Below are positions 1 to 64,000 of a DNA stretch of 64,000 bases, piece after piece. Made by a program: the position numbers and the translations under genes. Within the stretch, counting starts at the first letter, position 1; each line of letters opens with the position of its first letter. The notes beneath the pieces are model-generated. The model did not search any database. It saw only the letters and a program-made list of their open reading frames with translations, and had not been told where the DNA came from. The DNA comes from Candidatus Woesearchaeota archaeon (GTDB lineage: Archaea > Nanobdellota > Nanobdellia > Pacearchaeales > GW2011-AR1), in contig CAYHPN010000001.1 in the NCBI GenBank assembly GCA_964358765.1, positions 91,182 through 155,181 of the forward strand. Reading direction: 5' to 3'.

Positions 1-108
1 CTCAACAGTAATTGTGTACTTCTCATTATCTGCTACCATTGTTGCTGCAACAGTCAAACTGCTAGATAATATTAAAAATAAGAATATAAAAACAACCCTC
101 TTATTCAT
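1..108 (-). CDS. N-terminal fragment of a secreted/membrane protein gene running off the window edge
   Basis: ATG at 108 on the minus strand, open in frame to position 1. MNKRVVFIFLFLILSSSLTVAA... looks like a signal peptide. Truncated, so absent from the ORF track. Confidence 0.35.
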   Translation of the reverse strand, partial: MNKRVVFIFLFLILSSSLTVAATMVADNEKYTITVE

Positions 109-220
109 GAAAAGATTTACAATTACCAACTTATAAACTTATTTATTTTTTTATCTTGTTTAATATTGTTAAAGTATATAGAAACAAAACAATTATAAAT
201 AAAATTTTTCTATATAATGC

Positions 221-988
221 ATGGGAAAAAGAGGACAGGTTACTATTTATGTAATTATAGCCATCGTTGTGGTTGCTTTAATTGTTTTAATATTTATGTT
301 TAAGCCTGAAGTTGAAAGTTTTTTTGGAAGTAATTTGGATCCAAATGCTTTTTTGAATGATAGATTAAAAACTCCATTGACTGAAGAAAAAGAATTTTTG
401 TCAAAACAAGGAGGATATATTGAACCTGAAGGATTTATACTTTACAAAGGAAATAAGATTAAATATTTATGCTATAATTCGCAATATTATTTACCGTGCA
501 AAGTTCAGCAGCCTATGATAAAACAGAAATTTGAAGAAGAATTAGCAAAATCTATGGAAAGCGATGTAAAAAATTCAATTATAGAATTGAAAAGTCAGCT
601 TGAAAGGAGAGGTTATGAAATCAGTGGAGGAAATAATATAAAGATTAGTACAGAAATGGCTCCAAACAAAGTAAAATTGATAATTGATAGCGAATTAAAA
701 ACAAAAAAAGGTGAAGAAACTAAAACCTATGAAAAGTTTGAGATTGAATTAAACAGTGAAATGTACTTTTTGTTAATGACTGCAACAAGCATCGTAGATT
801 TTGAATCAGCTTATGGAGATTCTGAGACCAGATTGTATTTATTATATTATCCTAACTTGGTTATTGAAAAAAATAAACTTGGAGATGGTTCTAAAATATA
901 CAAGTTGAAGGAAATAACTACAAATGAGGAATTTTATTTTGCATCTAGAAGTGTCGCTTGGCCTGGAGGTTTGGGGTTAACTGCTTAA
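221..988 (+). CDS. membrane-anchored exported protein with class III (prepilin-like) signal peptide; function unknown
   Basis: N-terminus MGKRGQVTIYVIIAIVVVALIVLIFMF has basic residues, then G|Q, then a long hydrophobic helix, as in archaeal type IV pilin-like precursors. TATA-like ATTATAAATA lies about 20 nt upstream of the ATG. First gene of a co-directional cluster. Confidence 0.6.
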   Translation: MGKRGQVTIYVIIAIVVVALIVLIFMFKPEVESFFGSNLDPNAFLNDRLKTPLTEEKEFLSKQGGYIEPEGFILYKGNKIKYLCYNSQYYLPCKVQQPMIKQKFEEELAKSMESDVKNSIIELKSQLERRGYEISGGNNIKISTEMAPNKVKLIIDSELKTKKGEETKTYEKFEIELNSEMYFLLMTATSIVDFESAYGDSETRLYLLYYPNLVIEKNKLGDGSKIYKLKEITTNEEFYFASRSVAWPGGLGLTA

Positions 989-989
989 A

Positions 990-1271
990 ATGAATTTAAA
1001 TAGATTAAATTTTAAAAAAGAGGAAAATTGGGGATTTATTAGTCTTGCAGCAGGAATTATATCTATTCCATTGATATTTTTATTTCCAGTTTCAATAATA
1101 GTTTCCTTTATTGGTTTAGTTATTGGGCTGATTTATATGTTGAATAATAGAGGTTTTGGATGGGATGAGGAAAAAAAATTAGCCTTGTTTGGAACAATTG
1201 TTAATGTTTTATCTATAATTATAAATATAGCCTTAGTTTCATTTAAATTATTAATGAAAAAGTATTGGTGA
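990..1271 (+). CDS. small two-TM membrane protein
   Basis: Starts 1 nt after the previous stop. Has two long hydrophobic segments (GFISLAAGIISIPLIFLFPVSIIVSFIGLVIGLIYM and LFGTIVNVLSIIINIALVSF). Confidence 0.5.
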   Translation: MNLNRLNFKKEENWGFISLAAGIISIPLIFLFPVSIIVSFIGLVIGLIYMLNNRGFGWDEEKKLALFGTIVNVLSIIINIALVSFKLLMKKYW

Positions 1272-1278
1272 ACGACAA

Positions 1279-3216
1279 ATGATAAAAGAAAAGAAAATAA
1301 CAGCAATGTTGAAAATTAATCTTGTAATTGTATTTGCATTATTATTGGCTAATATAGATTATGTTAGTGCTCAAGGATTAACAAATACTGAGAAAGTTGG
1401 AATAAATGATGTGACAATATGCTGTGAGAAGACCAAATCCGGCCTATACTGCCAGGATGTAAAAGAAGAACAGTGTGCACAGGGAAGCAGAATGCCAAAG
1501 ACCTCATGTGAATCAACATCATTTTGTAAGGGAGGATTCTGTTATGATTCAATTGAAGGAACATGTTTAGATAATGTACCTCAAAAGGTTTGCAATGATA
1601 ATGGAGGAACTTGGAGTGAAGAGAAACCTGCACAATGCAATCTAGGATGCTGCGGGCTAAATGATCAAGCATCCTTTGTAACATTAGTAAGATGTAAAAG
1701 ATTAAGTGCATTCTATGGACTTCAAACTGATTGGAATTCTGAAATAACAAATGAAGCTCAGTGCATTTTAGGAGCAGGATTAAAAGAAAAAGGGGCGTGC
1801 GTGTTTACACAAGACTTTGATAAAACTTGCAAATTAACTACAAAAGAACAATGCACTCCAGATATAATAGGAAGTGCAATAAATGTTCCAGTTGAAATTA
1901 AGAATAAAAATTTAGAAGGATTGCAACCGAGCGGGGCTAGAAATATTGCTCCAAATTTTACCAATGCAAGTGAAATTAAAACAAGTCCAGGAAATGAAAC
2001 TGGAGTAGAATTTTTCCCAGGCAAATTATGTTCAGATGAAACTTTGGGGACAAACTGCGGACCTACAAAAGATACTATTTGTGTTGAAGGGAAAGAAGAA
2101 GTTTATTTTGTTGATACCTGCGGAAACCCTGCAAATATATATGATTCAAAAAAAGTGAATAATAAAGAATATTGGGCAAATATAGTTGATAAGAAAGATT
2201 CATGCAATTCCAATTCTGCAAATGAGAATGGAGTTGATTGCGGGAATTGCAATTATCTTTATGGAAGCTATTGTAGAGCTACGAGTACTTCGACAACTAA
2301 ACCTAAGTATGGAACTAATATCTGCCAGAGTTTAAATTGTAAGGATCCTCAAACTGGAGAAAAAAGATTGCATGGAGAAAGCTGGTGCGTATATGATGTT
2401 AATGGATACGATTTTGCACCAAAAGATACCGCAGCTAAGAACTATGTTCAAACAGAACTTGCTGAACAGTTAAGTAAAAGAGTCAGCGCCTCTTCATCTA
2501 ATCTTGCAAAAGGCGCTGGGCTAGGAAATGCTATACTTGCGGGAGCTGCTGGACCTGTGGGAAGTAAATTCTATAGGGAAATTTGCATAAATGGAGTAGT
2601 ACAGACAGAACCATGTGCAGATTTTAGACAGGAAGAATGTTTAGAAAATGTTTTAGACACCCCTGTAGGGAAGTTTTCTGAAGCAGCATGTAGAGTTAAC
2701 AGATGGCAGGACTGTACAGCACAAAGAAAGATGACTGATTGTCTAAACACTGATAGAAGAGATTGTACATGGATGGAAGGAATACAATATATTTTAATGG
2801 GCGCAATGATGAATGGATCTTCTTTAGATACAAATTCTTTGGCTAGTGTTAAAGAAAGAGTTAAAGCAGAGATAGATTCTGCTGGTGGAAAAGAATACTT
2901 GCCTAGGGGCGCATGCGTTCCAAAGAATCCTCCTGGATTAAAATTCTGGGGAGGCGAAGAAGCAAAAACTGTTTGCGCTCAGGCTAATGCATTGTGCCCT
3001 GTGACTTATTCCAAAGGATTGTTAGATAAAGAGTATAAATGTGTGAGCAACTGCCAATGCGATCCTAAAGAAAATCCTAGAATTGTTGCTGAAAGAGCAC
3101 AAGTTTGCATGGCTTTAGGCGATTGCGGACCAAAAGTAAATTATGTTGGAGATATTGGATATAAGAAAGGATATGAAATTAAGCAGAAAAAGATAGGTGA
3201 TGATAGTAAGAAATAG
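1279..3216 (+). CDS. large cysteine-rich secreted protein (43 Cys in 645 aa), function unknown
   Basis: N-terminal signal peptide (LKINLVIVFALLLANIDYVSA|QG). I counted 43 cysteines spread along the chain. Antisense ORFs 1364-1750 and 1758-2024 are spurious shadows. Confidence 0.75.
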   Translation: MIKEKKITAMLKINLVIVFALLLANIDYVSAQGLTNTEKVGINDVTICCEKTKSGLYCQDVKEEQCAQGSRMPKTSCESTSFCKGGFCYDSIEGTCLDNVPQKVCNDNGGTWSEEKPAQCNLGCCGLNDQASFVTLVRCKRLSAFYGLQTDWNSEITNEAQCILGAGLKEKGACVFTQDFDKTCKLTTKEQCTPDIIGSAINVPVEIKNKNLEGLQPSGARNIAPNFTNASEIKTSPGNETGVEFFPGKLCSDETLGTNCGPTKDTICVEGKEEVYFVDTCGNPANIYDSKKVNNKEYWANIVDKKDSCNSNSANENGVDCGNCNYLYGSYCRATSTSTTKPKYGTNICQSLNCKDPQTGEKRLHGESWCVYDVNGYDFAPKDTAAKNYVQTELAEQLSKRVSASSSNLAKGAGLGNAILAGAAGPVGSKFYREICINGVVQTEPCADFRQEECLENVLDTPVGKFSEAACRVNRWQDCTAQRKMTDCLNTDRRDCTWMEGIQYILMGAMMNGSSLDTNSLASVKERVKAEIDSAGGKEYLPRGACVPKNPPGLKFWGGEEAKTVCAQANALCPVTYSKGLLDKEYKCVSNCQCDPKENPRIVAERAQVCMALGDCGPKVNYVGDIGYKKGYEIKQKKIGDDSKK

Positions 3217-3282
3217 AATCTTAATTTTAACAACTTCCCAGTAATAGCAACATTTAAAAAGTATGAAAGAACTCTCTTTTTT

Positions 3283-3915
3283 ATGAATAAATCATCAAAT
3301 TTGATATCTAGCGGACTGATTGGAATAGTAGCGGGGGCTGGTATTTTATTGAATGGATGCGGAGATCCTAAAAAAACCGGTCCGGAACTATTACAAATAG
3401 TTATGGGCGTGAATGCAAGGGGGAACAGGAACTTAACACATGAGCAGAGAGCTTTTCTTCTAACAGGTGAAAAATATTTGAGAGATGAAAGAAGAAATCG
3501 GGCAATTGAAAGAAGCGGAACGACTATTATTTATAATAATCCAGTTGAGCAAGAAATGGAATTTAATCCCGACCAAAAATATTTATTTTTTGTTGGTAAA
3601 GATATCCCTGATTTTAGCAGTATTGAAGAAGATAATTACTTAGAAAATCCTCAGTTGAATAGAAGACATTTAAAATATAATGAACCTGTTTTATTGGGGG
3701 ATCTTATTTTTAATTGTCCTGGAAAAAAGGCAGAGATTGTATTACTAACTCCAAGCGGGAGAGAATTAAAATTTGGTAAACAAAATATAAGATTAAATAA
3801 ACATCCGCACTACATCAATTTAGATCCTGATCAAATTGAGAAGGGAAGAAATACTCTTAGAGGCTATATAAATGGCAGGGAAGTTTGCGAATTTGATTTT
3901 TATATTAAAGAATAG
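3283..3915 (+). CDS. putative lipoprotein, function unknown
   Basis: N-terminus SSGLIGIVAGAGILLNGCGDP has a lipobox-like L-N-G-C. Its own TATA-like CATTTAAAAAG lies about 22 nt upstream. Confidence 0.6.
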   Translation: MNKSSNLISSGLIGIVAGAGILLNGCGDPKKTGPELLQIVMGVNARGNRNLTHEQRAFLLTGEKYLRDERRNRAIERSGTTIIYNNPVEQEMEFNPDQKYLFFVGKDIPDFSSIEEDNYLENPQLNRRHLKYNEPVLLGDLIFNCPGKKAEIVLLTPSGRELKFGKQNIRLNKHPHYINLDPDQIEKGRNTLRGYINGREVCEFDFYIKE

Positions 3916-3955
3916 TTTTCAAAATATTTATAAGCATTAATTATCTGATTTATTG

Positions 3956-6127
3956 ATGAATAAGAGGGGCAGTAATTATCGTATTTATAATGTGGCAATT
4001 ATGCAAATGTTTTTATTGTTCTTATCTCTTTTTGCTTTCTCTTTTTTTATTTCTGAAATTGAATTAGCTAGTGCATTAGATGCAACTCCCGTAGGAGATC
4101 CAAAATTTGGCGGGGGAGTCGGTTTAACAAATGAACCGCCACCATCAGTAACTACGACTGCTGCAAAAACAACAACGGAAACAGCAGCAGCTGAATCCCG
4201 AGGAATATTTGATATTATTGGAGATATTTACGGAGGAGACGCATTCGCTGTTGAAGCTGGTGCTGAAGGGGGATTTACTTCCGGATTAAATTCAATAATT
4301 GGAGGAGCAGCTTGGGGGTTCACAGTTTATTTTGGTGTTAAAATGATCGGAAAATTGTTTGGCCTTGATAAGCCTTTAGTTGATTCATTATCTGCTGCTG
4401 CAGGTCTAGGGGTTGGAGCAGGAGTTACTGCAAGTTATCTTGTGAGTAATGGGGTATTGGGAAGCACTGTAGCTGGAGCACCGCAGATTTGGGGGATGAG
4501 CGCTAATGCATTTGGTGCTGTAGTTGGTATAGGAGTAGGTGTAGCTGTTTTACTTTTAACATATAAGAAAGAAAAAAGAGAAGTAATAAGCTTTGAGTGT
4601 TTGCCTTGGGAACCTCCACTAGGAGGAGAGAAATGCGACCAGTGCAATGATCCTATTAAACCATGTACAGAGTATAGATGCAAAAGCCTTGGACAAGGGT
4701 GCGAAATAATAAATCAAGGAACTGAACAAGAAATGTGCTTTTGGAAGAACAAAGGAGATACTCGGGCGCCAAAGATTAATACAGATAAAAATAAATTTAA
4801 ACCACAAGGATTAGAATTTAGACCTGATGCTGCAATAAGCATGCCCAATACTGGATTTAAAATAATTGATCCTAAAGCAAATAATGGATGTATTGAAGCT
4901 TTTACTAAACTTGAATTTGGAATAACAACAAATGAACCTGCACAATGCAGAATAGATTATGAACTTACCAAGACATATGATGAAATGGCATATTTATTTG
5001 GAGAGAGCAATTATTTTGATTATAATCATACTCAACAATTGAAAATTCCTGATCCTGCAAATACTGTTGGAGTTCCTATACTGTATACAAAGAAAAATGG
5101 AGTAAATACCATGACTTTATATGCTAGATGCATTGATGGAAACGGAAACGGAGGAAATTCAGGAGCTGTAGCATTTAGTTTCTGTGTAAAAGAGGGACCT
5201 GATACTTCGCCGCCAGTAGTTGAAGGCGGTTCAATAGACAGTGGGAGTTTTGTACAATTTAATGCAGATAAAGTACCGTATGAACTATATACAAATGAAA
5301 TTAGTGAATGTAAATGGAGTAGACTAGATAAAGCATTTGAGGACATGGAGAATACTATGAGTTGTGCAAATCAAGTTGAACAAATAAATGCAAATTTAGA
5401 TTATGTTTGTTCAACTGAACTGACTGGAATAAAGAATGATTTTGACAATAAATTTTATTTTAGATGCAAAGACTTGCCTGGGAAAGCAGAAAAAGATAGG
5501 AATGTAATGTCCACAAGTTTCCCATTGACTCTGAAAGGAACAAAGAATACTCTAGCAATAGAACAAGTCGGACCTAATGGTACAATCACTGGTGGAGAGA
5601 GTGTAGTGGGAGTAAATCTAGTTGTTAAGACATCTTTTGGAGTTGAAGATGGTAAAGCAGTTTGCGCATATTCCTTAGAAGAAAATGATTTAGCAAATTA
5701 CATAGATATGGATGAGACTGACAATTATTTGCATAACCAGACTCAATTCTTACCTCAAGGAAGTTATAAATACTTCTTCAAGTGTGTGGATGCTGGAGGA
5801 AATCTTGCTAGTGCGTCGACTTCGTTTATTGTAAAAACTGATACTGCTGAACCTTTAATCGCAAGAATATTTAGAGATGGATCAAGTATGAAAATAATTA
5901 CAAATGAAGATGGAGGTTGCGTATACTCTCTGAATTCCTGCAGTTATGATTATGAAAGCGGAACTGGATTTGTATATGATACTTCAGCTTCTGGAGGATT
6001 CAATAAAAAAGTACATTATACTGATTGGGATACATCTAAGACTTATTATATTAAATGTCAGGACATAAATGGAAAGAAACCACGATCAGATAAGTGCAGT
6101 GCAGTTATACAGGGAAGTGAGCTTTAG
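3956..6127 (+). CDS. large surface protein: signal peptide, Thr-rich linker, Gly/Ala-rich hydrophobic region, Cys-knot segment and four tandem ~100-aa Cys-containing repeats
   Basis: The track starts at TTG 3953; ATG 3956 lies 25 nt after TATA-like ATATTTATA. Repeat units are recognisable around CRIDYELTKTYDEM...YARCIDGNGN, CKWSRLDKAFEDM...YFRCKDLPGK, CAYSLEENDLANY...FFKCVDAGGN and CVYSLNSCSYDYE...YIKCQDINGK. Confidence 0.75.
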   Translation: MNKRGSNYRIYNVAIMQMFLLFLSLFAFSFFISEIELASALDATPVGDPKFGGGVGLTNEPPPSVTTTAAKTTTETAAAESRGIFDIIGDIYGGDAFAVEAGAEGGFTSGLNSIIGGAAWGFTVYFGVKMIGKLFGLDKPLVDSLSAAAGLGVGAGVTASYLVSNGVLGSTVAGAPQIWGMSANAFGAVVGIGVGVAVLLLTYKKEKREVISFECLPWEPPLGGEKCDQCNDPIKPCTEYRCKSLGQGCEIINQGTEQEMCFWKNKGDTRAPKINTDKNKFKPQGLEFRPDAAISMPNTGFKIIDPKANNGCIEAFTKLEFGITTNEPAQCRIDYELTKTYDEMAYLFGESNYFDYNHTQQLKIPDPANTVGVPILYTKKNGVNTMTLYARCIDGNGNGGNSGAVAFSFCVKEGPDTSPPVVEGGSIDSGSFVQFNADKVPYELYTNEISECKWSRLDKAFEDMENTMSCANQVEQINANLDYVCSTELTGIKNDFDNKFYFRCKDLPGKAEKDRNVMSTSFPLTLKGTKNTLAIEQVGPNGTITGGESVVGVNLVVKTSFGVEDGKAVCAYSLEENDLANYIDMDETDNYLHNQTQFLPQGSYKYFFKCVDAGGNLASASTSFIVKTDTAEPLIARIFRDGSSMKIITNEDGGCVYSLNSCSYDYESGTGFVYDTSASGGFNKKVHYTDWDTSKTYYIKCQDINGKKPRSDKCSAVIQGSEL

Positions 6128-6139
6128 GAATTAGTTGAA

Positions 6140-6559
6140 ATGATAATTCGTAAAGCAAAAAAAGAAGATATTGAATCCGTGCTAAAGTTAACAAAAATAC
6201 CTGAATTTGATAATCCTAATTCCAGCAATAATATGGAATCTAGAGAATATTTTAAAGAATATATTAAAAATGGAATATTTTTAGTAGCTAAAAAGGATAA
6301 AGAGACAATTGGATTTGTAACTGGAGAATTTATGCTGGGCGGTTATGTTTACATCGATGCTCTTTCTGTAAACTCTTCACTAAGAGGTAAAGGGATAGGG
6401 AAAAAATTAATTGATTCTTTTGAAAAAATAGCAAAAGCAAAGGGAGTTAAATATATACATTTAACTGCACCTAAATCTAATAAAAAAACCATAAAATTCT
6501 ATGAAAAAAATAAATATGATAAAGGAAAAGAATTTATTCAATTTTATAAAAAATTATAA
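6140..6559 (+). CDS. GNAT family N-acetyltransferase
   Basis: The acetyl-CoA binding motif is recognisable (LSVNSSLRGKGIGKKLIDSFEKIAKAKG), and the size is typical at 139 aa. Confidence 0.8.
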   Translation: MIIRKAKKEDIESVLKLTKIPEFDNPNSSNNMESREYFKEYIKNGIFLVAKKDKETIGFVTGEFMLGGYVYIDALSVNSSLRGKGIGKKLIDSFEKIAKAKGVKYIHLTAPKSNKKTIKFYEKNKYDKGKEFIQFYKKL

Positions 6560-6601
6560 TATAACTTGAATGATGCTTTATTTTCAAGTTCCCATAGATA
6601 G

Positions 6602-6631
6602 TTTTAAATATAGTACGTACTAAGTACGTAT
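6602..6631 (+). promoter_or_regulatory. TATA box plus palindromic operator-like repeats directly upstream of the 6632 ATG
   Basis: TTTTAAATA at 6602-6610 ends 22 nt before the ATG. The perfect palindrome AGTACGTACT (6612-6621) is followed by a second AGTACGTA (6623-6630). Confidence 0.55.
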
Positions 6632-7414
6632 ATGGGTGATTTAAAATTTATACATAAAGTATCTAAGGGAAGCAGGTTTAATCAGATTTATGTACCTTTA
6701 GATTATTCAAATGAATTTGAAGTTGGAGATTTTGTAGAAGTAAAATTATTAAAGAAACAAATAAAAATTTTTTATTCCGAATCAATGGAGAAATTAAATG
6801 AATTTAAAGAAAAACTGATAAAAGACATCTTTAATTTTTTAAAGAAATATCATGAAATTGAGCAAGTTTATATTTTTGGTTCTTTTTTATCAAAAAGAGA
6901 GGATTATAATGACATCGATGTTCTCATTATATCTGAAAATGAAAAATTAGATAATGAAATTTATGAGGAACTTGTAGAGAAATTCAATTTAAAATTTCAT
7001 GTTATTACCATTAGTATGGATAAGTTAGAAGTCCAGATTAAAATAGATCCAATGTTTAGAAACATTATTTATACTTCTGTCTCCAATAAAGAGATTATTA
7101 ATTTACCTCAAAGAAAAGTAGATAAAAACCACATCCAATTTTTCTTAATGTATCCAGAAGATTCTATAAAAGTAAATCTAGAAAGCAGTAGTTACTACAA
7201 TGCTATAAGAAAGGTATTTGTAATTGAATGCTTCTTAAGAAAGAAAGAAATTAGCTCTGAAGATATGAAAAAAGAGATTATTTCGAAGCTTAATCCAGAT
7301 ATTTATAAAAAAATTATAAATAATGAAATTCTCAGAAAAGAGGAATTAGATAAAATAAAAAAAGTTATTTCCAATAAGCTAAGAAATATATACCTTTTGC
7401 TAAAAAATGAATAA
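6632..7414 (+). CDS. nucleotidyltransferase-domain protein (MNT/pol-beta superfamily) with a small N-terminal beta-rich domain
   Basis: Has the canonical G-S-x10-D-x-D motif (YIFGSFLSKREDYNDIDVLIISE). The N-terminal segment (SRFNQIYVPLDYSNEFEVGDFVEVKLL) resembles AbrB/SpoVT-type DNA-binding folds. Confidence 0.65.
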   Translation: MGDLKFIHKVSKGSRFNQIYVPLDYSNEFEVGDFVEVKLLKKQIKIFYSESMEKLNEFKEKLIKDIFNFLKKYHEIEQVYIFGSFLSKREDYNDIDVLIISENEKLDNEIYEELVEKFNLKFHVITISMDKLEVQIKIDPMFRNIIYTSVSNKEIINLPQRKVDKNHIQFFLMYPEDSIKVNLESSSYYNAIRKVFVIECFLRKKEISSEDMKKEIISKLNPDIYKKIINNEILRKEELDKIKKVISNKLRNIYLLLKNE

Positions 7415-7721
7415 ACAAAAAACAATTTCAGAACTTACAACTTTCTTAGCTTATGCTGTCTCCCACAGAATAGGAAGCATTGTTAATAAAGATGAAATCT
7501 ATGCAGATAAATACCGAAAAGAGCCAGAAGAATTTATGAAAAAAGCAAAAATTATATCTTTTACGCAAAACTGGAATGAATATGATAAAATTATAATTAA
7601 AGAAAAATTTAGAAAAAATGTAGAAAGCGAATTAACTAGAAAAAATTTTCTTAATAATAGAAAATTTGAAATAATGGATGAAGAAATTGATAAATGTCTA
7701 AATGAATTGAATTTATTATAA
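7407..7721 (+). CDS. hypothetical helical protein overlapping the nucleotidyltransferase gene (possible cognate partner)
   Basis: 8-nt overlap with the upstream gene suggests translational coupling. I saw no RxxxxH HEPN motif, so no HEPN call. Confidence 0.4.
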   Translation: MNKQKTISELTTFLAYAVSHRIGSIVNKDEIYADKYRKEPEEFMKKAKIISFTQNWNEYDKIIIKEKFRKNVESELTRKNFLNNRKFEIMDEEIDKCLNELNLL

Positions 7722-8117
7722 TTAATCTTCAAAAAATTGGCTGAAACGTTTACCTTCTTCTTGGACAGTCTTTAAGCTTATTACCCAATTGTTCCCAGTG
7801 TCTTTTAATTGTTGAGGAGAGATAAAAAACCATCCAACTCTGTTAAAACGGACGGCAATTACGGGAGTTAAACCGATAATGTTTGAGAATAAAACAAAGT
7901 CCGATATTTGTTCTTTACTGATGTAAATTGAGGTTTTCTTAGAAGATTTTGCTTCTATTGTGTATCCTCTTTTTCCTAACTTGCCTGCGATGAGATCACA
8001 GGGAGAATCGTCATTAACTCCTGACCCTGCAACCCGAGCGGCCCTCCAAGAGTTCTCTGTAAAAATCCTTAAGAGTTCTCTTTCTGCTTTAGATCCTTTT
8101 GATTTATTATTTGGCAT
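7722..8117 (-). CDS. hjc: Holliday junction resolvase Hjc
   Basis: KGSKAERELLRIF...RVAGSG...DLIAG...IEAKSSKK matches the archaeal Hjc nuclease layout (E...D...E-x-K). Size is 131 aa. Confidence 0.8.
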   Translation of the reverse strand: MPNNKSKGSKAERELLRIFTENSWRAARVAGSGVNDDSPCDLIAGKLGKRGYTIEAKSSKKTSIYISKEQISDFVLFSNIIGLTPVIAVRFNRVGWFFISPQQLKDTGNNWVISLKTVQEEGKRFSQFFED

Positions 8118-8151
8118 AATTAGAAAAATAAAAACAAGTATTTAATAGTTA

Positions 8152-8487
8152 TTAACGTGCAATTGTTTTATTAAAATCACAGTTTTCAATTACGAATTTA
8201 AGGTCAAAATCTGAAATTTCTTTTCTATCTCCGTTAATGATAAAATAGTTAATAATTGATGAATTTACTGTTGAGGGTATTTGATTAATAATTAATTCAT
8301 CAGGGCAGGACTTTAATTTTGCCTGATTAAACTTGTTTATTTCTTCTTGTAATTGTTTATTTTTATTTTCTAGATCTGTTATTTTATCTTTTTGATTAAA
8401 TGTTTTATATCCGAAATAAAGGCCTATAATAAATACTATAATTAAAATAATTGTACTTGTTGTTAGACCTCCTTTTTTATTTTTCAT
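8152..8487 (-). CDS. N-terminally anchored membrane protein, function unknown
   Basis: Single N-terminal TM (LTTSTIILIIVFIIGLYFGY) followed by a coiled-coil-like segment. 4-nt overlap with mscL. Confidence 0.5.
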   Translation of the reverse strand: MKNKKGGLTTSTIILIIVFIIGLYFGYKTFNQKDKITDLENKNKQLQEEINKFNQAKLKSCPDELIINQIPSTVNSSIINYFIINGDRKEISDFDLKFVIENCDFNKTIAR

Positions 8488-8789
8488 TTTTTTGAAACTT
8501 TTTCTTCTTTTAGAACTTTTTTTGCAATAAGGAATACGACTAATGCAATTATAATGAAATTAATTAATTCTCCTAAGAATGCTCCCCAATTTATAACTAT
8601 TTTTCCTAAAGTAAATGTAGCAGTTTTCCAAGCTCCGCCAGGAATGAAAGGAGTAATTATAGGCATTATGATATTATCGACCAAAGATTTAATTAATGCT
8701 GTTGAAGCAACTCCTATTATAAATGCAATTGCTAAGGCCGTTACTTTATATTCCCTCATAAACTCTAAAAATTCTTTCATCATAGGCAT
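8484..8789 (-). CDS. mscL: large-conductance mechanosensitive channel MscL
   Basis: EFMREYKVTALAIAFIIGVASTALIKSLVDNIIMPII...GAFLGELINFIIIALVVFLIAKK matches the MscL TM1/TM2 pattern. Confidence 0.85.
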   Translation of the reverse strand: MPMMKEFLEFMREYKVTALAIAFIIGVASTALIKSLVDNIIMPIITPFIPGGAWKTATFTLGKIVINWGAFLGELINFIIIALVVFLIAKKVLKEEKVSKK

Positions 8790-8790
8790 T

Positions 8791-8946
8791 TTATTTTAAC
8801 CTATTGAATATCCATCCCAAAGAAATAACTATCACAATAAGAGGTATCCAAGGAATATCTATTGTAAGATAACCTAATTCTTTTATGAACCAAACTATTG
8901 CAATTATTAATATTATAACTGGAAAAGTTGGAAACTTATTTTTCAT
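8791..8946 (-). CDS. small membrane protein (51 aa), not in ORF track
   Basis: Minus-strand ORF MKNKFPTFPVIILIIAIVWFIKELGYLTIDIPWIPLIVIVISLGWIFNRLK ends 1 nt before the mscL ATG. Two hydrophobic segments. Confidence 0.35.
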   Translation of the reverse strand: MKNKFPTFPVIILIIAIVWFIKELGYLTIDIPWIPLIVIVISLGWIFNRLK

Positions 8947-9037
8947 ATATGTAATTAGTTGGATGAATATATAAATTTAGCGGGAAGATAAAATCTAGAA
9001 TAATAATCCTTAAATATTGAATAATGGATAACTTTTT

Positions 9038-9619
9038 ATGAAAACTATTATTGACCCTTTACGATATGCACCCAATGTGCCTTTTAGGCCATTGACTGAA
9101 GATGAACAAAAAGTATGCTGGGATTTTGCTAGAACACTTAAAGACATTGATCTTGAAAATAGATTTTGGCAAAAAACCATCCCTTATGCTAATAAAAGAG
9201 CAGAACAAATACAAAATGAAGGATATGTCTTAACTGATTCATCAGAGTGGGGAAATTCAATGGATGGATTTGGAGCCCATATTCATATTTACCCACCTAA
9301 AACAAACTTAGCTGACTTAAAAGAAAGAGTTGACAGAACAAAAGTTGTAGGATCATTAGAACTCTGGCAAAGTGGAGGGTTTATTCATGAGCCACTTTCC
9401 GTTTGGTATTCTCCTGAACAAGGAATTGTAAAACAGATCGAGGATGCGTTTAGATTTAGAGAGTATTTGGTTCAGGAAAAAATTCCTTTTTTTGAAACTA
9501 CAAATATAGTAAGACTAAAGGAACAAGCATTACGATTAGAAACTGAAGCATATGCGACTCGACATTTGATAAGAAGATTAAGTGGATTAAGAAAAGATAA
9601 ATATAATCCAGCCGATTAA
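9038..9619 (+). CDS. hypothetical protein
   Basis: 193-aa ORF. TATA-like CTTAAATATT lies about 20 nt upstream. No motif recognised. Confidence 0.5.
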   Translation: MKTIIDPLRYAPNVPFRPLTEDEQKVCWDFARTLKDIDLENRFWQKTIPYANKRAEQIQNEGYVLTDSSEWGNSMDGFGAHIHIYPPKTNLADLKERVDRTKVVGSLELWQSGGFIHEPLSVWYSPEQGIVKQIEDAFRFREYLVQEKIPFFETTNIVRLKEQALRLETEAYATRHLIRRLSGLRKDKYNPAD

Positions 9620-9783
9620 AGATCTCTGGCTTGAAGAGTTCTTCTACCGTTCGCCTTTGCACGATCCATTGCATCTTTTAACAACTGTTCAACTTTTTTA
9701 TTTAATGCCTCTGGAACTTCAGCTGAAACATTAAGGCCAGAAACAGCTTCTTTGATTTTGCTTTTTATGATTAAATCTACCAT
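9616..9783 (-). CDS. DUF1931-type histone-fold-like small protein (55 aa), not in ORF track
   Basis: Minus-strand ORF MVDLIIKSKIKEAVSGLNVSAEVPEALNKKVEQLLKDAMDRAKANGRRTLQARDL. The ...ALN..V..LL..A..RA.ANGR.T....DL pattern is as I recall for DUF1931 proteins. The ATG is 1 nt after the lysS stop. Confidence 0.5.
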   Translation of the reverse strand: MVDLIIKSKIKEAVSGLNVSAEVPEALNKKVEQLLKDAMDRAKANGRRTLQARDL

Positions 9784-9784
9784 T

Positions 9785-11287
9785 TTATTTCTTTGTTTTT
9801 TGATTTTCTTCTTTAGTTGTGTTTAAAGGCTTCATAAGAGGGAAAATAACTGTTTCCCTAATTGGCTTACCTTCCAAGAATGCAAATAAACGTTCTGAAA
9901 CACCGAAACCGCAGGTGGGAGGCATACCATATTTTAATGCTTCTACAAATGATTCATCATGATCTTGGGCTTCTAAATCTCCTGCATCTTTAAGTTTCCT
10001 TTGCTCAATAAAGCGCGATTCTTGGTCTAACGGGTCGTTTAATTCACTATATCCATTTCCAACTTCGCTTCCTGCGAGAATAATCTGAAATTGCTCAACA
10101 ACTCGAGGATCTTTTTGTGATTTCTTTGCTAATGGAGCAAGAAATACTGGCTGAGAGTTAAGAAATGCAGGTCCTGAAATACTTCTTCTGCAATGCTTCC
10201 ATAAAATATCAATAAGTCTTGGTTTTTCTAGATTTCGAGGAAATTCCTCTTTTAATTCTTTTAATTTAACTTCTATATCCTCTTTAGTCGCTTTCCAAAT
10301 ATCTATTTTCGTCTGTTTTTTTATCTCGTCTGAATAATTTATTATTTTCCATTCTTTTGAAAGATCAAATTTATGTCCTTGCCTCTCAAAAACTGTAGTG
10401 TTGTATAACTCTATCGCAATTATTCTGTAAAGTTCTTTCACTAATTCCATCCCATCTTCATAATTTGAATAAGACATATAAAATTCCATTTGTGTGTAAT
10501 CCTGCAAATGATCTGCGTCCATTCCTTCGTTTCGAAACTGCCTGCCTATTTCAAAAGTCTTTCCAAAACCCGCAACCATAAGTTTTTTCTGCCAAAGCTC
10601 CCCCATTGAAATTCTTAAGAAAACATCTAAGTCTAAAGCATTATGATGGGTTTTAAATGGAGTAGCTGCTGCTCCTCCCGCTGAATTTTCTAGAGTGGGA
10701 GTTTCTACTTCTACAAAACCTTTCCCGAGGAAAAAATTTCTCATTGTATTCCAAAATCTGGCTTTTCTAAGAAACATTTGTTTGACTTCGTCATTTAATA
10801 AAATATCTAAATATCTCTTCCTTAGTTTCTCTTCATCATCTTTAAGACCATGAAATTTTTCCGGAAGAGGAAGTAAGGATTTAGAAAGCATATCTATATT
10901 TTTAACTAATACCGATAATTCTCCTCTTTGTGTTCGAAAGATTATCCCTTCGACCCCAATAATATCTCCTGAATCCAGATATTTTTTAAAAAATTCAATT
11001 GTTTTTTTATCTGTATCTGGGTCTTGAACAACAATTTGAATTTCTCCATAAGGATCTTTAAGTTTTGCAAATGCGATTTTTCCAAGATCTCTAATATTTA
11101 GCACTCTGCCTGCAACAACAACCTTATCTTTAGTTTTTTCTGCATTTGCTAGATCTTTGTACTTAGTCTGTAAATCTGAGGAATAATTTTTAACTTCGAA
11201 TTTTGATGGAAAAGGATTTATATCTTCTTTTTTCAACTCGTTCAACTTCTTTAATCTCTCTGAGATCATTATTTCTTCTCTTCCCAT
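9785..11287 (-). CDS. lysS: lysine--tRNA ligase, class II
   Basis: OB-fold N-domain plus class II core motifs (FVEVETPTL..., FEIGRQFRNEGMDADHLQDYTQMEFY, GFGVSERL). Confidence 0.9.
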   Translation of the reverse strand: MGREEIMISERLKKLNELKKEDINPFPSKFEVKNYSSDLQTKYKDLANAEKTKDKVVVAGRVLNIRDLGKIAFAKLKDPYGEIQIVVQDPDTDKKTIEFFKKYLDSGDIIGVEGIIFRTQRGELSVLVKNIDMLSKSLLPLPEKFHGLKDDEEKLRKRYLDILLNDEVKQMFLRKARFWNTMRNFFLGKGFVEVETPTLENSAGGAAATPFKTHHNALDLDVFLRISMGELWQKKLMVAGFGKTFEIGRQFRNEGMDADHLQDYTQMEFYMSYSNYEDGMELVKELYRIIAIELYNTTVFERQGHKFDLSKEWKIINYSDEIKKQTKIDIWKATKEDIEVKLKELKEEFPRNLEKPRLIDILWKHCRRSISGPAFLNSQPVFLAPLAKKSQKDPRVVEQFQIILAGSEVGNGYSELNDPLDQESRFIEQRKLKDAGDLEAQDHDESFVEALKYGMPPTCGFGVSERLFAFLEGKPIRETVIFPLMKPLNTTKEENQKTKK

Positions 11288-11599
11288 AAATATATTGGAA
11301 AAATGATGTTTATATACTTTATTTTTGTATTTTTTAAATATAATTTATAAAAAATTATAGGATTATAGTTATTATGCTTGAAATAAATTCAATCAAAATA
11401 AGAATTTAAACAAATACTCTCTTTAACCTGAATTATAATCTGTTTAATAGCTCTATTTGGTTATGGATCATATTTTTTTGAAATTTAAGCAAAAATTCCA
11501 ACAAAATTCATTTAAATATTTTGTGGTTAAAATTTTTTTATATTTCTTCCTATGTAAGATTTAAATAGTGTAAATAATTTAAAAATTTTGGAGGTTTAA

Positions 11600-11716
11600 A
11601 TGGCAGAAAAAACTTTTGAAGAAGAGTCTGAAGACGAAAAAGACATGGATGACGAAGACATGGATGACGAAGACGATGAAGACTCTGAAGATGAAGATGA
11701 TGATTGGGATAAGTAA
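11600..11716 (+). CDS. highly acidic 38-aa micro-protein candidate
   Basis: MAEKTFEEESEDEKDMDDEDMDDEDDEDSEDEDDDWDK. GGAGGT (11590-11595) lies 4 nt upstream of the ATG. Sits alone in a 490-bp AT-rich intergenic region. Confidence 0.4.
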   Translation: MAEKTFEEESEDEKDMDDEDMDDEDDEDSEDEDDDWDK

Positions 11717-11777
11717 TCCTAAATTTTAATTTTATTTGTAATTTATATTAATTGTTTTTTTACACAAAATATAGAAC

Positions 11778-12053
11778 TTAAATTCTTACTATCTTAAATT
11801 CCTTGAAATCCTGGAATTTTTCCGGTGTTTCTGCAATATTTCTAATTTGCGAGTGCTGAGGCCCTGTTTTTGCAACAGATATTAATTTGTCTACATTAAC
11901 ATGGTCTCCTTCTGCAAATATTTCAATTCGGCCGTCCTCTAATTTTCTTAGATAACCTCTAACTTTGAGATCTAACGCATGCTTCATTATAAATTGTTCA
12001 AAGAAAAGGGTTTGAACGCTTCCAGTGATGTGCAACCTTATAGATTTTTTCAT
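11778..12053 (-). CDS. acyP: acylphosphatase
   Basis: 91 aa. ...ITGSVQTLFFEQFIMKHALDLKVRGYLRKLEDGRIEIFAEGD... matches the acylphosphatase fold signature. Confidence 0.7.
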   Translation of the reverse strand: MKKSIRLHITGSVQTLFFEQFIMKHALDLKVRGYLRKLEDGRIEIFAEGDHVNVDKLISVAKTGPQHSQIRNIAETPEKFQDFKEFKIVRI

Positions 12054-12222
12054 ATTTATTATAAAAAAACAAGGTTAATATAGTTTTTGATTTTAAGGAA
12101 GGAAATATTTTATAATTATCATAATCCATTAATTTTATTAGGTCATTAATAATATGGGGGATAAGGTTGATAATAATTTAAGTTGTATAGAAGTTAAAGA
12201 AATGAAAATTACTTTGTAATAA

Positions 12223-12978
12223 TCATATTCCAATTTCTTCTTTCTTTTCTGTTAATAATGCTTCATCTAATAACTTGATATAAGGAACATTTCTCCAATC
12301 CTTTCCTAATGATTTTGCTACTTGTTTATCAAGTTCTAAAGGTAAACCAGCCATAATGGTTCCTTGGGAAGAATGATCTATAATTGCAAAATCTGGTATT
12401 TTTATTCTTAAAATATCGTGCAGGGAATACTTAATTGGCCATTTTCTTATTTTGTTCTTATTCCTAGAGAAGAATCCTTTATAATGGGATGAAGGAAATG
12501 CTCCAAGCATGTTGGTAAGACTAGCAGAGATTAAAGTTTCATCATGCTCCGCAGATTTAGATAGAGAAATAATAAAACTATTGAGAAGAATCTTTGGATA
12601 ATGAATAGTCTCGAATTTCATGAAATCTGGAGAAACAATTTCTTCAGTTTCGGTATTGTTTAAGTCAATTAAAGAAACATTATAATTCTCTGCAAGTTTT
12701 TTGTAGCCTAATGATTCAAAAAGGTCTTCTGTTGGAGTGCCGTCCGCTCCCTCTGCTATGAAAATCTCAGTTATAGGGTTTTTTTGTGTCAGACAGAATT
12801 TTACAGTTGCTTCGACCAAAGAAATTGGTGTAGAAAGTTCGCTATCTTCAGAAAGATGAGGTTTAATGATAATTCGATCGTATTTCTTTATTTCATGGGA
12901 TAATTTCATTAATTCCAAAATTTTTGGAACAGTTTCCTGATAAGATATAAATTTTATTGATGCTCCTTTAACTACCAT
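12223..12978 (-). CDS. DUF362-like protein
   Basis: N-terminal ...YDRIIIKPHLS... and overall length resemble DUF362 family proteins. Weak, by-eye call. Confidence 0.45.
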   Translation of the reverse strand: MVVKGASIKFISYQETVPKILELMKLSHEIKKYDRIIIKPHLSEDSELSTPISLVEATVKFCLTQKNPITEIFIAEGADGTPTEDLFESLGYKKLAENYNVSLIDLNNTETEEIVSPDFMKFETIHYPKILLNSFIISLSKSAEHDETLISASLTNMLGAFPSSHYKGFFSRNKNKIRKWPIKYSLHDILRIKIPDFAIIDHSSQGTIMAGLPLELDKQVAKSLGKDWRNVPYIKLLDEALLTEKKEEIGI

Positions 12979-13034
12979 GTTTAATTTGATTTATTTGAGG
13001 TTTTTAATGTTTATGGTGGTGGCATTATAGAAAA

Positions 13035-13649
13035 TTACATAAGTCCAAGGTCTTCCCTTCTATCTATTTCATTGTTTAAAATTGCTAAAGCTTGTGAAGC
13101 AAAGTAAGTTCTTTTTCCTACCGTTAGAGGAGTGCAGATTTTTTTTATTCTTTTCATTTCCTTTAGAGGCAGACCTCTATGATCTCCTAGAACGAACACA
13201 GGATCTTTTCCTATTTCTGCTGTTCGGATGTCTTCTCCATCTGGATCTAGAATATAGACATTTCTTCCTTCTTTTACATAGTCTTTTATCAATTCGATAA
13301 AACCTTTTCTTTCTACACTAAAACCTGGAAAGACTTCTCTTTTTTCTCCTTCTTTAAATTTATAAAGCATTTTTTTAAGAATTATTGAGACGTTTGTTTT
13401 TGCTAAGTAAATTTTATCAACCCCAGTTTTTCCTTCGGTAACTGGCATTATTTCTAGATGTTTTGGAGGATCTGGAGGACCTGCGAAACAAAGATGTAAT
13501 TTAACATCTGTTCTGATTTTATGAGAGAGAAAAAAAGCGGCGATAACTGTATGAATTGCAATATCTATTCTTCCTGATTCCTGCAAGTTTTCCCCAATAT
13601 AGGAACCTGAAGTCGGAGCAGTTCTTGAATAATAAATTATTTCTCTCAT
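13035..13649 (-). CDS. trmY: tRNA (pseudouridine54-N1)-methyltransferase TrmY-like (SPOUT)
   Basis: MREIIYYSRTAPTSG...GRIDIAIHTVIAAFFLSHKIRTDVKLHLCFAGPP matches the TrmY/DUF358 N-terminal pattern. Confidence 0.6.
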   Translation of the reverse strand: MREIIYYSRTAPTSGSYIGENLQESGRIDIAIHTVIAAFFLSHKIRTDVKLHLCFAGPPDPPKHLEIMPVTEGKTGVDKIYLAKTNVSIILKKMLYKFKEGEKREVFPGFSVERKGFIELIKDYVKEGRNVYILDPDGEDIRTAEIGKDPVFVLGDHRGLPLKEMKRIKKICTPLTVGKRTYFASQALAILNNEIDRREDLGLM

Positions 13650-13680
13650 AAGGGAAATAAGATTGAAGGGGTTTTAAAGG

Positions 13681-14616
13681 TTACATCCCAAATGCAAATA
13701 ACAATGCATATAAAATTGCTACAATGATAAACATGCTGTATTCGGTATAGCGATGAATCTTATCTACGAGTTCCTTTTTCTTAAAATCCTGTAATTTTAG
13801 CATTATTACATTTAAGCCGAAACTAAGTAAGACTATTAAATAAGTCAAGACCATGAACTTATCTGCAAACGTAAGATAGCCTACGGGAGGAATTTGATTA
13901 CTTATTGAAATATGAAACATTACGCAAGCAACTAGTGCAGAACCTGCCATAGTTAAACGTGTAAGGATTTTATCAGTATCTAAGAAAAAACCTGTAAGCA
14001 TTACTAATAAAATAAAAATAACGGGGAGAAATGTTTTTAGGATTGAATTAATTTTTATTCTCTCTATTGGAATTGTTAAAACATATTGAGAATACGATTC
14101 ATCATAGACAATGTAGTCGTGCTCTCTTTCTTCTGCCGTCCATTGACCTAGAGACCAACCTGTAAAAGTAATAGACTCGTCAATTCCAGTCTCCTCATTA
14201 TTTGGAACATATATTAAAGTATCTCTTGTTGACTTTTTATCTTCTATAATGATCTGCATTTCTTGCCTATCAAAAGGAAAACTCCTTAAATTAACTGGGG
14301 AATTTAAGTTTGCCTGAATTCTATAAAACTTTTCGTTGTCTTCATCTATAATTTTTTCCATACTCGAAGCTCTGCCATTCATGAATTCAAAATCAAAAGG
14401 AGGACATTTTTCTTCGCATTGAAAATCTAGATAAAAATCTGCAGTGAATGAGCCTGTTGCAATGTCAAACTTTCCTAAATTTAGTAAGTAAAGGCCGACT
14501 TGGACTTCGCTAGTTTCTTCACTTTGTGGAGGAGTTGGCTCTAATGCTTTAGAGAATGAAATTAATTGCATTGCTAAAATAAGTAATATTAATATTGAAA
14601 TTATATTTTTTCTCAT
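13681..14616 (-). CDS. pentameric ligand-gated ion channel (Cys-loop receptor superfamily) homolog
   Basis: Signal peptide, then an extracellular beta domain with VQVGLYLLNLGKFDIATGSFTADFYLDF and the hallmark FPFDRQEMQIIIED (FPFD-x-Q). Four C-terminal TM helices follow, with an M2-like RLTMAGSALVACVMFHISISNQIP. Confidence 0.7.
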   Translation of the reverse strand: MRKNIISILILLILAMQLISFSKALEPTPPQSEETSEVQVGLYLLNLGKFDIATGSFTADFYLDFQCEEKCPPFDFEFMNGRASSMEKIIDEDNEKFYRIQANLNSPVNLRSFPFDRQEMQIIIEDKKSTRDTLIYVPNNEETGIDESITFTGWSLGQWTAEEREHDYIVYDESYSQYVLTIPIERIKINSILKTFLPVIFILLVMLTGFFLDTDKILTRLTMAGSALVACVMFHISISNQIPPVGYLTFADKFMVLTYLIVLLSFGLNVIMLKLQDFKKKELVDKIHRYTEYSMFIIVAILYALLFAFGM

Positions 14617-14703
14617 AAAATTATTTTATATTAAGGGTTTAAAAATATTCCTCATTGGGAGAAAAGTATATAAATGCCCATTTATTATATAAATTGCCCA
14701 AAA

Positions 14704-14937
14704 ATGAAAACGATATTAGCGGATGGTCGAGGAAGAATTACACTGGGAGAGAGGATTATAGCTGAGCATGGAAAGAAATTTATGATAGTTAGTTCTAAAA
14801 AACAAGTTATACTTGTTCCAATATCTAATGACCCATTAAAAAGATTAAGAGAATTAGCTAAAGGATCTGGAATACACAAGTATTCTGTTAGTGAATTAAA
14901 AACTATAGCAAGAAAACAAGCTGAAAAAGAGGTTTAA
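14704..14937 (+). CDS. vapB: AbrB/SpoVT-type antitoxin (VapB-like)
   Basis: GRGRITLGERIIAEHGKKFMIV is a swapped-hairpin AbrB motif. The track start at 14674 abuts the TATA-like GTATATAAA, so ATG 14704 is more plausible. Confidence 0.6.
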   Translation: MKTILADGRGRITLGERIIAEHGKKFMIVSSKKQVILVPISNDPLKRLRELAKGSGIHKYSVSELKTIARKQAEKEV

Positions 14938-14940
14938 AGT

Positions 14941-15309
14941 ATGTTTGCTGATAGTGATTTTATTCTTGCGTTGATTAAAAATACCGATTGGCTTAAAGAA
15001 AGTGCAGAAAATATACTGCTAAAAAATAAAGGTAAAATAACTACTTCTTTGTCTGTAATGATTGAATTAGCTTTGGTGCTCCCACGTTTTAATATTAATA
15101 TTCTAGAAACGTACGCTAATCTAAATGAGTTAATTAAAATTGATAAGAAAACTATTGAAATTTCTATGAAAGCAGCACTTTTTATCCAAGAATATAATTC
15201 AAATGTTTTTGATTCATTTCATGCTGCTTCATGCAAAGATGAAATTATAATTAGCTCCGATTCTGTTTATGATAAATTTGGAATTGAAAGATTGAAGTTA
15301 GGAAAGTAA
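14941..15309 (+). CDS. vapC: PIN-domain ribonuclease toxin (VapC-like)
   Basis: Acidic residues are placed as in PIN domains (FADSDF..., IELA, FDSFHAA, ISSDSVYD). Starts 3 nt after the vapB stop. Confidence 0.65.
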   Translation: MFADSDFILALIKNTDWLKESAENILLKNKGKITTSLSVMIELALVLPRFNINILETYANLNELIKIDKKTIEISMKAALFIQEYNSNVFDSFHAASCKDEIIISSDSVYDKFGIERLKLGK

Positions 15310-15314
15310 TTATT

Positions 15315-15578
15315 TTATTTGTTGTATCCTCTTACTGTGCAACGAGCTCTTATTTGCATTCTTCCAGACTTGGCCGATAAATCGCTTATACTTACCCCAT
15401 ATCTCATGAGTTTTCTTTCTTGAGTCCTATCAAATCCTTCAAATACTAAATCAAATCCTTCTCTCCTTAAGTATTTAGCTTGAGAAGGCAAACTATCAAA
15501 ATCATTAACACAAAAATCTACTACATCTCCATGCTCCAATTTATCAATATCAAAACGATAATTAATTTCTCTTTTCAT
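15315..15578 (-). CDS. hypothetical protein
   Basis: 87-aa ORF, no motif recognised. Confidence 0.4.
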   Translation of the reverse strand: MKREINYRFDIDKLEHGDVVDFCVNDFDSLPSQAKYLRREGFDLVFEGFDRTQERKLMRYGVSISDLSAKSGRMQIRARCTVRGYNK

Positions 15579-15628
15579 GATTTTATTTTATTATTTCGCC
15601 TATAAAGATATTTATATAATTAAATAAC

Positions 15629-16429
15629 CTATTTTTTAACCATATTTGAAATCAAATAAACCATTAAAGCAGTAATAAATAGCAAAACAACCCCTATTAG
15701 AGGTTTATTTTGATTAAATGAATCTAAATTAGAAATGACATTTCCAGTTATAGAAAACTGAAATGATAAAGCAAAAATTAAGATACCAAACATGAGGAGC
15801 ATTGTGACATGTTTTCCTTTTGCAAGTCGCTCTAGAAAAGAATGTTTGCCTCTTTTTCTTGGAGTTAACATTGAATCTTGGATTTGATCTCCTCCATAAG
15901 ATAAACCGTTTTCTGCCTTCAATCTCCTTACTCTTTCTCGATGTTCCTCCCACCATTTTTCATTGTGGGACTTGCCTCCTTCCAAATACTGTGCTTCTTT
16001 CTCGATCTTTTTTTGATACCTCTTTTTAATATTGCCCAATCTAACTCTTTTATCAACCTCTTGAGGATTCAAACTATCAACCTTATCTATTTCTTTTTGA
16101 ATTAGTTTTTCTTCGTATCTGAATACTTCATAAGCAGACTCATGATCGTCTAATGAGCGGTATATATTTCCAACGCGATCAAGATTATCTGGTATTTTAT
16201 CATCATAGAAACTAACTGGTAACTCTTTTTTCAATTCTATCTCTATATTTATTAAATTTTGATATATTAATTGCTTCTCTTTTTCTGATATTTTATTGTT
16301 ACCATACCAATAAATATAAGTCTCTATATACCCTAATTTATTTTCCACAACCCTCCAATTATTTTCTCTATTTCCTTCAAGAAAACTTTTAAGTTTTTTG
16401 AAATCTTGGTCTCTATTCTTATCAACCAT
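15629..16429 (-). CDS. hypothetical protein with two C-terminal TM helices
   Basis: 266-aa ORF. C-terminal hydrophobic segments (VTMLLMFGILIFALSFQF and LIGVVLLFITALMVYLISNM). Confidence 0.5.
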   Translation of the reverse strand: MVDKNRDQDFKKLKSFLEGNRENNWRVVENKLGYIETYIYWYGNNKISEKEKQLIYQNLINIEIELKKELPVSFYDDKIPDNLDRVGNIYRSLDDHESAYEVFRYEEKLIQKEIDKVDSLNPQEVDKRVRLGNIKKRYQKKIEKEAQYLEGGKSHNEKWWEEHRERVRRLKAENGLSYGGDQIQDSMLTPRKRGKHSFLERLAKGKHVTMLLMFGILIFALSFQFSITGNVISNLDSFNQNKPLIGVVLLFITALMVYLISNMVKK

Positions 16430-16467
16430 ATAACAATAAAATCACATTATTGATAAATATATCTATC

Positions 16468-17031
16468 TTAAACTTCTCGGTGCCTATAGCAATCAACTAA
16501 ATGATCATTGATCATGCCTGAGGCTTGCATGAAGGCGTAGCAAATGGTTGAACCTACAAACTTAAAGCCTCGCTTTTTTAAGTCCTCGGACATTTTATCT
16601 GAAATGTGGTTTTTTGCAGGAAGATCTTTTTGATTTTTGAATTTGTTTATGATTGGCTTATTATTTACAAATTGCCAGATATATTTGTCAAAAGATCCAA
16701 ACTCTTCTTGAACATCTAAAAACTTTTGGGCGTTTGTAATTGTACCTTGAATTTTTAGACGGTTTCGTATTATGTCTGCATTGTTGACCAGACGATTAAA
16801 ATCTTTATCTATATATTTTGAAATTATTTTAGGATTGAAGTTATGAAATGCTTTTTCAAAACCTTTTCTTTTTTTTAAGACGATCTGCCAGCTTAGGCCT
16901 GCCTGAAAAGCATCAAGAACTAAAAACTCAAAGAGCTTTTTATCATCATGCAATGGGACTCCCCATTCATTATCGTGATAATGAATCATCTGTTCATCTT
17001 TTCCTGGCCAGAGACATCTTTTTTTATTCAT
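16468..17031 (-). CDS. tag: DNA-3-methyladenine glycosylase I
   Basis: YHDNEWGVPLHDDKKLFEFLVLDAFQAGLSWQIVLKKR and the C-terminal ...YAFMQASGMINDH... are Tag signatures. Confidence 0.85.
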   Translation of the reverse strand: MNKKRCLWPGKDEQMIHYHDNEWGVPLHDDKKLFEFLVLDAFQAGLSWQIVLKKRKGFEKAFHNFNPKIISKYIDKDFNRLVNNADIIRNRLKIQGTITNAQKFLDVQEEFGSFDKYIWQFVNNKPIINKFKNQKDLPAKNHISDKMSEDLKKRGFKFVGSTICYAFMQASGMINDHLVDCYRHREV

Positions 17032-17595
17032 TTATTTAAATTCCTCCAAGATTTCTTTAATTTCAGTAACTCCATCATCTTGAGTAAAATGACCTTTATT
17101 TTTTAAAATTGTGACTTTAGCATCTAACTTTTCTTTGAAGATTTTTTCATTATCTTTCACAAATCCATAGGGTTCATTATCTGAAAGGAAAACGGTTAAT
17201 TTATTAATTTTTTGTTTAACTTTCTTTAGATCCATCTTGGTTTCTAGCCAAGGTTTTGCTATAGCTTCTACTTCGTCTCCTTCTAGATTGTCTAGTTTGA
17301 ACCATCCTGCAACGAAGACTATCTTTTCTATTTTACCTGAGAAATCTTCTTTCTCTAGATACCTCATAATCGTTTGGCATCCGATACTATGTCCGATAAA
17401 ATAAGTATTGTTGTCTAATTTTCCTACAATTTTCTTTAGATGCTTTACCCATTCTTCTATCTTAGGCTCTGAAGTATTTGGCATAAGGGGAACAAAAACA
17501 TCAAACCCTTTCTTTTCCAGTTCTTTTTTTATATAAGGATACCAATTCATATTTGGATTAAAATCCCAGCCATGAATGATGAATACTCTTTTCAT
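17032..17595 (-). CDS. alpha/beta serine hydrolase, YdeN/RBBP9 family
   Basis: VFIIHGW...W, the nucleophile elbow GHSIGC, and a C-terminal GHF. Confidence 0.65.
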   Translation of the reverse strand: MKRVFIIHGWDFNPNMNWYPYIKKELEKKGFDVFVPLMPNTSEPKIEEWVKHLKKIVGKLDNNTYFIGHSIGCQTIMRYLEKEDFSGKIEKIVFVAGWFKLDNLEGDEVEAIAKPWLETKMDLKKVKQKINKLTVFLSDNEPYGFVKDNEKIFKEKLDAKVTILKNKGHFTQDDGVTEIKEILEEFK

Positions 17596-17625
17596 TTAAA
17601 GAGGTGATAAATCATCTTTAAATAA

Positions 17626-18456
17626 TTAATTGATTACAAATTCTGCCTTAGCAAGAATGTCTCCATCATTAATTACTTTATATATGCCTATCAATTTATC
17701 ATCATTAAAAGCCGCGAATTTATCATTTAACATTTCATTTGGTTTGATAAAGTCATCTTTCATTAAAGGTTTACCTGTTAGAATCTTCTTTAAATTTTTA
17801 TCAGAGATTTGAACGACTTGAAGGACTTTTTTTAGAGCTTCATCGGCAGGAATAAGGTATTTTTTTAATTCATCTTCATTTTTTACTAATTCATCAAATT
17901 TATAGAGATCTATGAATTTAGGGTCTTTTTCTGTGAAGATGCTGGCTTGTGATCTTCTTAATTCAAGCATATGGGCTCCCCCAATTTTCTCACCCATGTC
18001 AAAACAGAGTTTTCTTATGTATGTCCCAGCTTGCACTTTTGTCCTGAATAAAACGTCTTTTCCTTTAATTTCCAAAATACTGAAAGATTTTATTTCCCTC
18101 ACTCTTTCTGCTCTTTTTACCGAAGACCTGACTGGGGGAAGTTGAGTAATTTTTCCGATAAACTCGTTAATTACTTCATCTAATTTTTCTTTAGATACTT
18201 TCTTATGAACTCGCATAATACCAACATATTCCTTATCTGAATGCATAAAATAATTAGATAAGCGACAGGCTCTTCCTAAAAGAATAGGGAGAACTCCAGA
18301 GACTTGAGGGTCCAGAGTTCCAAGATGAGAAGTTTTACTTAAATTTAGATATTTCCTAATATAATTAGTTATTGTGAAAGATGTTGGGCCGGATGGTTTA
18401 TCTATAATTAAAATTGAGAAATTTAATAATTCATTAAATGATTTTTGTGGTTTCAT
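17626..18456 (-). CDS. cbf5: H/ACA RNP pseudouridine synthase Cbf5 (TruB family) with PUA domain
   Basis: GTLDPQVSGVLPILLGRA catalytic Asp motif, GTYIRKLCFDMG, and a C-terminal PUA-like segment. Confidence 0.85.
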   Translation of the reverse strand: MKPQKSFNELLNFSILIIDKPSGPTSFTITNYIRKYLNLSKTSHLGTLDPQVSGVLPILLGRACRLSNYFMHSDKEYVGIMRVHKKVSKEKLDEVINEFIGKITQLPPVRSSVKRAERVREIKSFSILEIKGKDVLFRTKVQAGTYIRKLCFDMGEKIGGAHMLELRRSQASIFTEKDPKFIDLYKFDELVKNEDELKKYLIPADEALKKVLQVVQISDKNLKKILTGKPLMKDDFIKPNEMLNDKFAAFNDDKLIGIYKVINDGDILAKAEFVIN

Positions 18457-18457
18457 A

Positions 18458-18724
18458 TTATTCTATTTTTGGATTGTATTTATTAATATGTTCTAACAAC
18501 TGGTTTAATAAATGTTCATTATAACCATCTATAACCTGTATATTGTGGTTTTTTTTGATTCTTATTAGAGATATTTTATTTGGAAGATATCCTTGAACAA
18601 CGTTTCTAAGAACTTTAATATCGGCTGTAATAATTTCATTAAATTTTATATTATTTTTATTAAAAAACTCTTTAATTAATTCTGAATTTTTATCTTCTGG
18701 GACTGAAAATAACTCTATTTTCAT
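18458..18724 (-). CDS. small thioredoxin-fold/glutaredoxin-like protein lacking the CxxC motif (tentative)
   Basis: 88 aa with a beta-alpha-beta layout resembling Grx/ArsC (MKIELFSVPEDK...), but no cysteines. Starts 1 nt after the cbf5 stop. Confidence 0.3.
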   Translation of the reverse strand: MKIELFSVPEDKNSELIKEFFNKNNIKFNEIITADIKVLRNVVQGYLPNKISLIRIKKNHNIQVIDGYNEHLLNQLLEHINKYNPKIE

Positions 18725-18732
18725 GTAAATTC

Positions 18733-19485
18733 TTAAATTTCTCCTTTCAAATATCTTTGCCTTTTTTCCTCTGGAAATCTTTCAATTGCATATCTTAATG
18801 ATGTTCTTGGCATGAATTTATAATGGCTTTTTAGGAATTTCTCTAAAACTGATGAATCTTTCTTTCCCACTTCTCTAAGCATCCAACCAACCGCTTTATG
18901 AATTAAATCATGTTTATCCTTAAAGAGAATTTCTGAAATTTTTAATGTGTCTATAAATTGATTATTTTTAATAAAATGAAACGTTGATATAATAGAAATT
19001 CTTCTCTCCCAGATATTTGATGAAGAAGATAGGTAATATAAAATTGATTTATCTTTATCTATTAAGTACTCGCCTACAATCTGTTCTGCGGAAGAGTCCA
19101 CTAAATCCCAGTTATTAATAAATCCTGCGTTATCTAAATAAAAATCAAAAATCTCTTTTTTTTCTTTTGATTTTTTAAATTTATCAACTAAAATAAATAA
19201 AGCAATTAATCTATGTTCATGAATTTTTGATTTTAAAAGATCTTTAATTTCATTTAAGGATAGATTTGGATAATTTAAAGCTATTTTTCTAGATATAGGC
19301 ACAGTTAAACCTAAGAAAATATCTCCTTCTCCATACTCTCCTTTACCGGTTTTAAAGTATTTTTGTAAAGAGGCGGCTTTCTTAGGATTTGCTAATGAAT
19401 TTATTTCTGATTTTATTTTATTTAAAGACATATTTAGATAAAAATAGAGTACATTAAAAAGTTGTTGTATTCTCTGTAACTTCAA
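18733..19485 (-). CDS. DNA alkylation repair protein (AlkD-like HEAT-repeat glycosylase family)
   Basis: NPKKAASLQKYFKTGKGEYGEGDIFLGLTVPISRKIA... and WMLRE are typical. The track start is TTG at 19485; ATG at 19431 is an alternative. Confidence 0.7.
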   Translation of the reverse strand: MKLQRIQQLFNVLYFYLNMSLNKIKSEINSLANPKKAASLQKYFKTGKGEYGEGDIFLGLTVPISRKIALNYPNLSLNEIKDLLKSKIHEHRLIALFILVDKFKKSKEKKEIFDFYLDNAGFINNWDLVDSSAEQIVGEYLIDKDKSILYYLSSSSNIWERRISIISTFHFIKNNQFIDTLKISEILFKDKHDLIHKAVGWMLREVGKKDSSVLEKFLKSHYKFMPRTSLRYAIERFPEEKRQRYLKGEI

Positions 19486-19537
19486 ATTGAATTGAAGTTA
19501 TCAATTTATTTAAATAGAATAGAGGATTAGATAATTT

Positions 19538-20407
19538 ATGAAAAATAAATTAATGTGGATATATGGATTAGCAGGTTTATCAGTTGTAATTATATTAATA
19601 ACAGTAATTCTAATACAAAATAGACAGAACATTCAAATTAATAATTTTGAGGACTGTGAAAGTGCTGGGGGAGACATAATGAAATCTTATCCTAGAAAAT
19701 GCGCGATAAATAATAATGTCTTTACTGAAGTAATTGAAGAAGAAAGAAGATATATCTCAAGAGAGGTAGAGCAATGCATGGTAATTAGATTTGTATGTGT
19801 AAAGAATAGTTCTGCATTTAGTGATAGTACTGGGTGTGGTTGTGAAGGAAGCTTTGAAGATGTAGAAGTAAGTGACAAGATTGCAGAAAAGTTTATACAG
19901 TTAACTATTGAGAGCCAAGAAGCTATTCCTGTAGAAGGATATGATCCAGATTTGTATATGGGAGTGTATCCTGCTCTGGCAAAAGAAGATTTTGATGGTA
20001 CTGAAGCAATTGGAGGAAAATGGATAATAGGAGAAAAAAGAGAAAATGAACTTATATTTTTAAGAAATGAAAATGAAGAAATAAGTACAGCAGACGGAAC
20101 TTTGACTAATGAAGGTATAAAGAAATTTTTAGGAAATATTGCAAAAAGATTAAACATTCAAATTGAAAACGAAGATGATTTAGAATTGTTAATTGATAAA
20201 ATTTCTGAAAAGAAAAATAATTACTGTAGTGAAGAAAGCAGAAATACGCAAGCTTGCACATTTGATTATAACCCAGTGTGTGGTTGGTTTTATCCAGAAA
20301 AAATACAATGTGTAAAATATCCTTGCGCACAAACTTATAGCAATAGTTGCGGAGCATGTATAAATAAAGATGTTTTATATTGGACGCAAAACGAATGCCC
20401 GAAATAA
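19538..20407 (+). CDS. secreted protein with a C-terminal Kazal-like Cys motif
   Basis: N-terminal TM/signal (LMWIYGLAGLSVVIILITVILI). The C-terminus CTFDYNPVCG...CAQTYSNSCGACINKDVLYWTQNECP resembles the Kazal PVCG...TYxNxCxxC core. Confidence 0.55.
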   Translation: MKNKLMWIYGLAGLSVVIILITVILIQNRQNIQINNFEDCESAGGDIMKSYPRKCAINNNVFTEVIEEERRYISREVEQCMVIRFVCVKNSSAFSDSTGCGCEGSFEDVEVSDKIAEKFIQLTIESQEAIPVEGYDPDLYMGVYPALAKEDFDGTEAIGGKWIIGEKRENELIFLRNENEEISTADGTLTNEGIKKFLGNIAKRLNIQIENEDDLELLIDKISEKKNNYCSEESRNTQACTFDYNPVCGWFYPEKIQCVKYPCAQTYSNSCGACINKDVLYWTQNECPK

Positions 20408-20444
20408 AGTAAAGTTTTATATTATAGTCTAATTTTTACAATAA

Positions 20445-20999
20445 ATGAAAGAAAAAGGCGAAAAATATTGCATAGTATTCTTTTTGAAAGGAAGTGCAAA
20501 AAAGCATCATATTAAGCTTTCTAATAAGTTATCAGATATATTTGGAGTTGCCAGAGTCTCTGAAAAAATCGATCCGCATATTACTTTGAAAGGATTTACT
20601 AGCCTAATTAAAAAGTCCGAGATAGAAGAATTAAAGATCTTATTACAAAATTTTTGCAAAAGAAGCTGTAGAGTCAATATTAAATTAAAAGGCATTGGTA
20701 AATTTACAGATAAAGTTATATTTATTGAAGTAATTCCAACAAAGGAAATGAAGAAATTGTATAAAAACTTTGTAAAAGAATTAGAAAAACTAAAATGGAT
20801 TAAATGGAACAAGTATGACAAAGAAAATATGCATTTTCATGCTACACTTGTAGCAAATACAACTCCAAACAAATTTAAGAAGATTTATGAAACTGCTTTA
20901 AAAGAAAAGCCAAATTTTGATTTAAAACTAGATAATATCTGTATATTAATAAAACCAAAGGAAAGATGGGAATTATACAAAGAATTTAAGTTAAAATAA
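20445..20999 (+). CDS. 2H phosphoesterase superfamily protein (LigT/2'-5' RNA ligase-like)
   Basis: Two H-x-T-x motifs (DPHITLKG and HFHATLVA) at the expected spacing. Confidence 0.7.
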   Translation: MKEKGEKYCIVFFLKGSAKKHHIKLSNKLSDIFGVARVSEKIDPHITLKGFTSLIKKSEIEELKILLQNFCKRSCRVNIKLKGIGKFTDKVIFIEVIPTKEMKKLYKNFVKELEKLKWIKWNKYDKENMHFHATLVANTTPNKFKKIYETALKEKPNFDLKLDNICILIKPKERWELYKEFKLK

Positions 21000-21018
21000 A
21001 AAATATAAAATTTTAGTT

Positions 21019-21456
21019 TTATTCAACAATAAAATTGCCTTTCATGCCATTTGCTCTGTGCTGGCCTACTGAGCAATAATATTCAAATGTGCCTTTTTTA
21101 TCAACTATGAATTCGACAGAAGTTGAATTCCCTGAATTTACCTTTGCCGTTCTAGCATTAAATTCGTCTACAACCCAATCATGAAATCCTCCAGAACTCT
21201 TAAATTCAATTTTTACTTTGTCACCTTGCTTAACTTTTATATCGGGATTTTCTACTCCATCGATATAGAACCTAAAACCTGAACTGTCGACAACAAAAGT
21301 TTTTACTTGAATATTAGAAGGTTCTTGAGAATCATCATTTAAATCTGAATTAGTATCAGAAGAACTATCAGTGGTAGGATTAGATTTTGGAACAAAGAAG
21401 AAAATTCCCACTATAACGATAAGAACAATAATAATGCCAATTACAGCTTTTTTCAT
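21019..21456 (-). CDS. membrane-anchored cupredoxin (blue copper protein)
   Basis: N-terminal TM. Type-1 copper ligands FHDW ... YYCSVGQHRANGM (C-x4-H-x4-M). Confidence 0.8.
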   Translation of the reverse strand: MKKAVIGIIIVLIVIVGIFFFVPKSNPTTDSSSDTNSDLNDDSQEPSNIQVKTFVVDSSGFRFYIDGVENPDIKVKQGDKVKIEFKSSGGFHDWVVDEFNARTAKVNSGNSTSVEFIVDKKGTFEYYCSVGQHRANGMKGNFIVE

Positions 21457-21487
21457 TTTTAATACAGAAAATTAGAGTTTATAAGTA

Positions 21488-21982
21488 TTATGAATTTTTC
21501 TGGAGATTAATTGAAACCTTATCGCCTTCTTTTATGTTTAGCTCTTTTGTTAGATTAGAATTGATTTCTAGGATGTAAAGAGCTTCACTATCTGGATTGT
21601 AAATGGGACAGGGATCTTGTTTACAAGATTGTGCATTTGCTATATAAACTACATTAAAATCTTGATCAATCCAAATGATATCTAGGGGGATGAGGGTATT
21701 TTTCATCCAGAAACTTGCTTTTTGAGGAGTAGTGTAAATAAATAACATTCCTTTATCTTTATCTAAATGATTGCGGTTCATTAAACCTATTTGTTTTTCT
21801 TCTTGAGTAATTGCTAATTCTATTGAAAAACAATTCTTGTTGAAACAGACTTGTGAAAGATTATTACTCTCTTTATTTGAATTATAATTTGATTTAGTAA
21901 AGATTATGATAATTAAAATTAAAATAATTAAAATTATTGTGAAATGGATTTTATACTTTTTCATGTGATAATAGATATACAA
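21488..21982 (-). CDS. DUF192 family protein
   Basis: GLMNRNHLDKDKGMLFIY...FWMKNTLIPLDIIWID matches the DUF192 core. N-terminal TM. Start may be the internal ATG at 21964. Confidence 0.65.
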   Translation of the reverse strand: MYIYYHMKKYKIHFTIILIILILIIIIFTKSNYNSNKESNNLSQVCFNKNCFSIELAITQEEKQIGLMNRNHLDKDKGMLFIYTTPQKASFWMKNTLIPLDIIWIDQDFNVVYIANAQSCKQDPCPIYNPDSEALYILEINSNLTKELNIKEGDKVSINLQKNS

Positions 21983-22014
21983 AAGAATAAAAATGTTGTT
22001 TTTTGAGAAATTTC

Positions 22015-22455
22015 ATGGTTCAATTAGAAAAGGATAGAAAATTTATATATCTCTATCCACATCAAGATATATTTGATGAGGAATTAAGAAAAGGAGCAGT
22101 CGTTAGTGGAGTTGCTGATAGAGTAGCTGATAAATATGGAAAAAGTCACAAGAAAGAGATATGGAAACTTATTATAGAAGAATACAAACCATATTATCAA
22201 CAAAAGTTAAATGCGTGCATTCATCATAGATACAGAAAAAAAGGGTTTTCCATAGTGTATGCGTTACTAGACAATGAGAAAGTGTCGAACATTATTAATT
22301 TAAGAGAAACTGATGAAATAATCTATGTAGGTATGGATAAAAAGACCCATACAACTCCAAGAGATGATGGAACTTATCCTTATCCTGATGAAAATCATAT
22401 TCTCAACCAAATGTTGCCCATTACATCATTAAGAGTTGGTGGCTTTCATATGTAG
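22015..22455 (+). CDS. hypothetical protein
   Basis: ORF with the first ATG at 22015 (the track begins at TTG 22003). No motif recognised. Confidence 0.4.
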   Translation: MVQLEKDRKFIYLYPHQDIFDEELRKGAVVSGVADRVADKYGKSHKKEIWKLIIEEYKPYYQQKLNACIHHRYRKKGFSIVYALLDNEKVSNIINLRETDEIIYVGMDKKTHTTPRDDGTYPYPDENHILNQMLPITSLRVGGFHM

Positions 22456-22470
22456 GATTGTGTAGAGAAA

Positions 22471-22683
22471 TTGGCTAAAACTGCTTATGGAAATGGAATA
22501 GATACTTTAGTGGATGAAGACCTTACTGAGTTTTTTACAGGAATGATAAAAAATAAAGATTTTAGAATAAAGACCTATCCAAGTTTTAATCCAAGAAAAA
22601 GAATGAAAATGAGCAGAAGAGATTATTTTGACAGATTTATGAGAGCGAGAGAGGGAAAACCATGGCTTTGGCAAGATTACTAA
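22471..22683 (+). CDS. hypothetical small protein
   Basis: 70-aa ORF with a TTG start directly downstream of the previous ORF. Weak. Confidence 0.3.
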   Translation: MAKTAYGNGIDTLVDEDLTEFFTGMIKNKDFRIKTYPSFNPRKRMKMSRRDYFDRFMRAREGKPWLWQDY

Positions 22684-23241
22684 TTAAATCATTTCTTCCA
22701 TAGAAGCAATTCCCAATTTTACTTCTTTTTCATCTTCTGAGTTAACCCCGCGTTTGAAGACATTGAATAATATAAGATTAAGCGGCGAACTTAACTCTAT
22801 TCCGTCAAAATGAGATTCTCTTGAAACGGCATAATTTTGCAAGCCTATTCTTAATTGATTTTCATCCAAGCCAAAAAAGCCCATTATATTTACCATTGTT
22901 GCAGATGCAACTGGAGAAACGTTATTTGCAGCGGCAAACCGGTAATATGCTGCGACAGATTCTAAACTAAAACCATCACGATATCCCTCAAATTGTCTTG
23001 CTATTAGAGTAGAAGGTTTGCGAGGTATACCAAGTTTCATTAAGCGAGAAATGTTTAAAACGTGAGAAGTCATATCTTCAACTATTCCAGGGTTTCCTGT
23101 AATAAATGCATCTGCTCGTTCAGATATAAAACCTGCTATATCTTGGTTTTCCTGAGTAAAATGATCTACTGCTTCAAGACTATTTCCTTTGGTTAAACGA
23201 TAATATTCTCTAAGCCTATTTCCGAATTCGCCTTTCATCAA
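22684..23241 (-). CDS. hypothetical protein
   Basis: 185-aa ORF, no motif recognised. Confidence 0.45.
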   Translation of the reverse strand: MMKGEFGNRLREYYRLTKGNSLEAVDHFTQENQDIAGFISERADAFITGNPGIVEDMTSHVLNISRLMKLGIPRKPSTLIARQFEGYRDGFSLESVAAYYRFAAANNVSPVASATMVNIMGFFGLDENQLRIGLQNYAVSRESHFDGIELSSPLNLILFNVFKRGVNSEDEKEVKLGIASMEEMI

Positions 23242-23341
23242 ATTGTCATTTTCAGTATAGTTAAAAATCTTTCTATCAAGAGAGTTAAATTCCTCCCCAA
23301 TTATAACAAAAACTTATAAACTAAACTTCTAAACATCAAAG

Positions 23342-26137
23342 ATGAAAGACATTGTAATAAGAGGCGCTAGAGAACATAACCTAAAGAACGTTAATGTAAC
23401 GTTACCTAGAGATAAATTTATTGTAATTACTGGGTTGTCTGGTTCTGGAAAGTCTACTTTAGCCTTTGATACTCTTTACGCAGAAGGGCAGAGAAGATAT
23501 GTGGAGTCTCTGAGTGCGTATGCAAGGCAGTTTTTAGGCCTGATGAACAAGCCGGACGTGGATTCCATTGATGGACTTAGTCCTGCAATATCAATTGAAC
23601 AGAAAACCACTTCTAATAATCCAAGAAGTACTGTTGGGACTGTTACAGAGATATTTGATTATCTAAGACTGCTTTATGCAAGAATTGGAGTGCCTCATTG
23701 TCCAGAACATAAAATAAAGATTGAAGCTCAGACAGCAGAGCAAATTGCTAGTAGACTTGGAAAAGAAATATCTGGGGAGATGACTATTCTTGCACCAATA
23801 GTGAGAAAGAAAAAAGGAACATATGAAACTTTAATTAAAGATTTGGGTAAAGAAGGATATTCTAAAGTAAGAGTAAATGGAAAAGTGTACAGAACTGACG
23901 AAACAATAAAACTTGATAGATATAGAATGCATGACATTGAAGCAGTAATAGATAAGGTTTCTGGAAAAGATCAGTCGCGATTAAATGAAGCAGTAGAAGC
24001 AGGACTAAAAAAAGGGAGAGGGTTAATTATTATCGTTGATTCGAAAGATAAAGATCATTTATATTCTTCTGCAATGGCTTGCCCTATTTGCGGAATGTCT
24101 TTTGAGGAATTGCAGCCAAGAATGTTCTCATTTAACAGCCCGTTTGGAGCATGTGAAGAATGCAAGGGCCTAGGAGTAAAAATAGAATTTGATCCCAAAC
24201 TAATTTTACCAGATAAAAAGAAAAGCATCATGGATGGGGGGATCGCATTATACGGAAAAATGGATTTAAGCTGGAGAGGGCAGCAAATGCAAGTTATAGG
24301 GAAGAAATATGGATTTACACTTTTTATGCCTTTAGAAAAATTCAGCAAAAAACAAATGGAAGTTTTATTATATGGAACTGATGAAACTCTCAGAGGTAGA
24401 TGGTCAACGGGTGCGGAAATGAATTTTTCCGGCGGTTGGGAAGGACTTATACCGCAGTCAGATAGATTGTATAAGAAAACAGAATCTGACTGGAGGAGAA
24501 AAGAATTTGAGAAATTTATGAGGTCTTCTCCATGTTTATCATGCAAGGGAAAAAGACTAAAAGATAAAGTTTTGGGAGTTACTGTAAGGAATAGATCGAT
24601 AATAGATATAACTGATTTATCTGTTAAAAATTGTTTAGAATTTTTTGAGAGTATTGTACTAACAAAAAAAGAAGAAGAAATAGCTAAATTAATATTAAAA
24701 GAAATAAACTCTAGGTTGAAATTTTTGCTTGATGTTGGTTTAGGTTATTTGAATTTATCCAGACAAGCTGGAACATTATCTGGAGGTGAAGCGCAGAGAA
24801 TTAGACTAGCAACACAGATAGGATCAAATCTAATGGGTGTTCTTTATATTTTAGATGAACCTTCTATTGGACTACATCAGAGAGATAATGTAAAACTAAT
24901 TGAGACATTGCATAAACTGCGAGATTTAGGGAATACATTAGTCGTTGTTGAACATGATGAAGACACGATAAGGAGAGCGGATTATGTGGTTGACATGGGG
25001 CCTGGGGCAGGAACGCATGGGGGGGAGATAATTGCGGTAGGAACACCTGAAGAAATATACAAAAATCCTAAATCTTTAACTGGAAAATATCTATCTGGGA
25101 AATTAGGAATTCCTATTCCAGAAAAAAGAAGAGAAAGCAAAGGATCGATAATTTTTAAGGGATGTACCGAGAATAATTTGAAAAATATAGATATTAAAAT
25201 TCCCACTAGCATAATAACTTGCCTCACAGGAGTATCTGGAAGCGGGAAATCTACACTTTTAGAAGAAATTATTTACAAAGGACTAATGAAAAATATTCAC
25301 GAATCTAGTGTTATTCCAGGAAAACATAAGTCGATAGAAATGAATGCTGAAATTGATAAAGTAATTGTAATAGATCAAAGTCCAATTGGAAGGACACCAA
25401 GAAGCAATCCTGCAACATATATTAAAGCATTTGACGAAATAAGAAATTTATTTGCTTCAACTAAAGAAGCAAAGATGAAAGGTTACGGACCAGGAAGATT
25501 TTCATTTAATGTTGAGGGAGGAAGATGCGAGAAATGTTTTGGAGATGGTACAATAAAAATCGAGATGAATTTCCTGCCTGATGTCTATGTTGAATGTGAA
25601 GAATGTAAAGGGAAGAGATATAATAAAGAAACTTTGAATATTACTTACAAAGATAAATCTATTGCAGATGTACTGGACATGACAGTTGAAGAATCTCTTT
25701 TAGTATTTGAGGCAGTTCCTCTAATACAAAGAAAACTAGCCACGCTAGTAGAAGTCGGGCTAGGATATATTAAAGTAGGGCAGAGCGCAACAACATTATC
25801 TGGTGGAGAGGCACAGAGAATAAAACTCACAAGAGAATTATCCAAGAGAGGAACTGGAAAAACAATGTACTTACTTGATGAACCTACAACAGGACTTCAT
25901 TTCCATGACATTATTAAATTACTTGACGTATTACATGGGCTTGTGGATAAAGGAAATACAATATTGATTATTGAACATAATCTTGAAGTCATTAAGTCTG
26001 CAGATCACATCATAGATTTAGGTCCAGAGGGAGGAGAGGGAGGAGGAGAAATAATATTTGAAGGCACTCCTGAAGAGATCATTAAAAACAATAAAAGTTT
26101 TACTGGGAAATTCCTTAAAGATGTTATGAAAAAATAA
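23342..26137 (+). CDS. uvrA: excinuclease ABC subunit A
   Basis: Two ABC ATPase modules (GLSGSGKST and GVSGSGKST Walker A; LSGGEAQR signatures twice) plus zinc-finger Cys clusters. 931 aa. Confidence 0.95.
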   Translation: MKDIVIRGAREHNLKNVNVTLPRDKFIVITGLSGSGKSTLAFDTLYAEGQRRYVESLSAYARQFLGLMNKPDVDSIDGLSPAISIEQKTTSNNPRSTVGTVTEIFDYLRLLYARIGVPHCPEHKIKIEAQTAEQIASRLGKEISGEMTILAPIVRKKKGTYETLIKDLGKEGYSKVRVNGKVYRTDETIKLDRYRMHDIEAVIDKVSGKDQSRLNEAVEAGLKKGRGLIIIVDSKDKDHLYSSAMACPICGMSFEELQPRMFSFNSPFGACEECKGLGVKIEFDPKLILPDKKKSIMDGGIALYGKMDLSWRGQQMQVIGKKYGFTLFMPLEKFSKKQMEVLLYGTDETLRGRWSTGAEMNFSGGWEGLIPQSDRLYKKTESDWRRKEFEKFMRSSPCLSCKGKRLKDKVLGVTVRNRSIIDITDLSVKNCLEFFESIVLTKKEEEIAKLILKEINSRLKFLLDVGLGYLNLSRQAGTLSGGEAQRIRLATQIGSNLMGVLYILDEPSIGLHQRDNVKLIETLHKLRDLGNTLVVVEHDEDTIRRADYVVDMGPGAGTHGGEIIAVGTPEEIYKNPKSLTGKYLSGKLGIPIPEKRRESKGSIIFKGCTENNLKNIDIKIPTSIITCLTGVSGSGKSTLLEEIIYKGLMKNIHESSVIPGKHKSIEMNAEIDKVIVIDQSPIGRTPRSNPATYIKAFDEIRNLFASTKEAKMKGYGPGRFSFNVEGGRCEKCFGDGTIKIEMNFLPDVYVECEECKGKRYNKETLNITYKDKSIADVLDMTVEESLLVFEAVPLIQRKLATLVEVGLGYIKVGQSATTLSGGEAQRIKLTRELSKRGTGKTMYLLDEPTTGLHFHDIIKLLDVLHGLVDKGNTILIIEHNLEVIKSADHIIDLGPEGGEGGGEIIFEGTPEEIIKNNKSFTGKFLKDVMKK

Positions 26138-26152
26138 GAATGTTATTTTGTA

Positions 26153-26308
26153 TTACTTAGGTAAAGCAGGAGGTTGAGGAATTGAACTTCCACCAGAGAA
26201 AGGAGAGGAGCCATCTCCTGACATCATTACATAAGCAATAATTCCTACTATGATTAATATCGCAATGATTAATATCCAGATCCATGCTTTTCCTCTTTTG
26301 TTTATCAT
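26153..26308 (-). CDS. small single-TM protein (51 aa), not in ORF track
   Basis: MINKRGKAWIWILIIAILIIVGIIAYVMMSGDGSSPFSGGSSIPQPPALPK starts 1 nt after the upstream stop. Its C-terminal PPALP echoes the PPAIP/PPSIP of the two upstream paralogs. Confidence 0.4.
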   Translation of the reverse strand: MINKRGKAWIWILIIAILIIVGIIAYVMMSGDGSSPFSGGSSIPQPPALPK

Positions 26309-26309
26309 C

Positions 26310-26987
26310 TTAATTAGGTATTGCAGGAGGGTTAGAACCTCCGATTATTTTATTTAATGCACAACTATTTTTAACCTTTACTAACATACCGTTACTTAAG
26401 AAATCATCAAAGTCATAGCTTTTTAATTGCATACCTGGATCCATTGTTCCCCATTCTTGTTTTTCTGCGTTCCAATAATATATTTTTTCATACTCACAAT
26501 TTCCTTTTATCGCCATCCAAGAGAAATATTCTCCTGCATAACCTTCGTTCGGATTATAAGTGCCCATATACATGTCTGGAAGGACTCCCACAAAATTCCA
26601 TCCTACTGATAAAGGTCTTTCATTTAATGGAAGAGGCTCTTCTAGCCAATATTCAACTCCATGAGGCATGTTGTTAAATGAACCTTGAATTGTTTTATCA
26701 GAGTATACCCAATTTACTTGTTTTTCAAAATAACTATCTCCATATTTAGCAATTATTGGACTTTCTGGATTAGGATATAATCTAACATATTTATTTTCAT
26801 TTGGCAAATATGAATAAATTGCCTTAACATTAGATAAATCTAAATCTCCTTGAGGAGAAGAGGGGGTAAATCCATGAATTAAATTCCATCCTTCATAGAT
26901 TGCTACTTGAGATTCTACTGTAGTAGATTGTGCAAAAGAAATTATTGAGATAAATAATATTATAATTAAAGAAATTTTGTTTTTCAT
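26310..26987 (-). CDS. secreted protein, paralog A of a two-member family
   Basis: Start placed at ATG 26987 (MKNKISLIIILFISIISFAQS signal), forming an ATGA overlap with the upstream stop. Shares EGWNL.HGF, YVRLYPNP, GWNFVG..PDM, L.KV.N.C.L and PP.IP blocks with 26984-27862. Confidence 0.65.
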   Translation of the reverse strand: MKNKISLIIILFISIISFAQSTTVESQVAIYEGWNLIHGFTPSSPQGDLDLSNVKAIYSYLPNENKYVRLYPNPESPIIAKYGDSYFEKQVNWVYSDKTIQGSFNNMPHGVEYWLEEPLPLNERPLSVGWNFVGVLPDMYMGTYNPNEGYAGEYFSWMAIKGNCEYEKIYYWNAEKQEWGTMDPGMQLKSYDFDDFLSNGMLVKVKNSCALNKIIGGSNPPAIPN

Positions 26988-27862
26988 TGAATACATGCTC
27001 CGTTTGCACATCCGTTTGGACAAATATAACTTTCATCATCATACTCTTTTGAATTTTTACAAACAAGTTCATATAAATTATCCCCATTACATTCATCTGA
27101 TGCAGAAGTAATTCCAACTGGTCCGTTTTCATTTTGACCTGTTACAGTTCCTTTTAGGTTATAGTTTAAACCTCCATCAGAATCAATGCAATCACTATTT
27201 TCTATAGGAATAGAAGGAGGAGAGGGAAACTCTAATCCCAATTTACAATTATTGAATACTTTAATTAATATTCCATTGCCTGCATCATCGGGGTTGTCTA
27301 TAAAGTTAATTTTATTCCAACTCATTCCTGCATTTGCAAGAACATTTTCATCAATAACATTCCAATTTTTATTATCTCCGTCATTAAAATTTGCAGCTTT
27401 TTGGATTATACAACCTGCGCTTTCTAAATCTAAAATTCCATCCATGTCTGGAGTTATTCCGACAAAATTCCAACCTGCGTATAATGGCCTATTTTGATAA
27501 GAAACATATGATCCAACTGGAAGATCGTAATTAATTCTTCCTGTTTTATCAGAATATATTAAAAAAGCAGTGTTTGCAATCTCGTCGTCATCAATTTGCC
27601 TTAATTTATTTGAATCTGGATTAGGATATAATCTAACATATGTTTGAGTTTGAGGGATAAAACCGTAAACTACCTTAATATTATCTTGACTTATTTCTCC
27701 AGATACAATTTGTGCTGGAGAGAGAAAACCATAAGCTAAATTCCAACCTTCCTCAAAAAAGCGAGAAGCTTTATTGTATTCCAAATCCATTGAACTGTTT
27801 ACAGAAGTGCTCATAAAGGATAATATTAATAAAACAAATATAGAAAACAGTGATTTCTTCAT
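26984..27862 (-). CDS. secreted protein, paralog B, with an extra C-terminal Cys-rich module
   Basis: Signal peptide MKKSLFSIFVLLILSFMSTSVNS. Conserved blocks as in paralog A. C-terminal extension CIDSDGGLNYNLKGTV...CNGDNLYELVC...CPNGCANGAC. Confidence 0.7.
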   Translation of the reverse strand: MKKSLFSIFVLLILSFMSTSVNSSMDLEYNKASRFFEEGWNLAYGFLSPAQIVSGEISQDNIKVVYGFIPQTQTYVRLYPNPDSNKLRQIDDDEIANTAFLIYSDKTGRINYDLPVGSYVSYQNRPLYAGWNFVGITPDMDGILDLESAGCIIQKAANFNDGDNKNWNVIDENVLANAGMSWNKINFIDNPDDAGNGILIKVFNNCKLGLEFPSPPSIPIENSDCIDSDGGLNYNLKGTVTGQNENGPVGITSASDECNGDNLYELVCKNSKEYDDESYICPNGCANGACIQ

Positions 27863-27950
27863 AGAGTAAATATTTGTTTATTCTATTTAAAGCTTTTCTT
27901 AAATATTTTTATCCCAAAACTTTAAAATAATCATTAATGTTTCTAAAAAA

Positions 27951-29555
27951 ATGGTAAAGACAAATGAACTAGCCCATCTTCCTACTGAATCTGGATGCTA
28001 TTTATTTAGAGATGAGAATGGAGAAGTGCTCTATGTTGGAAAGGCAAAGAATCTTAAGAAGAGAATATGCAATTACTTTCAGAAAAAGGAACTGGATAAA
28101 GAGAATTCTGATAGTTATTCTATAAATAGCCAGAATTCTCTAATGGACAATTCTGAAAAACAAATACTGTCTAACAGAATTATCCATAGCAAGACAGTAC
28201 TTTTAGTTACACAAATAAAAGATATTGATTTTATTGTAACTAAAAATGAACTGGAAGCACTTTTATTAGAAAATAATCTAATAAAAAAACATTATCCAAA
28301 ATATAATATTGATCTGAAGGATTCAAGAAGATATGCTTATATTTTAATCCATGAGGGTGATGTTCAATGGTTAGAAGTTGTAAGAAAAAGAGAGGTCAGA
28401 GGAGAGTATTATGGGCCGTTTGTTTCTGGGCAATATAGGAAAATAATTTTAGAAGTCTTAGAAAGAAATTTTAGAGTATTAACTAGGAGGCCTTCTCCAA
28501 GATTAAGTAAAGCGATAGAAAAAGAAGGATATTATGAAAGAGTTAGACAAGCAAGACAGATATTAAAGGGAAATGTTGATGAACTGATCGATGAGCTCAA
28601 AGAAAAAATGAAAGAATCTTCATCTAAAACATATTATGAATATGCTTTAACATTGAAAAATCAGATTGAAGCCCTTGAAAGCTTGAAAGAAAAACAGGTA
28701 ATGGAATTAACAAGATCTGTAGATGCACACATAATAAACTATAGAGTTATGGGTGATGAAGTATATTTACTTTTATTTTTTATTCGAAAAGGAGTATTAG
28801 AAGAAAAACAGGCATATAATTTTACATATTATGATGACTTCTTGAACGATTTTTTAATTCAGTATTATGATAGTGCACCTATTCCCAAAGAAATTATAGT
28901 TCCTCACGAAGTTGATGAAGCACTAGTAGATTATCTCTCTACCAAAGAAAACAGAAATGTTTCTATAATAGTACCTAAACAGGGCGATAAGAAAGATTTA
29001 CTAGACTTGGTTGGGCATAATATAACTCAGACATTTTTAGCAGGAAGTGAAAATATGACTGCATTAAAAGAGATATTGAAAATGGAAAAACTTCCTAAAG
29101 TAATCGAATGTTTTGATATTTCACATTTATCTGGAACAAATACTGTTGCATCAATGGTTACTTTTAAGGATGGTTTTGCGGATAAAGAGCATTATAGGAA
29201 ATTTAAAATTCGTCTTGCTAATGAGAATGATGATTATTATGCTATCGAGCAAGTAGTGAGAAGAAGATATTCTGGAAGTTTGACAAAAACATTGAGGAGT
29301 CCCGATTTGATTGTTATAGATGGAGGTTTAGGGCAACTCGGAGTCGCACTCAAAGTATTAAAAGAACTAAATATTAAAATTCCAATTATTTCAATAGCGA
29401 AGAAATTTGAGGAAATTTATATTTCTGGAAAGAATCAACCCTTGAGAATTGATAAGAAGAATAAGGGTTTGCAGTTGTTACAATCTATTAGAGATGAAGC
29501 GCATAGATTTGCATTGACTTATCAGAGATTATTGAGGACAAGAGAACTAAGATAA
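27951..29555 (+). CDS. uvrC: excinuclease ABC subunit C
   Basis: GIY-YIG N-terminus (GCYLFRDENGEVLYVGKAKNLKKRICNYF), a UVR-like region and a C-terminal endonuclease domain (DGGLGQL...EAHRFA). Confidence 0.9.
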   Translation: MVKTNELAHLPTESGCYLFRDENGEVLYVGKAKNLKKRICNYFQKKELDKENSDSYSINSQNSLMDNSEKQILSNRIIHSKTVLLVTQIKDIDFIVTKNELEALLLENNLIKKHYPKYNIDLKDSRRYAYILIHEGDVQWLEVVRKREVRGEYYGPFVSGQYRKIILEVLERNFRVLTRRPSPRLSKAIEKEGYYERVRQARQILKGNVDELIDELKEKMKESSSKTYYEYALTLKNQIEALESLKEKQVMELTRSVDAHIINYRVMGDEVYLLLFFIRKGVLEEKQAYNFTYYDDFLNDFLIQYYDSAPIPKEIIVPHEVDEALVDYLSTKENRNVSIIVPKQGDKKDLLDLVGHNITQTFLAGSENMTALKEILKMEKLPKVIECFDISHLSGTNTVASMVTFKDGFADKEHYRKFKIRLANENDDYYAIEQVVRRRYSGSLTKTLRSPDLIVIDGGLGQLGVALKVLKELNIKIPIISIAKKFEEIYISGKNQPLRIDKKNKGLQLLQSIRDEAHRFALTYQRLLRTRELR

Positions 29556-29611
29556 AGTAAATTTTTAACGAAAGATTTATAAAAAACATTATAGATTAAA
29601 CAATTAGTAAA

Positions 29612-30034
29612 ATGAATGCACAAAAAATTAAAAAGATCATTAATGTTGTTCTCAAGGTAGTTTTATGCCTATTGATTGTTACACCTATACTTGGAGCATT
29701 TGGAATTTTCCCACAACCAACTCGCGACCTTTACAATACCGACATTGCTTTTGAATTTATCAACATCCTTATGCAGATAAAATATATAAATTATATTATA
29801 TCCATTGTATTTTTGCTAGCTATCTTATTGATTATCACTAAGCGAACAGCCCTTGCAATTTTACTGATTTTACCCATTTCGGTCAATATTATTGCTTTTC
29901 ATGCATTTTTAGATGGAGGTTTATTTACCCCCGGAGCAATAATGGGCAATATACTATTTTTAATAAATATTTATTTTCTATGGCAAAACAGAGAACTATA
30001 TTCCATTTTATTTAAAACTAGTAAGAATAAATAA
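29612..30034 (+). CDS. four-TM membrane protein, function unknown
   Basis: 140 aa, hydrophobic throughout. Confidence 0.5.
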   Translation: MNAQKIKKIINVVLKVVLCLLIVTPILGAFGIFPQPTRDLYNTDIAFEFINILMQIKYINYIISIVFLLAILLIITKRTALAILLILPISVNIIAFHAFLDGGLFTPGAIMGNILFLINIYFLWQNRELYSILFKTSKNK

Positions 30035-30047
30035 TTTTATAATCTAA

Positions 30048-30833
30048 TTAATATGTATCATTATTACCTTTCTGGTATAGTTGAGAAAGCAAGCCACTAG
30101 CTCCCAGACGTATTTTCAAAGGATCTAATTCTATTTCACCCTGGTAATTATTTGCTGCACTTAGAAACTCTTGATAGTTATCTAAGTTTACTCCGCCTGA
30201 AATATTAATTCCTCTGTGGAAGTTTTTTTTCACGAAGTGAACTAAATTAGGAGTTGGATTTTTGGCATATCCTGTGGAAGTTTTAAGAAAATCAATCCTT
30301 AAGTTATCGGCAAAAATAAATGCAGAGATAATTTCTTTTTCATCGAGCTCACCTATTTCTAAAATTAATTTAGAGAGCATGCCTTTATTTTTAATTGAAT
30401 TATTAACAGATTCGACATAGTTTTTAATGATGGAACCATTTGGACTAAATTTGTTTCTAGGTAATACAAAATCAATTTCTCTAGCTCCACATTGATAAGC
30501 TATATCAATTTCATTTATTGTTATTTGGAGTTGAGAAGAATTACGCGAAAAGATATCTGGATAGGGAAAGCCAACAGCTGCTGCAATTTTAATATCATCC
30601 CTATGATTATTATCGAGTGCTTCTTTCATCTTGCTAACATCAAAATGTCTTACACATGCCGCGTAGGGATTAAAAATAACTACCTGACTAAGAAATTCTT
30701 TAAATGCCTTTTCTCTAGCGGCTACTGCTCCCAGAGGATCTTTGATAAATGCATCTTCTGTTTTAAGAAAAATATAATCTGTAATTGAAGCAACCTGTTC
30801 TGCCTTTAAATATTTAATAGTATATTTTTCCAT
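30048..30833 (-). CDS. deoC: deoxyribose-phosphate aldolase-like (DeoC family)
   Basis: Class I aldolase Schiff-base region DFLKTSTGYA, plus a TIM-barrel-like length. Confidence 0.65.
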   Translation of the reverse strand: MEKYTIKYLKAEQVASITDYIFLKTEDAFIKDPLGAVAAREKAFKEFLSQVVIFNPYAACVRHFDVSKMKEALDNNHRDDIKIAAAVGFPYPDIFSRNSSQLQITINEIDIAYQCGAREIDFVLPRNKFSPNGSIIKNYVESVNNSIKNKGMLSKLILEIGELDEKEIISAFIFADNLRIDFLKTSTGYAKNPTPNLVHFVKKNFHRGINISGGVNLDNYQEFLSAANNYQGEIELDPLKIRLGASGLLSQLYQKGNNDTY

Positions 30834-30895
30834 TAAGTGAATGATAATAATTGTTATTTAAGGATTATCATGAGCGACTAAGGCGTGTTGATTTG

Positions 30896-31153
30896 TTACA
30901 TTAATAGCTTTAATGAAGATATTATATATTTTTTATCTTTGAAATAATTTTCAACTAATCTTTCTTTTCCATCTTTCATTAACTTATTATAATATTGGAG
31001 ATAACTGCTTTTTATTCTTTCAAGTTTCATTTTTATGTATTCCCCCGGGCATTTATCTGAACAAAATAAAAAAACTTTCTCATCTCTGAATTGAGTAGAC
31101 ATCCAAATTCCTGAATCAATATTATTTCTACAAGTTTTATAAGTTTCTGTCAT
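30896..31153 (-). CDS. small Cys-containing protein (TRASH/zinc-binding-like, tentative)
   Basis: 85 aa; ...VFLFCSDKCPGEY... resembles the FCSxxC TRASH motif. Starts 1 nt after the upstream stop. Confidence 0.35.
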   Translation of the reverse strand: MTETYKTCRNNIDSGIWMSTQFRDEKVFLFCSDKCPGEYIKMKLERIKSSYLQYYNKLMKDGKERLVENYFKDKKYIISSLKLLM

Positions 31154-31154
31154 T

Positions 31155-31817
31155 TTATTTCTTCTTTTTACCTTTCGCTTTAACTTGTTTATTTAATAAT
31201 TTCCAGAGTTTATCTAAAATATCTTTAGGAACAATAATTACTTTTTGATTACTTAACTTTTCAAGTTTTTCTCCTAGATTCAAAATTGCAGACTCGTTTC
31301 CTAGTTTTACTTGCTCATTTGATTCTTCTATTAGAAGTTTCCAGTTAATTTTAGTTTTGTTTATAATTGAAACTATATCATCAAGATCTTTATCTCTGGA
31401 TGTTACGCTCTTCATAATTATAATATCAATCGGATCTGCTGCCTTTATGAAGAGTTTATCTGCAAATTCATGAATTTGAGTTGCCCTTTTTTGCATTCCT
31501 TCTGAAAAATTTGAGGAAATTATCTTTAATAAAAATAGATCAATCCTCACATCTGAGAGTGCGACCATTTGAGGAATATTATCTTTATTTCCGTAAATAA
31601 TTTCTGCTTTAGTTCCTTTAAAACCTAAAGAAAGTGCAGTTTCTCTAAATATTCTTCTGTCTTCTGCATTTCTAAAAACAATATCTACATCAAGAGTGCT
31701 GTCTTTTAAACCATGAAAAATCATTCCTGTTCCACCTATGGCATATGCTTCTATATTTCGTGGCAAATTCTCCGCTATATTTATTAACAATTTTTGCTGT
31801 TGTTGAATATTTATCAT
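31155..31817 (-). CDS. nucleotidyltransferase-fold protein (AbiEii/DUF1814-like, tentative)
   Basis: AIGGTGMIFHGLKDSTLDVDIVF shows the GG...G...S/T.D.D NTase motif. 1-nt overlap with the upstream wHTH gene. Confidence 0.55.
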   Translation of the reverse strand: MINIQQQQKLLINIAENLPRNIEAYAIGGTGMIFHGLKDSTLDVDIVFRNAEDRRIFRETALSLGFKGTKAEIIYGNKDNIPQMVALSDVRIDLFLLKIISSNFSEGMQKRATQIHEFADKLFIKAADPIDIIIMKSVTSRDKDLDDIVSIINKTKINWKLLIEESNEQVKLGNESAILNLGEKLEKLSNQKVIIVPKDILDKLWKLLNKQVKAKGKKKK

Positions 31818-32464
31818 TAGCTAACCTCCACTTTATAATCTGTTAAATCTGATGCATTAAGCGGGATATAGACTTTCCATTTCTTTTCAATATTTTTAAA
31901 ATCTGATGAATCCAGACCTTGAATAATAAATTTATATTTGTCTTTCTTTTTGGGAGTAGCAAGTGTTTTGAATCTTTTTGGCATCCTAGTTATTTTTGGG
32001 ATAATTAATCTTGAAATATCATATAGTGCAACAACTTCCCTAACTAAATCATTATCTTTGGCTCTTTTGTACAGTTCACTCCAATTTTTAATCTTTTTAA
32101 ATAAAGATAAAGTAGCGATAATATATCTGACACTTTTGCGTTTAATGGCATAAATAAGGGTTTCCTCAATACTTGGTTCTCTGCCGTAAATTTTATGAAC
32201 ATCGACTGCAAGCAACTTGATAGGAGAATTTTTGTTAATAATATCTATATAGCTTGTTCCACCAAGAGCATTCTGAGGAGATATATGATACACTCTTGTC
32301 TTGTCTGAACGATATTCGGTCAGAACAAATCCTTTCATCCTTAATTTATAGATAATATAAATTGCTTTAGCTCTGCCTACATTTAATGAGTTTTCGATCA
32401 TTTGGATTGTATTGAGCCCGTTTAACTCTTCTGCCAACTCTAAGTCATTCATTTTGGTTTTCAT
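31817..32464 (-). CDS. winged-helix DNA-binding protein (AbiEi-like partner, tentative)
   Basis: N-terminal wHTH-like segment (IENSLNVGRAKAIYIIYKLRMKGFVLTEY). First gene of a three-gene minus-strand operon. Confidence 0.45.
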   Translation of the reverse strand: MKTKMNDLELAEELNGLNTIQMIENSLNVGRAKAIYIIYKLRMKGFVLTEYRSDKTRVYHISPQNALGGTSYIDIINKNSPIKLLAVDVHKIYGREPSIEETLIYAIKRKSVRYIIATLSLFKKIKNWSELYKRAKDNDLVREVVALYDISRLIIPKITRMPKRFKTLATPKKKDKYKFIIQGLDSSDFKNIEKKWKVYIPLNASDLTDYKVEVS

Positions 32465-32466
32465 CT

Positions 32467-32544
32467 TTAAATGTATGGGCTTTAATATATAAACCTTTCT
32501 ATAATTTTAGATTATTATTAAATGTATGGGCTTTAATATATAAA
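32467..32544 (-). promoter_or_regulatory. tandemly duplicated promoter: two identical 27-nt copies 51 bp apart
   Basis: TTAAATGTATGGGCTTTAATATATAAA occurs at 32467-32493 and 32518-32544. On the minus strand each copy carries TTTATATA. The proximal box ends 22 nt before the ATG at 32464. Confidence 0.7.
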
Positions 32545-32597
32545 GGAAGTCAAGAAAATTGACAAAATAATGTTCCTTATCTTAATGGAATTGTATT

Positions 32598-32635
32598 AAC
32601 GCCCCCACGATTACTTAATCCTAAGGATTAACTCC
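32598..32635. repeat. GC-rich module set (left copy): AACGCCCCCACGA, TTAATCCTAAGGAT, TAACTCC
   Basis: The same three short modules recur at 33517-33557 in the same orientation but in permuted order. TTAATCC-TAA-GGATTAA can form a 7-bp hairpin. Confidence 0.6.
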
Positions 32636-32655
32636 CTAACAATTTGCTCTGTGAA

Positions 32656-33384
32656 CTAAAAAATAGGCTTAGCGATAATCATACAAACAGTTCCTTCGTT
32701 TGAACTATGGGATTCTTTCATTGTTATTAACTTAAAATTTGCCTTATTAATGTTTGATTTTATTTTTGCGATAGGGTCATTAAAAACCTTATCAACAGTG
32801 TATAAGAAAACTGATTCTTCTTCTTTTTTAATAATTCTATAAGCTTCTTTTAATATTTTAATCCATTTTTTATCTTTAGATAAACCCGTTCTTCTAGCCA
32901 TGACAATATTTTGAGAATTTGATTTTATAGGCGTTTTAGTAACGGAAGAAGTTATAATTTTTATATTGTTTTGATCCAACTTTTTAGCAAATTTTCTTGC
33001 TATTTTGTTCATTCCATCTGAGATATCAACACAAGAAATGATTCCTAATGGAACAATTTCCTTTGCTAGAAATAATTCATAGACCGCCAATCCAGAGGCA
33101 AAACTAGTTATGTGTGAATTTGGCTTTACATTTGTATATTTAGAAAAAAGTATCACTTCCGGAGATAAATCTTCATTAGCCACAACATTGCTCCAGACTT
33201 TAGATAATTCATTATCATAAATTTTCTTCATAACACCTTCTTCTTTATTGGGTTTATTATAGATTTTGCCATAAGACACTTTTATCTTTCTCTCAATTTC
33301 AATCATTTCTTTTTTTATTGGTTTTCTACCGACTGTTTTTAGTAGGTGATTTTTGAATTTTAATTTTAAAAGTCTCTTGTTCAT
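32656..33384 (-). CDS. putative class I SAM-dependent methyltransferase (tentative)
   Basis: Rossmann-like segment ITSFASGLAVYELFLAKEIVPLGIISCVDISDGM. TATA TTTTATAAAC lies 21 nt upstream of the ATG. Confidence 0.45.
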   Translation of the reverse strand: MNKRLLKLKFKNHLLKTVGRKPIKKEMIEIERKIKVSYGKIYNKPNKEEGVMKKIYDNELSKVWSNVVANEDLSPEVILFSKYTNVKPNSHITSFASGLAVYELFLAKEIVPLGIISCVDISDGMNKIARKFAKKLDQNNIKIITSSVTKTPIKSNSQNIVMARRTGLSKDKKWIKILKEAYRIIKKEEESVFLYTVDKVFNDPIAKIKSNINKANFKLITMKESHSSNEGTVCMIIAKPIF

Positions 33385-33516
33385 AATATTTAAACAAATT
33401 GTAAGTTTATAAAATTAGGGTTCAACTCCTCTCCAGAGCGTCTAACTTTTTGGTTCAAAGAAGTGATGGGGCAGTGAGCTATAAACCTCGCCAGTTATTC
33501 GGTTTATGTAGCTAAG

Positions 33517-33557
33517 TTAATCCTAAGGATAAACGCCCCCACGAGGCATCTAACTCC
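33517..33557. repeat. GC-rich module set (right copy): TTAATCCTAAGGAT, AACGCCCCCACGA, TAACTCC
   Basis: Direct-orientation copy of the modules at 32598-32635, with the first two swapped. Embedded in a locally GC-rich intergenic island (33420-33560). Confidence 0.6.
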
Positions 33558-33602
33558 AAACTTTTAAATATCTGGCTGTAAGAATTAATTTATGGCTCTG
33601 GG

Positions 33603-34283
33603 CTAGCTTATTTTCTTGGGGAAAAGCGCCACGCCATAGCCAGAATGAAAAGTCTCTATTGTATAACAGTCAGAAAAGCCAAAAGAGAATTTCTCAATGT
33701 CTGGCATGCGTCTATCTGACCTATTTTCATTGAGGAAATCCACAATTGAAAGTGGATCTGCTACGAATATTCTAAGATCTGGAGAGAGCCTATAATTAGA
33801 TTCTACCATTTCCTCTTTAATTAAATTTAAATTTCTTACTTCCAATTTTCTTTCCGGATAGTATCTTTTGTCATTGTAAACTGGATTTCTTAAATTCCAA
33901 AATAGAATATTAACGGTGTTCTCACAATGTTGATTTACTTCTTCTCTAAAACTCCTTCTGCCATTTAAATTCCGCGTACAATCTTCTAATAAAGATTCGA
34001 TATCTCTCTGAGGATCTATAGCATGCAGATAAGAGATGGTTACTGGACAAGTTTCAGGGGTTCTTTCTTCCAAGTATTGAATTGCGTTTCTCAGTTTAGA
34101 TGCTTCAATACTTTGACCTTTGTACTTTGATAGAGCACGCTTTCCAAAAATAGCAGCAGAATCTCTACAATCTTCCATCTCTCTGAGAAATTCAGGGCTT
34201 GAATGACTAACAAAACAGTAATTTACTCCTTCTGTCTTCTTCTCTATTACTTTGATTTGTTCTGTTTGAATTTTGTTTTCCAT
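33603..34283 (-). CDS. hypothetical protein
   Basis: 226-aa ORF with several Cys. No motif recognised. Confidence 0.45.
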   Translation of the reverse strand: MENKIQTEQIKVIEKKTEGVNYCFVSHSSPEFLREMEDCRDSAAIFGKRALSKYKGQSIEASKLRNAIQYLEERTPETCPVTISYLHAIDPQRDIESLLEDCTRNLNGRRSFREEVNQHCENTVNILFWNLRNPVYNDKRYYPERKLEVRNLNLIKEEMVESNYRLSPDLRIFVADPLSIVDFLNENRSDRRMPDIEKFSFGFSDCYTIETFHSGYGVALFPKKIS

Positions 34284-34317
34284 GTAAAACCTGAAAAAAG
34301 AAAGGTTTTAAATATTA

Positions 34318-34339
34318 GCTGCTATAGATGTCTAGCAGC
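34318..34339 (+). promoter_or_regulatory. palindromic operator candidate at the TrmB-family gene start
   Basis: GCTGCTA (34318-34324) and TAGCAGC (34333-34339) form a 7-bp inverted repeat downstream of TATA TTTTAAATA (34306-34314), spanning the first ATG. Confidence 0.45.
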
Positions 34340-35101
34340 ATGAATACAGAATTAGAAGAAAGTTTGGGGAAAATTGGACTTACAAAACAAGAAGCAAGAA
34401 CTTATTTGACACTTCTTGAATTAAAAGAGTCTCAGACAGGAAAGATTTGCGAAAATGCTCATATTGAACGGTCGAATATCTATAAAGTATTGTCTTCCTT
34501 GATGAATAAAGGACTAGTCAATTACCGAATACAGAATAATGTTAAAGTATTTTCTGCCTCACCTCCTGAATCTCTTAGTGAATTGTTCAAAGAAAAACAA
34601 AAAAGACTTGAAGAAGAAAGGAAACAAGTAGAAAGGATTGTATCAAATCTTAAAACAAAGGAGCCTGGAAAAGACTCTATTTCTAATTATAAGTATTATG
34701 AAGGAATACCTGCGATTAAATCAATGTGGCATGAGATAAATAAAACTCTTTCCAATAAAACTGAAGAAAAGATTTACGGGGTGAGAAAGGGAAGTTATGA
34801 AAACCTTTTAGGATTCTATGATGAACACCATAAAATAAGACTCTCAAAGAAAGCGAAGGCAAAAATATTACTTGCCGATGAAGATACAAAAAGAGCAGAA
34901 CAGAGAAGAAATAGCTTGACGCAGGTAAGATTTTCAGAACTGAAAAATGATGCTGAATGGGGAGTTGTTAATGATTATGTATATTTACAACATATAACGA
35001 CAAAGACACCTAGGGCATTTCTAATAAAAGACCCCATTTTTGCAAGAACATTTGAACAAGTATTTGATCAGGCATGGAACAACGCTCAAACACATTTATA
35101 A
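34328..35101 (+). CDS. TrmB-family transcriptional regulator
   Basis: N-terminal wHTH LGKIGLTKQEARTYLTLLELKESQTGKICENAHIERSNIYKVLSSLMNKGLV. ATG 34340 is an alternative start given the TATA spacing. Confidence 0.75.
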   Translation: MSSSMNTELEESLGKIGLTKQEARTYLTLLELKESQTGKICENAHIERSNIYKVLSSLMNKGLVNYRIQNNVKVFSASPPESLSELFKEKQKRLEEERKQVERIVSNLKTKEPGKDSISNYKYYEGIPAIKSMWHEINKTLSNKTEEKIYGVRKGSYENLLGFYDEHHKIRLSKKAKAKILLADEDTKRAEQRRNSLTQVRFSELKNDAEWGVVNDYVYLQHITTKTPRAFLIKDPIFARTFEQVFDQAWNNAQTHL

Positions 35102-35123
35102 ATAAAAGGGCTGAAAGAAGTTT

Positions 35124-37082
35124 ATGGGAGTATTCAAGATTGTTGCGCCATTCAAACCTGCGGGAAGTCAGCCTCTTGCTATTAAGGAACTAAGTGAAGG
35201 AATACAAAAGGGAATAAAGATGCAGACATTGCTGGGAGTTACGGGAAGCGGGAAGACATTTTCTGTCGCGCATGTGATTGAAAATGTGCAGAAGCCGACT
35301 CTTGTGATTGCACATAATAAGACGCTGGCTGCGCAACTGTATAGAGAGTTTAAAGAGTTTTTTCCTGAGAATAGAGTTGAATATTTTATTTCATTTTATG
35401 ATTATTATCAGCCAGAGAGTTATATGCCTGCTAAAGATCAGTATATTGAGAAAGACTCGCAGATTAATCCGCTTATTGAGAGAATGAGACTGAGTGCTTC
35501 TGCATCGCTGATGAGCAGAAAAGATGTGATTGTTGTTGCTTCTGTGAGTTGTATTTATGGAATCGGCAACCCAAAAAACTTTCTTGGAATGGGAGTTGAT
35601 TTTTCTAAGAAAGCGAAAGTGAGCAGGTCGGAAATTATGTCGAAGTTAATTGATATTCAGTATGAGAGAAACGATATTGAATTATTATCTGGGAGATTTA
35701 GAGTAAAAGGAGAGGTGATCGATATTGTTCCTGGATATGAAAAAGATATCTTGCGAATTGAACTAGATGGAGAGAGTGTTGAGCGAGTAAGTATTATTGA
35801 TAAGATAACTGGGAAAGTATTGCAACTCTTAGATCATTATTTTCTTTTTCCTGCAAGGCATTTTGTAACGGACGAAGAAAGTATGAAAACTGCACTGAAA
35901 AAGATTGAAGATGAACTTGCGGTGCAGTTGCTTAAATTGGGACTCATTGAAGCGCATAGATTGAAACAAAGAACGCAATATGATCTTGAGATGTTAAGGA
36001 CGATTGGATTTTGCAAGGGGATTGAAAATTATTCCAGACATTTTGACGGAAGGGAAGAAGGAGAGAAGCCGTATTGCTTGCTAGATTATTTTGGAGAAAA
36101 TTTTTTAATTGTAATTGATGAAAGCCACCAGACCATTCCACAACTTCATGCAATGTATAATGGGGACAGGCAGAGAAAACAAACATTAATAGATTATGGA
36201 TTTAGATTGCCTAGTGCACTTGATAATAGGCCATTAAAATTTGAAGAGTTTGAAGAGTATATGAAAAAGCAGCAAGTGGTTTTTGTAAGTGCGACCCCTG
36301 CAAAATATGAAAAAGAAAATTCGCAAAAAGTTGTTGAACAACTTATTAGACCTACAAATTTAGTAGATCCTATAGTTGAAATAAGGCCTATTAAAGATCA
36401 AATGAATGATGTGATTAAGGAAATAGGTGCTGTAGTAAAAAGAGGCGATAGGGTGCTTGTGACAGCACTAACAAAAAAATTAGCGGAGGAGATTTCTGAT
36501 TTTTTTGCTTCGCAGGGAATAAAGACTAGATATTTGCATTCTGAAGTCAAGACTCTAGAGAGAACGGAGATAATAAGACAACTTCGAGTTGGGAAGTTTG
36601 ATGTGTTAGTTGGAATTAATCTACTTAGAGAGGGAATTGATATTCCTGAACTGGGACTTGTGATTATTTTAGATGCAGATAAAGAAGGATTTTTAAGAGA
36701 TCAACAGAGTTTGATACAGATTATTGGTCGCGCAGCTCGAAATGCAAATGCGAAAGTAATACTGTATGCTGATAAAAAGACGGATTCTATTATTGGAGCA
36801 TTGGCAGAGACTAAGAGAAGAAGAGAATTGCAGCTTGAGCATAATAGAAAACATGGACTTGTGCCTGTAACTATAAAGAAGACAATTGAGGAGCAATCCA
36901 TTATTATTAAAGATACTAAACATATTCCTAAGAAAGAAAAAGAGAATTTAGTAAAACAGTTAGAGAAGGAAATGCATGCAGCAGCTGAGGAACTTGATTT
37001 TGAACTTGCAATTGCACTGCGGGATCAATTGAGAGCGCTTGAGAAAGAATTAGGAATAAAGGAAGAAGTTAGTTTGAATTGA
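35124..37082 (+). CDS. uvrB: excinuclease ABC subunit B
   Basis: Helicase motifs (GVTGSGKT, DESH), a beta-hairpin region and the C-terminal UVR domain (ELDFELAIALRDQLRALE). Confidence 0.95.
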   Translation: MGVFKIVAPFKPAGSQPLAIKELSEGIQKGIKMQTLLGVTGSGKTFSVAHVIENVQKPTLVIAHNKTLAAQLYREFKEFFPENRVEYFISFYDYYQPESYMPAKDQYIEKDSQINPLIERMRLSASASLMSRKDVIVVASVSCIYGIGNPKNFLGMGVDFSKKAKVSRSEIMSKLIDIQYERNDIELLSGRFRVKGEVIDIVPGYEKDILRIELDGESVERVSIIDKITGKVLQLLDHYFLFPARHFVTDEESMKTALKKIEDELAVQLLKLGLIEAHRLKQRTQYDLEMLRTIGFCKGIENYSRHFDGREEGEKPYCLLDYFGENFLIVIDESHQTIPQLHAMYNGDRQRKQTLIDYGFRLPSALDNRPLKFEEFEEYMKKQQVVFVSATPAKYEKENSQKVVEQLIRPTNLVDPIVEIRPIKDQMNDVIKEIGAVVKRGDRVLVTALTKKLAEEISDFFASQGIKTRYLHSEVKTLERTEIIRQLRVGKFDVLVGINLLREGIDIPELGLVIILDADKEGFLRDQQSLIQIIGRAARNANAKVILYADKKTDSIIGALAETKRRRELQLEHNRKHGLVPVTIKKTIEEQSIIIKDTKHIPKKEKENLVKQLEKEMHAAAEELDFELAIALRDQLRALEKELGIKEEVSLN

Positions 37083-37596
37083 GTTCGCAAGAAACTCTCT
37101 TGTAACAATTTCTCATTTCTTCAGCCCATATTCTGAATGTTGGTGAACAATTTCTCTTATCAAAATTTCTTACTTGATTTTCGTATGCCCTATACTCTGC
37201 ATTATTTACATCGGAAAAATGGGAAATTATTTTAGGAGATTCGAAAAGTTCTTTAGCATGATATCCTTCATGGTCTATAAGCATAGATAGAAAATCTCCT
37301 AAATGCCACGATTCTTCTCTTATTCTTTCGAATGATATAGGATAAACCTTTACTCTTGATTTAAACCTTGGAATTAAAAAAATTCGAGCAGCAGGGTTGG
37401 ATATTGACATCCTATAGGAATTATTAACTACTATCTTTAATCCTTTAAAACCTATTAATCTACTTTCACGAGCGATATAGTCAACACCCGAGATATATTT
37501 TCCAGCTCCTTCTAGATCTAAACTTCTGAGAAATTGAGAACGAGCAGAGCTAGAAGGATTGTTACAAAGATCTATGAGTTCCTCATTAGTTGTCAT
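37069..37596 (-). CDS. hypothetical protein with an HExxH motif
   Basis: 175-aa ORF containing LIDHEGYHAKE (possible zinc-metallopeptidase-like site). Its 3' end overlaps the uvrB 3' end convergently by 14 nt. Confidence 0.4.
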   Translation of the reverse strand: MTTNEELIDLCNNPSSSARSQFLRSLDLEGAGKYISGVDYIARESRLIGFKGLKIVVNNSYRMSISNPAARIFLIPRFKSRVKVYPISFERIREESWHLGDFLSMLIDHEGYHAKELFESPKIISHFSDVNNAEYRAYENQVRNFDKRNCSPTFRIWAEEMRNCYKRVSCELNSN

Positions 37597-37640
37597 AAAA
37601 ATCCAATAAATATTGATTATTTAAAGGTTTAGAATTATAT

Positions 37641-38141
37641 TTATTTCTTGACTTTTTTCTTCTGCATTTTCTTGAACTTTTTCCAGAGTTTTTCGTCAAG
37701 GATGAAACCTGGGCAATTCTTAGTGCCGCATTTACAAGGATGGTCTTTGTAATCTTCGAGATCGTAACCATAATTATAATAGATTTCCTGGCTCTTTTTA
37801 ATATTCTTTTTTGCTTTTATCCAGATATGATCGTTCCTTATATGGATTTCAGAGTTTGGATTACAAGAGTGATTGATATATTTTGCAGTATTGTATTCAA
37901 AAATGCCATCAATGTCGAATTTTTTATTTAATTCAAAGATATAGACTGCGCCTTGTGATGGATTTCCTTTTGACATTTCAAAATGTTTTTCTGCTCGCCT
38001 CTCGCCTTCTTTTTTAGTTACTTTTTCTCCAATGTACTCTATGATTCTTTCGCCTTTTTTGATAAATTCTTTTGCATAGATGCCACGACCGTGGATTTTA
38101 GATTTTTTTAGGAAGACTTTGCTAGTAGATTTTTGTTTCAT
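37641..38141 (-). CDS. SET-domain protein lysine methyltransferase
   Basis: GRGIYAKEFIKKGERIIEY, NHSCNPN, YNYGYD and the post-SET CKCGTKNC. Confidence 0.85.
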   Translation of the reverse strand: MKQKSTSKVFLKKSKIHGRGIYAKEFIKKGERIIEYIGEKVTKKEGERRAEKHFEMSKGNPSQGAVYIFELNKKFDIDGIFEYNTAKYINHSCNPNSEIHIRNDHIWIKAKKNIKKSQEIYYNYGYDLEDYKDHPCKCGTKNCPGFILDEKLWKKFKKMQKKKVKK

Positions 38142-38162
38142 TGAAATTTTAAAGTGGAAGAA

Positions 38163-38729
38163 TTACTTCTTTAGAGCCATTCTATGAATTATTGGCGCTT
38201 TACCTTTTGTAGTATGCTTTTGAACTTTAACATCCTGTTTTGCTTCTGCTGCTCTTAATTGGGCTACTGATTGTTCTTTTTCTTTTTCGTCTTTCTTCTT
38301 TTCTTCGTCTTCTCTCTTTACTTCTTCATCTTTTTTCTCTTCTTTTTTAGTTTCCTTTTGTGCTTGAGGTTTTATTGAATCTAATTTCTTTTGTTTCTTA
38401 GCAGCTTTCTGCATAAGGAATTTAACATGATCTGGAATGTCTGCAAGTTCTACTTTAACTATATTTCCAATTTTTGTTGCTTTAACTTTGATTTTTGAAG
38501 GAGGACTTTTTCTGCCTCTAAACCAGATTTCTTGATTGACATACATATCTAATTTAACCAGATCAAGATTTCTTTCAGGGACTTTCATATGCCTAGCAAT
38601 AAATTCTTTAACTGTTCTTACGGCTCTGCCTGTCCTTTTGAAATATGAAGTCTTTCTCCACTGGTTTCTAAGTGGAATTACATATTCCCTTACTAAATTT
38701 TCTTTGTTTTCTTTTTTTTCAGTTGCCAT
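38163..38729 (-). CDS. rpl31e: ribosomal protein eL31 with a long K/E-rich C-terminal extension
   Basis: REYVIPLRNQWRKTSYFKRTGRAVRTVKEFIARHMKV...VNQEIWFRGRKSPPSKIKV matches eL31. About 80 extra K/E-rich residues at the C-terminus. Confidence 0.8.
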   Translation of the reverse strand: MATEKKENKENLVREYVIPLRNQWRKTSYFKRTGRAVRTVKEFIARHMKVPERNLDLVKLDMYVNQEIWFRGRKSPPSKIKVKATKIGNIVKVELADIPDHVKFLMQKAAKKQKKLDSIKPQAQKETKKEEKKDEEVKREDEEKKKDEKEKEQSVAQLRAAEAKQDVKVQKHTTKGKAPIIHRMALKK

Positions 38730-38730
38730 T

Positions 38731-38934
38731 TTATCCTAGGTGCTGCCTCTTAGCTGTGCTTCTTGGTTTAGTTTTGAGTTTGGTTCTTCTCCAGTGTCTT
38801 CTATGTTTTGTTACACTGCTTGGATGAACTCTTTTTCCTGGGCCATGTTTTTTTACAACTACCCAAAATGGAGCCCATTTTGTGTGCTTATTTGCAATTG
38901 ATAATTTTACTTTCTTTTGATTTAAAGGTTTCAT
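38731..38934 (-). CDS. rpl39e: ribosomal protein eL39
   Basis: ...WAPFWVVVKKHG...HRRHWRRTKLK matches the eL39 core. Confidence 0.8.
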   Translation of the reverse strand: MKPLNQKKVKLSIANKHTKWAPFWVVVKKHGPGKRVHPSSVTKHRRHWRRTKLKTKPRSTAKRQHLG

Positions 38935-39338
38935 TTAACACTCTCCAAAAGATGTTTGCCTTTTTCTGTTAATTTTCTTCCTGATTTTTTGCCTTTTACT
39001 TTTTCAAGCAAACCTGCTGACTCTGCTTGTTGTAAAATAACTCTAATGATTTTTCCGCCTGATTTTCTAAATTCTGGAGGGCGCATTCCTCTATCTTTTC
39101 TTCCGCCATATCGTGTTCTTAGTCTTTCGACTCCTACAATATCATGGAGGTAGATCTGCCTTAAAATACTAGCTGAACGTTTATACCAGAAATCAGGTTC
39201 AAAAATAGGCCTTGCTTTATGAACTGAACTTTTAACGAAGTCAACCCACTCCGGTTTAGCAAATTCGGGTATATGCTTTAATTTCTCTGAAAGCATTTTA
39301 TTATATTTTCCAGATTCGATTGCTTTTATTTCATTCAT
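38931..39338 (-). CDS. rps19e: ribosomal protein eS19
   Basis: PEWVDFVKSSVHKARP...FWYKRSASILRQIYL...VGVERLRTRYGGRKDRG...GGKIIRVILQQAESAGLLEK. Confidence 0.85.
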   Translation of the reverse strand: MNEIKAIESGKYNKMLSEKLKHIPEFAKPEWVDFVKSSVHKARPIFEPDFWYKRSASILRQIYLHDIVGVERLRTRYGGRKDRGMRPPEFRKSGGKIIRVILQQAESAGLLEKVKGKKSGRKLTEKGKHLLESVK

Positions 39339-39820
39339 TTTTTATTGGTCTCCGCTAGTGTTGAACTTTTCTTAACTTTTTCTTTAATGTTTGTTTTATT
39401 TTCCATATTATGTATAGATTGTAAAATAAGCTCTGAACCTGCTTTCTTAATCTTTTCTGAAGCAACTTTGGAAGCAGAAGTTGCAGTAATTTTATATTTT
39501 CCTTTTATTTCTCCGTCAGCTAAAATTTTGTAACCCACTAAATTTATATCTTTATTATGGCCGTGTTTTAATTCTATATCGCGAAGATTTATTTCTTTAA
39601 GTTTTACTTTTTGTTTTCTTCTAAGAGTTTTACTTTTTCCGAAATAATCATTGCCATATAAATTTAATACTAGTGTTTTTCTTTGGTCTCCTCTTTTACC
39701 AGTTCCCGCTAAACCTTTTCCGCCTTGATGACCTGAGCCTCTGGCTTTCTTCTTTCCACCCCTACGGTTAGTGTGTGATCCTCTGAATCTACTTGACTTT
39801 TTTCTTTTTTTTAGTTTCAT
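39335..39820 (-). CDS. rpl15: ribosomal protein uL15
   Basis: RFRGSHTNRRGGKKKARGSGHQGGKGLAGTGKRGDQ N-terminal signature. Confidence 0.85.
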   Translation of the reverse strand: MKLKKRKKSSRFRGSHTNRRGGKKKARGSGHQGGKGLAGTGKRGDQRKTLVLNLYGNDYFGKSKTLRRKQKVKLKEINLRDIELKHGHNKDINLVGYKILADGEIKGKYKITATSASKVASEKIKKAGSELILQSIHNMENKTNIKEKVKKSSTLAETNKK

Positions 39821-40055
39821 TTTTTGCTCCTCCTAGTTTAGTTTTTGATTTTAATTTTGATTTTTTAATTTTATTATTTTTAACTGACATTAAGTCTATA
39901 TCTTCAGACATATCTTTTTCTCTTTCGTCAATTAACTCCTCTGGAAGTTTTGTAAAACTGTCTAAACTTAGACAATCAGGACATTCTTCTGGAGATTCTT
40001 CTCCATAATCTACAAAACCGCATTTGCACTCCCACATAAAACCAGCCATCGACAT
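39789..40055 (-). CDS. rubredoxin-like zinc-ribbon protein with a K-rich tail, embedded between uL30 and uL15
   Basis: MWECKCGFVDYGEESPEECPDCLS has a CxC...CPxC knuckle pair. Its ATG shares one nucleotide with the uL30 stop (TAATG), and its 3' end overlaps the uL15 start by 32 nt. Confidence 0.5.
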   Translation of the reverse strand: MSMAGFMWECKCGFVDYGEESPEECPDCLSLDSFTKLPEELIDEREKDMSEDIDLMSVKNNKIKKSKLKSKTKLGGAKNETKKKKKVK

Positions 40056-40474
40056 TATAACATCCTCCTTACTAAATCATTAATATGAGCTTTATTATCG
40101 CCTAAGACTCCTTTTCCTACACCAAAATGCCTTTTTGACTCAATACCTTTTCTTGGAGGATGCAATCTAAAGAAAGGTTTTAAATTTAAAGATTCTAATT
40201 TTTTCTTTTCCATTTGAACTATAACTTCATCAGCATTTATTTTTTTTGTTTTATCAATTGGCTGTCCTCTCTCGGAGATCAGTTCTTTAAGTGTTTCTTT
40301 ATTTATATCACCGAATGCAACATGGTTTCTCAATTTATTTAATATTTTCATATTCTGTGCATTTGGATTTAACAAGACTGCAGAGTATTTTCTTCTTAAT
40401 CTGAGCCTGTAAAGAGCACTACGAATATCTGAATTAATATCCACATCGCCTGAAATTCTTATTATTAATAACAT
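40055..40474 (-). CDS. rpl30: ribosomal protein uL30
   Basis: LLIIRISGDVDINSDIRSALYRLRLRRKYSAVLL. Confidence 0.85.
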   Translation of the reverse strand: MLLIIRISGDVDINSDIRSALYRLRLRRKYSAVLLNPNAQNMKILNKLRNHVAFGDINKETLKELISERGQPIDKTKKINADEVIVQMEKKKLESLNLKPFFRLHPPRKGIESKRHFGVGKGVLGDNKAHINDLVRRML

Positions 40475-40475
40475 T

Positions 40476-41255
40476 TTATTTTTTCATCTCCGTTGTTTTT
40501 TCTAGTGCATTAATGCAAGCTTTAGCTAGATTAAAAGTAGTTCTTGTAAAACCTTGAGTTTTTGAATATACATCTTTAATTCCCGCTAATTTTAAAATCT
40601 TTTTGCATTCATCGCCTATTACTAAACCTGTTCCTCTTGGAGCTGGCCAAAGAACAATTCGTGCGCTTCCACATTTCCCTTCTATTTTAAAAGGGATTGT
40701 ATGAGGATCAGAATGATCTTTTTCATGCTCTGGGGACTCAAAACCTAAATTAACCCTTATTATACTTAATTTTGCATTTCTAATAGCCTTTTCTCTTGCA
40801 GGAAGTGTTTCTTTTGCTCTGCCATATCCAATACCTACGTGGCCTTTCTTATCTCCAACTATTGCCATTGCTGAAAATGTAATAACGTTGCCTTCTTGTG
40901 TTTTTTTCTGAGTTTGACGCCATGCTCTTCTTTTTCCTCCGCCGAATTTTCCTTTTGCTTGCCCGATAGATAACAAATCAGAAGATAGATTTAACAAAGT
41001 ATCTACAATCTGAGGTTCAAGAATTTTTTTACCGTGCATTAATATTTTATCTATATCTTTTTCCTTTCCTTCTTTTACTGCTTTTCCTAATTTTGTTCTA
41101 GGATCCCATGAAAAAACTTCTTTCTTTTCTCTATCATCTAATTCTTTTATCTTGATTTCACTATCCATCTCTACTTTTACTTCTAAGTCTGCAATTTCTT
41201 CTGGTGTTGCTTCGATTAAATCTTTTGGTTGATTTCTTGTTTCTTTTTCTGCCAT
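40476..41255 (-). CDS. rps5: ribosomal protein uS5
   Basis: ...FSAMAIVGDKKGHVGIGYGRAKETLPAREKAIRNAK... and GTGLVIGDECKKILKLAGIKDV. Confidence 0.9.
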   Translation of the reverse strand: MAEKETRNQPKDLIEATPEEIADLEVKVEMDSEIKIKELDDREKKEVFSWDPRTKLGKAVKEGKEKDIDKILMHGKKILEPQIVDTLLNLSSDLLSIGQAKGKFGGGKRRAWRQTQKKTQEGNVITFSAMAIVGDKKGHVGIGYGRAKETLPAREKAIRNAKLSIIRVNLGFESPEHEKDHSDPHTIPFKIEGKCGSARIVLWPAPRGTGLVIGDECKKILKLAGIKDVYSKTQGFTRTTFNLAKACINALEKTTEMKK

Positions 41256-41256
41256 T

Positions 41257-41733
41257 TTATTTAGCTCCTTTTATCTTTTCCACAAGACTTTTTGGAATAT
41301 TTTTATTTGAAAAGATTCTTTCATCTGTTGGAAGAATACTCTCATCAATATTGATATTTAAACCTGCTTCTTTTGCACCTTTAACAAGAGCGTAAATTCT
41401 AGAGCCGTGTATGTTCCTATGCATTCCGATATCTAAAATAACTTCTTTGACAATATTTTTTGAACTCTTTGCCAAAAGAATACCCGTTAGGTAGCATGCT
41501 GCCAAACTTTTAAGGCTTCCTTTTTTATCTTCAGGCCAGCCCTTGGATAATAAATCGCTTGAGCTTATCGTCAATAATACTTTGTCCTGTGCAATGTCAG
41601 AGACAACTATCTGAGATAAAATATATCTATTTGTTTTTCTAATTACCAAACGAGGCAACTCTGATTTTAAGAGGTTAAATCTTAATTTGTAATCTGTTTT
41701 TGCTTCTAGTCTTCTTCTTCTGATTGTTTTCAT
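41257..41733 (-). CDS. rpl18: ribosomal protein uL18
   Basis: RRRRLEAKTDYKLRFNLLKSELPRLVIRKTNRYILSQIV. Confidence 0.85.
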   Translation of the reverse strand: MKTIRRRRLEAKTDYKLRFNLLKSELPRLVIRKTNRYILSQIVVSDIAQDKVLLTISSSDLLSKGWPEDKKGSLKSLAACYLTGILLAKSSKNIVKEVILDIGMHRNIHGSRIYALVKGAKEAGLNINIDESILPTDERIFSNKNIPKSLVEKIKGAK

Positions 41734-42146
41734 TTTTTATCCCCCATTGAATTAGATATTCTCTCTTTAAAATGAGAGAGATCTTTAAACATACTAGCCC
41801 GGATTTCTCTTCTTAACTTTAAGTATTCTTCTTGAGATATTTTTCCTTTAGATTTTAATATTTTTAGATGAGATCTAAATTTTCTTGTAAGAGTCATGTA
41901 TTTTTCTTTTGATCTTTTGATTTTTTTTCTTACACTTCCTGCTCTTCTTCTTCCTTTTGACTTTACTATTGCCTTTCTTCCTTTCATTTCCTTAATGGAA
42001 ATGGCGCCAGAAGCCAGTAAATCTTTTATGTCTTGTTTGGTAATTGCTTCTTTAACTTCGGATAATCTTTCATTATTGAATGTGACTCTCTTCTTTCCAA
42101 CACCTAGAGTTCTAGCAACCAATGCTTTTTTTCTTTCCAATTTCAT
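41730..42146 (-). CDS. rpl19e: ribosomal protein eL19
   Basis: KKALVARTLGVGKKRVTFNNERLSEVKEAITKQDIKDLLASGAI. Confidence 0.85.
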   Translation of the reverse strand: MKLERKKALVARTLGVGKKRVTFNNERLSEVKEAITKQDIKDLLASGAISIKEMKGRKAIVKSKGRRRAGSVRKKIKRSKEKYMTLTRKFRSHLKILKSKGKISQEEYLKLRREIRASMFKDLSHFKERISNSMGDKK

Positions 42147-42490
42147 TATTTTTTTCCTCCCATATTTAGTATTTTAATATTTTTTTCATTAGCTAATTTT
42201 ATCAGTTCAATTCTTTTTTTTGAGCCTACTTTTGCTAAAATTACAATATTTTCTTTCTTGACTTTGAGAAGTTCTCTGGAGTTATGAACTAAAATAGGTT
42301 TAAGAGAATTAATTTTACCTGAAGTGACTTTAGGAGACTTATAGCCTATTAAGACAATCTTTGGATAGGATTTTCTTCTCTTTCTCATTTTACTATGTCT
42401 TCCTTTTGGCTTTCTCCATGCAACCTTAACTTTCTTTCTTCCTAATTTATGAGATCTCATAAAATCTTGTCTCTGAAAATCTTTTGACAT
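42146..42490 (-). CDS. rpl32e: ribosomal protein eL32
   Basis: FMRSHKLGRKKVKVAWRKPKGRHSKMRKRRK...IGYKSPK. Confidence 0.85.
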   Translation of the reverse strand: MSKDFQRQDFMRSHKLGRKKVKVAWRKPKGRHSKMRKRRKSYPKIVLIGYKSPKVTSGKINSLKPILVHNSRELLKVKKENIVILAKVGSKKRIELIKLANEKNIKILNMGGKK

Positions 42491-43032
42491 TATAATTTCC
42501 TCCCTGGTTTTTGAGTTATAAAAATTCCGTCCTGATAAATTCTTCTGTCTCTTGCTTTTATCTTTGTTGCTTTCTCGATATTGGCTGCTGTCTGTCCTGC
42601 TGCATTACGGTCATTTGAGGTTAAAGTTAACAAAGTTCCCTTAACTTCTACATCAACATTTGGAATGATTACTGCAACTCTTGGAGTTTTCTCACCTAAG
42701 AAATTGTTTATTATTAGTTTCTTTGAATCTACTTTAATAGTCATAGGGAAATGGACATTACAGGCTTCCATTTTATATACAAACTTTTCATTTAAGCCTG
42801 AAAAGATATTATTAATGTGAGCAATTGCAGACTTAATTTTCTTAAAATTGTTTTTGTTCCCTTTCTTGCATTCAAACACGATTGATTCAGAAGATAATTT
42901 AACATCGGTGCTAGGGAGATTTAATTTTCTTTCCATTGTACTTTTATTATTTGAACATTTTAATATTCCCGAATTGTAATGGCATGAAATGCCTTGCGGG
43001 ATTAAAATTTTCTCGGATATTGCGTGCTTCAT
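42490..43032 (-). CDS. rpl6: ribosomal protein uL6
   Basis: Position and pattern (...YKMEACNVHFPMTIKV...INNFLGEKTPRVA...) fit uL6. Confidence 0.85.
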   Translation of the reverse strand: MKHAISEKILIPQGISCHYNSGILKCSNNKSTMERKLNLPSTDVKLSSESIVFECKKGNKNNFKKIKSAIAHINNIFSGLNEKFVYKMEACNVHFPMTIKVDSKKLIINNFLGEKTPRVAVIIPNVDVEVKGTLLTLTSNDRNAAGQTAANIEKATKIKARDRRIYQDGIFITQKPGRKL

Positions 43033-43033
43033 T

Positions 43034-43408
43034 TTAATAGAAATATGCTAATAAGCATCCTCCTAAATTTTTCTCTATAGCGGTTAAGTGAGTCATTATT
43101 CCCTTTGAGGTTGAAACAATAATGAATCCTATGTTTTTAGCTGGAAGGTATCTTTTTACATATTTGTCTATTTCTGGAACAGTTACTGTAAATCTTGGTT
43201 TTATTGAGTTACATTTGTTTAAATGTCCAATTTCAACTTTAAGCATTTGACCATTTACTTCATAATTTCTTATTTGTCCTTTTAATTTAGCTATTGCTAG
43301 AATTGAAATTAATAATTTTGAATGCCTTTTTAATTCTACTTTTGTCTTTTTTGCTCTAGAAGCGTTCATTATTTGATTCAAAGAGTCCGAAACTATATCT
43401 TGTGACAT
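43034..43408 (-). CDS. rps8: ribosomal protein uS8
   Basis: Start placed at ATG 43408 (MSQDIVSDSLNQIMNA...), 1 nt after the uS14 stop. C-terminal GGCLLAYFY. Confidence 0.85.
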   Translation of the reverse strand: MSQDIVSDSLNQIMNASRAKKTKVELKRHSKLLISILAIAKLKGQIRNYEVNGQMLKVEIGHLNKCNSIKPRFTVTVPEIDKYVKRYLPAKNIGFIIVSTSKGIMTHLTAIEKNLGGCLLAYFY

Positions 43409-43409
43409 T

Positions 43410-43640
43410 TTAAGAGTATTTTTTAAATCCGATTTCCTCCGCAATTTCTCGGAAACATTGTCTGCATAAATTTAGATTATATTGGTTAAGATGAGCACCA
43501 AATCTTCCGCATCTTTCACATTTTTTGACAGTAATTCCTATTTTTCTGTCCTTTGGTTTATTATGCCTTATGAATTTTCTTAATACTGCAGGTTTTCTTC
43601 GAAGTTGCTTAGTAATTTTTTTCCAATCGCTTGCCGTCAT
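43410..43640 (-). CDS. rps14: ribosomal protein uS14 (zinc-binding type)
   Basis: CERCGRFGAHLNQYNLNLCRQCFREIA. Confidence 0.8.
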   Translation of the reverse strand: MTASDWKKITKQLRRKPAVLRKFIRHNKPKDRKIGITVKKCERCGRFGAHLNQYNLNLCRQCFREIAEEIGFKKYS

Positions 43641-43641
43641 A

Positions 43642-44184
43642 TTATTTTACCTCCGTACTGAAATTATTTACCATATAAGTTATAATTTCATTTGGCGATA
43701 CATACTGTTTCTTACCTAATTTTCCTGCTTTAATTTTCTTTCTTTTTGTTCTAACTCCAGGTCTAATAAAAACAACAGTCACGTTTAAACCTCTAATTCC
43801 AATATCTCTTTGGTATTCAATTCCAGGAATTTCGATATATTCTTTAATTCCAAATGAAAAACTATTCTCGGCAATTTGATCTTCATCTAAAATATTATCT
43901 ATGGCTCCAAGAAGTCTTTTTAATAAAGCTATTGCCTCTGCACCTCTAAGAGTTATTCTAACACCTACTTCTAAACCCGGCCTTACTCCAAAATCTGGAA
44001 TTCTTTTTGTTGAAGCAATTTTTTGCGCATGTTTTCCTGAAAGAAACTCCAATAATTTCTTGCCTTTTTCAAGCTCCTGAGCAGTACCGCTGCAGCTTAT
44101 AATTATCTTCTCAATTTTAACTTTTCTCATTATGTTTTCTGCACTAGGTTTCTTTTCTACTGCTGGTTTTGTTTGTTTTTTCAT
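43642..44184 (-). CDS. rpl5: ribosomal protein uL5
   Basis: MRKVKIEKIIISCSG...FGVRPGLEVGVRITLRG...FGIKEYIEIPGIEYQRDIGIRGLNV. Confidence 0.9.
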   Translation of the reverse strand: MKKQTKPAVEKKPSAENIMRKVKIEKIIISCSGTAQELEKGKKLLEFLSGKHAQKIASTKRIPDFGVRPGLEVGVRITLRGAEAIALLKRLLGAIDNILDEDQIAENSFSFGIKEYIEIPGIEYQRDIGIRGLNVTVVFIRPGVRTKRKKIKAGKLGKKQYVSPNEIITYMVNNFSTEVK

Positions 44185-44801
44185 ATTACTACTGCGCTCC
44201 TTTTTGTTAATACTTTGACAGATTTATCATCTAAAGCTATTTCTGCAGTTTTACCTAAAACTTCTTTTATAGTTCCATGGTGTCCTGAATATTTTCCTGA
44301 AATTATGAAACATTTCTTGCCTTTTTCAAATGCAACATGCTTTTTAATTTTTGTAGAAAAATCAATATATACTGAATCGTCTACATTTATTTTTTCTTTT
44401 GATAAAATATTTGTTCCTTCATGTAAATTTAATTGTAATTGGCCTTTTTTATATAATGTTTTATTAATGACCTTGCATAATCTTTCTTTTGAGTTATCTT
44501 CCTCGAAAGCAAATTTTCCTAAATTATTCAACGTTAGTTTATAGTGCTTATCTGCTTGGAGAATATTAAATAAACGAACACTATAACGATGATCTTTTAC
44601 CAACTGGCCGTTTATTTTTAATAATTTTTGATGAATCATTTTTTCTACTTCCTTTAATGTCCTAGCAAGTTTAAGCATATCTCTAACGGCTATGACTACT
44701 GGTACTGAATTTATTCTGTCCATTTTAGAGCTAGCTACATATTTTGTTCCTTTTCTTCTAATTGGTATTTTCTTATTTACTTCAGATCTTGTTTGATGCA
44801 T
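44181..44801 (-). CDS. rps4e: ribosomal protein eS4
   Basis: Position between uL24 and uL5, plus the S4/KOW-like layout (...VIAVRDMLKLARTLKEVEKMIHQKLLKINGQLVKD...). Confidence 0.85.
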   Translation of the reverse strand: MHQTRSEVNKKIPIRRKGTKYVASSKMDRINSVPVVIAVRDMLKLARTLKEVEKMIHQKLLKINGQLVKDHRYSVRLFNILQADKHYKLTLNNLGKFAFEEDNSKERLCKVINKTLYKKGQLQLNLHEGTNILSKEKINVDDSVYIDFSTKIKKHVAFEKGKKCFIISGKYSGHHGTIKEVLGKTAEIALDDKSVKVLTKRSAVVI

Positions 44802-45255
44802 TTTTCTTCTCCTTAACTGTTACTTTTTTTTCTGGGGCTGTCTTTTTATTATCTTGTTTAACTGTTTTTTTTGTTGCTGTTCTGCTTAAAGATTCCATTC
44901 TTTTTTTATCATCTAAATTTAATGCAATGATTTGTAAATTGCTTGGGTGAAAATGAACGTTAACTTTTGCTCCATCTTTCTTTGATCTTTGAATATTCTC
45001 CAAAGCTACTCTAGATTTTTTATGATTGACTGCAATTACTTTAGCTTTCTTCTTCTTAAATGAACCGCGCATGATAAACACTTCGTCTCCTTTCCTTATC
45101 GAGATATTTCTCTTACCATGCTTCTTTATTAATTCTTTTGAAAGATGAGCATTTAAAAATTTATGCTTGATATGTAGGGGTGCATTGAAACGATATTTTC
45201 TTTGTTTTCTTTTTTGTCTGCTGGCTCTCCAGTGTGTCGAAAATTCTTTTTTCAT
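44782..45255 (-). CDS. rpl24: ribosomal protein uL24 with a K-rich C-terminal extension
   Basis: KQRKYRFNAPLHIKHKFLNAHLSKEL...IRKGDEVFIMRGSFKKKKAKV (KOW motif). Confidence 0.85.
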   Translation of the reverse strand: MKKEFSTHWRASRQKRKQRKYRFNAPLHIKHKFLNAHLSKELIKKHGKRNISIRKGDEVFIMRGSFKKKKAKVIAVNHKKSRVALENIQRSKKDGAKVNVHFHPSNLQIIALNLDDKKRMESLSRTATKKTVKQDNKKTAPEKKVTVKEKKNASNKI

Positions 45256-45680
45256 AGTACGAATTGCGCGATTTTAGCGACCTCTTTCCATCTTTCAAAA
45301 ATTTCTCTTGCAACAGGCCCTTTAATCATTGTTCCTTTTGGATTGCCTTTTTCATCCTTTAATAATGCCACTGCGTTATCCTCAAATGATATTCTTTCTC
45401 CAGTTAATCTTCTATATGGTTTTTTTTGTCTTATTACTACAGCATCAAAAACTTCTCCCTTCATATCAGGTTTTCCCGCTCTTACTGAAACTTTTACCCA
45501 ATCCCCAATCTTTGCGTACTGCTGTCTTTTCTTTTTTGTTTTACCATGCTTTACTCCAGTAATTCTAACTATTCTAGCTCCGCTGTTGTCTGCTGCTACA
45601 ACTAGACTTCCAATATTTAATCCACGGGTAGCTCTTGCTGAAATTGCCTTACCGCTGATGACTGGATGTTTTTGTGCCAT
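45252..45680 (-). CDS. rpl14: ribosomal protein uL14
   Basis: ...LNIGSLVVAADNSGARIVRITGV...GDWVKVSVRAGKPDMKGEVFDAVVIRQKK. Confidence 0.9.
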   Translation of the reverse strand: MAQKHPVISGKAISARATRGLNIGSLVVAADNSGARIVRITGVKHGKTKKKRQQYAKIGDWVKVSVRAGKPDMKGEVFDAVVIRQKKPYRRLTGERISFEDNAVALLKDEKGNPKGTMIKGPVAREIFERWKEVAKIAQFVL

Positions 45681-45681
45681 T

Positions 45682-46023
45682 TTACTTTACCATCTCCTTA
45701 TTTTCGATTGATTTATTTATTATTTCTAGAACAATAAAATGAATAATTTTACTAAGAGGCCTGCATTCCTGAATTTTTATTAAATCCCCAATTTCTGCAT
45801 TTATGTTTGGAGGAAGTCTTGCATGAAGTCTTGTTTTCTTTACCATGTATCTTTCATATTTCTGAATATAAACTGTTCTTTCAAATTCAATAGTAACTCT
45901 AGTAGGGAATTTTCTAATTACTTTTCCCTGGAATATTCTTCCTCTGGTTCCCACTATATTTATTTTATTTTCTATTTTAGACTTTTCTGTCTGTTTTTGT
46001 TCTTTGGTTTTTTTCTTTTCCAT
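45682..46023 (-). CDS. rps17: ribosomal protein uS17
   Basis: GRIFQGKVIRKFPTRVTIEFERTVYIQKYERYMVKKTRLHARLP...GDLIKIQECRPLSK. Confidence 0.85.
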   Translation of the reverse strand: MEKKKTKEQKQTEKSKIENKINIVGTRGRIFQGKVIRKFPTRVTIEFERTVYIQKYERYMVKKTRLHARLPPNINAEIGDLIKIQECRPLSKIIHFIVLEIINKSIENKEMVK

Positions 46024-46039
46024 TTTTCTCCTTGTTTGA

Positions 46040-46336
46040 TCAATCGCTTATTGAGCTTTCTGGAAAACCCAGCTTTAAAAGGATTGGCCTTACATTTTTT
46101 TTGTGGTCTCCTTGCAATTCGATGACGCCGTTTTTCACAGTGCCTCCGCATGCAAGCCCTTCTTTAAGCTTTTTTCCTATTTCTTTTATATCTACGTGCT
46201 TATCGAATCCCTGGACGAGTGTTATTTTTTTTCCGTATCTCCTCGCCTCGGTCATCACCTTTATTTGCTGTTCGCTCTTCGCGATTTCTTCAAACACGTC
46301 CGATTCACTTGGTAGTCCGAACTGGTTTGAATCCAT
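46040..46336 (-). CDS. sui1: translation initiation factor aSUI1 (eIF1 homolog)
   Basis: RRYGKKITLVQGFD...GKKLKEGLACGGTVKNGVIELQGDHKKNVRPILLKLGF. Confidence 0.8.
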   Translation of the reverse strand: MDSNQFGLPSESDVFEEIAKSEQQIKVMTEARRYGKKITLVQGFDKHVDIKEIGKKLKEGLACGGTVKNGVIELQGDHKKNVRPILLKLGFPESSISD

Positions 46337-46542
46337 TATTTTTCTTTCAACAATTTTTTACTTTTGTTGAAGTTGATTGCTGTATTAATTCTTGAAACTG
46401 CCCTTTTAATCTCTTTGGTTTTTGCATTTGTCTTATTTCCTGCAATATTTGCTTTTATTAATTGAAGTTTTAATTCATCCATTTTTTCATTACGCTCTTT
46501 ATCGCTCATTTTTATTATGTCTTTATATTTTAAAATCGCCAT
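46336..46542 (-). CDS. rpl29: ribosomal protein uL29
   Basis: 68 aa helical protein. ...MSDKERNEKMDELKLQLIKANIAG... Position between uS3 and SUI1. Confidence 0.8.
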   Translation of the reverse strand: MAILKYKDIIKMSDKERNEKMDELKLQLIKANIAGNKTNAKTKEIKRAVSRINTAINFNKSKKLLKEK

Positions 46543-47240
46543 TATTTTTTATCTCCCGCTTTATGCTTTTTTGATTTAGATTCTTTTTTAACATCTTCTT
46601 TTGGATTTTCTAACTCTTGTGCAGAAATTCTCAGTCTTTCTTTTAAATCTTCATCTACAATTATCTGGTCGTGGATCTTTGCATTTGGGGGCAGTATTCT
46701 TATTTGAACTCCAACTACTCCAGGCATTGTAGTGGCCTGTGATTGCGCGCTAAGAACTACTTTGGCAGGGTCTCCTGTTTTCTTAAGATATCCTTGAGAA
46801 AATCTCCATCTTCTTGCTCTGTCACTTGGAAGCTTTCCAGATAATACAATCTCTGCACCTAGAGCGCCTGATTTCATAATTTGTTGAAGCATTTTATAGG
46901 CAATTACTTTGAATTTTAAAGAGCCCTGTCTTTCAAGCATCATAGCAATTTCATCTGCAACTAATTGTGCATCAAGCAAAGGTTGAATTATTTCTTCTAT
47001 CTTTATATGTGGATTGTCAAGATGAAAACGTTTTTTTAATACTGTTGTAAGCTCGTCAATCTTTTCTCCTCTCTTTCCTATGACTAAACCTGGTCTGCTA
47101 GTTGAAACAATTATTTTTTCTCCGACTGGAGTATATTCTATTGTAACATCGCTGACTTTAGCTTTACCTAATTCTTTCTTAATATATTCCCTGACTCCTA
47201 ATTCTTCTTTCTTAAATGTTACAAATTTTTTCTCATCCAT
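46542..47240 (-). CDS. rps3: ribosomal protein uS3
   Basis: KH domain (VSTSRPGLVIGKRGEKIDELT) and a C-terminal domain (GALGAEIVLSGKL...). Confidence 0.9.
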   Translation of the reverse strand: MDEKKFVTFKKEELGVREYIKKELGKAKVSDVTIEYTPVGEKIIVSTSRPGLVIGKRGEKIDELTTVLKKRFHLDNPHIKIEEIIQPLLDAQLVADEIAMMLERQGSLKFKVIAYKMLQQIMKSGALGAEIVLSGKLPSDRARRWRFSQGYLKKTGDPAKVVLSAQSQATTMPGVVGVQIRILPPNAKIHDQIIVDEDLKERLRISAQELENPKEDVKKESKSKKHKAGDKK

Positions 47241-47241
47241 T

Positions 47242-47868
47242 TTATTTTTTTGCTCCCATTTTGAATTCTTTAGCCTTTAAGATTACATTTGATCTCTTAG
47301 CTCTTTTTCCGCCGGCTCTTTGTGGTCTAGCCGCCCAACTTGTTGAACCGATATAAATTCTTGTTTTATCTAAATCCAATCCTGAAGAAATTACATTTCC
47401 CTTTAATCCTTTTAACAAGTTTATGAACTCTATTGATGCATTTATAGGGTATCTTCCTGACATCATACCTTTACCTTTTCTATGAGGAATTTCGCCTTTA
47501 AAAGGTATTGCCCTTTTGTAAGCAATAACTTCTCTAAGTTGAGAAATTGCAAGATCGATTGATTTATTTTTAATGAAACTACAAATAAACATTCCATGTT
47601 TTTTTGAGATATGCAAATTAGATCCGTATGCAACTGCTTCATATTTTTTAACTTTTGGTTTCTCGAGGGCTTTCTTGGCTTTGTCTTCTTTCTTTTCAGA
47701 TAGGGTTTCTTTTTTATCATCTGATTTTGCTGGGTGCTTATGCTCGACTTTAGCTTCTAGACTATGGGCGGGAACTACAGAATCTGATTTAGGTGCAGGG
47801 GTTTTTTCTTCGACTTTTGCATCTACTTTTTTTACTTTCTCTGCTTGTTTTTTTGTTTCTTCTGTCAT
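47242..47868 (-). CDS. rpl22: ribosomal protein uL22 with a ~75-aa K/E-rich N-terminal extension
   Basis: Core ...LHISKKHGMFICSFIKNKSIDLAISQLREVIAYKRAIPF... Start placed at ATG 47868, 1 nt after the uS19 stop. Confidence 0.8.
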   Translation of the reverse strand: MTEETKKQAEKVKKVDAKVEEKTPAPKSDSVVPAHSLEAKVEHKHPAKSDDKKETLSEKKEDKAKKALEKPKVKKYEAVAYGSNLHISKKHGMFICSFIKNKSIDLAISQLREVIAYKRAIPFKGEIPHRKGKGMMSGRYPINASIEFINLLKGLKGNVISSGLDLDKTRIYIGSTSWAARPQRAGGKRAKRSNVILKAKEFKMGAKK

Positions 47869-47869
47869 T

Positions 47870-48283
47870 TTACTTCTTCTGAGCTTTGGATCCTTTTGTT
47901 GCTCCAATACCTGCGCTTCCATGATTTACTTTACTTCTTGTCATTGCAAACTCTCCTAAACGGTGACCAATCATTTCATGAGTTATTGTAATATCTTGGA
48001 ACATTTTTCCGTTGTAGATTCCAATTGTTAGACCTACAAGCTTTGGAACTATAACTAAATCACGCAAGTGTGTTCTTATTTTTCTGCTTTTTGATGCCTG
48101 GCTTTCACAAAGTTTTACAAATTTTTCTATGACATCAAAATTTCTATTTATGGATCTTCTGCTTCTGGAAGGCATGAATTTTGCAGATTCTCTTACGTCT
48201 AAACCTTTTAGATAATCTAAAGGTTTGCCCCTGTAGATATATTCTTTGCTCTTTACTTCTACGTTTTGTTTTTCATCAGCCAT
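47870..48283 (-). CDS. rps19: ribosomal protein uS19
   Basis: ...RTHLRDLVIVPKLVGLTIGIYNGKMFQDITITHEMIGHRLGEFAMTR... Start placed at ATG 48283, 1 nt after the upstream stop, with a GGAG 12 nt upstream. Confidence 0.85.
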   Translation of the reverse strand: MADEKQNVEVKSKEYIYRGKPLDYLKGLDVRESAKFMPSRSRRSINRNFDVIEKFVKLCESQASKSRKIRTHLRDLVIVPKLVGLTIGIYNGKMFQDITITHEMIGHRLGEFAMTRSKVNHGSAGIGATKGSKAQKK

Positions 48284-48284
48284 T

Positions 48285-48641
48285 TTATATTTGTTCTCCT
48301 GATTGTTCTCTCGCTTCATTTAGCTCTTCTAATAATGCTACAGCTTCATCTCTTTCTTCTCTTGGAACAAAAGCGATTTTTGCATAATGTAACTGCCTAA
48401 GACTAAACTCTTGCTCTCCATTTGTAATCTGATCTTCACCAAACATACGAATTTTGACATGGAGTATTGTTAATAATCTAACACTTTGCAAAGAACCATT
48501 CAATCCAAATCTCAAGTTACCTTCAACATCCCCAAGATAAACATGAGGCACCATTGTCTCTCCAATAGCATATTCTCGTCCAACTACCAACTCTGGTCTT
48601 TTCCATTCAAATCCTTGATTAGATGTTTTTTCTTCAGTCAT
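48285..48641 (-). CDS. unassigned 118-aa protein inserted between uL2 and uS19
   Basis: ATG is 2 nt after the uL2 stop; stop is 1 nt before the uS19 ATG. No match to any ribosomal protein I recognise. Confidence 0.55.
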   Translation of the reverse strand: MTEEKTSNQGFEWKRPELVVGREYAIGETMVPHVYLGDVEGNLRFGLNGSLQSVRLLTILHVKIRMFGEDQITNGEQEFSLRQLHYAKIAFVPREERDEAVALLEELNEAREQSGEQI

Positions 48642-48643
48642 TT

Positions 48644-49339
48644 TTATTTTTTCCTCCCTGTTCTTCTAGGTCTTAAGTGTCCAACTTTCTTTCCTGGAGG
48701 AGCGTTTCTAACTGCAATCTTGGATTTAATTCTTTTACCTCTACCAGATCCGAAAGGATGATCTACTGCGTTAACTTTAACTGCGGAAGTTCTTGGCCAT
48801 AATTTGTTTCTAGCTTTCATTTTGTAATGTTTTTTACCTGCAGTTACAAATGGTTTTAATAATCTTCCGTCTCCAGCTATAACTCCTAGAGTTGCTCTGC
48901 AATTATCATTTAATGTGATTTCATTTTTATTAGGCATTAATATTATCGCAGAACTTTTCTCTTTTTTTACTAAAGTAGCAAAACTTCCTGAAGTTCTAAT
49001 CATTTTTCCCCCGTCGCCTGGATTTCTTTCTAAGTTGTAAATTTTAGATCCGAGTGGAATGCTTTTTAAGAATGAGATGTCTCCTTCTTTAGGCGTTTCG
49101 TTTCCAACTATAATTTTTTGTCCGACAAAAGAGCCAGTAAAAGCAGGAATATAAGAAATTTTATTATTTAAATTGAGTTTTAATAATGGGGCTGAGTGTG
49201 CTGCAGAATGAAAAATTCTGTCAATGTGAGCTTCTCCCGAAATTGATGGATATTTAATTGTGTATATGAAAGCTTTTTTTCTAACTTGATATGTTGGTCC
49301 GCCTTTACCCCTTGCCTGTTGAATTATGCTTTTTCCCAT
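48644..49339 (-). CDS. rpl2: ribosomal protein uL2
   Basis: ...GDGGKMIRTSGSFATLV... and VNAVDHPFGSGRGKR. Confidence 0.9.
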   Translation of the reverse strand: MGKSIIQQARGKGGPTYQVRKKAFIYTIKYPSISGEAHIDRIFHSAAHSAPLLKLNLNNKISYIPAFTGSFVGQKIIVGNETPKEGDISFLKSIPLGSKIYNLERNPGDGGKMIRTSGSFATLVKKEKSSAIILMPNKNEITLNDNCRATLGVIAGDGRLLKPFVTAGKKHYKMKARNKLWPRTSAVKVNAVDHPFGSGRGKRIKSKIAVRNAPPGKKVGHLRPRRTGRKK

Positions 49340-49340
49340 T

Positions 49341-49583
49341 TTAGATCATACCTAGTTTAGTTGCAATATCTATTGCAGGATTCTCCTTTTTAAGTTTAAC
49401 ATATGCTCTTTTTTGATTATGCCTGATAAGAGTTCTTACTGATTCAACCTTGACCTTGAATACAGTTTCAACTTCTTTTTTAATCTCATCTCTGCTTGCT
49501 TTTTTTTCTACTCCAAATAATAAAGTGTTATCTAAATCAATCATCTTTACTGCTTTTTCAGAGGATAATGGTTTAAGAATCAT
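49341..49583 (-). CDS. rpl23: ribosomal protein uL23
   Basis: ILKPLSSEKAVKMIDLDNTLLFGVEKKASRDEIKKEVETVFKVKVESVRTL. Confidence 0.85.
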   Translation of the reverse strand: MILKPLSSEKAVKMIDLDNTLLFGVEKKASRDEIKKEVETVFKVKVESVRTLIRHNQKRAYVKLKKENPAIDIATKLGMI

Positions 49584-50356
49584 TTTTTACTCCCTATGTG
49601 ATTTAATTCTGAAATTGCTTTTTCAGTAAACAAAGTCAATCTTCCTAATGGGTAAAGATCTGCGATTTCTAGATTTCTAATATTTCTAATTTCAAACCCG
49701 CTGAATGTTGCTTTTTCATCTTTGCCTGTTAAAATTAGAATTCCTGCATTTGATTTATATTTTCTTCCTCTCTTTTTCCCTTTTCCTGCTCGCACAACTT
49801 TATTTTTTAATGCTAACTCAATATTCTTTCCAAGAATTTTTTTTAATGTAGAAACGAGAGATTTTGTTTTTTGAGGTAATGAATCAATGATGAAAGGAGC
49901 GTGATCGAGAGTATGTAATGTTTCGTATCTTTTTTGTATAAGAGAAATAGAAGATGTAGCAGCAATACCAGAATTAATTGCCAAGGCAATTTCTTTTTTA
50001 TTTGTTTTTTTATCGGCGTAAATTCCAGTTGGAGGGAATGCTCTTCTTCCGCCTCTGGCAGAAGGCATGTTGGAAGCGACCCAATAGAAATTTGTTCCAC
50101 GTCTAGACATTGTTTTTCTTGGAACTCTTGAAATACCTTTTCCATAATGGCCTTTCCAGTCATGTCTTTTGTGGCTAATTTGATTATATCCTTGCTGCCT
50201 TATACCTGCACCGATTTTTGGAGAGTAGGGTTGAATTTTTTTAGATACTTCAAAGTGCTTCATTACAATGTCTTCTCTTATTGGAGAAGAAAATACTGAT
50301 GGTAAGTCTATTTGACCTTTCTTCTCGCCTGCTGAACTATATAATGTTGTTTTCAT
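49580..50356 (-). CDS. rpl4: ribosomal protein uL4
   Basis: ...QGYNQISHKRHDWKGHYGKGISRVPR... and position between uL3 and uL23. Confidence 0.85.
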   Translation of the reverse strand: MKTTLYSSAGEKKGQIDLPSVFSSPIREDIVMKHFEVSKKIQPYSPKIGAGIRQQGYNQISHKRHDWKGHYGKGISRVPRKTMSRRGTNFYWVASNMPSARGGRRAFPPTGIYADKKTNKKEIALAINSGIAATSSISLIQKRYETLHTLDHAPFIIDSLPQKTKSLVSTLKKILGKNIELALKNKVVRAGKGKKRGRKYKSNAGILILTGKDEKATFSGFEIRNIRNLEIADLYPLGRLTLFTEKAISELNHIGSKK

Positions 50357-50679
50357 AGTCCGAAACTCCTTAGATATGCGTGAGTTGTAATTTTTTTATC
50401 TTCATTATGAATAGTATCCGACATATAATATCCAGATATTAATTTCAACGCCCCGTTAGAAATCTTTAATTTATCACTCTGTGTTAAAAATACTTCTCTA
50501 GGCTGTCCACTTTCATATCTGCTTAATAATGTAAATTCATCATTATCGGATCTGTACATACATCCATCAGAAGTTGCAATGAACTCTCCAGGCTTTAAAT
50601 TATCTAAGTCATCTAAAGATCTTAAAATTACTACTTCCATTTTTCTCTCCATTGTTGTTTCTGATTCTCCTATTCCCAT
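50353..50679 (-). CDS. unassigned ~95-108-aa protein inserted between uL3 and uL4
   Basis: First ATG is 1 nt after the uL3 stop. Internal ATG 50640 is preceded by GGAGAG. Its stop overlaps the uL4 ATG (ATGA), and the uL4 GGAG lies inside its 3' end. Confidence 0.5.
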   Translation of the reverse strand: MGIGESETTMERKMEVVILRSLDDLDNLKPGEFIATSDGCMYRSDNDEFTLLSRYESGQPREVFLTQSDKLKISNGALKLISGYYMSDTIHNEDKKITTHAYLRSFGL

Positions 50680-50680
50680 A

Positions 50681-51619
50681 TTAATGCATTAACTCCTGAA
50701 ATTCATATTTTCTTTTAGTTTGTATTTTAGTAGGTCTGAATGCTGGAGTTAATAATATTTGTCTTTTTACTGGACCTTGAATAGAACCTTTGACAATTAA
50801 ATATGAAGTTTTTATATTTCCGTAATTTTTGAATCCTGTAATGGGGTTAACATTTTTATCTTTTACATTGCCTTTTGATAATATCATTAAATTATATATA
50901 ATTCTTGTAAATAGGCCGAACTGACCTGCTTGTGGGGCGTGGAAAGTAACTCTAGCCGGATGCCATGGAGCTAATGATCCAGGTCTTCTTACTCCTTTTT
51001 CTGTTTTGTGTTGTTTAAGGGCAATACCAAATCTTTTAACTGGGCCAACTAAACCTTTTCCTTTAGTTAGGCCTCTAGCGTCAATCATGTCAAATTTAAA
51101 ATCATCCACTGTAATTTCTTTATGTAAATGAGCTTTAACAAAAGCCAATTTATCTGGAGAGGAAATAGCAACTTCAACAATATCTGGTGTTTTTTTAATT
51201 GAAGTTTGTTTTGGAATAGAATAGATTATTACTCGAATATCATCATAACCCTCTGGAACGTGATCGAGATTTTTTGTTTGTTTAGGAACTTTAAGAATAC
51301 GTTTTAATTCTTTATCATTAGAAACAATGATTTCCTTCATGACTTGGCCATGTTTATAGAATCTTACTGAGAATATTTTCATATGAGGAACTTCGAGAAT
51401 TGTAACCGGAAGAACGATTTGCTTTCCTTGTGTCATAACTTTATCTGTTGAATCTTTAATTAATGCTGAAGACATTCCAGCCTTGTATGCAATAATACCT
51501 AAAAAACCTTCAGTCTTTGTATTAATAGTGCTCCAGTTAGGACTAGGGAGATACTTAGAAACTCTCTTTCTCGGATAAAATTGAAGACTTCCTCGTCTTG
51601 GTCTTGATAATTTTGACAT
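50681..51619 (-). CDS. rpl3: ribosomal protein uL3
   Basis: SRPRRGSLQFYPRKR...GIIAYKAGMS... and FHAPQAGQFG. Confidence 0.9.
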   Translation of the reverse strand: MSKLSRPRRGSLQFYPRKRVSKYLPSPNWSTINTKTEGFLGIIAYKAGMSSALIKDSTDKVMTQGKQIVLPVTILEVPHMKIFSVRFYKHGQVMKEIIVSNDKELKRILKVPKQTKNLDHVPEGYDDIRVIIYSIPKQTSIKKTPDIVEVAISSPDKLAFVKAHLHKEITVDDFKFDMIDARGLTKGKGLVGPVKRFGIALKQHKTEKGVRRPGSLAPWHPARVTFHAPQAGQFGLFTRIIYNLMILSKGNVKDKNVNPITGFKNYGNIKTSYLIVKGSIQGPVKRQILLTPAFRPTKIQTKRKYEFQELMH

Positions 51620-51728
51620 ACTTTAACATTGTTTGGCTCCAACTCCGTTGCCTATTTTAATTCTAAAAAACCTTTGAAGTTTTTTGGATTCTACTTTACT
51701 TTGAGAAAATTGGGGTTTTTAAATCTGG

Positions 51729-51736
51729 CGGTAGGA
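51729..51736. repeat. target-site duplication, left copy (CGGTAGGA)
   Basis: The 8 nt immediately outside the left terminal inverted repeat are identical to 55040-55047. Confidence 0.7.
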
Positions 51737-51762
51737 TGAGCTGTAAAGTAAACGTCACCTAA
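51737..51762. repeat. left terminal inverted repeat
   Basis: TGAGCTGTAAAGTAAACGTCACCTAA. The reverse complement of 55014-55039 is TGAGCTGTAAAGTTAACGACACCTAA. Confidence 0.75.
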
Positions 51763-51794
51763 GAATATTTAAATGCCTTGATATCTTAGTTTAG

Positions 51795-52163
51795 ATGGAT
51801 GATAAGAAAGTAGAACGTGTTTTTAAAAGGAAGTTTACTACAAAAAATGATGGAGAAAACGTAACATTAAGAGAGAATTTGCCATCTAAGGAAACAGATA
51901 TGGATGCTGAAGATGTAAAAAATAGAGACGACTTCATACTATTTCTAAAGAAACTAAATGCTGATTTTAATGATTGGTTGCAAAACGAAAAATCTGACAA
52001 TCCCATTATGTGGGATAGTAGTAGATGGGCACAGAAATTTACTGGAGATTTTTTAGAAGCAATGTCTGCTTGGATAGAAGGACATGACTATGGAAAAGGG
52101 AAAAAAGCTCTTAGCTGGAGAGAAATTGCTGAACTCTTTGACGGCGCAAGAGTTTATGAATAG
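51795..52163 (+). CDS. hypothetical acidic protein (transposon passenger)
   Basis: 122-aa ORF. TATA TATTTAAAT ends about 21 nt upstream. Convergent 10-nt overlap with the transposase 3' end. Confidence 0.5.
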   Translation: MDDKKVERVFKRKFTTKNDGENVTLRENLPSKETDMDAEDVKNRDDFILFLKKLNADFNDWLQNEKSDNPIMWDSSRWAQKFTGDFLEAMSAWIEGHDYGKGKKALSWREIAELFDGARVYE

Positions 52164-53017
52164 CCTGAAGAAAGCCTAATCAACCCTAACCATCTATTAT
52201 CGCCTAAGTTTAACTCTTGTCCTGCTCTATTACAAGGCACTTCGTCTATTGTTGTGTGGGCTTCTATGAAGTTATGTTGTATAGTTATAGCCATCATCAT
52301 TATTGGTGCAGACCAAAGAGCTTTCAAACCTCTAAAGTCATCTACTCTATCTTTTATCTTCATGAAAACAGTTTCTATCCGATAATTATGAACTTTTGTT
52401 TTACTATAATTTTGTATCTTATGTTCAACTGTTAAACCTTTTATTTTGTTAGAATAGAATAGCTTCTGAAATGCTCTAGGATAAAATACTCCTGCATCAG
52501 TTTGGATATATTTTGGCTTCCCTTTACTTATTGCCTTCTTTAGAAACTGCATTGCTTGATTAGGATTACCAGACAATGAATAATGAATGCCAGTGATTAA
52601 ACGAGTATCCCAATCAAGACAACACCAAAACCTATCGCCTCTACCTTCACAGTCTATTAGAGTTTCATCTGCATAAAAGCTATTTCCTAAATTGTAGCCT
52701 AACTTTTCAACAAATTTCTGAACTTTCAAAGAATATCTTCTTACCCAATCTAAAATAGTCATGTGACTAACCTTAGTGCCTAAATGCCTACTTAACTGGC
52801 TTTTCATTTTTCTACTTGAAAGATTAGAGATATACATATCAACAGACATAGTGATTATTTTCTCGTTGTTTCTCATTCTGTAAAATCCTAAGTCTTGCGT
52901 GAAGTATCTCTTGCAGTTTTTACAATAATGTTTTTGGATTTTACCCCTATTTTCTGTCTTTCTATATCCTTTCTTGTAGCTATTTATTCCCTTACAAAAT
53001 TTACATTTTATTTCCAT
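52154..53017 (-). CDS. IS6-family DDE transposase with an N-terminal zinc finger
   Basis: CKFCKG...CKNCKRYF zinc finger. DDE region YADETLIDCEG...WCCLDWDTRLITG...IQTDAGVFYPRAF...NYRIETVFMKIKDR...HNFIEAH follows the IS6 D-D-E pattern as I recall it. Confidence 0.8.
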   Translation of the reverse strand: MEIKCKFCKGINSYKKGYRKTENRGKIQKHYCKNCKRYFTQDLGFYRMRNNEKIITMSVDMYISNLSSRKMKSQLSRHLGTKVSHMTILDWVRRYSLKVQKFVEKLGYNLGNSFYADETLIDCEGRGDRFWCCLDWDTRLITGIHYSLSGNPNQAMQFLKKAISKGKPKYIQTDAGVFYPRAFQKLFYSNKIKGLTVEHKIQNYSKTKVHNYRIETVFMKIKDRVDDFRGLKALWSAPIMMMAITIQHNFIEAHTTIDEVPCNRAGQELNLGDNRWLGLIRLSSGYS

Positions 53018-53024
53018 GCTATAA

Positions 53025-53062
53025 TTCGGTTACCGAAGTATTTAAGCATTTCGGTGTCCGAA
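53025..53062 (-). promoter_or_regulatory. promoter-operator cassette copy A (transposase)
   Basis: TTCGGTTACCGAA - GTATTTAAGCAT - TTCGGTGTCCGAA: two TTCGG-N3-CCGAA palindromes flank a minus-strand TATA (CTTAAATA). The TATA ends 22 nt before the transposase ATG. Confidence 0.6.
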
Positions 53063-53081
53063 CATATAACTTACTAACTTA

Positions 53082-53156
53082 TACAATAATAGTAGGTTTT
53101 TTTAGAAAGATTTAAATAGTTTAAACCTACTATTATTGTAACTAATAGTAGGTTTT
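53082..53156 (+). promoter_or_regulatory. Fic gene promoter with an 18-bp perfect inverted repeat bracketing the TATA box, plus a third half-site
   Basis: TACAATAATAGTAGGTTT (53082-53099) and its exact complement AAACCTACTATTATTGTA (53123-53140) bracket TTTAAATA (53111-53118). TAATAGTAGGTTTT repeats directly at 53143-53156. Confidence 0.55.
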
Positions 53157-53162
53157 AGTAAC

Positions 53163-54521
53163 ATGAGAAGACCGAAATCACCCCCACAACAAAAAGAATT
53201 GCGAGAAATAGTCGGAGATAAAAAAAATCAATCGTTATTCGATTATATGGGTAATAAAGAGATTAACGCATTTATTAAAGAGATGAATAATAGATATTTG
53301 CATTGGGATGAATTTGTTTATAGAACCCCTCCAAATAATGCAGATAGGGAAATCGTATGGACTTTGATGAAGTTTAATAGAAATTCCGCTGCTAAAAAAA
53401 TTAAAATAAGTAATGAAGGAGAGTTTAGTTTCAAATTTAATTTGTTAGACAATATACAACAAAAGTTACATGAATTTGACATGAATTTAGGAGGAACTTT
53501 AGGGTCGGCACAGTTTATTCCACAAGAAGAAAAAAATAGATATCTGATAAATTCTATTATGGAAGAAGCGATTGCCTCTAGTCAATTAGAAGGGGCTTCT
53601 ACAACAAGGAAAGTAGCAAAAGAGATGTTAAGAACTGCGAGAAAACCAAAAAACAAATCTGAAAAAATGATTATGAATAATTATCTAACTGCTAAGATGA
53701 TAAAAGATTCGAATGTTAAAAAACTTACTCCTGAATTTATACTTGAAATACACAAAAGTATAACTAAAGATACTTTGGATGATAAGAGTTACGAAGGAAA
53801 GTTTAGAGACACCGACGATATTGTTGTAGTGGACGAATCTACTGGTGAAATTTCTTATCATCCGCCAAAGCATGAATTAATTAGCAAAGTAATTGAAGAA
53901 TTTTGTGACTTCGCTAATAAACCTAGCACTTATTTTATGCACCCAATAGTGAAAGCGTCTATTCTCCATTTTTTAATTGGCTATATTCACCCATTTGTCG
54001 ATGGAAATGGTAGAACGGCTAGGTCTCTTTTTTACTGGTATTTAACCAAAGAAGGATACTGGATAATTGAGTTTATGTCTATTTCTAGGATAATAATAAA
54101 ATCTCCATCTAAATATTCAAGAGCTTATCTCTATACAGAAACTGACGAAAACGATTTAACATATTTTCTCAACTATCAAATTAGAACAATAGATATAGCT
54201 TTACGAGAATTGAAAAATTACATCTCTAGAAAAATGAAGGAGAAAGAAACATTATTTAAAATTATAGATAAGATAGAGGGTCTTAACATTCGTCAAGCAA
54301 ATATGATTAAAATGCTTTATCAAGATGAAAGAAAAAGACTAACTATGAGGGAACTACAAGAAACATTTAACATAGTATATGAAACAGCCAGGAAAGACTT
54401 GTTAGATTTAGAGAATAGAGGTTTTATCGAAAGAAGATTAATTGGAAAACAAAAGCTAATCTTCATTCGTTCAAAGAAGTTTCATGACTTGATAAGTAAA
54501 CATCTAGAAAATATCGAGTAG
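53163..54521 (+). CDS. Fic/Fido-domain protein with a C-terminal winged-helix domain
   Basis: Canonical Fic motif HPFVDGNGRTARSL, with a wHTH-like tail (TMRELQETFNIVYETARKDLLDLENRGFIER). Confidence 0.85.
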   Translation: MRRPKSPPQQKELREIVGDKKNQSLFDYMGNKEINAFIKEMNNRYLHWDEFVYRTPPNNADREIVWTLMKFNRNSAAKKIKISNEGEFSFKFNLLDNIQQKLHEFDMNLGGTLGSAQFIPQEEKNRYLINSIMEEAIASSQLEGASTTRKVAKEMLRTARKPKNKSEKMIMNNYLTAKMIKDSNVKKLTPEFILEIHKSITKDTLDDKSYEGKFRDTDDIVVVDESTGEISYHPPKHELISKVIEEFCDFANKPSTYFMHPIVKASILHFLIGYIHPFVDGNGRTARSLFYWYLTKEGYWIIEFMSISRIIIKSPSKYSRAYLYTETDENDLTYFLNYQIRTIDIALRELKNYISRKMKEKETLFKIIDKIEGLNIRQANMIKMLYQDERKRLTMRELQETFNIVYETARKDLLDLENRGFIERRLIGKQKLIFIRSKKFHDLISKHLENIE

Positions 54522-54683
54522 TTATTTATCTTTTTCAATAATTATTTTGTTGTTTTCGAATTTTACATTTAACTCTTTACCCTCAAGTCTACTCTCTTCG
54601 ACAACTCTTTTAGGTAAATTAATCTTATATTTATAATAAATTGTTTCGCCAACTTTTTTATCCACCGCTTTCATAATCTTCAT
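54522..54683 (-). CDS. AbrB/SpoVT-like micro-protein (53 aa), not in ORF track
   Basis: MKIMKAVDKKVGETIYYKYKINLPKRVVEESRLEGKELNVKFENNKIIIEKDK has the ..i.LPK.vve...l..g.el.v..e...iii.k swapped-hairpin pattern. Driven by cassette copy B with identical 22-nt TATA-ATG spacing. Confidence 0.5.
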   Translation of the reverse strand: MKIMKAVDKKVGETIYYKYKINLPKRVVEESRLEGKELNVKFENNKIIIEKDK

Positions 54684-54690
54684 AAAAGGT

Positions 54691-54728
54691 TTAGGTTACC
54701 GAACTATTTAAGTTTATCGGTGTCCGAA
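54691..54728 (-). promoter_or_regulatory. promoter-operator cassette copy B (AbrB-like ORF)
   Basis: 33/38 identical to 53025-53062 in the same orientation (TTAGGTTACCGAA - CTATTTAAGTTT - ATCGGTGTCCGAA). Confidence 0.6.
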
Positions 54729-54965
54729 TCAATTCTTATACTCTTTTCGTGCTTTTAATCTTGCTTTTTCCTTAATAAACTCTTCTTTGTATAAGTTACC
54801 CTCATATTCTTTTAGTCCGCTTTTATTTAATTTTATCAACTTTCCCTTTCTATCTAATTCACTCTTGCAATAACCACAAGTCCAACCGCCCCATAAAATT
54901 TGTTTCATATTACTAGCAATTCTAAAGAAAGGTAACGGTTGTTTACAAACAGGGCAATTTACCAT
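54729..54965 (-). CDS. zinc-ribbon protein (transposon passenger)
   Basis: CPVCKQ...CGYCKS pair of Cys knuckles. TATA AATTTAAATA lies about 21 nt upstream. Confidence 0.5.
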   Translation of the reverse strand: MVNCPVCKQPLPFFRIASNMKQILWGGWTCGYCKSELDRKGKLIKLNKSGLKEYEGNLYKEEFIKEKARLKARKEYKN

Positions 54966-55013
54966 CTCAACTTTAAGAAAAGCCCATATTTAAATTTCAC
55001 TCAAAGAGCTTAA

Positions 55014-55039
55014 TTAGGTGTCGTTAACTTTACAGCTCA
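55014..55039. repeat. right terminal inverted repeat
   Basis: TTAGGTGTCGTTAACTTTACAGCTCA, the inverted partner of 51737-51762 (24/26). Confidence 0.75.
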
Positions 55040-55047
55040 CGGTAGGA
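55040..55047. repeat. target-site duplication, right copy (CGGTAGGA)
   Basis: Immediately outside the right terminal inverted repeat and identical to 51729-51736. Confidence 0.7.
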
Positions 55048-55081
55048 GTAGATTTAAATAATTGACTAGACTACGGAAAAT

Positions 55082-55501
55082 ATGGTTGAAGGTAATAAGG
55101 GCTATACTATAAAACGTTTCGAAAAAAGAAAAGATATTGCAGTTATACAATTAAGAGATCCTGACGAATTCTTAAGAGAGTCATACATGTGCAGTTTACT
55201 TTATCCTATGATCGCTGAACTAAAAAATGAAATTGAAAAACAAAAAGGAGTAAACTATTACTGCTTGGATTTGTCAAATGCCTCCAGACCTTTTGGTGGA
55301 TGCTCCCCCACTACATTAGTTTCATCTTTGTCAAGGGTGAAGAAAGAGAGACCGTATAAGTTAAGTGTTGTGTTCAAATATGAAGATAATAGAGAAAGAT
55401 TAAGAAAAGAAAGAATAGATAGGATGGCAAGAATACATAATAGTTTGGATTCTTTTAGAAAGGTTCATCGTATCAAAGCGCCATATAGATATGAAAAATA
55501 G
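55082..55501 (+). CDS. hypothetical protein
   Basis: 139-aa ORF. TATA TTTAAATA (55053-55060) ends 22 nt upstream of the ATG. Confidence 0.5.
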   Translation: MVEGNKGYTIKRFEKRKDIAVIQLRDPDEFLRESYMCSLLYPMIAELKNEIEKQKGVNYYCLDLSNASRPFGGCSPTTLVSSLSRVKKERPYKLSVVFKYEDNRERLRKERIDRMARIHNSLDSFRKVHRIKAPYRYEK

Positions 55502-55506
55502 GTAAT

Positions 55507-55980
55507 TTATTTCAAATCCATTTCCATTATAAAATTGTGCTCTAAGAATCCATTCTTTTTGTAAAATGAAATCGCATGCTTATTTGCTGCTGTTACAATT
55601 ACTTTTACCCTCTTAACTTTTTTAGATTTAGCCCATTTGATAAATTCTTTAACTAATAGATTTCCTATTCCCTTGTTTCTATGATTTAAAGGAATAAACA
55701 TGTTTTCTAGTTCTGCAATTAATTTTATTTTTCTATAACTCTCTGCTTTTTGTATACTTCCTATCAAATATCCGACGATATTATTTTCTATTTTTGCAAT
55801 TATAGTTAAATGATTATTTTTGATTATTCTATCTTTAAAGTATTTTTTATTTTTTATTGGCCAAGTGCTATCTAATGTATTGTCAAACTTATTATATGTC
55901 TCAAAATTAAAGAGCTCTTGATTTAAATTCATAATAGAACCAATATCTTCTAATTTTGCTTTAACAATTTTAATCTCCAC
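55507..55980 (-). CDS. GNAT family N-acetyltransferase
   Basis: ...MFIPLNHRNKGIGNLLVKEFIKWAKSKK... acetyl-CoA motif. Confidence 0.8.
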   Translation of the reverse strand: MEIKIVKAKLEDIGSIMNLNQELFNFETYNKFDNTLDSTWPIKNKKYFKDRIIKNNHLTIIAKIENNIVGYLIGSIQKAESYRKIKLIAELENMFIPLNHRNKGIGNLLVKEFIKWAKSKKVKRVKVIVTAANKHAISFYKKNGFLEHNFIMEMDLK

Positions 55981-56095
55981 ATGTAGAATATTTGTTCTTA
56001 ATATTTAAATTATTCTTAAATAAGAGAAGATAGACGCGTAAATGTAATATTGAAGGATAATAATAAATATAAACCCTAGACCTAATAATGATTAA

Positions 56096-57157
56096 ATGGA
56101 TGCTGACAATAAACCAGTTTATGCCATTGATATTGTATCTGATTTAATTAGAGCTTATTCTGGAACTGAACCTGTTTTTTTCCAAAGAGATGGGAATTTT
56201 TTCGCTGCTTCTAATGTTGGATTTGGATGGCTGGGGCATGGATTAAGCACGACTCCTAAGGATCCTGAAAGATTAAGATATTCTGAAAAGGAAGACGCTG
56301 AAATACTAGAATCAGAAGACATAAGAAATTCTGATGAAGAAAGAAAGATTAAGAAAAACGAATTAAATAGAGTTAAGCCATTAATCTTTGGTCCAGACCA
56401 TGACTGCTATTCTTTAGAAAACATGTTTGAGTTAGTTGAAGAAATTTCAAAGTTAAAAGATGATGGGAAAATAAGGATGCTTACACACGGAGTAAGATAT
56501 AGAAGCCATAAATACGGATACGCGTCTGATGGTGAAGATGTAGGGCTAAATTCTGGCAGGGTAATTGACAGGAAAAGGTATTTTGAACTAATGAGATTAA
56601 AAGAAGAAGGATTATATTCTGGACTTGAAAGAGTAAGTGAAGAAGCAAAAGACGAACCGGAATTTGGAATGGGAATGACCAAAAGTAAAAAAGATATTGT
56701 GGAAATGGCGTACGATGGAACTGAAACTGGAAGAATGGGCCATAAACCATTCTCAATTCTTGATGCACTTGTGATTACTCCTGATTTCTTAATAACATTT
56801 CCAAGAAATGGAACTTTTGATTATAGAGGCGAAAATAAAACTTGGACAGAAAAAACAGAATTTAACGGAAGAGGAGGAGTTTTAAAATTCAGAGGTGTTG
56901 GAACTGGAAGTGAATCTCCATTCTCTTCATACTATAGGACAAACTCCTTTGAGATTAGTGGCATTGACTCTCAAGATTTTGGTGTAGAATCTGAACAAAT
57001 AGATAGAACACTTGCATATGGGCGAAAAGTTATTTCTGAATTTATGCCTAAGATACAACAATATGTTGGGAGATTAAATAAGATGAATAATCAAGCATAT
57101 AGTGGTGAAATCGCAGGAAGAGAAAAGAGAAGACAAGAAGATCTTGCAAGAGTTTAA
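56096..57157 (+). CDS. hypothetical protein
   Basis: 353-aa ORF, no motif recognised. The antisense track ORFs inside it are shadows. Confidence 0.5.
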   Translation: MDADNKPVYAIDIVSDLIRAYSGTEPVFFQRDGNFFAASNVGFGWLGHGLSTTPKDPERLRYSEKEDAEILESEDIRNSDEERKIKKNELNRVKPLIFGPDHDCYSLENMFELVEEISKLKDDGKIRMLTHGVRYRSHKYGYASDGEDVGLNSGRVIDRKRYFELMRLKEEGLYSGLERVSEEAKDEPEFGMGMTKSKKDIVEMAYDGTETGRMGHKPFSILDALVITPDFLITFPRNGTFDYRGENKTWTEKTEFNGRGGVLKFRGVGTGSESPFSSYYRTNSFEISGIDSQDFGVESEQIDRTLAYGRKVISEFMPKIQQYVGRLNKMNNQAYSGEIAGREKRRQEDLARV

Positions 57158-57163
57158 TTAACT

Positions 57164-57697
57164 CTAAGTCCACATTTCCAAGGTCTTATCTATGAGGGTA
57201 TCAAGAAAACTTTCCCTATAAGTTATGATTAGCTTGATAATTTTATCTCGACTATAAATTAGACTGTATTTTGCTGATTTACTTATGGAAGATTTTTTAA
57301 TAATGTTGTTATCTATCAATTTTTTTAAATAAAATGATAAAGTTGATGGTAGGAGTTTTGTAAAAACTTCTAAATCTTTAAACGACGAATTAACATTTAT
57401 GGAGAGAAATAGGAGGATTCTTCTAATATTAGTTTGCCTCAATAAAGACAAAATTTCTATATCTTCATATTTTATTTCTTTAGGGAAATATTGGTCAAAG
57501 CCTTTTTCTTTTTTTTCCAATATTAAATCATTTTTAACAAGAAAATGAAGGTGATATTTCAATGTTGTGTATGGAATATTGCTTTTTCTTTCCAAATCTC
57601 TTAAATGGCATCCAGCGAATTTTGAAACCAGAAGAAAAATTTTATTCCTAAGTTCGAGTTCCAAGACTTTATCTTTTTTTGAATTTATTAATGGCAT
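57164..57697 (-). CDS. tandem winged-helix (ArsR-like) transcriptional regulator
   Basis: Two wHTH-like segments (LRNKIFLLVSKFAGCHLRDLERKSNIPYTTLKYHLHFLVKNDLI and IRRILLFLSINVNSSFKDLEVFTKLLPSTLSFYLKKLIDNNII). Confidence 0.6.
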   Translation of the reverse strand: MPLINSKKDKVLELELRNKIFLLVSKFAGCHLRDLERKSNIPYTTLKYHLHFLVKNDLILEKKEKGFDQYFPKEIKYEDIEILSLLRQTNIRRILLFLSINVNSSFKDLEVFTKLLPSTLSFYLKKLIDNNIIKKSSISKSAKYSLIYSRDKIIKLIITYRESFLDTLIDKTLEMWT

Positions 57698-57709
57698 TGT
57701 GTTTTTTGC

Positions 57710-58081
57710 CTATTTTTTAATTGTACCATAAAAGAAACTTAAAACTGCCCCAAATTCAAGTATTATGGCTAGAGGATTAAAAAATTCAATTTCAGCAATA
57801 AATAACTCTGAAGAAATAAGCAGACTCTTTATTGCAAATAATAAAAATGCCATGCTTACGAAGAAAAGTCTTTTTCTACCATCTCTTTTATATGCTAAAA
57901 ATGTTATAATGAATAGGATAGTGCATAATATTGCTATGATAAATGATAAAATTTTTTCTAGCTCTAAACCTTGAAACATTATATCCCCATCTTCTATTGA
58001 TTGAGCATTTATAACAGGTATGAAAAAAAATACAAACAATATTAGTAAGAATATATAGTTTAGATTATTTTTGTTTTTCAT
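57710..58081 (-). CDS. membrane protein, function unknown
   Basis: Signal/TM plus three further hydrophobic helices. Upstream of the regulator on the same strand. Confidence 0.5.
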   Translation of the reverse strand: MKNKNNLNYIFLLILFVFFFIPVINAQSIEDGDIMFQGLELEKILSFIIAILCTILFIITFLAYKRDGRKRLFFVSMAFLLFAIKSLLISSELFIAEIEFFNPLAIILEFGAVLSFFYGTIKK

Positions 58082-58170
58082 ATTATTTATAACCTTTTAA
58101 TCTTTATATTTGTTTTTAAATTGGATAGATCAAAAGTTGAGTGAATAAAGTAAAAAAAATTAATATTTAT

Positions 58171-58596
58171 TTAGTCGCCATCTTCTTCATCTTCATACTC
58201 TGTGCTTAAAACTTTGAAGTTTTCATCTAAATGAACGTCTACTTCATTTCCGCTATTAAGAGTTATTTCAATTTCAAAGTAGCCTTCTTCGTCGCCTATT
58301 TCTGTATCAGTTACTCTTCCTTCTCCAATATAAGCCAAAGCTGAAGCACTTGCTTTTTCTAAAGCTGTTCCGGTTATAGGCAATTCCAAAGAATCTTCAA
58401 CATCCATCTCAATTTCATTATTTGTTACCGTACTTGTAAGTTCTATAGTTTGCTGTTGAGAAGACTGGAGTTGTTTTGAAACTTTATTCTCTTGCACCTC
58501 ATTATTTGCACCTAAAGCTGAGATAAGCACACCACTCATTCCTAATAAGACAACAACTAAAATTGTAAGAATAATCTTTTCTGTTTTACCAATCAT
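58171..58596 (-). CDS. membrane-anchored PepSY-like domain protein
   Basis: N-terminal TM. C-terminal ALEKASASALAYIGEGRVTDTEIGDEEGYFEIEITLNSGNEVDVHLDENFKVL resembles PepSY. Confidence 0.5.
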   Translation of the reverse strand: MIGKTEKIILTILVVVLLGMSGVLISALGANNEVQENKVSKQLQSSQQQTIELTSTVTNNEIEMDVEDSLELPITGTALEKASASALAYIGEGRVTDTEIGDEEGYFEIEITLNSGNEVDVHLDENFKVLSTEYEDEEDGD

Positions 58597-58723
58597 TTTA
58601 TCCTCCTTACATTTTTTATCATGTTAGGTCGTGAACTTTTTTATTTATATATCTTATAGATCAATTGTTGAATGAAAAAAACAAAATCAACAGATTTATA
58701 AAATATTAAATGTTTAAGATAAT

Positions 58724-59023
58724 ATGGCAAAGAAGACATGGGAAAAACTTGGTGAAGCTGCAATTAAAGGCGGAACTGAAATAGTTAAAGGATTTGCAGG
58801 AAGAGTGAAAGAAAACATTGATGAAAAACTAGCAATGTATAAAAAGAAAATCTCAATGTGGGTATGGGAAAGCGTCTTCTTTGTGTTTGGATTTATTCTT
58901 TTAGCTATTGGGATAATGAAATATATTAGAAAATACTTACCAATTGAAATAGTTTACGTTATATTTGGATTGTTATTCATAATTGTTGGATGGATTTTTA
59001 ATAAAAATTCTGAGAAGAAGTAA
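58724..59023 (+). CDS. small two-TM membrane protein
   Basis: 99-aa ORF with two hydrophobic helices. Confidence 0.45.
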   Translation: MAKKTWEKLGEAAIKGGTEIVKGFAGRVKENIDEKLAMYKKKISMWVWESVFFVFGFILLAIGIMKYIRKYLPIEIVYVIFGLLFIIVGWIFNKNSEKK

Positions 59024-59055
59024 TGATTTAAATATTAAATTCTTTATTAATTAAA

Positions 59056-59613
59056 ATGGAAATAAAAACTAAAAGACTATTGCTTAGACCCTTAAGAAAG
59101 GGAGATGAAAAAAGCATAGTTGAAAATATAAATAACTTAAATGTTTCAAAATGGCTACTAGTTGTGCCTTATCCATATAAGAATAAAGAAGCACTGAGTT
59201 GGATAAAAAGGAATAGGGCGAAATGGAAAAGAAAGAAAAACGAAGATTATACTTTTGGGATTGAACTAAAAGAAACTGAAAAGGTAATTGGAGGAATAGG
59301 AATACATCAAATAGACAATTTTCAGAAAAAAGCAGAAGTAGGATACTGGCTTGGAGAAAAATACTGGAATAAAGGTTTAGGAAGCGAGTCGTTAAATGAA
59401 ATTATAAAATTTGGATTTAGAAAATTGAAGCTAAAAAGACTCGAAGCTCTTGTTTTTGTAGGGAATCCTTCTTCTGGAAGATTACTAGAAAAATTTGGAT
59501 TTAGAAATGAAGGACATAAAAGAAAGTCTGCAAGATGCAAAGCCGATGGTAAAATTAAAGATGAATATATTTATGGATTGTTAAAGGAAGATTTTAAGGA
59601 ACTTAAGCATTGA
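59056..59613 (+). CDS. GNAT N-acetyltransferase, RimJ/RimL-like
   Basis: TKRLLLRPLRKGDEKSIVENINN... N-terminus and GYWLGEKYWNKGLGSESL core. Confidence 0.8.
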   Translation: MEIKTKRLLLRPLRKGDEKSIVENINNLNVSKWLLVVPYPYKNKEALSWIKRNRAKWKRKKNEDYTFGIELKETEKVIGGIGIHQIDNFQKKAEVGYWLGEKYWNKGLGSESLNEIIKFGFRKLKLKRLEALVFVGNPSSGRLLEKFGFRNEGHKRKSARCKADGKIKDEYIYGLLKEDFKELKH

Positions 59614-59694
59614 TAAATGGTGAGAAGATTAGACCTAGTTAGTAATATTTTTTATCCCCTAAAAATACTTAAAGAATAAACATCTTAATTGGAT

Positions 59695-60042
59695 ATGACT
59701 ATGAATGTTATGGAAAGAGGAAACTCAGCTTTAGATGATAGCTGGCGAGATTGTTTAGTGGATAATTTTCCGAAAAATTTATATTATGATTTAGCACAAA
59801 TGTCTTTGGTTTTAGCTGAAGCTCATCTAAAATCTGTTTCTATAAAACTTGCGGGAGATAAAAGAAATGAAGAAATTTTGGAATGTATTAGAAAAGCAAA
59901 AGATTATGCTAGAGAGTTCAAAATGCCTTTTGATAATAGATTTTTAAATCATAGAGACGAAACAGCAGAGATGTATAATAAAATTGCTTTTAGATTAAAC
60001 CGAAAACTAGGCTATCAACGAATTGATTATATTCTTGATTAG
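59695..60042 (+). CDS. hypothetical protein
   Basis: ORF with the first ATG at 59695 (the track begins at TTG 59689). Confidence 0.4.
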   Translation: MTMNVMERGNSALDDSWRDCLVDNFPKNLYYDLAQMSLVLAEAHLKSVSIKLAGDKRNEEILECIRKAKDYAREFKMPFDNRFLNHRDETAEMYNKIAFRLNRKLGYQRIDYILD

Positions 60043-60140
60043 ATTTAGAAATGAATAAATATTTTATAAAAAGTTGAAAAATTTAAAATGTTATTGATTT
60101 TATTGAAATTATTGCAGATTTTGAATTAAGAAATAATTCT

Positions 60141-60893
60141 TTACTTCTTAGATATTTTCCAGACGTACTCAAAATATCTCCTATATTTATCTGCAACTTG
60201 ATTGCTTTTGATAAGAAAGGCTATGGGCTTATCAGAATAAACTAATGTTAGAACTATATCTTTATAAATGGCAATATTTGTTGGAAACTTTATATCAGTA
60301 AATTTAGATTTATAAAATCTTGAATCTGGAAATTGCATCATTTCCTCTTTTGTTTCTAGACCCATAATTATTCTTGCAGGGACTTTCTTCTCTTCTCTCT
60401 TTAGATGAAATTTTTTTATAAATAAATTAACTTCTTCTGTTGATATTTCTTTTTTACCAATTCCAAAAGCTAGATACTCATCATTGTATTCTAATTCCTC
60501 AAGTATTTCATTATAAACTGTTTTCCATCCATCTAGACCTATATAAACCCTAGATTCTTGTTTTTCTGAATTTTTTCCTTGGCCGTTAATTATTTCTTTT
60601 GCTATTTTTCTTGACTCTTCAATTTTATTTTCTATTTCAATTCTTTTTTCAATTAAGAATTCCGTAATTCTTGTCGGTTTTGATGCTTCAAAGTGTCTAA
60701 TTTTATCTTTTATTACCTCTGAGACCAATCCTTTTTGTTTTAATTTCTCTAAAACATCATATACTTTACTTCTAGAGACTCCAGAATATTTTATTAAATC
60801 ACCTGTACTAGTATTCCCCAATTTAACTAATGCTAGATATACTTTTGATTCTCCCCTAGTAAGACCCATATTCTCCAAATTTAATTTGTGCAT
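60141..60893 (-). CDS. TrmB-family transcriptional regulator
   Basis: GLTRGESKVYLALVKLGNTSTGDLIKYSGVSRSKVYDVLEKLKQKGLV. Paralogous in layout to 34328-35101. Confidence 0.7.
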   Translation of the reverse strand: MHKLNLENMGLTRGESKVYLALVKLGNTSTGDLIKYSGVSRSKVYDVLEKLKQKGLVSEVIKDKIRHFEASKPTRITEFLIEKRIEIENKIEESRKIAKEIINGQGKNSEKQESRVYIGLDGWKTVYNEILEELEYNDEYLAFGIGKKEISTEEVNLFIKKFHLKREEKKVPARIIMGLETKEEMMQFPDSRFYKSKFTDIKFPTNIAIYKDIVLTLVYSDKPIAFLIKSNQVADKYRRYFEYVWKISKK

Positions 60894-60986
60894 TGGAATA
60901 TTAGAGAGTTGGACTTTATAAATTTTAATACTGTATTCTCTTAGGGGGAAGATAATATTTACATAACTATATTTTTAACTAAATTA

Positions 60987-61607
60987 ATGAAACTGAATAC
61001 TCTTGAAGACATTGAAATCCTAAAATCAGACAGAAAAATTCAAGTTTTTAGAGTGGATCATATAATGCCATATACGATGGAAGAAGATATTAAAGAAATT
61101 GTAAAAATGAGAAAATCTACCCTTGAGAAAAGACTTTTTGCAGAAGATTATGAATATAATGATTTCGAAGTTGGTCCTTGTGTGGATATTAGAACTCTGG
61201 TTTTTTTAGCGCCTAAAGAGCCTATTGCGAACATTTGTGATTTAAATTATTTTGGTAAGGCACTATCTATTCATCTAAAAAATAAATATAGTTTTGAAAA
61301 AGCAAAAGAACAATCAAGAAAAACAGGACTTGAACCCCCTATTCAAGTTCTAGGTCTTCCTAGCCCTCCATATTTCCGACCAGGGGAATTACTAAATTAT
61401 CAAAGATTAGTGTCTTTTAGAGTTCCTGTGCCTTTGGTGAAAAAAACAATTAATTGCTCTCATCGATCATCTATATTTATTTTTCCAAGTGTGCCTCCAT
61501 CTTCCATAGCTTTTAAAAAAAATTATACTAAGATTGTTCAAAGTGAATCTGATAGTTTTGATCTAGTTAAATGGTATAAAGGAGAATTTTATGGGGAAAT
61601 TTATTAA
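60987..61607 (+). CDS. hypothetical protein
   Basis: 206-aa ORF, no motif recognised. Confidence 0.45.
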   Translation: MKLNTLEDIEILKSDRKIQVFRVDHIMPYTMEEDIKEIVKMRKSTLEKRLFAEDYEYNDFEVGPCVDIRTLVFLAPKEPIANICDLNYFGKALSIHLKNKYSFEKAKEQSRKTGLEPPIQVLGLPSPPYFRPGELLNYQRLVSFRVPVPLVKKTINCSHRSSIFIFPSVPPSSIAFKKNYTKIVQSESDSFDLVKWYKGEFYGEIY

Positions 61608-61608
61608 A

Positions 61609-62337
61609 TCAATCGTCTTGTTCAATTCTTGGAGCAAGAACGAAAGATAGAATAACTTCGCCTGTTGGGAAATCCAATCTCATGGGATGATTATCTGAGA
61701 AACTTAAGGAAGCTTTGTTTGAGATCTTTGCGCCTTTTACAAATTTTGCTAAATACTCTAAAGAGAATCTTGCAGTTGAATTTCCCGAATGGATTTGAGC
61801 TTCATCGGTAGAGAATTCTGCTCTTGCAGAATTTATTCCATGAGCTTCAACAACAAATTTATTCGGTTCAGCGATAAAGGTGCATGCATCTGAAACAACT
61901 GAACAATCCTCTATTACTTCAACAAATGTTTCTGAATTAATATGAACAACTGAATTAAATTCCCATTGGGGAAGGGATTTTTCCTCCATGTCTATATCTA
62001 TTAAAGCCAATGAAAAATCTCTTTTTATTCTGTCTTTAATTGTTAGATTTAGCATGTTTTCCTGTTTAGATAAAATTAATGCACTTCCAGGCTTGCATCT
62101 TCTTAAAACTGCTTTTAGATTGTTTAAATTCAGGCCAAGGTCTACATCTTTATCAAGATCGAATTCTGAAAATAGAGAAGAAGGTATTTTGAAATAAACC
62201 ATTGCAACGTTTGCAGGATCTATAGCTGTTAAGGTTATTCCTTCTTTATTTACTTTTATTCTAACTTCTGTTACTAATTCAGAAATTATAGTAACAATGT
62301 CTGAGAAGATTTTTGGATTTTCAAGTGTTAGTTGCAT
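61609..62337 (-). CDS. pcn: DNA polymerase sliding clamp PCNA
   Basis: 242 aa. FSDIVTIISELVTEVRIKVNKEGITLTAIDPANVAMVYFKIPSSLFSEF... with a two-domain layout typical of PCNA. Confidence 0.85.
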   Translation of the reverse strand: MQLTLENPKIFSDIVTIISELVTEVRIKVNKEGITLTAIDPANVAMVYFKIPSSLFSEFDLDKDVDLGLNLNNLKAVLRRCKPGSALILSKQENMLNLTIKDRIKRDFSLALIDIDMEEKSLPQWEFNSVVHINSETFVEVIEDCSVVSDACTFIAEPNKFVVEAHGINSARAEFSTDEAQIHSGNSTARFSLEYLAKFVKGAKISNKASLSFSDNHPMRLDFPTGEVILSFVLAPRIEQDD

Positions 62338-62393
62338 TTTTATTTGAAATAATAGAGGCTTATAAGGTTTATTGTTGTGGAAAAAAGATTTAA

Positions 62394-62711
62394 ATGATTG
62401 TAACTTGGAGAATAGTGTTGGAAGAACAGAAAGATTATCAAAATAAGAAAGTTGCTTGTAATGCCTTGGATAGAGTTTGGGATCTTTACCTTGAAGGAAA
62501 ATTAAGATCGGAAAATCTCAGAAGAATAGCTGAACACTTGATCGCATGTAAAGGTTGTGATGAAAAAATAAAAGAAAGAGCAAGTTTATGCAATCTTATT
62601 ATAAGAACTCCTGTGAATGAAATTTATAAAAATCTTAGCAATAATAGCAAGGAGATGATAAACCGAGGCATATTTTATAACGAGAGTTCATCGAGAGAAT
62701 CAATGAACTAA
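62394..62711 (+). CDS. hypothetical protein with an H-x3-C-x2-C zinc-finger-like motif
   Basis: AEHLIACKGCDEKI resembles the zf-HC2 motif of anti-sigma factors. Weak. Confidence 0.35.
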   Translation: MIVTWRIVLEEQKDYQNKKVACNALDRVWDLYLEGKLRSENLRRIAEHLIACKGCDEKIKERASLCNLIIRTPVNEIYKNLSNNSKEMINRGIFYNESSSRESMN

Positions 62712-62884
62712 TTAAAAAATAAATTTTTTAGTACTTGCTTACTTTTATGAAGTAGATTTTACATTTACCTTTTATAAATTTTAAGTAAATTAAAATTTAT
62801 AGCAATTTTACCAGCGAAGCTTCACAAAGCTGAGTTGATACATTTTTTAAATAGATTTAAATATTTGAGAACCTTTGATTTTTA

Positions 62885-63091
62885 ATGGAAACTGAAGGAT
62901 TGAGGTTTTCTGATGCGGCAAACGATCTTGAGACGGCCGCGAGCAGTTCTAATTACTTTGATAAAAATAGGAATAGCCCTAAGAGTATTGCAAGATATTT
63001 ACTTTATAAAGTGGCTGAAAAATTATATGAAAGAGGAAAATATTTTATTGACGCTCGAAGATGTTATGGGTTAGCTAAAAATGTTTTATAG
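62885..63091 (+). CDS. hypothetical small protein
   Basis: 68-aa ORF preceded by TATA-like sequences. No motif. Confidence 0.3.
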   Translation: METEGLRFSDAANDLETAASSSNYFDKNRNSPKSIARYLLYKVAEKLYERGKYFIDARRCYGLAKNVL

Positions 63092-63489
63092 ATTTTTTAA
63101 AGAAAAAAATTAAGATTAAGATCAAAATTAAATAAATTTTAGCATCTAATAGTATGTTATGAACCGACGAACTGAGCCACAAGGTTTAAAAACTAACGAA
63201 ACTGAGATTTTTTACTCAAAAGAATAATTTGGGGGCTAAAATCGTAATCGAAAATATAAAAATCATAAATCATACTCACTTCAGTGGGAAATATGGCGCT
63301 TTATCTTCGATAAAGTGTCATTCAGAGATAATATTCAATGATGTAAGCAGGAAGACAAGTAATACAAAAAATATTTGTTAAAACAAATGTTTTTTAGATA
63401 ATTCTTAAAGGATTTTAATTAATCGTAAGAATTATCTTCAAGGTATAATAATAAACAATAATTCCATTAGAATTATTATTTCAGAAGAA

Positions 63490-64000
63490 ATTTGATCTTA
63501 TACACTACTAGACGAATAGCTTGGTTTGGGTTGTGATGATAGACGCGGCAAGCTGCGATAAGCTTGGGGGAGCTGCATGCGAGCTTTGAACCCAAGATTT
63601 CTTAATGCGAGAACGTTTTCGCGAGAAAATGCCGAGAGGCAGATGTACGCTGGGAATTGAAACATCTTAGTACCAGCAGGAAAAGAAAACAATAGTGATT
63701 CCCTAAATAGCAGCGAGCGAAAGGGGAAGAGAGCAAACTGAATCTCCGTTGGAAACGACGGTAGAGATGTGGTGGAGCTTAAGCCTAAATTGTCGAAAAG
63801 AAGTTTTCTGGAAAGAGGCGCCTTAGAAGGTGATAGCCCTGTATTTGAAGACAATATGGTATGCTCTAAGAGAGTAGGGCTCCTTAGATAGGGAGTCTGA
63901 ATATGGCAAGATTAATTGCTAACTCTAAATATAAACCCAAGTCCGATAGCAAACTAAGTACCGCGAGGGAAAGCTGAAAAGTACCCATAATAGGGGGTTA
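63490..64000 (+). rRNA. rrl: 23S rRNA, 5' portion (continues beyond the window)
   Basis: Conserved LSU domain I strings are present: ...GATGATAGACG...CTGCGATAAGC..., GGGAATTGAAACATCTTAGTACC, AGCGAGCGAAAGGGGAAGAGC and AGTACCGCGAGGGAAAGCTGAAAAGTACC. The start is estimated by alignment to the E. coli 5' end from memory, +/- 15 nt. Confidence 0.85.

Follow-up and report, generated by a model that had tools for sequence, protein, structure and literature searches.

Positions 221-6127 of the window (the whole 64,000-nt stretch of Candidatus Woesearchaeota archaeon DNA analysed here) hold one copy of an apparently undescribed envelope gene cluster, which we consider a strong candidate for a core cell-surface machine. 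The cluster is present in several hundred species-level genomes, and hundreds of Pacearchaeota/Woesearchaeota genomes keep it in the same order. The source organism is a DPANN archaeon of this group, in line with its earlier description as a small-genome archaeon. We give about an even chance to the reading that the products form a new kind of multi-subunit envelope complex, encoded by an ancient and vertically inherited cluster and most likely assembled in and on the cytoplasmic membrane.

Gene layout and transcription

ORF calling placed five genes (P1 to P5) on the + strand (Table 1). The co-directional run described in the sequence-only reading is thus real, with gaps of 1, 7 and 66 nt followed by 37 nt to a TTG at 3953, and each of the five products begins with an export or membrane signal, as had also been described. 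P5 may start at this TTG or at the ATG at 3956 (724 or 723 aa). The ATG, chosen by public gene calls (P0001 = 723 aa), leaves a gap of 40 nt after P4. Downstream of P5 the co-directional run goes on with a GNAT gene that begins 12 nt past the stop codon. Searches of the five proteins against Pfam, NCBIfam, PHROGs and PDB sequences reached no family threshold, which agrees with the earlier statement that no known pilus or S-layer family is recognisable.

The TATA-like box upstream of P1 is a candidate promoter that would produce a leaderless P1 transcript. The genome is AT-rich, a caveat on this box. TATA-like boxes also lie about 26 nt 5′ of the starts of P4 and P5, and both genes may have promoters of their own. 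A single five-gene transcript is therefore only putative, and these boxes count against the complex that we favor.

Table 1. Features of the cluster and its upstream flank (window coordinates).
Feature	Position (nt)	Strand	Residues (aa)	Details
Neighbouring gene	start ~107	-		sequence begins MNKRVVFIFLFL...
Intergenic region, divergent	108-220	.		read from sequence
TATA-like box TTATAAATA	~193-201			about 24 nt 5′ of P1 ATG
P1	221-988	+	255	class III (prepilin-type) signal nt 221-304, then ~225-aa globular domain
P2, small multi-TM	990-1271	+	93	hydrophobic segments aa 13-54 and 62-91
P3, secreted	1279-3216	+	645	Sec signal aa 1-32; 43 Cys
P3 variable surface loop	1882-1992		202-238
P4, lipobox	3283-3915	+	210	Cys26, nt 3358-3360
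P5, membrane protein	3956-6127	+	723	AlphaFold2 model, alignment
P5 conserved N-terminal helix	3974-4057		7-34
P5 Thr-rich linker, disordered	4058-4276		35-107
P5 three Gly/Ala-rich helices	4277-4561		108-202	YKKEKRE next
P5 7-Cys knot	4592-4744		213-263
P5 four Ig-like beta-sandwich units	4745-6124		264-723

Conserved synteny and the P3-P5 fusion

The order P1, P3, P4, P5 is kept in most related Pacearchaeota/Woesearchaeota loci, with P2 present in the closest relatives only. Dozens of genomes at ~40% identity share this gene order, more than chance would produce; on the question of whether the synteny recurs in relatives, the sequence-only reading fared very well. Most relatives have two tandem copies, of which the cluster is the second (module B); the upstream copy (module A) consists of a P1 paralog followed by one protein of ~1,300 aa, whose N-terminal half aligns to P3 and C-terminal half to P5. 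This arrangement, written 1-35-1-3-5 with 35 as the fusion, was found in 34 loci, and partial forms of it make up most other loci with enough flank. At a single locus (L074) both copies are fused. As P3 and P5 are one protein in module A, we infer that they work together. In most loci no gap separates the P1 and P3 genes, which abut or overlap (4-nt overlaps are common), so the two proteins are probably made together.

The conserved order and the fusion bear out that these exported and membrane proteins belong to one real functional unit. Its composition had to be revised from the five genes first proposed: the conserved system is P1-P3-(P4)-P5, P2 is clade-specific, and in most relatives the whole is only half of a tandem-duplicated locus. 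No module A is present in the source genome over at least the 7 kb upstream, which counts against the complex we favor. At four loci a GT4 (AglH/MraY-type) gene sits in the P3-to-P5 interval. P5 and the lipoprotein are apart from P1 and P3 in six to seven loci, and where P1 and P3 are missing the lipobox ORF is still directly ahead of P5.

These separate loci, the non-conserved P2 and the possible promoters of P4 and P5 are what would be expected of neighbors without a shared function, whose export signals are coincidental. Such an explanation is already contradicted by the fusion in the paralogous copy and by synteny across ~40%-identical genomes, and the start-stop overlap of P1 and P3 also speaks against it; we regard it as extremely improbable.

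The genomic neighborhood consists of chromosomal housekeeping genes, including those for Hjc, AspRS, ribosomal proteins and UvrABC. The divergence of P1, P3 and P5 is about as slow as that of AspRS and TruB, and no relatives were detected in the viral contigs searched. A housekeeping-like rate is unusual for host-specific adhesins and points to a conserved machine; for the same reason it fits poorly with a complex devoted to contact.

Properties of the five proteins

The P1 N-terminus reads MGKRG↓QVTIYVIIAIVVVALIVLIFMF, in which the motif M-G-K-R-G↓Q precedes ~22 hydrophobic residues, and this combination places P1 among class III signal proteins. In an alignment of 60 sequences (A3), both paralogs have an invariant Q6, with K3 and G5 at least 90% conserved, which gives a conserved signal of K-R/K-G/A↓Q. 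A strict class III pattern combined with a hydrophobic-tail test recovered 62 of 90 P1 ORFs, compared with 13 of 816 background ORFs. The P1 search returned 5,148 cluster representatives at E ≤ 1e-3, and Pfam and PDB searches with the globular domain detected no relative. Genes for a type IV filament ATPase, platform protein or A24 prepilin peptidase were absent from the Pfam-scanned ORFs of the window and from the gene tables of two other loci (L003 and L004). Cleavage of P1 at the class III site is therefore only putative, and this absence is a point against the prepilin-type subunit in our preferred complex.

P1 thus resembles archaeal class III signal proteins in its short basic N-terminus, [KR][GA]↓Q motif and ~22 hydrophobic residues, in both paralogs. 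It differs from them in its locus, which is without filament genes, in its 225-aa domain, which is without Pfam or PDB relatives, and in having one copy in each module, coupled to a Cys-rich protein. It could be a minor pilin of a filament with its machinery encoded elsewhere, P3 and P5 being presented as an accessory or tip adhesin. Q at +1 would suit this, as it is found in EppA-processed Methanococcus pilins, but class III signals occur on non-filament proteins too, as in the sugar-binding proteins of the Sulfolobus bindosome. Type IV filament systems have been reported in DPANN genomes (bioRxiv 10.64898/2026.04.22.720090; PMC9938205). Given the missing ATPase, platform and peptidase genes in the ORFs and loci scanned, the coupling of a single P1 to P3 in each module (a hint of 1:1 stoichiometry) and the membrane anchor that P5 has of its own, we consider a filament role very unlikely.

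P2 has two hydrophobic stretches and probably forms 2-3 TM helices. DUF4190 (PF13828) scored 17.1 bits against it, below the gathering cut-off of 35, and P2 is not assigned to that family. A small TM ORF occurs between P1 and P3 only in L012 and L014, the latter weakly similar to P2; elsewhere P1 and P3 mostly overlap or abut. By this comparison, P2 is a clade-specific insert outside the conserved core.

The Sec-type signal of P3 ends in ...DYVSA↓QG. Among the 1,614 homologs found, those in the alignment (A2) share 37 invariant and 6 near-invariant Cys, and some homologs have a bona fide cupredoxin inserted roughly where the variable loop lies. The AlphaFold2 model is confident (pLDDT 80.3, pTM 0.63), and with it Foldseek gave no match in PDB (best E 1.4) or in a viral library (best E 0.41). 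We also considered P3 as a class II fusogen or fusexin (HAP2, EFF-1, Fsx1), proteins with a beta-rich fold of three domains, and rejected this, as no PDB or viral structure was matched at E below 0.4.

The P4 lipobox (...AGILLNG-C26) places it among lipoproteins, and its Cys is invariant across 15 P4 homologs, consistent with a predicted lipid anchor. A lipobox ORF was found in 41 of 54 P3-to-P5 intervals, and one BLAST cluster takes 43 of the 54 P4 candidates. An EF-hand-like D-x-N-x-D-G loop is found in most P4 homologs but is degenerate in the P4 of the window. P4 appears to be a fast-evolving, lipid-anchored partner of P5 that would bind Ca2+ in most relatives.

Architecture and topology of P5

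P5 was modeled by AlphaFold2 with a pLDDT of 85.4, and the model is all-beta over residues 264-723, where pLDDT mostly exceeds 90. Foldseek matched these residues to tandem Ig arrays at E about 1e-12 to 1e-8, and the 50 matches listed are generic tandem Ig/FN3/cadherin ectodomains. The sequence-only reading had described four tandem repeats of ~100 aa. The motif [YF]..[RK]C.D..G does occur four times (aa 389, 500, 606 and 697), while the uniform length did not hold, the units measuring about 150, 98, 118 and 93 aa. BLAST detected no self-similarity among the units, yet all four are beta-sandwiches in the AlphaFold2 model. They end in Y.[FY][RK]C.D..GN...F.V, which, like the modeled fold, resembles Big_13/HYR-like domains (D-x-x-G-N motif). 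Big_13 (PF19077) scored 13.6 bits on the window P5 and 19.4 bits on the L003 fusion, below the cut-off of 27; the beta-sandwich expected of this family is present in the P5 model, and about a third of the P5 homologs listed have a precomputed Big_13 match. Unlike Big_13 proteins, P5 has a conserved B/F-type Cys pair in all four units and carries them on a membrane helical bundle.

The P5 alignment contains 21 invariant Cys, and modal Cys counts are 43 for P3, 21 for P5 and 64 for the fusion. The number of invariant Cys is even in each Ig unit, and among them are one ahead of a Trp and that of the Y..C motif; these pairs resemble B/F-strand disulfides. The parity argument is weak, as about half of such coincidences are expected by chance.

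Sequence topology rules would put the Ig array in the cytoplasm, in conflict with the disulfide-type Cys pattern. By the positive-inside rule P5 is N-in with four helices and C-in; both ends have conserved K/R flanks, among them the basic YKKEKK that follows the final hydrophobic helix. In the fused paralog, the hydrophobic helices that separate the P3 and Ig parts are apparently odd in number. Both the split and the fused form thus predict a cytoplasmic array, which counts against a surface complex. The helix count is uncertain, because “TM3” is weakly hydrophobic and at two of its positions 20-30% of homologs carry K/R.

Taken at face value, this topology would make the cluster a trans-membrane machine for uptake of host-derived molecules or for signaling, in which P3, P1 and P4 form an external receptor or capture head, the Gly/Ala-rich P5 helices an oligomeric channel or signaling bundle, and the Cys-knot with the Ig array a cytoplasmic scaffold. 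The small-xxx-small (glycine-zipper-like) motifs of the P5 helices and the housekeeping-like conservation are also in its favor. We consider it quite unlikely, given the uncertain helix count, the even invariant Cys of each Ig unit, which are unexpected in a mesophile cytoplasm, and the matches of P5 homologs to the extracytoplasmic Ig families Big_13, Y_Y_Y and DUF4625.

An extracellular Ig array, which we prefer, could also belong to an S-layer or S-layer anchor. P5 arrays and a P3 canopy would then form the main lattice, tethered by the helices of P5 and P1 and by the lipid anchor of P4. Archaeal S-layer proteins such as Haloferax csg and Sulfolobus SlaA/SlaB are Ig-rich and membrane-tethered, and P5 resembles those of Haloferax volcanii and Sulfolobus in its beta-sandwich array, its Thr-rich, possibly O-glycosylated linker (PPPSVTTTAAKTTTETAAAE) beside the membrane anchor, and its partner anchoring protein. 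Lineage-wide presence in a housekeeping neighborhood, two paralogous modules that could make a hetero-lattice, and the GT4 gene at four loci also fit a lattice. However, there is no sequence match to these proteins, Pfam and NCBIfam searches returned no S-layer family, no S-layer protein is among the 50 Foldseek matches listed for P5, and P3 has no structural match. Only 3-4 N-glycosylation sequons occur per protein, and P5 is anchored at its N-terminal side by several Gly/Ala-rich helices in a bundle, not by a C-terminal TM segment, lipid or PGF-CTERM. Conservation at housekeeping level is unusual for S-layer proteins, and a coupled, four-component, duplicated gene architecture is atypical of them. 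In combination, we consider a lattice unlikely.

A candidate core envelope apparatus

In the complex that we favor, P5 would be anchored by its conserved N-terminal helix and a Gly/Ala-rich, glycine-zipper-like bundle, and would carry the Cys-knot together with four Ig-like domains as a stalk. P3, disulfide-rich and without a detectable structural relative, would dock on P5. P1 would be a prepilin-type membrane-anchored subunit, and P2 a clade-specific small membrane protein. Assembled, these proteins may form a constitutive surface “spike” for contact with cells or surfaces, not a filament or lattice. A role in adhesion or host contact is plausible.

The co-encoding of a Cys-rich exported protein, Gly/Ala segments and an Ig-repeat protein recalls cell-fusion or adhesion systems such as HAP2/fusexin with FUS1, and viral class I fusion proteins with their Gly/Ala-rich fusion peptides. 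The cluster differs from these in that P3 has no significant Foldseek match among PDB or viral structures, heptad-repeat architecture is absent and the viral contigs gave no relatives. We give a low probability to a DPANN-specific machine that inserts into or fuses with the host membrane via the P3 head and the conserved P5 Gly/Ala helices, which resemble fusion peptides or glycine zippers. If true, such engagement could deliver scavenged lipids and metabolites or form a cytoplasmic bridge, and it would explain the housekeeping-level conservation, the retention of both paralogous modules and the unusual membrane topology. Lipid and amino acid biosynthesis have been reported missing in these archaea (PMC11537232).

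Pacearchaeota and Woesearchaeota are abundant, uncultured and have very small genomes, and the cluster bears on how they attach to partners or surfaces and acquire what they do not make themselves. Given its presence in several hundred species-level genomes, its housekeeping setting, its tRNA synthetase-like rate, its two paralogous modules and the 43-Cys P3, the cluster can be put forward as a specific and testable candidate core envelope apparatus of these archaea. For cryo-ET, proteomics, and labelling by antibodies or linked to FISH, P3, P5 and the class III signal protein P1 offer defined targets. If the cluster proved to encode only a structural coat, it would still be a new type of archaeal envelope protein.

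The five genes and their family searches

ORF reading located P1 to P5 where the sequence-only reading had placed them, each with an export or membrane signal, as proposed (class III in P1, transmembrane in P2, Sec in P3, lipobox in P4 and an N-terminal helix in P5). P1, P2 and P3 lie close together, only 1 and 7 nt apart, whereas 66 nt separate P3 from P4 and 40 nt P4 from P5; an in-frame TTG at 3953 lies just ahead of the P5 start. TATA-like boxes occur ~24-27 nt upstream of the start codons of P1, P4 and P5, which carries little weight in either direction in a genome of 70% A+T. A GNAT gene that begins 12 nt 3′ of P5 is not conserved with the cluster.

Coordinates of the cluster and of other genes discussed (window positions unless a fetched locus, L, is named)
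Feature	Location	Strand	Remarks
P1, prepilin-like	221-988	+	255 aa; MGKRG|Q, then 22-residue hydrophobic helix (read from sequence)
P2, small transmembrane	990-1271	+	93 aa; two hydrophobic stretches (read from sequence)
P3, Cys-rich secreted	1279-3216	+	645 aa; Sec-type signal ...DYVSA|QG; 43 Cys
P4, lipobox	3283-3915	+	210 aa; lipobox Cys26
P5, Ig-repeat membrane protein	3956-6127	+	723 aa; N-terminal hydrophobic helix, Thr-rich linker, Gly/Ala-rich helices
Divergent secreted neighbour and the genes after it	1-107 + L085:1-7012	-	neighbour 373-380 aa, starts in window (minus strand)
Nucleotidyltransferase (Polbeta/NTP_transf_2)	6632-7414
Small ORF overlapping it	7407-7721
Possible ligand-binding domain ORF	13681-14616	-	311 aa
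UvrA	23342-26137
UvrC	27951-29555
UvrB	35124-37082
Fic/DOC protein	53163-54521		452 aa; fused with DeoR-like HTH
LSU rRNA	63488-64000
DNA-binding gene overlapping P1a	L003:1907-2092, L004:2410-2550		relatives
MNT+HepT pair	L073:6542-7154		relative
Single MNT gene	L005:5638-5946		relative
PF00953 glycosyltransferase	L064:8062-9066, L067:4647-5660, L070:1105-2115, L078:7761-8771		relatives; Pfam-tested on L067 copy, E 5e-30

The window is archaeal by its LSU rRNA, with a G+C content of ~30%, and the remainder encodes housekeeping functions (Hjc, AspRS, TruB, UvrA/B/C and ribosomal proteins). The Uvr genes form a complete bacterial-type set dispersed over 14 kb, and their segments have raised G+C (0.34-0.35), a rise shared by P3 and P5. 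The ligand-binding domain of neurotransmitter-gated (pentameric) ion channels matches a 311-aa ORF below threshold (22 bits vs 26, E 1.3e-4), and a Fic/DOC-domain protein is encoded farther along.

No enzymatic, pilus or S-layer domain had been recognised in any of the five products, and searches against Pfam, NCBIfam, PHROGs and PDB sequences bore this out, returning nothing above threshold. A P1 profile had no match in the PDB, nor did Pfam match any of 60 P1 members. Tests for membership of S-layer, pilus and fusogen families were negative. A weak match of P5 to Syncytin-1 (E 0.15) was dismissed as noise, and a virus-derived or fusogen origin is unsupported: P3 gave no significant Foldseek match in the viral library or the PDB, and no relatives were found on IMG/VR contigs. 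No description of the protein families of the cluster was found in the full-text literature searched.

Recurrence of the cluster in related archaea

The P1, P3 and P5 families consist entirely of "hypothetical" proteins encoded by Pacearchaeota, Woesearchaeota and Nanoarchaeota. The P3 family comprises 1,614 cluster representatives and the P5 family more than 225 among 8,000 candidates scored. For P1, a word-indexed search recovered 164, versus 5,148 50%-identity representatives in an exhaustive profile search (E ≤ 1e-3). Scanning one genome per species detected at least 567 P5-relative stretches, which, as both paralogs may be counted, corresponds to several hundred genomes.

We fetched 84 loci, called ORFs, and classed them by BLAST and by HMMs built from our own alignments. 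The order P1-P3-(P4)-P5 recurs in most of these loci, the outcome that the proposed synteny test looked for, and P2 falls outside it. The dominant arrangement, found in 34 loci and in ~16 more that are truncated at a flank, is P1a, a P3a~P5a fusion of 1,230-1,500 aa (together module A), and then P1b, P3b, (P4) and P5b (module B). The window proteins belong with the B copies, sharing 40-47% identity with P1b, P3b and P5b and ~29% with the A copies. Besides the window, only its closest relatives (L012 and L014) have a small transmembrane ORF between P1 and P3. P2 is thus a clade-specific insert, and the proposed five-gene unit does not hold. Hjc and AspRS recur 3′ of the cluster in relatives, as in the window; the cluster is therefore chromosomal and has passed down by vertical inheritance.

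Joint action of P3 and P5 has its strongest support in the fusion. In L003 and L004, the first ~570 residues of the upstream ~1,300-aa protein align with window P3 and the last ~630 with window P5 (29-30% identity, E 1e-51 to 1e-69); in one locus only, L074, both copies are fused. In most loci the P1 and P3 genes touch or overlap, an overlap of 4 nt being common, which suggests coupled translation. That the genes are neighbours without relation is hardly credible given this recurrence, even with P5 separated from P1 and P3 in six or seven loci; there, a lipobox ORF is still immediately 5′ of P5.

In ~30 related loci the first gene is small, encodes a DNA-binding protein and overlaps P1a. The product is a FaeA-like wHTH (PF04703) or a CopG-type RHH (PF01402) protein and is likely a dedicated regulator; no such gene lies 5′ of P1 in the window. 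Module A is not adjacent here because the divergent gene occupies the region upstream of P1, and no paralogs of P1, P3 or P5 were found in the 7 kb further upstream (L085) or elsewhere in the window. The divergent secreted protein is not related to P1. After it, L085 encodes a 52-aa ORF whose N-terminus resembles that of a pilin (MKNKKASAWIWVIILIV...), then a 532-aa secreted protein, also with 43 Cys, and a 94-aa lipobox protein. The 532-aa protein has no relationship with P3 (hhalign probability 11%), and these genes may make up another, distinct block that encodes exported proteins.

Other genes accompany the cluster. A nucleotidyltransferase gene and an overlapping small ORF lie just 3′ of it in the window, and MNT/HepT-type toxin-antitoxin genes occur inside the clusters of relatives, between P1 and P3. 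Four relatives have a gene for a family 4 glycosyltransferase (MraY/WecA/AglH type) between P3 and P5, which may point to a connection with glycoprotein biogenesis.

Conserved features and predicted topology

In the P1 alignment, both paralogs share K-[RK]-[GA]|Q with an invariant Q and a hydrophobic helix directly after it. The strict class III pattern was passed by 62 of 90 P1 ORFs versus 13 of 816 other ORFs. P1 thus fits the sequence definition of class III signal proteins, as a tip or accessory complex of a type IV filament would lead one to expect, but filament machinery was not seen at the locus and we regard such a complex as quite improbable. The globular part of P1 has four conserved Cys and invariant E195 and R243. 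Window P1 retains C84 and C93 and lacks C48 and C119, a pair otherwise at least 90% conserved; their joint loss suggests that they form a disulfide in relatives.

Among the Cys of P3, 37 are invariant and six near-invariant, while the signal peptide sequence is not conserved, in line with a cleaved signal. Foldseek matched the AF2 model (pLDDT 80.3, pTM 0.63) to nothing in the PDB (best E 1.4) or the viral library (best E 0.41); small disulfide modules (FnI, TNFR) come nearest, without significance. Some homologs (P0132, P0145 and P0186) carry a cupredoxin domain (PF00127) at aa ~210-335, with scores of 30-37 bits where the cut-off is 21. The insertion point corresponds approximately to a low-confidence, variable loop, residues 202-238 of window P3, and this placement fits a loop that is exposed and extracytoplasmic.

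A lipobox ORF is present in 41 of 54 P3-to-P5 intervals. Single-cluster BLAST grouping holds for 43 of the 54 P4 candidates, with pairwise identity of only 13-22%. In most P4 homologs there is a beta-rich domain at the C-terminus and a D-x-N-x-D-G-x-I...E loop of EF-hand/dockerin-like type, which window P4 has only in degenerate form.

The P5 AF2 model (pLDDT 85.4) has a helix at 7-34, a disordered stretch at 35-81, helices at 108-134, 139-164 and 183-202, then a Cys-knot, and is all-beta from there to the C-terminal end. The four tandem repeats described from the sequence are supported by this model and by the motif [YF]..[RK]C.D..G at aa 389, 500, 606 and 697, but BLAST self-comparison shows none. 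All 21 Cys are invariant (seven in the knot; 4, 4, 2 and 4 in the Ig units), and every Ig unit has a '...C.W/Y' and 'Y..C.D..GN' pair resembling the classical B/F-strand disulfide. The repeats are Ig-like yet fall under the Big_13 threshold, and the 50 Foldseek matches listed are all to generic tandem Ig/FN3/cadherin ectodomains with low TM-scores.

The per-column profile of 70 P5 sequences reveals a K/R-rich N-terminus and a sequence-conserved first helix, followed by a Thr-rich, acidic loop and by three hydrophobic helices with a conserved YKKEKK as their flank. Because its sequence is conserved, the first helix is probably retained rather than cleaved. By the positive-inside rule, P5 would have its N-terminus inside, four helices and its C-terminus inside, and therefore a cytoplasmic Cys-knot and Ig array; in the fused paralog, the helices between the P3 and Ig parts are seemingly odd in number. 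On the other side, the Cys form a disulfide-type pattern and P5 homologs match the extracytoplasmic families Big_13, Y_Y_Y and DUF4625. The third helix may not span the membrane, since it is weakly hydrophobic and two of its positions are occupied by K/R in 20-30% of homologs. From these features we moderately favour an Ig array outside the cell, and a trans-membrane machine whose Ig scaffold is cytoplasmic seems unlikely.

A candidate envelope complex

Across the window, L003 and L004, identity is 38-56% for P1, P3 and P5, compared with 43-59% for AspRS and 52-59% for TruB; P4 is scarcely alignable. Far faster evolution is usual for surface adhesins and S-layer proteins. The conservation of P1, P3 and P5 suggests a machine with constrained internal contacts, and an S-layer or its anchor is rather unlikely.

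The best explanation, to which we give an even chance, is a conserved hetero-oligomeric envelope complex. P5 would be a stalk embedded in the membrane, P3 a disulfide-rich head, P1 a subunit with a prepilin-type anchor and P4 a lipoprotein partner. The modal Cys counts of P3 (43) and P5 (21) add up to that of the fusion (64), which would fit one inter-chain disulfide, a weak argument for the extracellular Ig array. We rate the cluster as a system of a new kind, and the adhesion or host-contact role first proposed for it is a candidate function consistent with the evidence.

Follow-up and report, generated by a model that had tools for sequence, protein, structure and literature searches.

Some genes within archaeal ribosomal-protein clusters do not encode ribosomal proteins. 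Examples are SUI1/aIF1 and, in other archaea, the gene for the RNase P protein Rpp29. Both are conserved residents of these clusters and keep a fixed position; their families are widely conserved and known to act in translation or RNA processing. Unassigned reading frames in the same kind of operon can also turn out to be ribosomal: ORFs c, d and e of the Methanococcus vannielii spc operon reportedly later proved to be eS4, eL32 and eL19. Two further systems, phage morons and integron cassettes, bring extra genes into existing arrays. Morons are unrelated genes found precisely between genes that are contiguous in relatives; their presence is variable, their function is usually accessory, and they typically carry their own promoter and terminator. 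Integron cassettes are promoterless, mostly orphan small ORFs that are read from a resident promoter and whose content varies between relatives.

Here we consider a 118-codon ORF, ins2, located between uL2 and uS19 in a 64,000-nucleotide stretch (the window) of the genome of a tiny, uncultured Pacearchaeota/Woesearchaeota-type (DPANN) groundwater archaeon, assigned to the Nanoarchaeota in GTDB. To our knowledge, no gene array in prokaryotes is normally more rigid than the uL3-uL4-uL23-uL2-uS19 block, whose core includes the adjacency of uL2 and uS19. Like SUI1/aIF1 and Rpp29, ins2 is a non-ribosomal cistron tightly spaced between ribosomal-protein genes and has no evident promoter of its own, but it has a single homolog in 15 billion proteins, is present in two lineages, and occupies a slot that is elsewhere empty or otherwise filled. 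It resembles the M. vannielii ORFs in being unassigned within an archaeal ribosomal-protein operon; however, those proteins are basic and conserved across Archaea and Eukarya, whereas ins2 is acidic. As with a moron, its flanking genes are adjacent in relatives. Unlike a moron it shows no promoter or terminator of its own (a weak test at 31% GC), so that it would depend on transcription and coupling within the operon, and its host array is an essential cellular operon rather than a phage late operon. With integron cassettes it shares the lack of a promoter, small size, orphan status and variable presence, but its spacers of 1-2 nt hold no attC-like site, no integrase is linked, and inserts of this type interleave with essential genes at several junctions, whereas integron cassettes form one array. 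We found no description in the literature of variable orphan genes within the ribosomal-protein operons of DPANN archaea. Weighing the evidence set out below, we think that ins2 is probably a lineage-specific, promoterless accessory passenger cistron and not a component of the ribosome.

Position and junctions of the insert

Read along the minus strand, the operon runs uL3–[ORF 50353-50679]–uL4–uL23–uL2–[ORF 48285-48641]–uS19–uL22–uS3–uL29–SUI1–uS17–uL14–uL24–eS4–uL5. The coordinates of the features discussed here are collected in Table 1.

Table 1. Coordinates of ins2, its junctions and neighbours, and related or recurrent ORFs. Positions without a locus prefix refer to the window.
Feature	Coordinates	Strand	Basis or remark
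ins2, 118-aa orphan protein gene	48285..48641	-	ORF, codon score, same-slot ortholog; ATG at 48641, 118 codons to TAA 48287-48285
uL2 gene, 231 aa, upstream neighbour	48644..49339	-	Pfam Ribosomal_L2_C, E=1.1e-31
uS19 gene, 137 aa from ATG 48283, downstream neighbour	47870..48283	-	Pfam Ribosomal_S19, E=5.8e-26
5' junction	48642..48646	-	uL2 stop TAA (48646-48644) and 2-nt spacer (AA), then ins2 ATG
3' junction	48284..48287	-	ins2 stop TAA (48287-48285) and 1-nt spacer (A), then uS19 ATG
GGAGG Shine-Dalgarno-like motif for ins2	48653..48657	-	in last uL2 codons (…T G R K K *)
GGAG Shine-Dalgarno-like motif for uS19	48296..48299	-	in last ins2 codons (…S G E Q I *)
ins1, insert at uL3/uL4	50353-50679	-	
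ORFs linked to ins1	L036:2490-2774; L037:3098-3433; L047:1434-1781; L064:2711-3037; L066:844-1158		
SUI1/aIF1 gene	46040-46336	-	same operon
uL22 gene, 226 aa	47242-47922	-	Pfam Ribosomal_L22 below gathering cut-off only (21.5 vs 28 bits)
Antisense ORF, 62-68 aa, window	48181-48387	+	open in both lineages
Antisense ORF, 62-68 aa, ortholog contig	L005:508-696	-	open in both lineages
Exonuclease-like gene at uL4/uL23	L048:2575-3228; L053:839-1471		preceded by a 128-aa Nudix-like ORF in both loci
Exonuclease-like gene, further loci (L064, L066, L069, L074, L077, L080, L082, L091)			
uL3 to uS19 block of L113 (CAYZTH010000009.1)	~3751-5463		positions as oriented

The initial annotation, made from the window alone, had placed ins2 between spacers of 2 and 1 nt, with uS19 most plausibly starting at ATG 48283 and drawing its GGAG from the last codons of ins2, and all of this agrees with the sequence. 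A GGAG(G) motif lies 16 nt upstream of both ATGs, that of ins2 and that of uS19. Both junctions copy the module of the operon at large (GGAG, A-rich spacer, TAA, 1-2 nt, ATG), in which GGAG is found 8-21 nt upstream of 12 of the 16 genes. The motif for uS19 is also kept in the ortholog of ins2, protein P0002, encoded on the groundwater contig L005 ('caggagaaagaatataaaatg'). Read from 48283, uS19 begins M-A-D-E-K. In congeners uS19 begins 'TAA-A-ATG-GCA' directly after uL2, and the 3' junction of ins2 is the same 'TAA-A-ATG' module as their empty uL2/uS19 junctions. There is an alternative in-frame ATG at 48319, which has no GGAG upstream and falls inside the ins2 coding sequence; we prefer 48283 because the starts of the congeners match it and because it alone is preceded by GGAG.

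We found neither a TATA-like box nor a T-run of five or more within 48285-48641 or at its borders, although at 31% GC this is a weak test. Apparently having no transcription signals of its own, ins2 would be made from the ribosomal-protein mRNA, without a separate promoter or terminator. Ribosomes that finish uL2 may then re-initiate 2 nt downstream via the GGAGG in the uL2 tail, while the tail of ins2, by supplying GGAG, would keep uS19 coupled in turn. Because uS19 receives its GGAG from ins2, the insertion would have left the coupling chain intact, and as a passenger in this position ins2 would benefit from strong constitutive expression.

The mobile element closest to the operon, an IS6-like transposon, lies ~3 kb upstream of it, and the operon itself contains no recombinase. 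We considered whether the two ins2 junctions represent a target-site duplication; they are alike, but no more so than other junctions of the operon. Nor is there a duplicated uS19 5' end in L005.

Two observations concern the downstream neighbourhood. uL22 carries an N-terminal K/E/A-rich extension of ~95 residues, and its start overlaps uS19 by ~50 nt, an overlap seen in most congeners as well. Overlapping the 3' end of ins2 and the 5' end of uS19 there is also an antisense ORF, whose frame scores -0.2 bits/codon and which is most likely no gene but a side effect of sense codons rich in GAA/AAA.

Coding signal, selection and the encoded protein

Is ins2 a gene at all? Four independent grounds, namely chance, codon usage, conservation and assembly, argue that it is, and as far as sequence can tell we regard it as a genuine protein-coding gene under purifying selection. 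At local composition, the probability that 118 codons stay open is ~2e-5, and a frame of this length was recovered in 1 of 20,000 shuffles. Codon usage in frame scores 0.452 bits/codon, compared with a mean of 0.414 ± 0.085 among long native ORFs (n=568); each of the remaining five frames is negative (-0.2 to -1.3 bits/codon), and GC3 (0.19) is similar to that of the neighbours. Comparison with P0002 reveals 84 substitutions and one whole-codon indel, with identity concentrated in residues 11-59 and 92-118. For this one pair of two sequences dN/dS is 0.41, with dN below dS (Fisher p=8e-4). This value is 4- to 40-fold higher than those of the flanks in the same pair (0.01 for uL2, 0.10 for uS19), where synonymous divergence between window and L005 amounts to dS ~0.9-1.4. 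In Logan contigs from two groundwater samples both junctions are covered without a single mismatch, and seven contigs, each assembled independently and all derived from replicate filters of one well, carry an identical ins2 in the same context.

If ins2 were a non-functional or decaying ORF, recent foreign or scrambled DNA that is tolerated as long as coupling is preserved, we might expect a high dN/dS such as that observed, as well as the absence of a recognisable domain or homologs and of a confident AlphaFold2 fold. Moreover, 3.5% of neutral simulations run with the observed spectrum do stay open. That fraction is small, however, and dN is significantly below dS. Substitutions cluster outside the two conserved blocks, there are no frameshifts and the sole length difference is one codon, codon usage is indistinguishable from that of native genes, and the start, the stop and both Shine-Dalgarno-like motifs are retained in both lineages. 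We therefore judge decay very unlikely. An origin of ins2 by duplication or frameshift of a native gene was also considered; blastn and tblastx against the whole genome returned nothing, and no paralog, second copy or DNA-level source came to light in the genome. Lower synonymous divergence in ins2 than in its flanks, a potential sign of later transfer, was not significant (p=0.078).

At the RNA level, the ins2 stretch has no Rfam match and its RNA/DNA fold is not more stable than that of shuffles (z=+0.6); none of the RNA sequencing runs searched holds the stretch. Two of the seven ins2-carrying contigs, all of low coverage, diverge from the genome at one end, L142:1-115 within uL23 and L141:1-100 within uL4; these ends are either assembly chimeras or derive from a co-occurring related strain.

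The predicted protein has a pI of 4.89 and a net charge of about -8, whereas uL3, uL4, uL23, uL2 and uS19 have pI values of 9.8-10.8 and charges of +14 to +34. Its conserved core (residues 11-68) looks beta-rich by eye, with alternating hydrophobics, and a low-confidence AlphaFold2 model, built on a 2-sequence alignment (pLDDT 35.6, no confident fold), draws the acidic C-terminal stretch (about 93-114) as a helix. The product would thus be a soluble acidic protein of small size, with a core that seems rich in beta structure and a C-terminus that forms an acidic tail. Because it contains no Cys/His cluster or other metal-binding motif and no recognisable catalytic motif, ins2 would most likely act by binding a partner.

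By homology search the protein is an orphan. Nothing was found at E<=1 in Pfam or NCBIfam, or among the phage families of PHROGs and the anti-phage defence families of PADLOC, and a profile search of the PDB returned no chain at E<=10. A word-indexed search of 5.8 billion proteins identified one homolog, P0002 (119 aa, 64% identity), beyond which there is no relative among 15 billion proteins; the metagenome contigs and viral contigs (IMG/VR) that we scanned contained none either. An exhaustive phmmer search of 1.84 billion cluster representatives recovered ins2 itself and two long repeat proteins only. A profile match in its own genome, on C7, overlaps a longer ORF on the opposite strand and was discarded.

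The two repeat proteins suggest that ins2 might be a diverged single SpaA/Cna-B-like (prealbumin-fold) beta-sandwich domain of the kind repeated in bacterial surface adhesins. The phmmer E-values are 2.5e-5 for a 2621-aa repeat adhesin (P0003) and 3.4e-4 for the other protein, and residues 17-60 of ins2 align with 'G-x-x-Y-x-L-x-E-x-x-A-P-x-G-Y … F-x-V … D-G' in each repeat. Yet the adhesin score adds together 14 weak repeat matches, none above 7.9 bits, P0002 obtains only 2.9 bits against the same adhesin, and neither the curated Pfam models nor the PDB profiles lend support at the thresholds given above. With the signal summed from weak matches and not reproduced by the ortholog, we rejected this homology, which strikes us as highly improbable; at most, the match hints that residues 17-60 might form beta-hairpins.

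Distribution and age of the insert

P0002 is encoded on a 974-bp contig in the same slot, between a uL2 C-terminus that is 97% identical to that of the window and a uS19 that is 86% identical. Elsewhere, ins2 was not detected when three sets of related genomes (61, 21 and 401; ~460 relatives overall) were searched with a profile in six frames; it is absent from 20/20 other species representatives of the genus, from 40 further relatives and from 400 genomes sampled across the order. By comparison, uS19 was recovered in 41/41. The few weak matches in relatives occur at chance frequency. The best of the additional profile matches, in G039 (E=0.0016), proved antisense to a ParA-like gene.

In a tree of five concatenated ribosomal proteins from 30 operons, the window operon and L005 are sisters (SH-aLRT 96) and the operon of genome G010 (L036) is the next branch (100). 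In G010, uL2 and uS19 overlap by 1 nt without a trace of ins2. Given this topology, ins2 would have been gained on the branch leading to the window and L005 after the split from G010, although a loss in the G010 lineage would fit equally well. In either case, both lineages have retained it at this position while the synonymous divergence of their flanks reached ~1.

The initial annotation had held that the ORF would fall if its codon statistics looked non-coding or if it were absent or disrupted in close relatives. The codon score, as we have seen, is native-like. Absence is borne out in part: ins2 is missing from the 20 congeners and from ~440 genomes of the order, but in the nearest relative it is intact and under purifying selection. 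Such a pattern argues against a new conserved ribosomal protein, not against a real gene.

The genome that carries the window (1.75 Mb in 69 contigs, GC 30.8%, 87% complete with 1.6% contamination) is larger than all 60 relatives listed (0.4-1.5 Mb).

Inserts across the uL3–uS19 block

To place ins2 in context, we mapped uL3, uL4, uL23, uL2 and uS19 in ~110 operons, of which 80 came from a scan of genome collections and the others from 20 congeners and further relatives, and measured the four junctions between them. Where uL2 identity is >=50%, gene-sized gaps are common; in archaea beyond that range there are essentially none. Of the 21 operons of the genus, 14 have one or more gene-sized inserts: nine at uL3/uL4, five at uL4/uL23, ten at uL23/uL2 and four at uL2/uS19 (the window, L037, L039 and L047), the last junction also being filled in L005. 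The tree of 30 operons requires at least 8, 6, 8 and 4 changes in the occupancy of these slots, respectively. The expectation voiced in the initial annotation, that two insertions in the same block would be unusual, is thus overturned for this clade.

The small ORFs found at these junctions (n=53) have a median length of 104 aa, span pI 4.5 to 10 and are mostly singletons. At uL2/uS19 the slot is empty in 17 of the 21 genus operons, with uL2 and uS19 conserved; in 15 of 20 congener loci examined the two genes are 1 nt apart or overlap by 1 nt. The ORFs that fill it in L037, L039 and L047 (pI 5.3-9.7) have no Pfam match and are unrelated to ins2 and to each other, so that five operons hold four unrelated ORF families and the slot appears to have been filled at least four separate times. 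All four uL2/uS19 inserts whose borders were read are bounded by stop-spacer-start modules.

An N-terminal motif that seemed common to ins2 and other junction ORFs by eye (L-x-x-G-[DE]-h-h…Y-x-G…F) gave E-values of ~5 and 11 when tested by profile against 4366 decoy ORFs and by BLASTP, and was dropped. C-terminal endings in G-G, E-G or G-L do recur among inserts, because the GGAG of the next gene sits in their last codons.

The second insert of the window, ins1, bears no resemblance to ins2, as the initial annotation had also noted: BLASTP yields no alignment at E<=100, and hhalign of ins2 against a 6-member alignment of the ins1 family gives a probability of 0.2% (E=0.28, 10 columns). An ins1-like ORF is present in G010, which lacks ins2. 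With the two distributions differing in this way, independent acquisition, proposed from the start, is the simpler reading. The ins1 homolog in G010 is a weak one at the same junction (E=3.7e-5, small database), and ins1 also has borderline links (E ~1e-3) to a family that three genomes carry at uL23/uL2 and one further genome at uL3/uL4, which suggests that one cassette family may have changed junctions. No further close homolog of ins1 is on record.

How, then, should ins2 be interpreted? Its position invites the idea of a lineage-specific ribosome-associated protein. It might be an additional ribosomal protein or, alternatively, an acidic chaperone or assembly partner dedicated to uL2 or uS19, encoded beside its client and produced in proportion to it. 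An operon gene translationally coupled on both sides, presumably expressed in stoichiometric amounts and under purifying selection, is what this idea would lead us to expect, and the marked acidity of ins2 beside strongly basic neighbours recalls the dedicated ribosomal-protein chaperones of eukaryotes, which are acidic. However, we would not expect such a protein to be confined to two lineages among the ~460 relatives searched, to evolve so much faster than its flanks, or to share its slot with unrelated ORFs of varied charge in three congeners and with nothing at all in most of them. Nor does ins2 show similarity to any ribosomal family; judged as a candidate ribosomal protein, it matches no curated family, is not conserved across the lineage and is not basic in composition. 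Because of its narrow distribution, acidity, fast evolution and the turnover of unrelated ORFs in its slot, a core ribosomal role is unlikely, and we extend this assessment to ribosome-associated roles more generally.

A different question is whether ins2 is a cassette of a dedicated gene-capture system, integron-like, with TAA-A-ATG junctions as recombination sites. The inserts examined are bounded by the same stop-spacer-start module as empty sites, turnover is high at all four junctions, and one ORF family sits at either of two junctions, depending on the genome. But the spacers leave no room for attC-like sites, and selection for translational coupling explains the shared module, which 12 of the 16 operon genes have. 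Furthermore, no recombinase is linked, the nearest mobile element being the upstream IS6-like transposon, ins2 has no paralog or second genomic copy, and homologous recombination via conserved flanks would explain the spread equally well. A dedicated system therefore seems to us decidedly unlikely. We claim no site-specific mechanism, since selection for coupling accounts for the junction module just as well; recombination through the conserved flanking genes would be the simplest route by which inserts arrive.

The reading of ins2 as an accessory passenger, in contrast, would make it one case of unrelated small genes that are repeatedly gained, lost and moved among the junctions of the block. 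A broader version of this reading is that, in Pacearchaeota-type DPANN archaea, the block serves as a general platform for expression, where small orphan genes without promoters are repeatedly taken up, replaced and dropped at stop/start junctions; these genes might also pass between lineages by recombination via the conserved flanks. Ins2 would then be one cassette with an accessory, fast-evolving role, for example in host or virus interaction, that needs expression at the level of ribosomal proteins. We put this forward tentatively, as a possibility that we hold to be less than even.

If the array is interrupted routinely while coupling is kept, operon rigidity would reflect selection on junction architecture and not on contiguity. 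The inserts would also form a naturally occurring collection of small 'dark' proteins made at very high levels, in organisms whose genomes are minimal and should keep only genes that matter. As far as annotation is concerned, position alone gives no ground for calling such ORFs new ribosomal proteins; ins2 is a further instance of a clade-wide pattern, real but functionally opaque.

Not all inserts in the block are small orphans. A gene of ~200-218 aa, which we take from its motifs ('VVDIETSG…H.NALEDA', by eye) to encode a DEDD-type 3'-5' exonuclease-like protein, recurs at uL4/uL23 in ten related operons. Unlike the small orphans, it is conserved across genera.

Finally, two observations from the survey concern the loci themselves. 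In L113, from a MAG labelled Woesearchaeota, the gene order appears to be uL3–gap–uL23–uL2–uL4–uS19; with uL4 between uL2 and uS19, the core block itself would have been rearranged here, rather than having received a cassette. Archaeal operons of Pacearchaeota type also turned up in MAGs labelled 'Bacillota bacterium' (L067), 'bacterium' (L075) and 'Candidatus Omnitrophota bacterium' (L099), which are probably mislabelled bins or contaminant contigs.

Follow-up and report, generated by a model that had tools for sequence, protein, structure and literature searches.

The genes of the uL3-uL4-uL23-uL2-uS19-uL22-uS3 block are concatenated in phylogenies of DPANN archaea and treated there as a syntenic block (PMC8204110). 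In the groundwater archaeon considered here, an unassigned ORF lies between uL3 and uL4, which raises the question of what kind of gene it is, how it comes to be translated at this place and whether its product belongs to the ribosome. An initial annotation of the window (the whole stretch of DNA that was analysed, 64,000 nucleotides) had taken its obligatory co-expression with ribosomal proteins to suggest a lineage-specific ribosome-associated factor. We favour a different reading, to which a probability of about 0.65 can be given, namely that the ORF is a promoterless, translationally coupled and dispensable accessory passenger cistron for a non-enzymatic small binding protein.

The ribosomal protein operon of the window runs on the minus strand in the order uL3, ORF, uL4, uL23, uL2, a second unassigned ORF (48285-48641), uS19 and uL22, and the ribosomal protein identities are confirmed by Pfam (Table 1). 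The description given in the initial annotation is accurate at this level: the sequence and the ORF listing bear out that an ORF of 95-108 aa fills the uL3/uL4 junction exactly, and the first ATG 1 nt past the uL3 stop, the internal ATG at 50640 with its own GGAGAG, the ATGA overlap with the uL4 start and the uL4 Shine-Dalgarno inside the ORF are all correct. The junction with uL3 has the form of a termination-reinitiation arrangement. The Met14 ATG is preceded by GGAGAG (50650-50645) and AAAA, and two of the homologues described below (G018b and G010) begin right at the domain; the upstream start is favoured because two others, P0002 and P0006, lack a Met where the window ORF has Met14 and yet share with it an N-terminal 'T..RK' stretch. 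The second insert of the operon, between uL2 and uS19, was considered as a relative of the ORF and proved unrelated (nothing by BLASTP, hhalign probability 0.1%), and an Rfam search of positions 47000-52000 found no RNA element. An assembly artefact can be ruled out for the locus because a contig from the metagenome of a different sample (L170) independently shows the same uL3-ORF-uL4 layout, with one base difference in 1143 nt; this sole substitution (R61I) is too little to give dN/dS any power. The locus was found in groundwater DNA metagenomes only, and there are no RNA runs among the sequencing runs that contain it.

Table 1. Features of the uL3/uL4 locus and of a second family member in the window (window coordinates).
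Feature	Position	Strand	Details
ORF	50353..50679	minus	108 aa from first ATG, 95 aa from Met14; from ORF listing
uL3, upstream neighbour, first in the ribosomal protein operon	50681..51619	minus	Pfam Ribosomal_L3 PF00297, E 8.9e-47
uL4, downstream neighbour	49580..50356	minus	Pfam Ribosomal_L4 PF00573, E 8.2e-15
Upstream junction	50677..50683	minus	uL3 TAA 50683-50681, spacer base 50680, ORF ATG 50679-50677
AGGAG in last uL3 codons (…EFQELMH)	50693..50697	minus	13 nt before the first ATG of the ORF
Alternative internal starts	50638..50652	minus	Met10 ATG 50652-50650; Met14 ATG 50640-50638
Shine-Dalgarno AAGGAG for uL4	50366..50371	minus	50371-50366, within ORF codons (…L-R-S…), 9 nt before uL4 ATG
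ATGA overlap	50353..50356	minus	ORF stop TGA 50355-50353 and uL4 ATG 50356-50354
Stand-alone 87-aa paralogue	15315..15578	minus	hmmsearch of six-frame ORFs, E 6e-4 with first profile, E 5.8e-14 with A3

A word-indexed search with the ORF returned nothing but one copy, 99% identical, and single-protein scans of genome and metagenome contig collections gave no close relative. From 1.8 billion representatives, an exhaustive phmmer search brought out P0002 (110 aa) and P0006 (128 aa) as the two true homologues; each lies between uL3 and uL4 on its contig. A six-frame search of related genomes added members at the same junction in G010 (one) and G018 (a tandem of three; of these, G018b alone belongs with the subfamily of the window ORF). 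The window ORF, P0002, P0006 and the G010 and G018 homologues align over their full length (alignment A1). The ORF is more than a chance reading frame because homologues whose motifs are conserved over the full length occupy the same junction in these related genomes; the comparison of the junction across relatives that the initial annotation had proposed was thus productive in G010, in G018 and on the contigs with P0002 and P0006, and the lack of any homologue at this junction in a relative, part of what the initial annotation would have taken as a refutation, is not what is observed. Within the same GTDB family, profile searches reached many genera, and beyond it at least nine other families of the class; the homologues number about 60 in total, all within one DPANN class, with no member outside that class in a 401-genome sample of the phylum. 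The MAGs of these relatives carry the names Ca. Woesearchaeota, Pacearchaeota or Nanoarchaeota. The ORF's own subfamily has five members only, among 5.8 billion protein clusters, and a literature search found nothing on this protein family.

The family can be defined from an alignment of 33 sequences (A3) as soluble, beta-rich proteins of about 95-135 aa with a C-terminal helix ending in …LLxxAGL. Its N-terminal motif reads (I/L)x(S/N)xE(D/E)LDxLxxG(D/E)(V/I)(V/I); then come a beta-rich core, in which an aromatic residue and an 'nG.L' strand are conserved, and the C-terminal helix, which ends L(L/K)xxxGL in A3. The corresponding elements of the window ORF are …LRSLDDLDNLKPGEFIAT…, …ISNGALKL… and …AYLRSFGL, and it matches the family profiles with E-values from 6.8e-16 to 2.5e-36. 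The only near-invariant residue in the 33 sequences is Gly31, and no candidate catalytic residue is conserved across the family; that no more than a single glycine is near-invariant argues against an enzyme, and the product is probably non-enzymatic. The ORF is, as judged from its sequence, a genuine and conserved protein-coding gene of an undescribed family.

Known families and folds offered little to build on. The profile and structure searches suggested in the initial annotation succeeded in recovering full-length homologues and failed to match any known family or fold: Pfam, NCBIfam, PHROGs, PADLOC and the sequences of the PDB gave nothing consistent for the family. With A3 as input, AlphaFold2 produced a model of moderate confidence (pLDDT 78.8, pTM 0.62), in which helices at 22-26 and 96-105 flank seven strands that lie between 33 and 89; with 7 sequences, pLDDT was only 60.8, and it rises as the alignment deepens. 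The best Foldseek match in the PDB (E 0.97, TM below 0.3) and the best in BFVD (E 0.059, TM 0.36, to uncharacterised phage proteins) were unusable. The ORF has no Pfam match, and no curated family of ribosomal proteins or operon residents (Ribosomal_*, SUI1, Rpp29) was found member-wide in Pfam or NCBIfam. Weak profile matches of two loci (L049, L087) to C-terminal eL32 were rejected as a sign of kinship, A3 scoring 0.4% by hhalign against the genome's own eL32, and the statement of the initial annotation that the protein resembles no ribosomal protein agrees with these results. Homing endonuclease domains (GIY-YIG, HNH, LAGLIDADG, PD-(D/E)xK) were absent by Pfam and PHROGs, and the search for toxin-antitoxin or defence systems with PADLOC gave only one stray match (E 0.021) in one member, the neighbours in the window being uL3 and uL4. 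Identity with a known mobile or selfish gene, which the initial annotation had named as a result that would speak against its proposal, did not emerge, as no such family was matched.

The sequence of the family changes quickly. Between the window and another contig (L029), uL3 is 88% identical (dN 0.07, dS 0.89) and the ORF 36% identical (dN 0.69), so that the ORF evolves about 10 times faster than uL3. Omega ranges from 0.2 to 0.7 and stays below 1 in 8/8 pairs, with dS near saturation, and roughly a third of the positions appear constrained. Within the ORF's own subfamily omega is 0.6-0.7, again with dS close to saturation, and this near-neutral rate could mean that the function is very weak. 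Pushed further, such values in the closest pairs, together with C-terminal '…E-x-G-L' codons that double as a Shine-Dalgarno and recur in unrelated inserts, would fit a chance frame or decaying remnant kept open merely as a translation bridge from uL3 to uL4. We regard this as extremely improbable, given that the motifs and the pattern of hydrophobic strands are conserved over the full length in many families of one class and in stand-alone copies that bridge nothing, that profile E-values reach 1e-25 and that the AlphaFold2 model is confident in the core.

If the product is made and selected, the next question is how far the lineage depends on it. Among the 19 genomes of the same genus in which uL3 and uL4 lie on one contig, the junction is empty in 9, holds this family in 4 and other ORFs in 6, the latter being unrelated ORFs of 71-104 aa. 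One genome that is 95% complete (G009) has no family member anywhere, and in the class the family occurs in 16 of 401 sampled genomes, about 4%, a count from which one false eL32 match is excluded. With 9/19 junctions of the genus empty and about 4% of the sampled class genomes positive, the family is evidently dispensable across the lineage. The ORF product is acidic (pI 4.95), as is the family median (5.6), about a third of the members being basic, whereas uL3, uL4, uL23, uL2, uS19 and uL22 have pI 9.8-10.8. Near-universal presence in the lineage, a basic product and slow evolution, by which a lineage-specific ribosomal protein would be recognised, are thus all lacking, and a stoichiometric ribosomal protein is unlikely because the family is dispensable, acidic and fast-evolving and varies in junction and copy number.

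The positions of the family were mapped with the A3 HMM and with tblastn of neighbouring genes on all fetched loci. It occupies uL3/uL4 in the window genome, G010, G018 (three copies), G020, G163, G169, G137 and the P0002 and P0006 contigs; uL4/uL23 in G111; uL23/uL2 in at least 15 genomes, including G007, G014 and G020 of the same genus; uL2/uS19 in G403, G410, G169, G173, G020 and others; uS19/uL22 in G134; and uL22/uS3 in G157 and G028. Outside the ribosomal protein operon, it lies between groES and groEL in the window genome (two tandem copies, contig C19), G169, G137, G163 and G272, and about 14 further members are found in other contexts, some of them stand-alone, with neighbours that include a SurA-like PPIase directly upstream, a nearby cyclophilin, an ABCE1-like ABC ATPase upstream and Spt4-eS24 downstream. 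About two-thirds of the instances fall within the uL3-uS3 block. Genomes carry from 0 to 4 copies: four in the window genome (the ORF, the stand-alone paralogue of Table 1 and the tandem pair of the groESL operon), four in G169 and three within one operon in G020. The stand-alone paralogue of the window lacks the C-terminal helix and adjoins a Pfam-confirmed PIN-domain gene on the opposite strand.

This distribution bears on the ribosome-associated factor of the initial annotation, which could be pictured as an acidic escort or assembly chaperone for uL3 and uL4 that is made in cis and in matching amounts. Its attraction lies in the own subfamily, which is always found at uL3/uL4, in the share of instances beside ribosomal proteins of the uL3-uS3 block, in the acidity of the product and in the chaperonin, PPIase and ABCE1-like genes that other members adjoin. 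The step from obligatory co-expression to such a factor is, however, unsupported, since the genus can do without the family, few genomes of the class have it, its junction and copy number vary, and it also occurs at groES/groEL and as stand-alone copies in unrelated neighbourhoods; moreover, the product is acidic or neutral and not basic, about a third of the members have the opposite charge from that expected of an acidic escort, evolution is some 10 times faster than that of the supposed partners encoded alongside, and there is no similarity to any ribosomal protein or known chaperone fold. A factor of this kind therefore seems quite improbable. For the own subfamily, all five members of which sit at uL3/uL4, a role linked to uL3 or uL4 may still apply.

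A looser connection with protein synthesis can be set beside the reading of an accessory passenger cistron. The neighbouring genes, which encode ribosomal proteins, a chaperonin, PPIases and ABCE1-like proteins, and the placing of an acidic product beside very basic proteins suggest a translation or folding role, and the product might assist protein synthesis or folding under certain conditions, for instance by shielding newly made basic ribosomal proteins or other clients; we hold this possibility only tentatively. The enrichment of such neighbours may simply reflect the most highly expressed operons. GroEL/ES are documented in Woesearchaeota and Pacearchaeota (PMC8204110). An obligate link of the family to GroEL was considered and rejected: GroEL was found in 42 of 401 genomes of the class and in 5 of the 16 family-positive ones (absent from 11/16), a mild enrichment with no dependence.

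The inserted ORFs of the operon are by no means all of one kind. About 56 operons of Pacearchaeota and Woesearchaeota were surveyed for inserts between uL3 and uS3, an ORF being counted if it had 50 aa or more; there were 76, 21 of them of this family, distributed as 22 at uL3/uL4 (8 of this family), 17 at uL4/uL23 (0), 23 at uL23/uL2 (10), 9 at uL2/uS19 (3), 4 at uS19/uL22 (0) and 1 at uL22/uS3 (0). In the outgroups (Methanosarcinales, Aenigmatarchaeota, Iainarchaeota, Micrarchaeota and Thermoproteota) there were no inserts at uL3/uL4; three divergent outgroup loci (L162, L163 and L166) do carry ORFs, at other junctions. The fit of the family members to their slots is tight: a spacing of +1 nt or -4 (ATGA) is found at 26/38 upstream and 23/34 downstream junctions of slot-resident members, +1 nt being the commonest upstream spacing (18/38) and the -4 overlap accounting for 8/34 downstream junctions. 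Downstream gaps never exceed 9 nt, and upstream spacings range from -41 to +4 nt.

Divergence within the family is very deep: in a maximum-likelihood tree of 50 members, the terminal branches have a median length of 1.5 substitutions per site. P0002, G010, P0006 and G018b, all of them at uL3/uL4, form a supported clade (95/93) with the window ORF, and slot labels cluster on the tree, with 24 changes against 31.8 for shuffled labels (none of 200 shuffles as low). At least three junction changes are well supported; in one of them, copy b of the groES/groEL pair of the window genome groups with uL3/uL4 copies of genus g60 (98/95). Members have thus presumably duplicated and relocated repeatedly among stand-alone sites and the stop/start junctions of those operons that are most highly expressed and tightly coupled, namely the 5' half of the ribosomal protein operon and groES-groEL.

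Such movement could also be that of a mobile promoterless cassette, a selfish or semi-selfish ORF that inserts at stop/start junctions, is exchanged between them and brings the host little benefit; recombination, either in the conserved genes on its flanks or at SD-ATG(A) microhomology, would spread it. Patchy presence, 0-4 copies and copies in tandem (three in G018, two in groESL of the window genome) would all follow from this, as would the junction changes on the tree, the seamless +1/-4 fit at both ends, the use of the same junctions in this clade by many unrelated ORFs while uL3/uL4 is empty in most outgroup archaea, and the very fast evolution relative to the flanks. Against it, the window locus has no recombinase, and no integrase was seen in the operon; terminal direct repeats, boundary inverted repeats and a target duplication are absent from 50250-50800 at that locus. 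There are no near-identical copies across junctions or genomes, and the paralogues are deeply diverged, with no recent movement documented; the own subfamily is faithful to its junction, with a tree compatible with vertical descent, and protein motifs conserved across the class imply selection on the product. We consider the cassette unlikely on this balance. The stronger proposition that goes with it is in the same way rather doubtful: the family would be a mobile element of a new kind, promoterless and recombinase-less, which targets stop/start junctions of the operons that are most conserved and most strongly expressed (ribosomal protein, groESL), leaves translational coupling undisturbed because it supplies a Shine-Dalgarno and ATGA of its own, and spreads by recombination of conserved flanking genes.

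The reading as a coupled passenger cistron accounts for the architecture in another manner. Where the uL3/uL4 junction is empty, uL4 has its Shine-Dalgarno, GGAG, about 8 nt ahead of its ATG(A), within the conserved codons at the end of uL3 (…EFLE…). In the filled junctions of the genus, the ATG of the insert takes the place of that of uL4, and a fresh Shine-Dalgarno-like purine run is present in the last codons of the insert in all cases; in the window the ends of the ORF read AGGAG-N13-ATG (5') and AAGGAG-N9-ATGA (3'). The C-terminal E-x-G-L is encoded by GAGGnAGGATTA(TGA) and recurs in unrelated inserts, and is therefore partly a Shine-Dalgarno constraint; since stand-alone members keep …AGL(R/K), this end is also a feature of the protein. 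Ribosomes that end uL3 at its TAA would restart 1 nt downstream by means of the GGAG in the last uL3 codons, and the insert would bring with it a replacement Shine-Dalgarno (AAGGAG) and the ATGA overlap, so that translation of uL4 would come to depend on translation of the insert. Imprecise loss of the insert would uncouple uL4 and leave it without a Shine-Dalgarno, and for this reason the insert would persist more easily. The product would be made in amounts like those of ribosomal proteins, and is probably an accessory protein and not a structural ribosomal one.

The block is widely taken as an invariant syntenic marker, and yet it is repeatedly interrupted by one definable family in one DPANN class, as is groES-groEL; annotators and binning pipelines should not take these junctions to be empty. 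With about 60 members and a structure model that can be used, the family also represents a tractable case of how new genes are expressed in tiny, promoter-poor genomes, in which new genes appear to borrow translational coupling. The family is a candidate for either a new DPANN accessory factor of translation or folding or a new junction-targeting gene cassette; if the latter were true, the ribosomal protein operon of Pacearchaeota and Woesearchaeota would be a landing pad and a nursery for new small proteins.

Several known systems invite comparison. The archaeal S10/spc residents (aIF1/SUI1, Rpp29, SecY, adenylate kinase) are, like the ORF, non-ribosomal genes co-transcribed within a ribosomal protein operon, and SUI1 is found between uL29 and uS17 in the same operon family (L030, L031). 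These residents are ancient, nearly universal and fixed in position, with known functions, whereas the ORF family is confined to one DPANN class, patchy and shifting in junction and copy number, with no Pfam family or known fold. Dedicated chaperones of ribosomal proteins exist in eukaryotes, among them Rrb1 for uL3, Acl4 for uL4 and Yar1 for uS3, which are acidic and non-ribosomal and meet a particular basic ribosomal protein during its synthesis; these chaperones, built from WD40, TPR or ankyrin repeats, are conserved and matter for growth. The ORF product is acidic like these, and its adjacency would let it meet uL3 and uL4 in cis, but the family has no similarity to them in sequence or fold; its members are small and beta-rich, vary in charge and can be dispensed with.

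Phage morons and free-standing homing-endonuclease genes resemble the ORF in being sporadic, precise inserts between genes that are adjacent in relatives, and they share with the ORF family conserved flanks that could act as homology arms as well as a quick turnover. Unlike morons, the ORF sits in a cellular operon and has no promoter or terminator of its own, and unlike homing endonucleases it lacks GIY-YIG, HNH and LAGLIDADG domains, and none of its acidic or histidine residues is invariant. Integron cassettes, finally, like the ORF, consist of single ORFs that have no promoter, vary in number and content and are driven from upstream at a defined landing place. Their integrase and attC-like imperfect inverted repeats have no counterpart at the window locus, and where integron cassettes rely on one attI and the Pc promoter, the ORF family uses many junctions and translational coupling.

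The junction between uL3 and uL4 is occupied in other genera by a separate family of 126-138 aa carrying the motif '…IDWEKAKEY…PPRL…', which is unrelated to the small beta-rich DPANN family of the window ORF, and in three related genomes (G019, G007 and G004) and at locus L126 by short helical ORFs of 77-95 aa. This junction is therefore host to at least three unrelated gene families. Within the beta-rich family itself, the last 11 codons of P0006, the homologue at the uL3-uL4 junction of contig L030, are duplicated exactly in tandem (ATRYLESLGLG ATRYLESLGLG GTR), and the duplicated stretch takes in the Shine-Dalgarno-like region before uL4.

The junction between uL4 and uL23 carries, in at least eight related MAGs, an inserted gene of 197-217 aa for an RNase_T/DnaQ-like 3'-5' exonuclease (Pfam PF00929, E 2e-14), which joins uL23 by an ATGA stop/start overlap and of which a 52-aa remnant is present in L165. 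Larger passengers were also seen at uL23-uL2 (L110), at uL4-uL23 (L123) and in L166; by eye, those of the three loci resemble a 195-aa HD-domain-like hydrolase, a 128-aa Nudix-like protein and a 143-aa Toprim-like protein. The operon of the window holds a second inserted ORF, acidic and unassigned, which overlaps the start of uS19 by 35 nt and shares a short 'ELxVGREY' motif (pairwise E 0.003) with a 115-aa ORF occupying the same uL2-uS19 junction in a different MAG (L098). This ORF was rejected as a relative of the beta-rich family, with no match in BLASTP and an hhalign probability of 0.1%. Upstream, uL3 as the first operon gene (start 51619) lies only ~110 nt from a region in which the ORF listing contains one open frame of 287 aa and another of 452 aa.

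Coordinates of family copies, junction passengers and associated features
Feature	Location	Strand	Size or remark
Tandem paralogues of the beta-rich family	C19:14440-14787 and 14796-15143 (L071 941-1288 and 1297-1644)		2 x 115 aa
Stand-alone paralogue	window 15315-15578	-	87 aa, without C-terminal helix
PIN-domain gene	window 14941-15309		
Small ORF	window 14674-14937		
P0006	L030 4001-4387		
'…IDWEKAKEY…PPRL…' family, uL3-uL4	L131 4448-, L143 1140-, L160 1353-		
Exonuclease-like insert, uL4-uL23	L059 670-1263; also L100, L101, L102, L107, L110, L122, L123		
Larger passengers	L110 3600-, L123 5227-, L166 5196-		
Acidic ORF, uL2-uS19	window 48285-48641	-	118 aa
Region upstream of uL3	window 51729-55047		

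Copies of the beta-rich family also occur outside the ribosomal protein operon. The stand-alone paralogue in the window is convergent with a PIN-domain gene, itself preceded by a small ORF of AbrB-like appearance that gave no match to Pfam. On C19, another contig of the same genome, both tandem paralogues are flanked by groES (Cpn10) and a bacterial-type groEL (Cpn60), with spacings of 1 nt and 6 nt to their neighbours, and the same layout, with a family member between groES and groEL, is found in four further genomes of two genera (g60 and g111).
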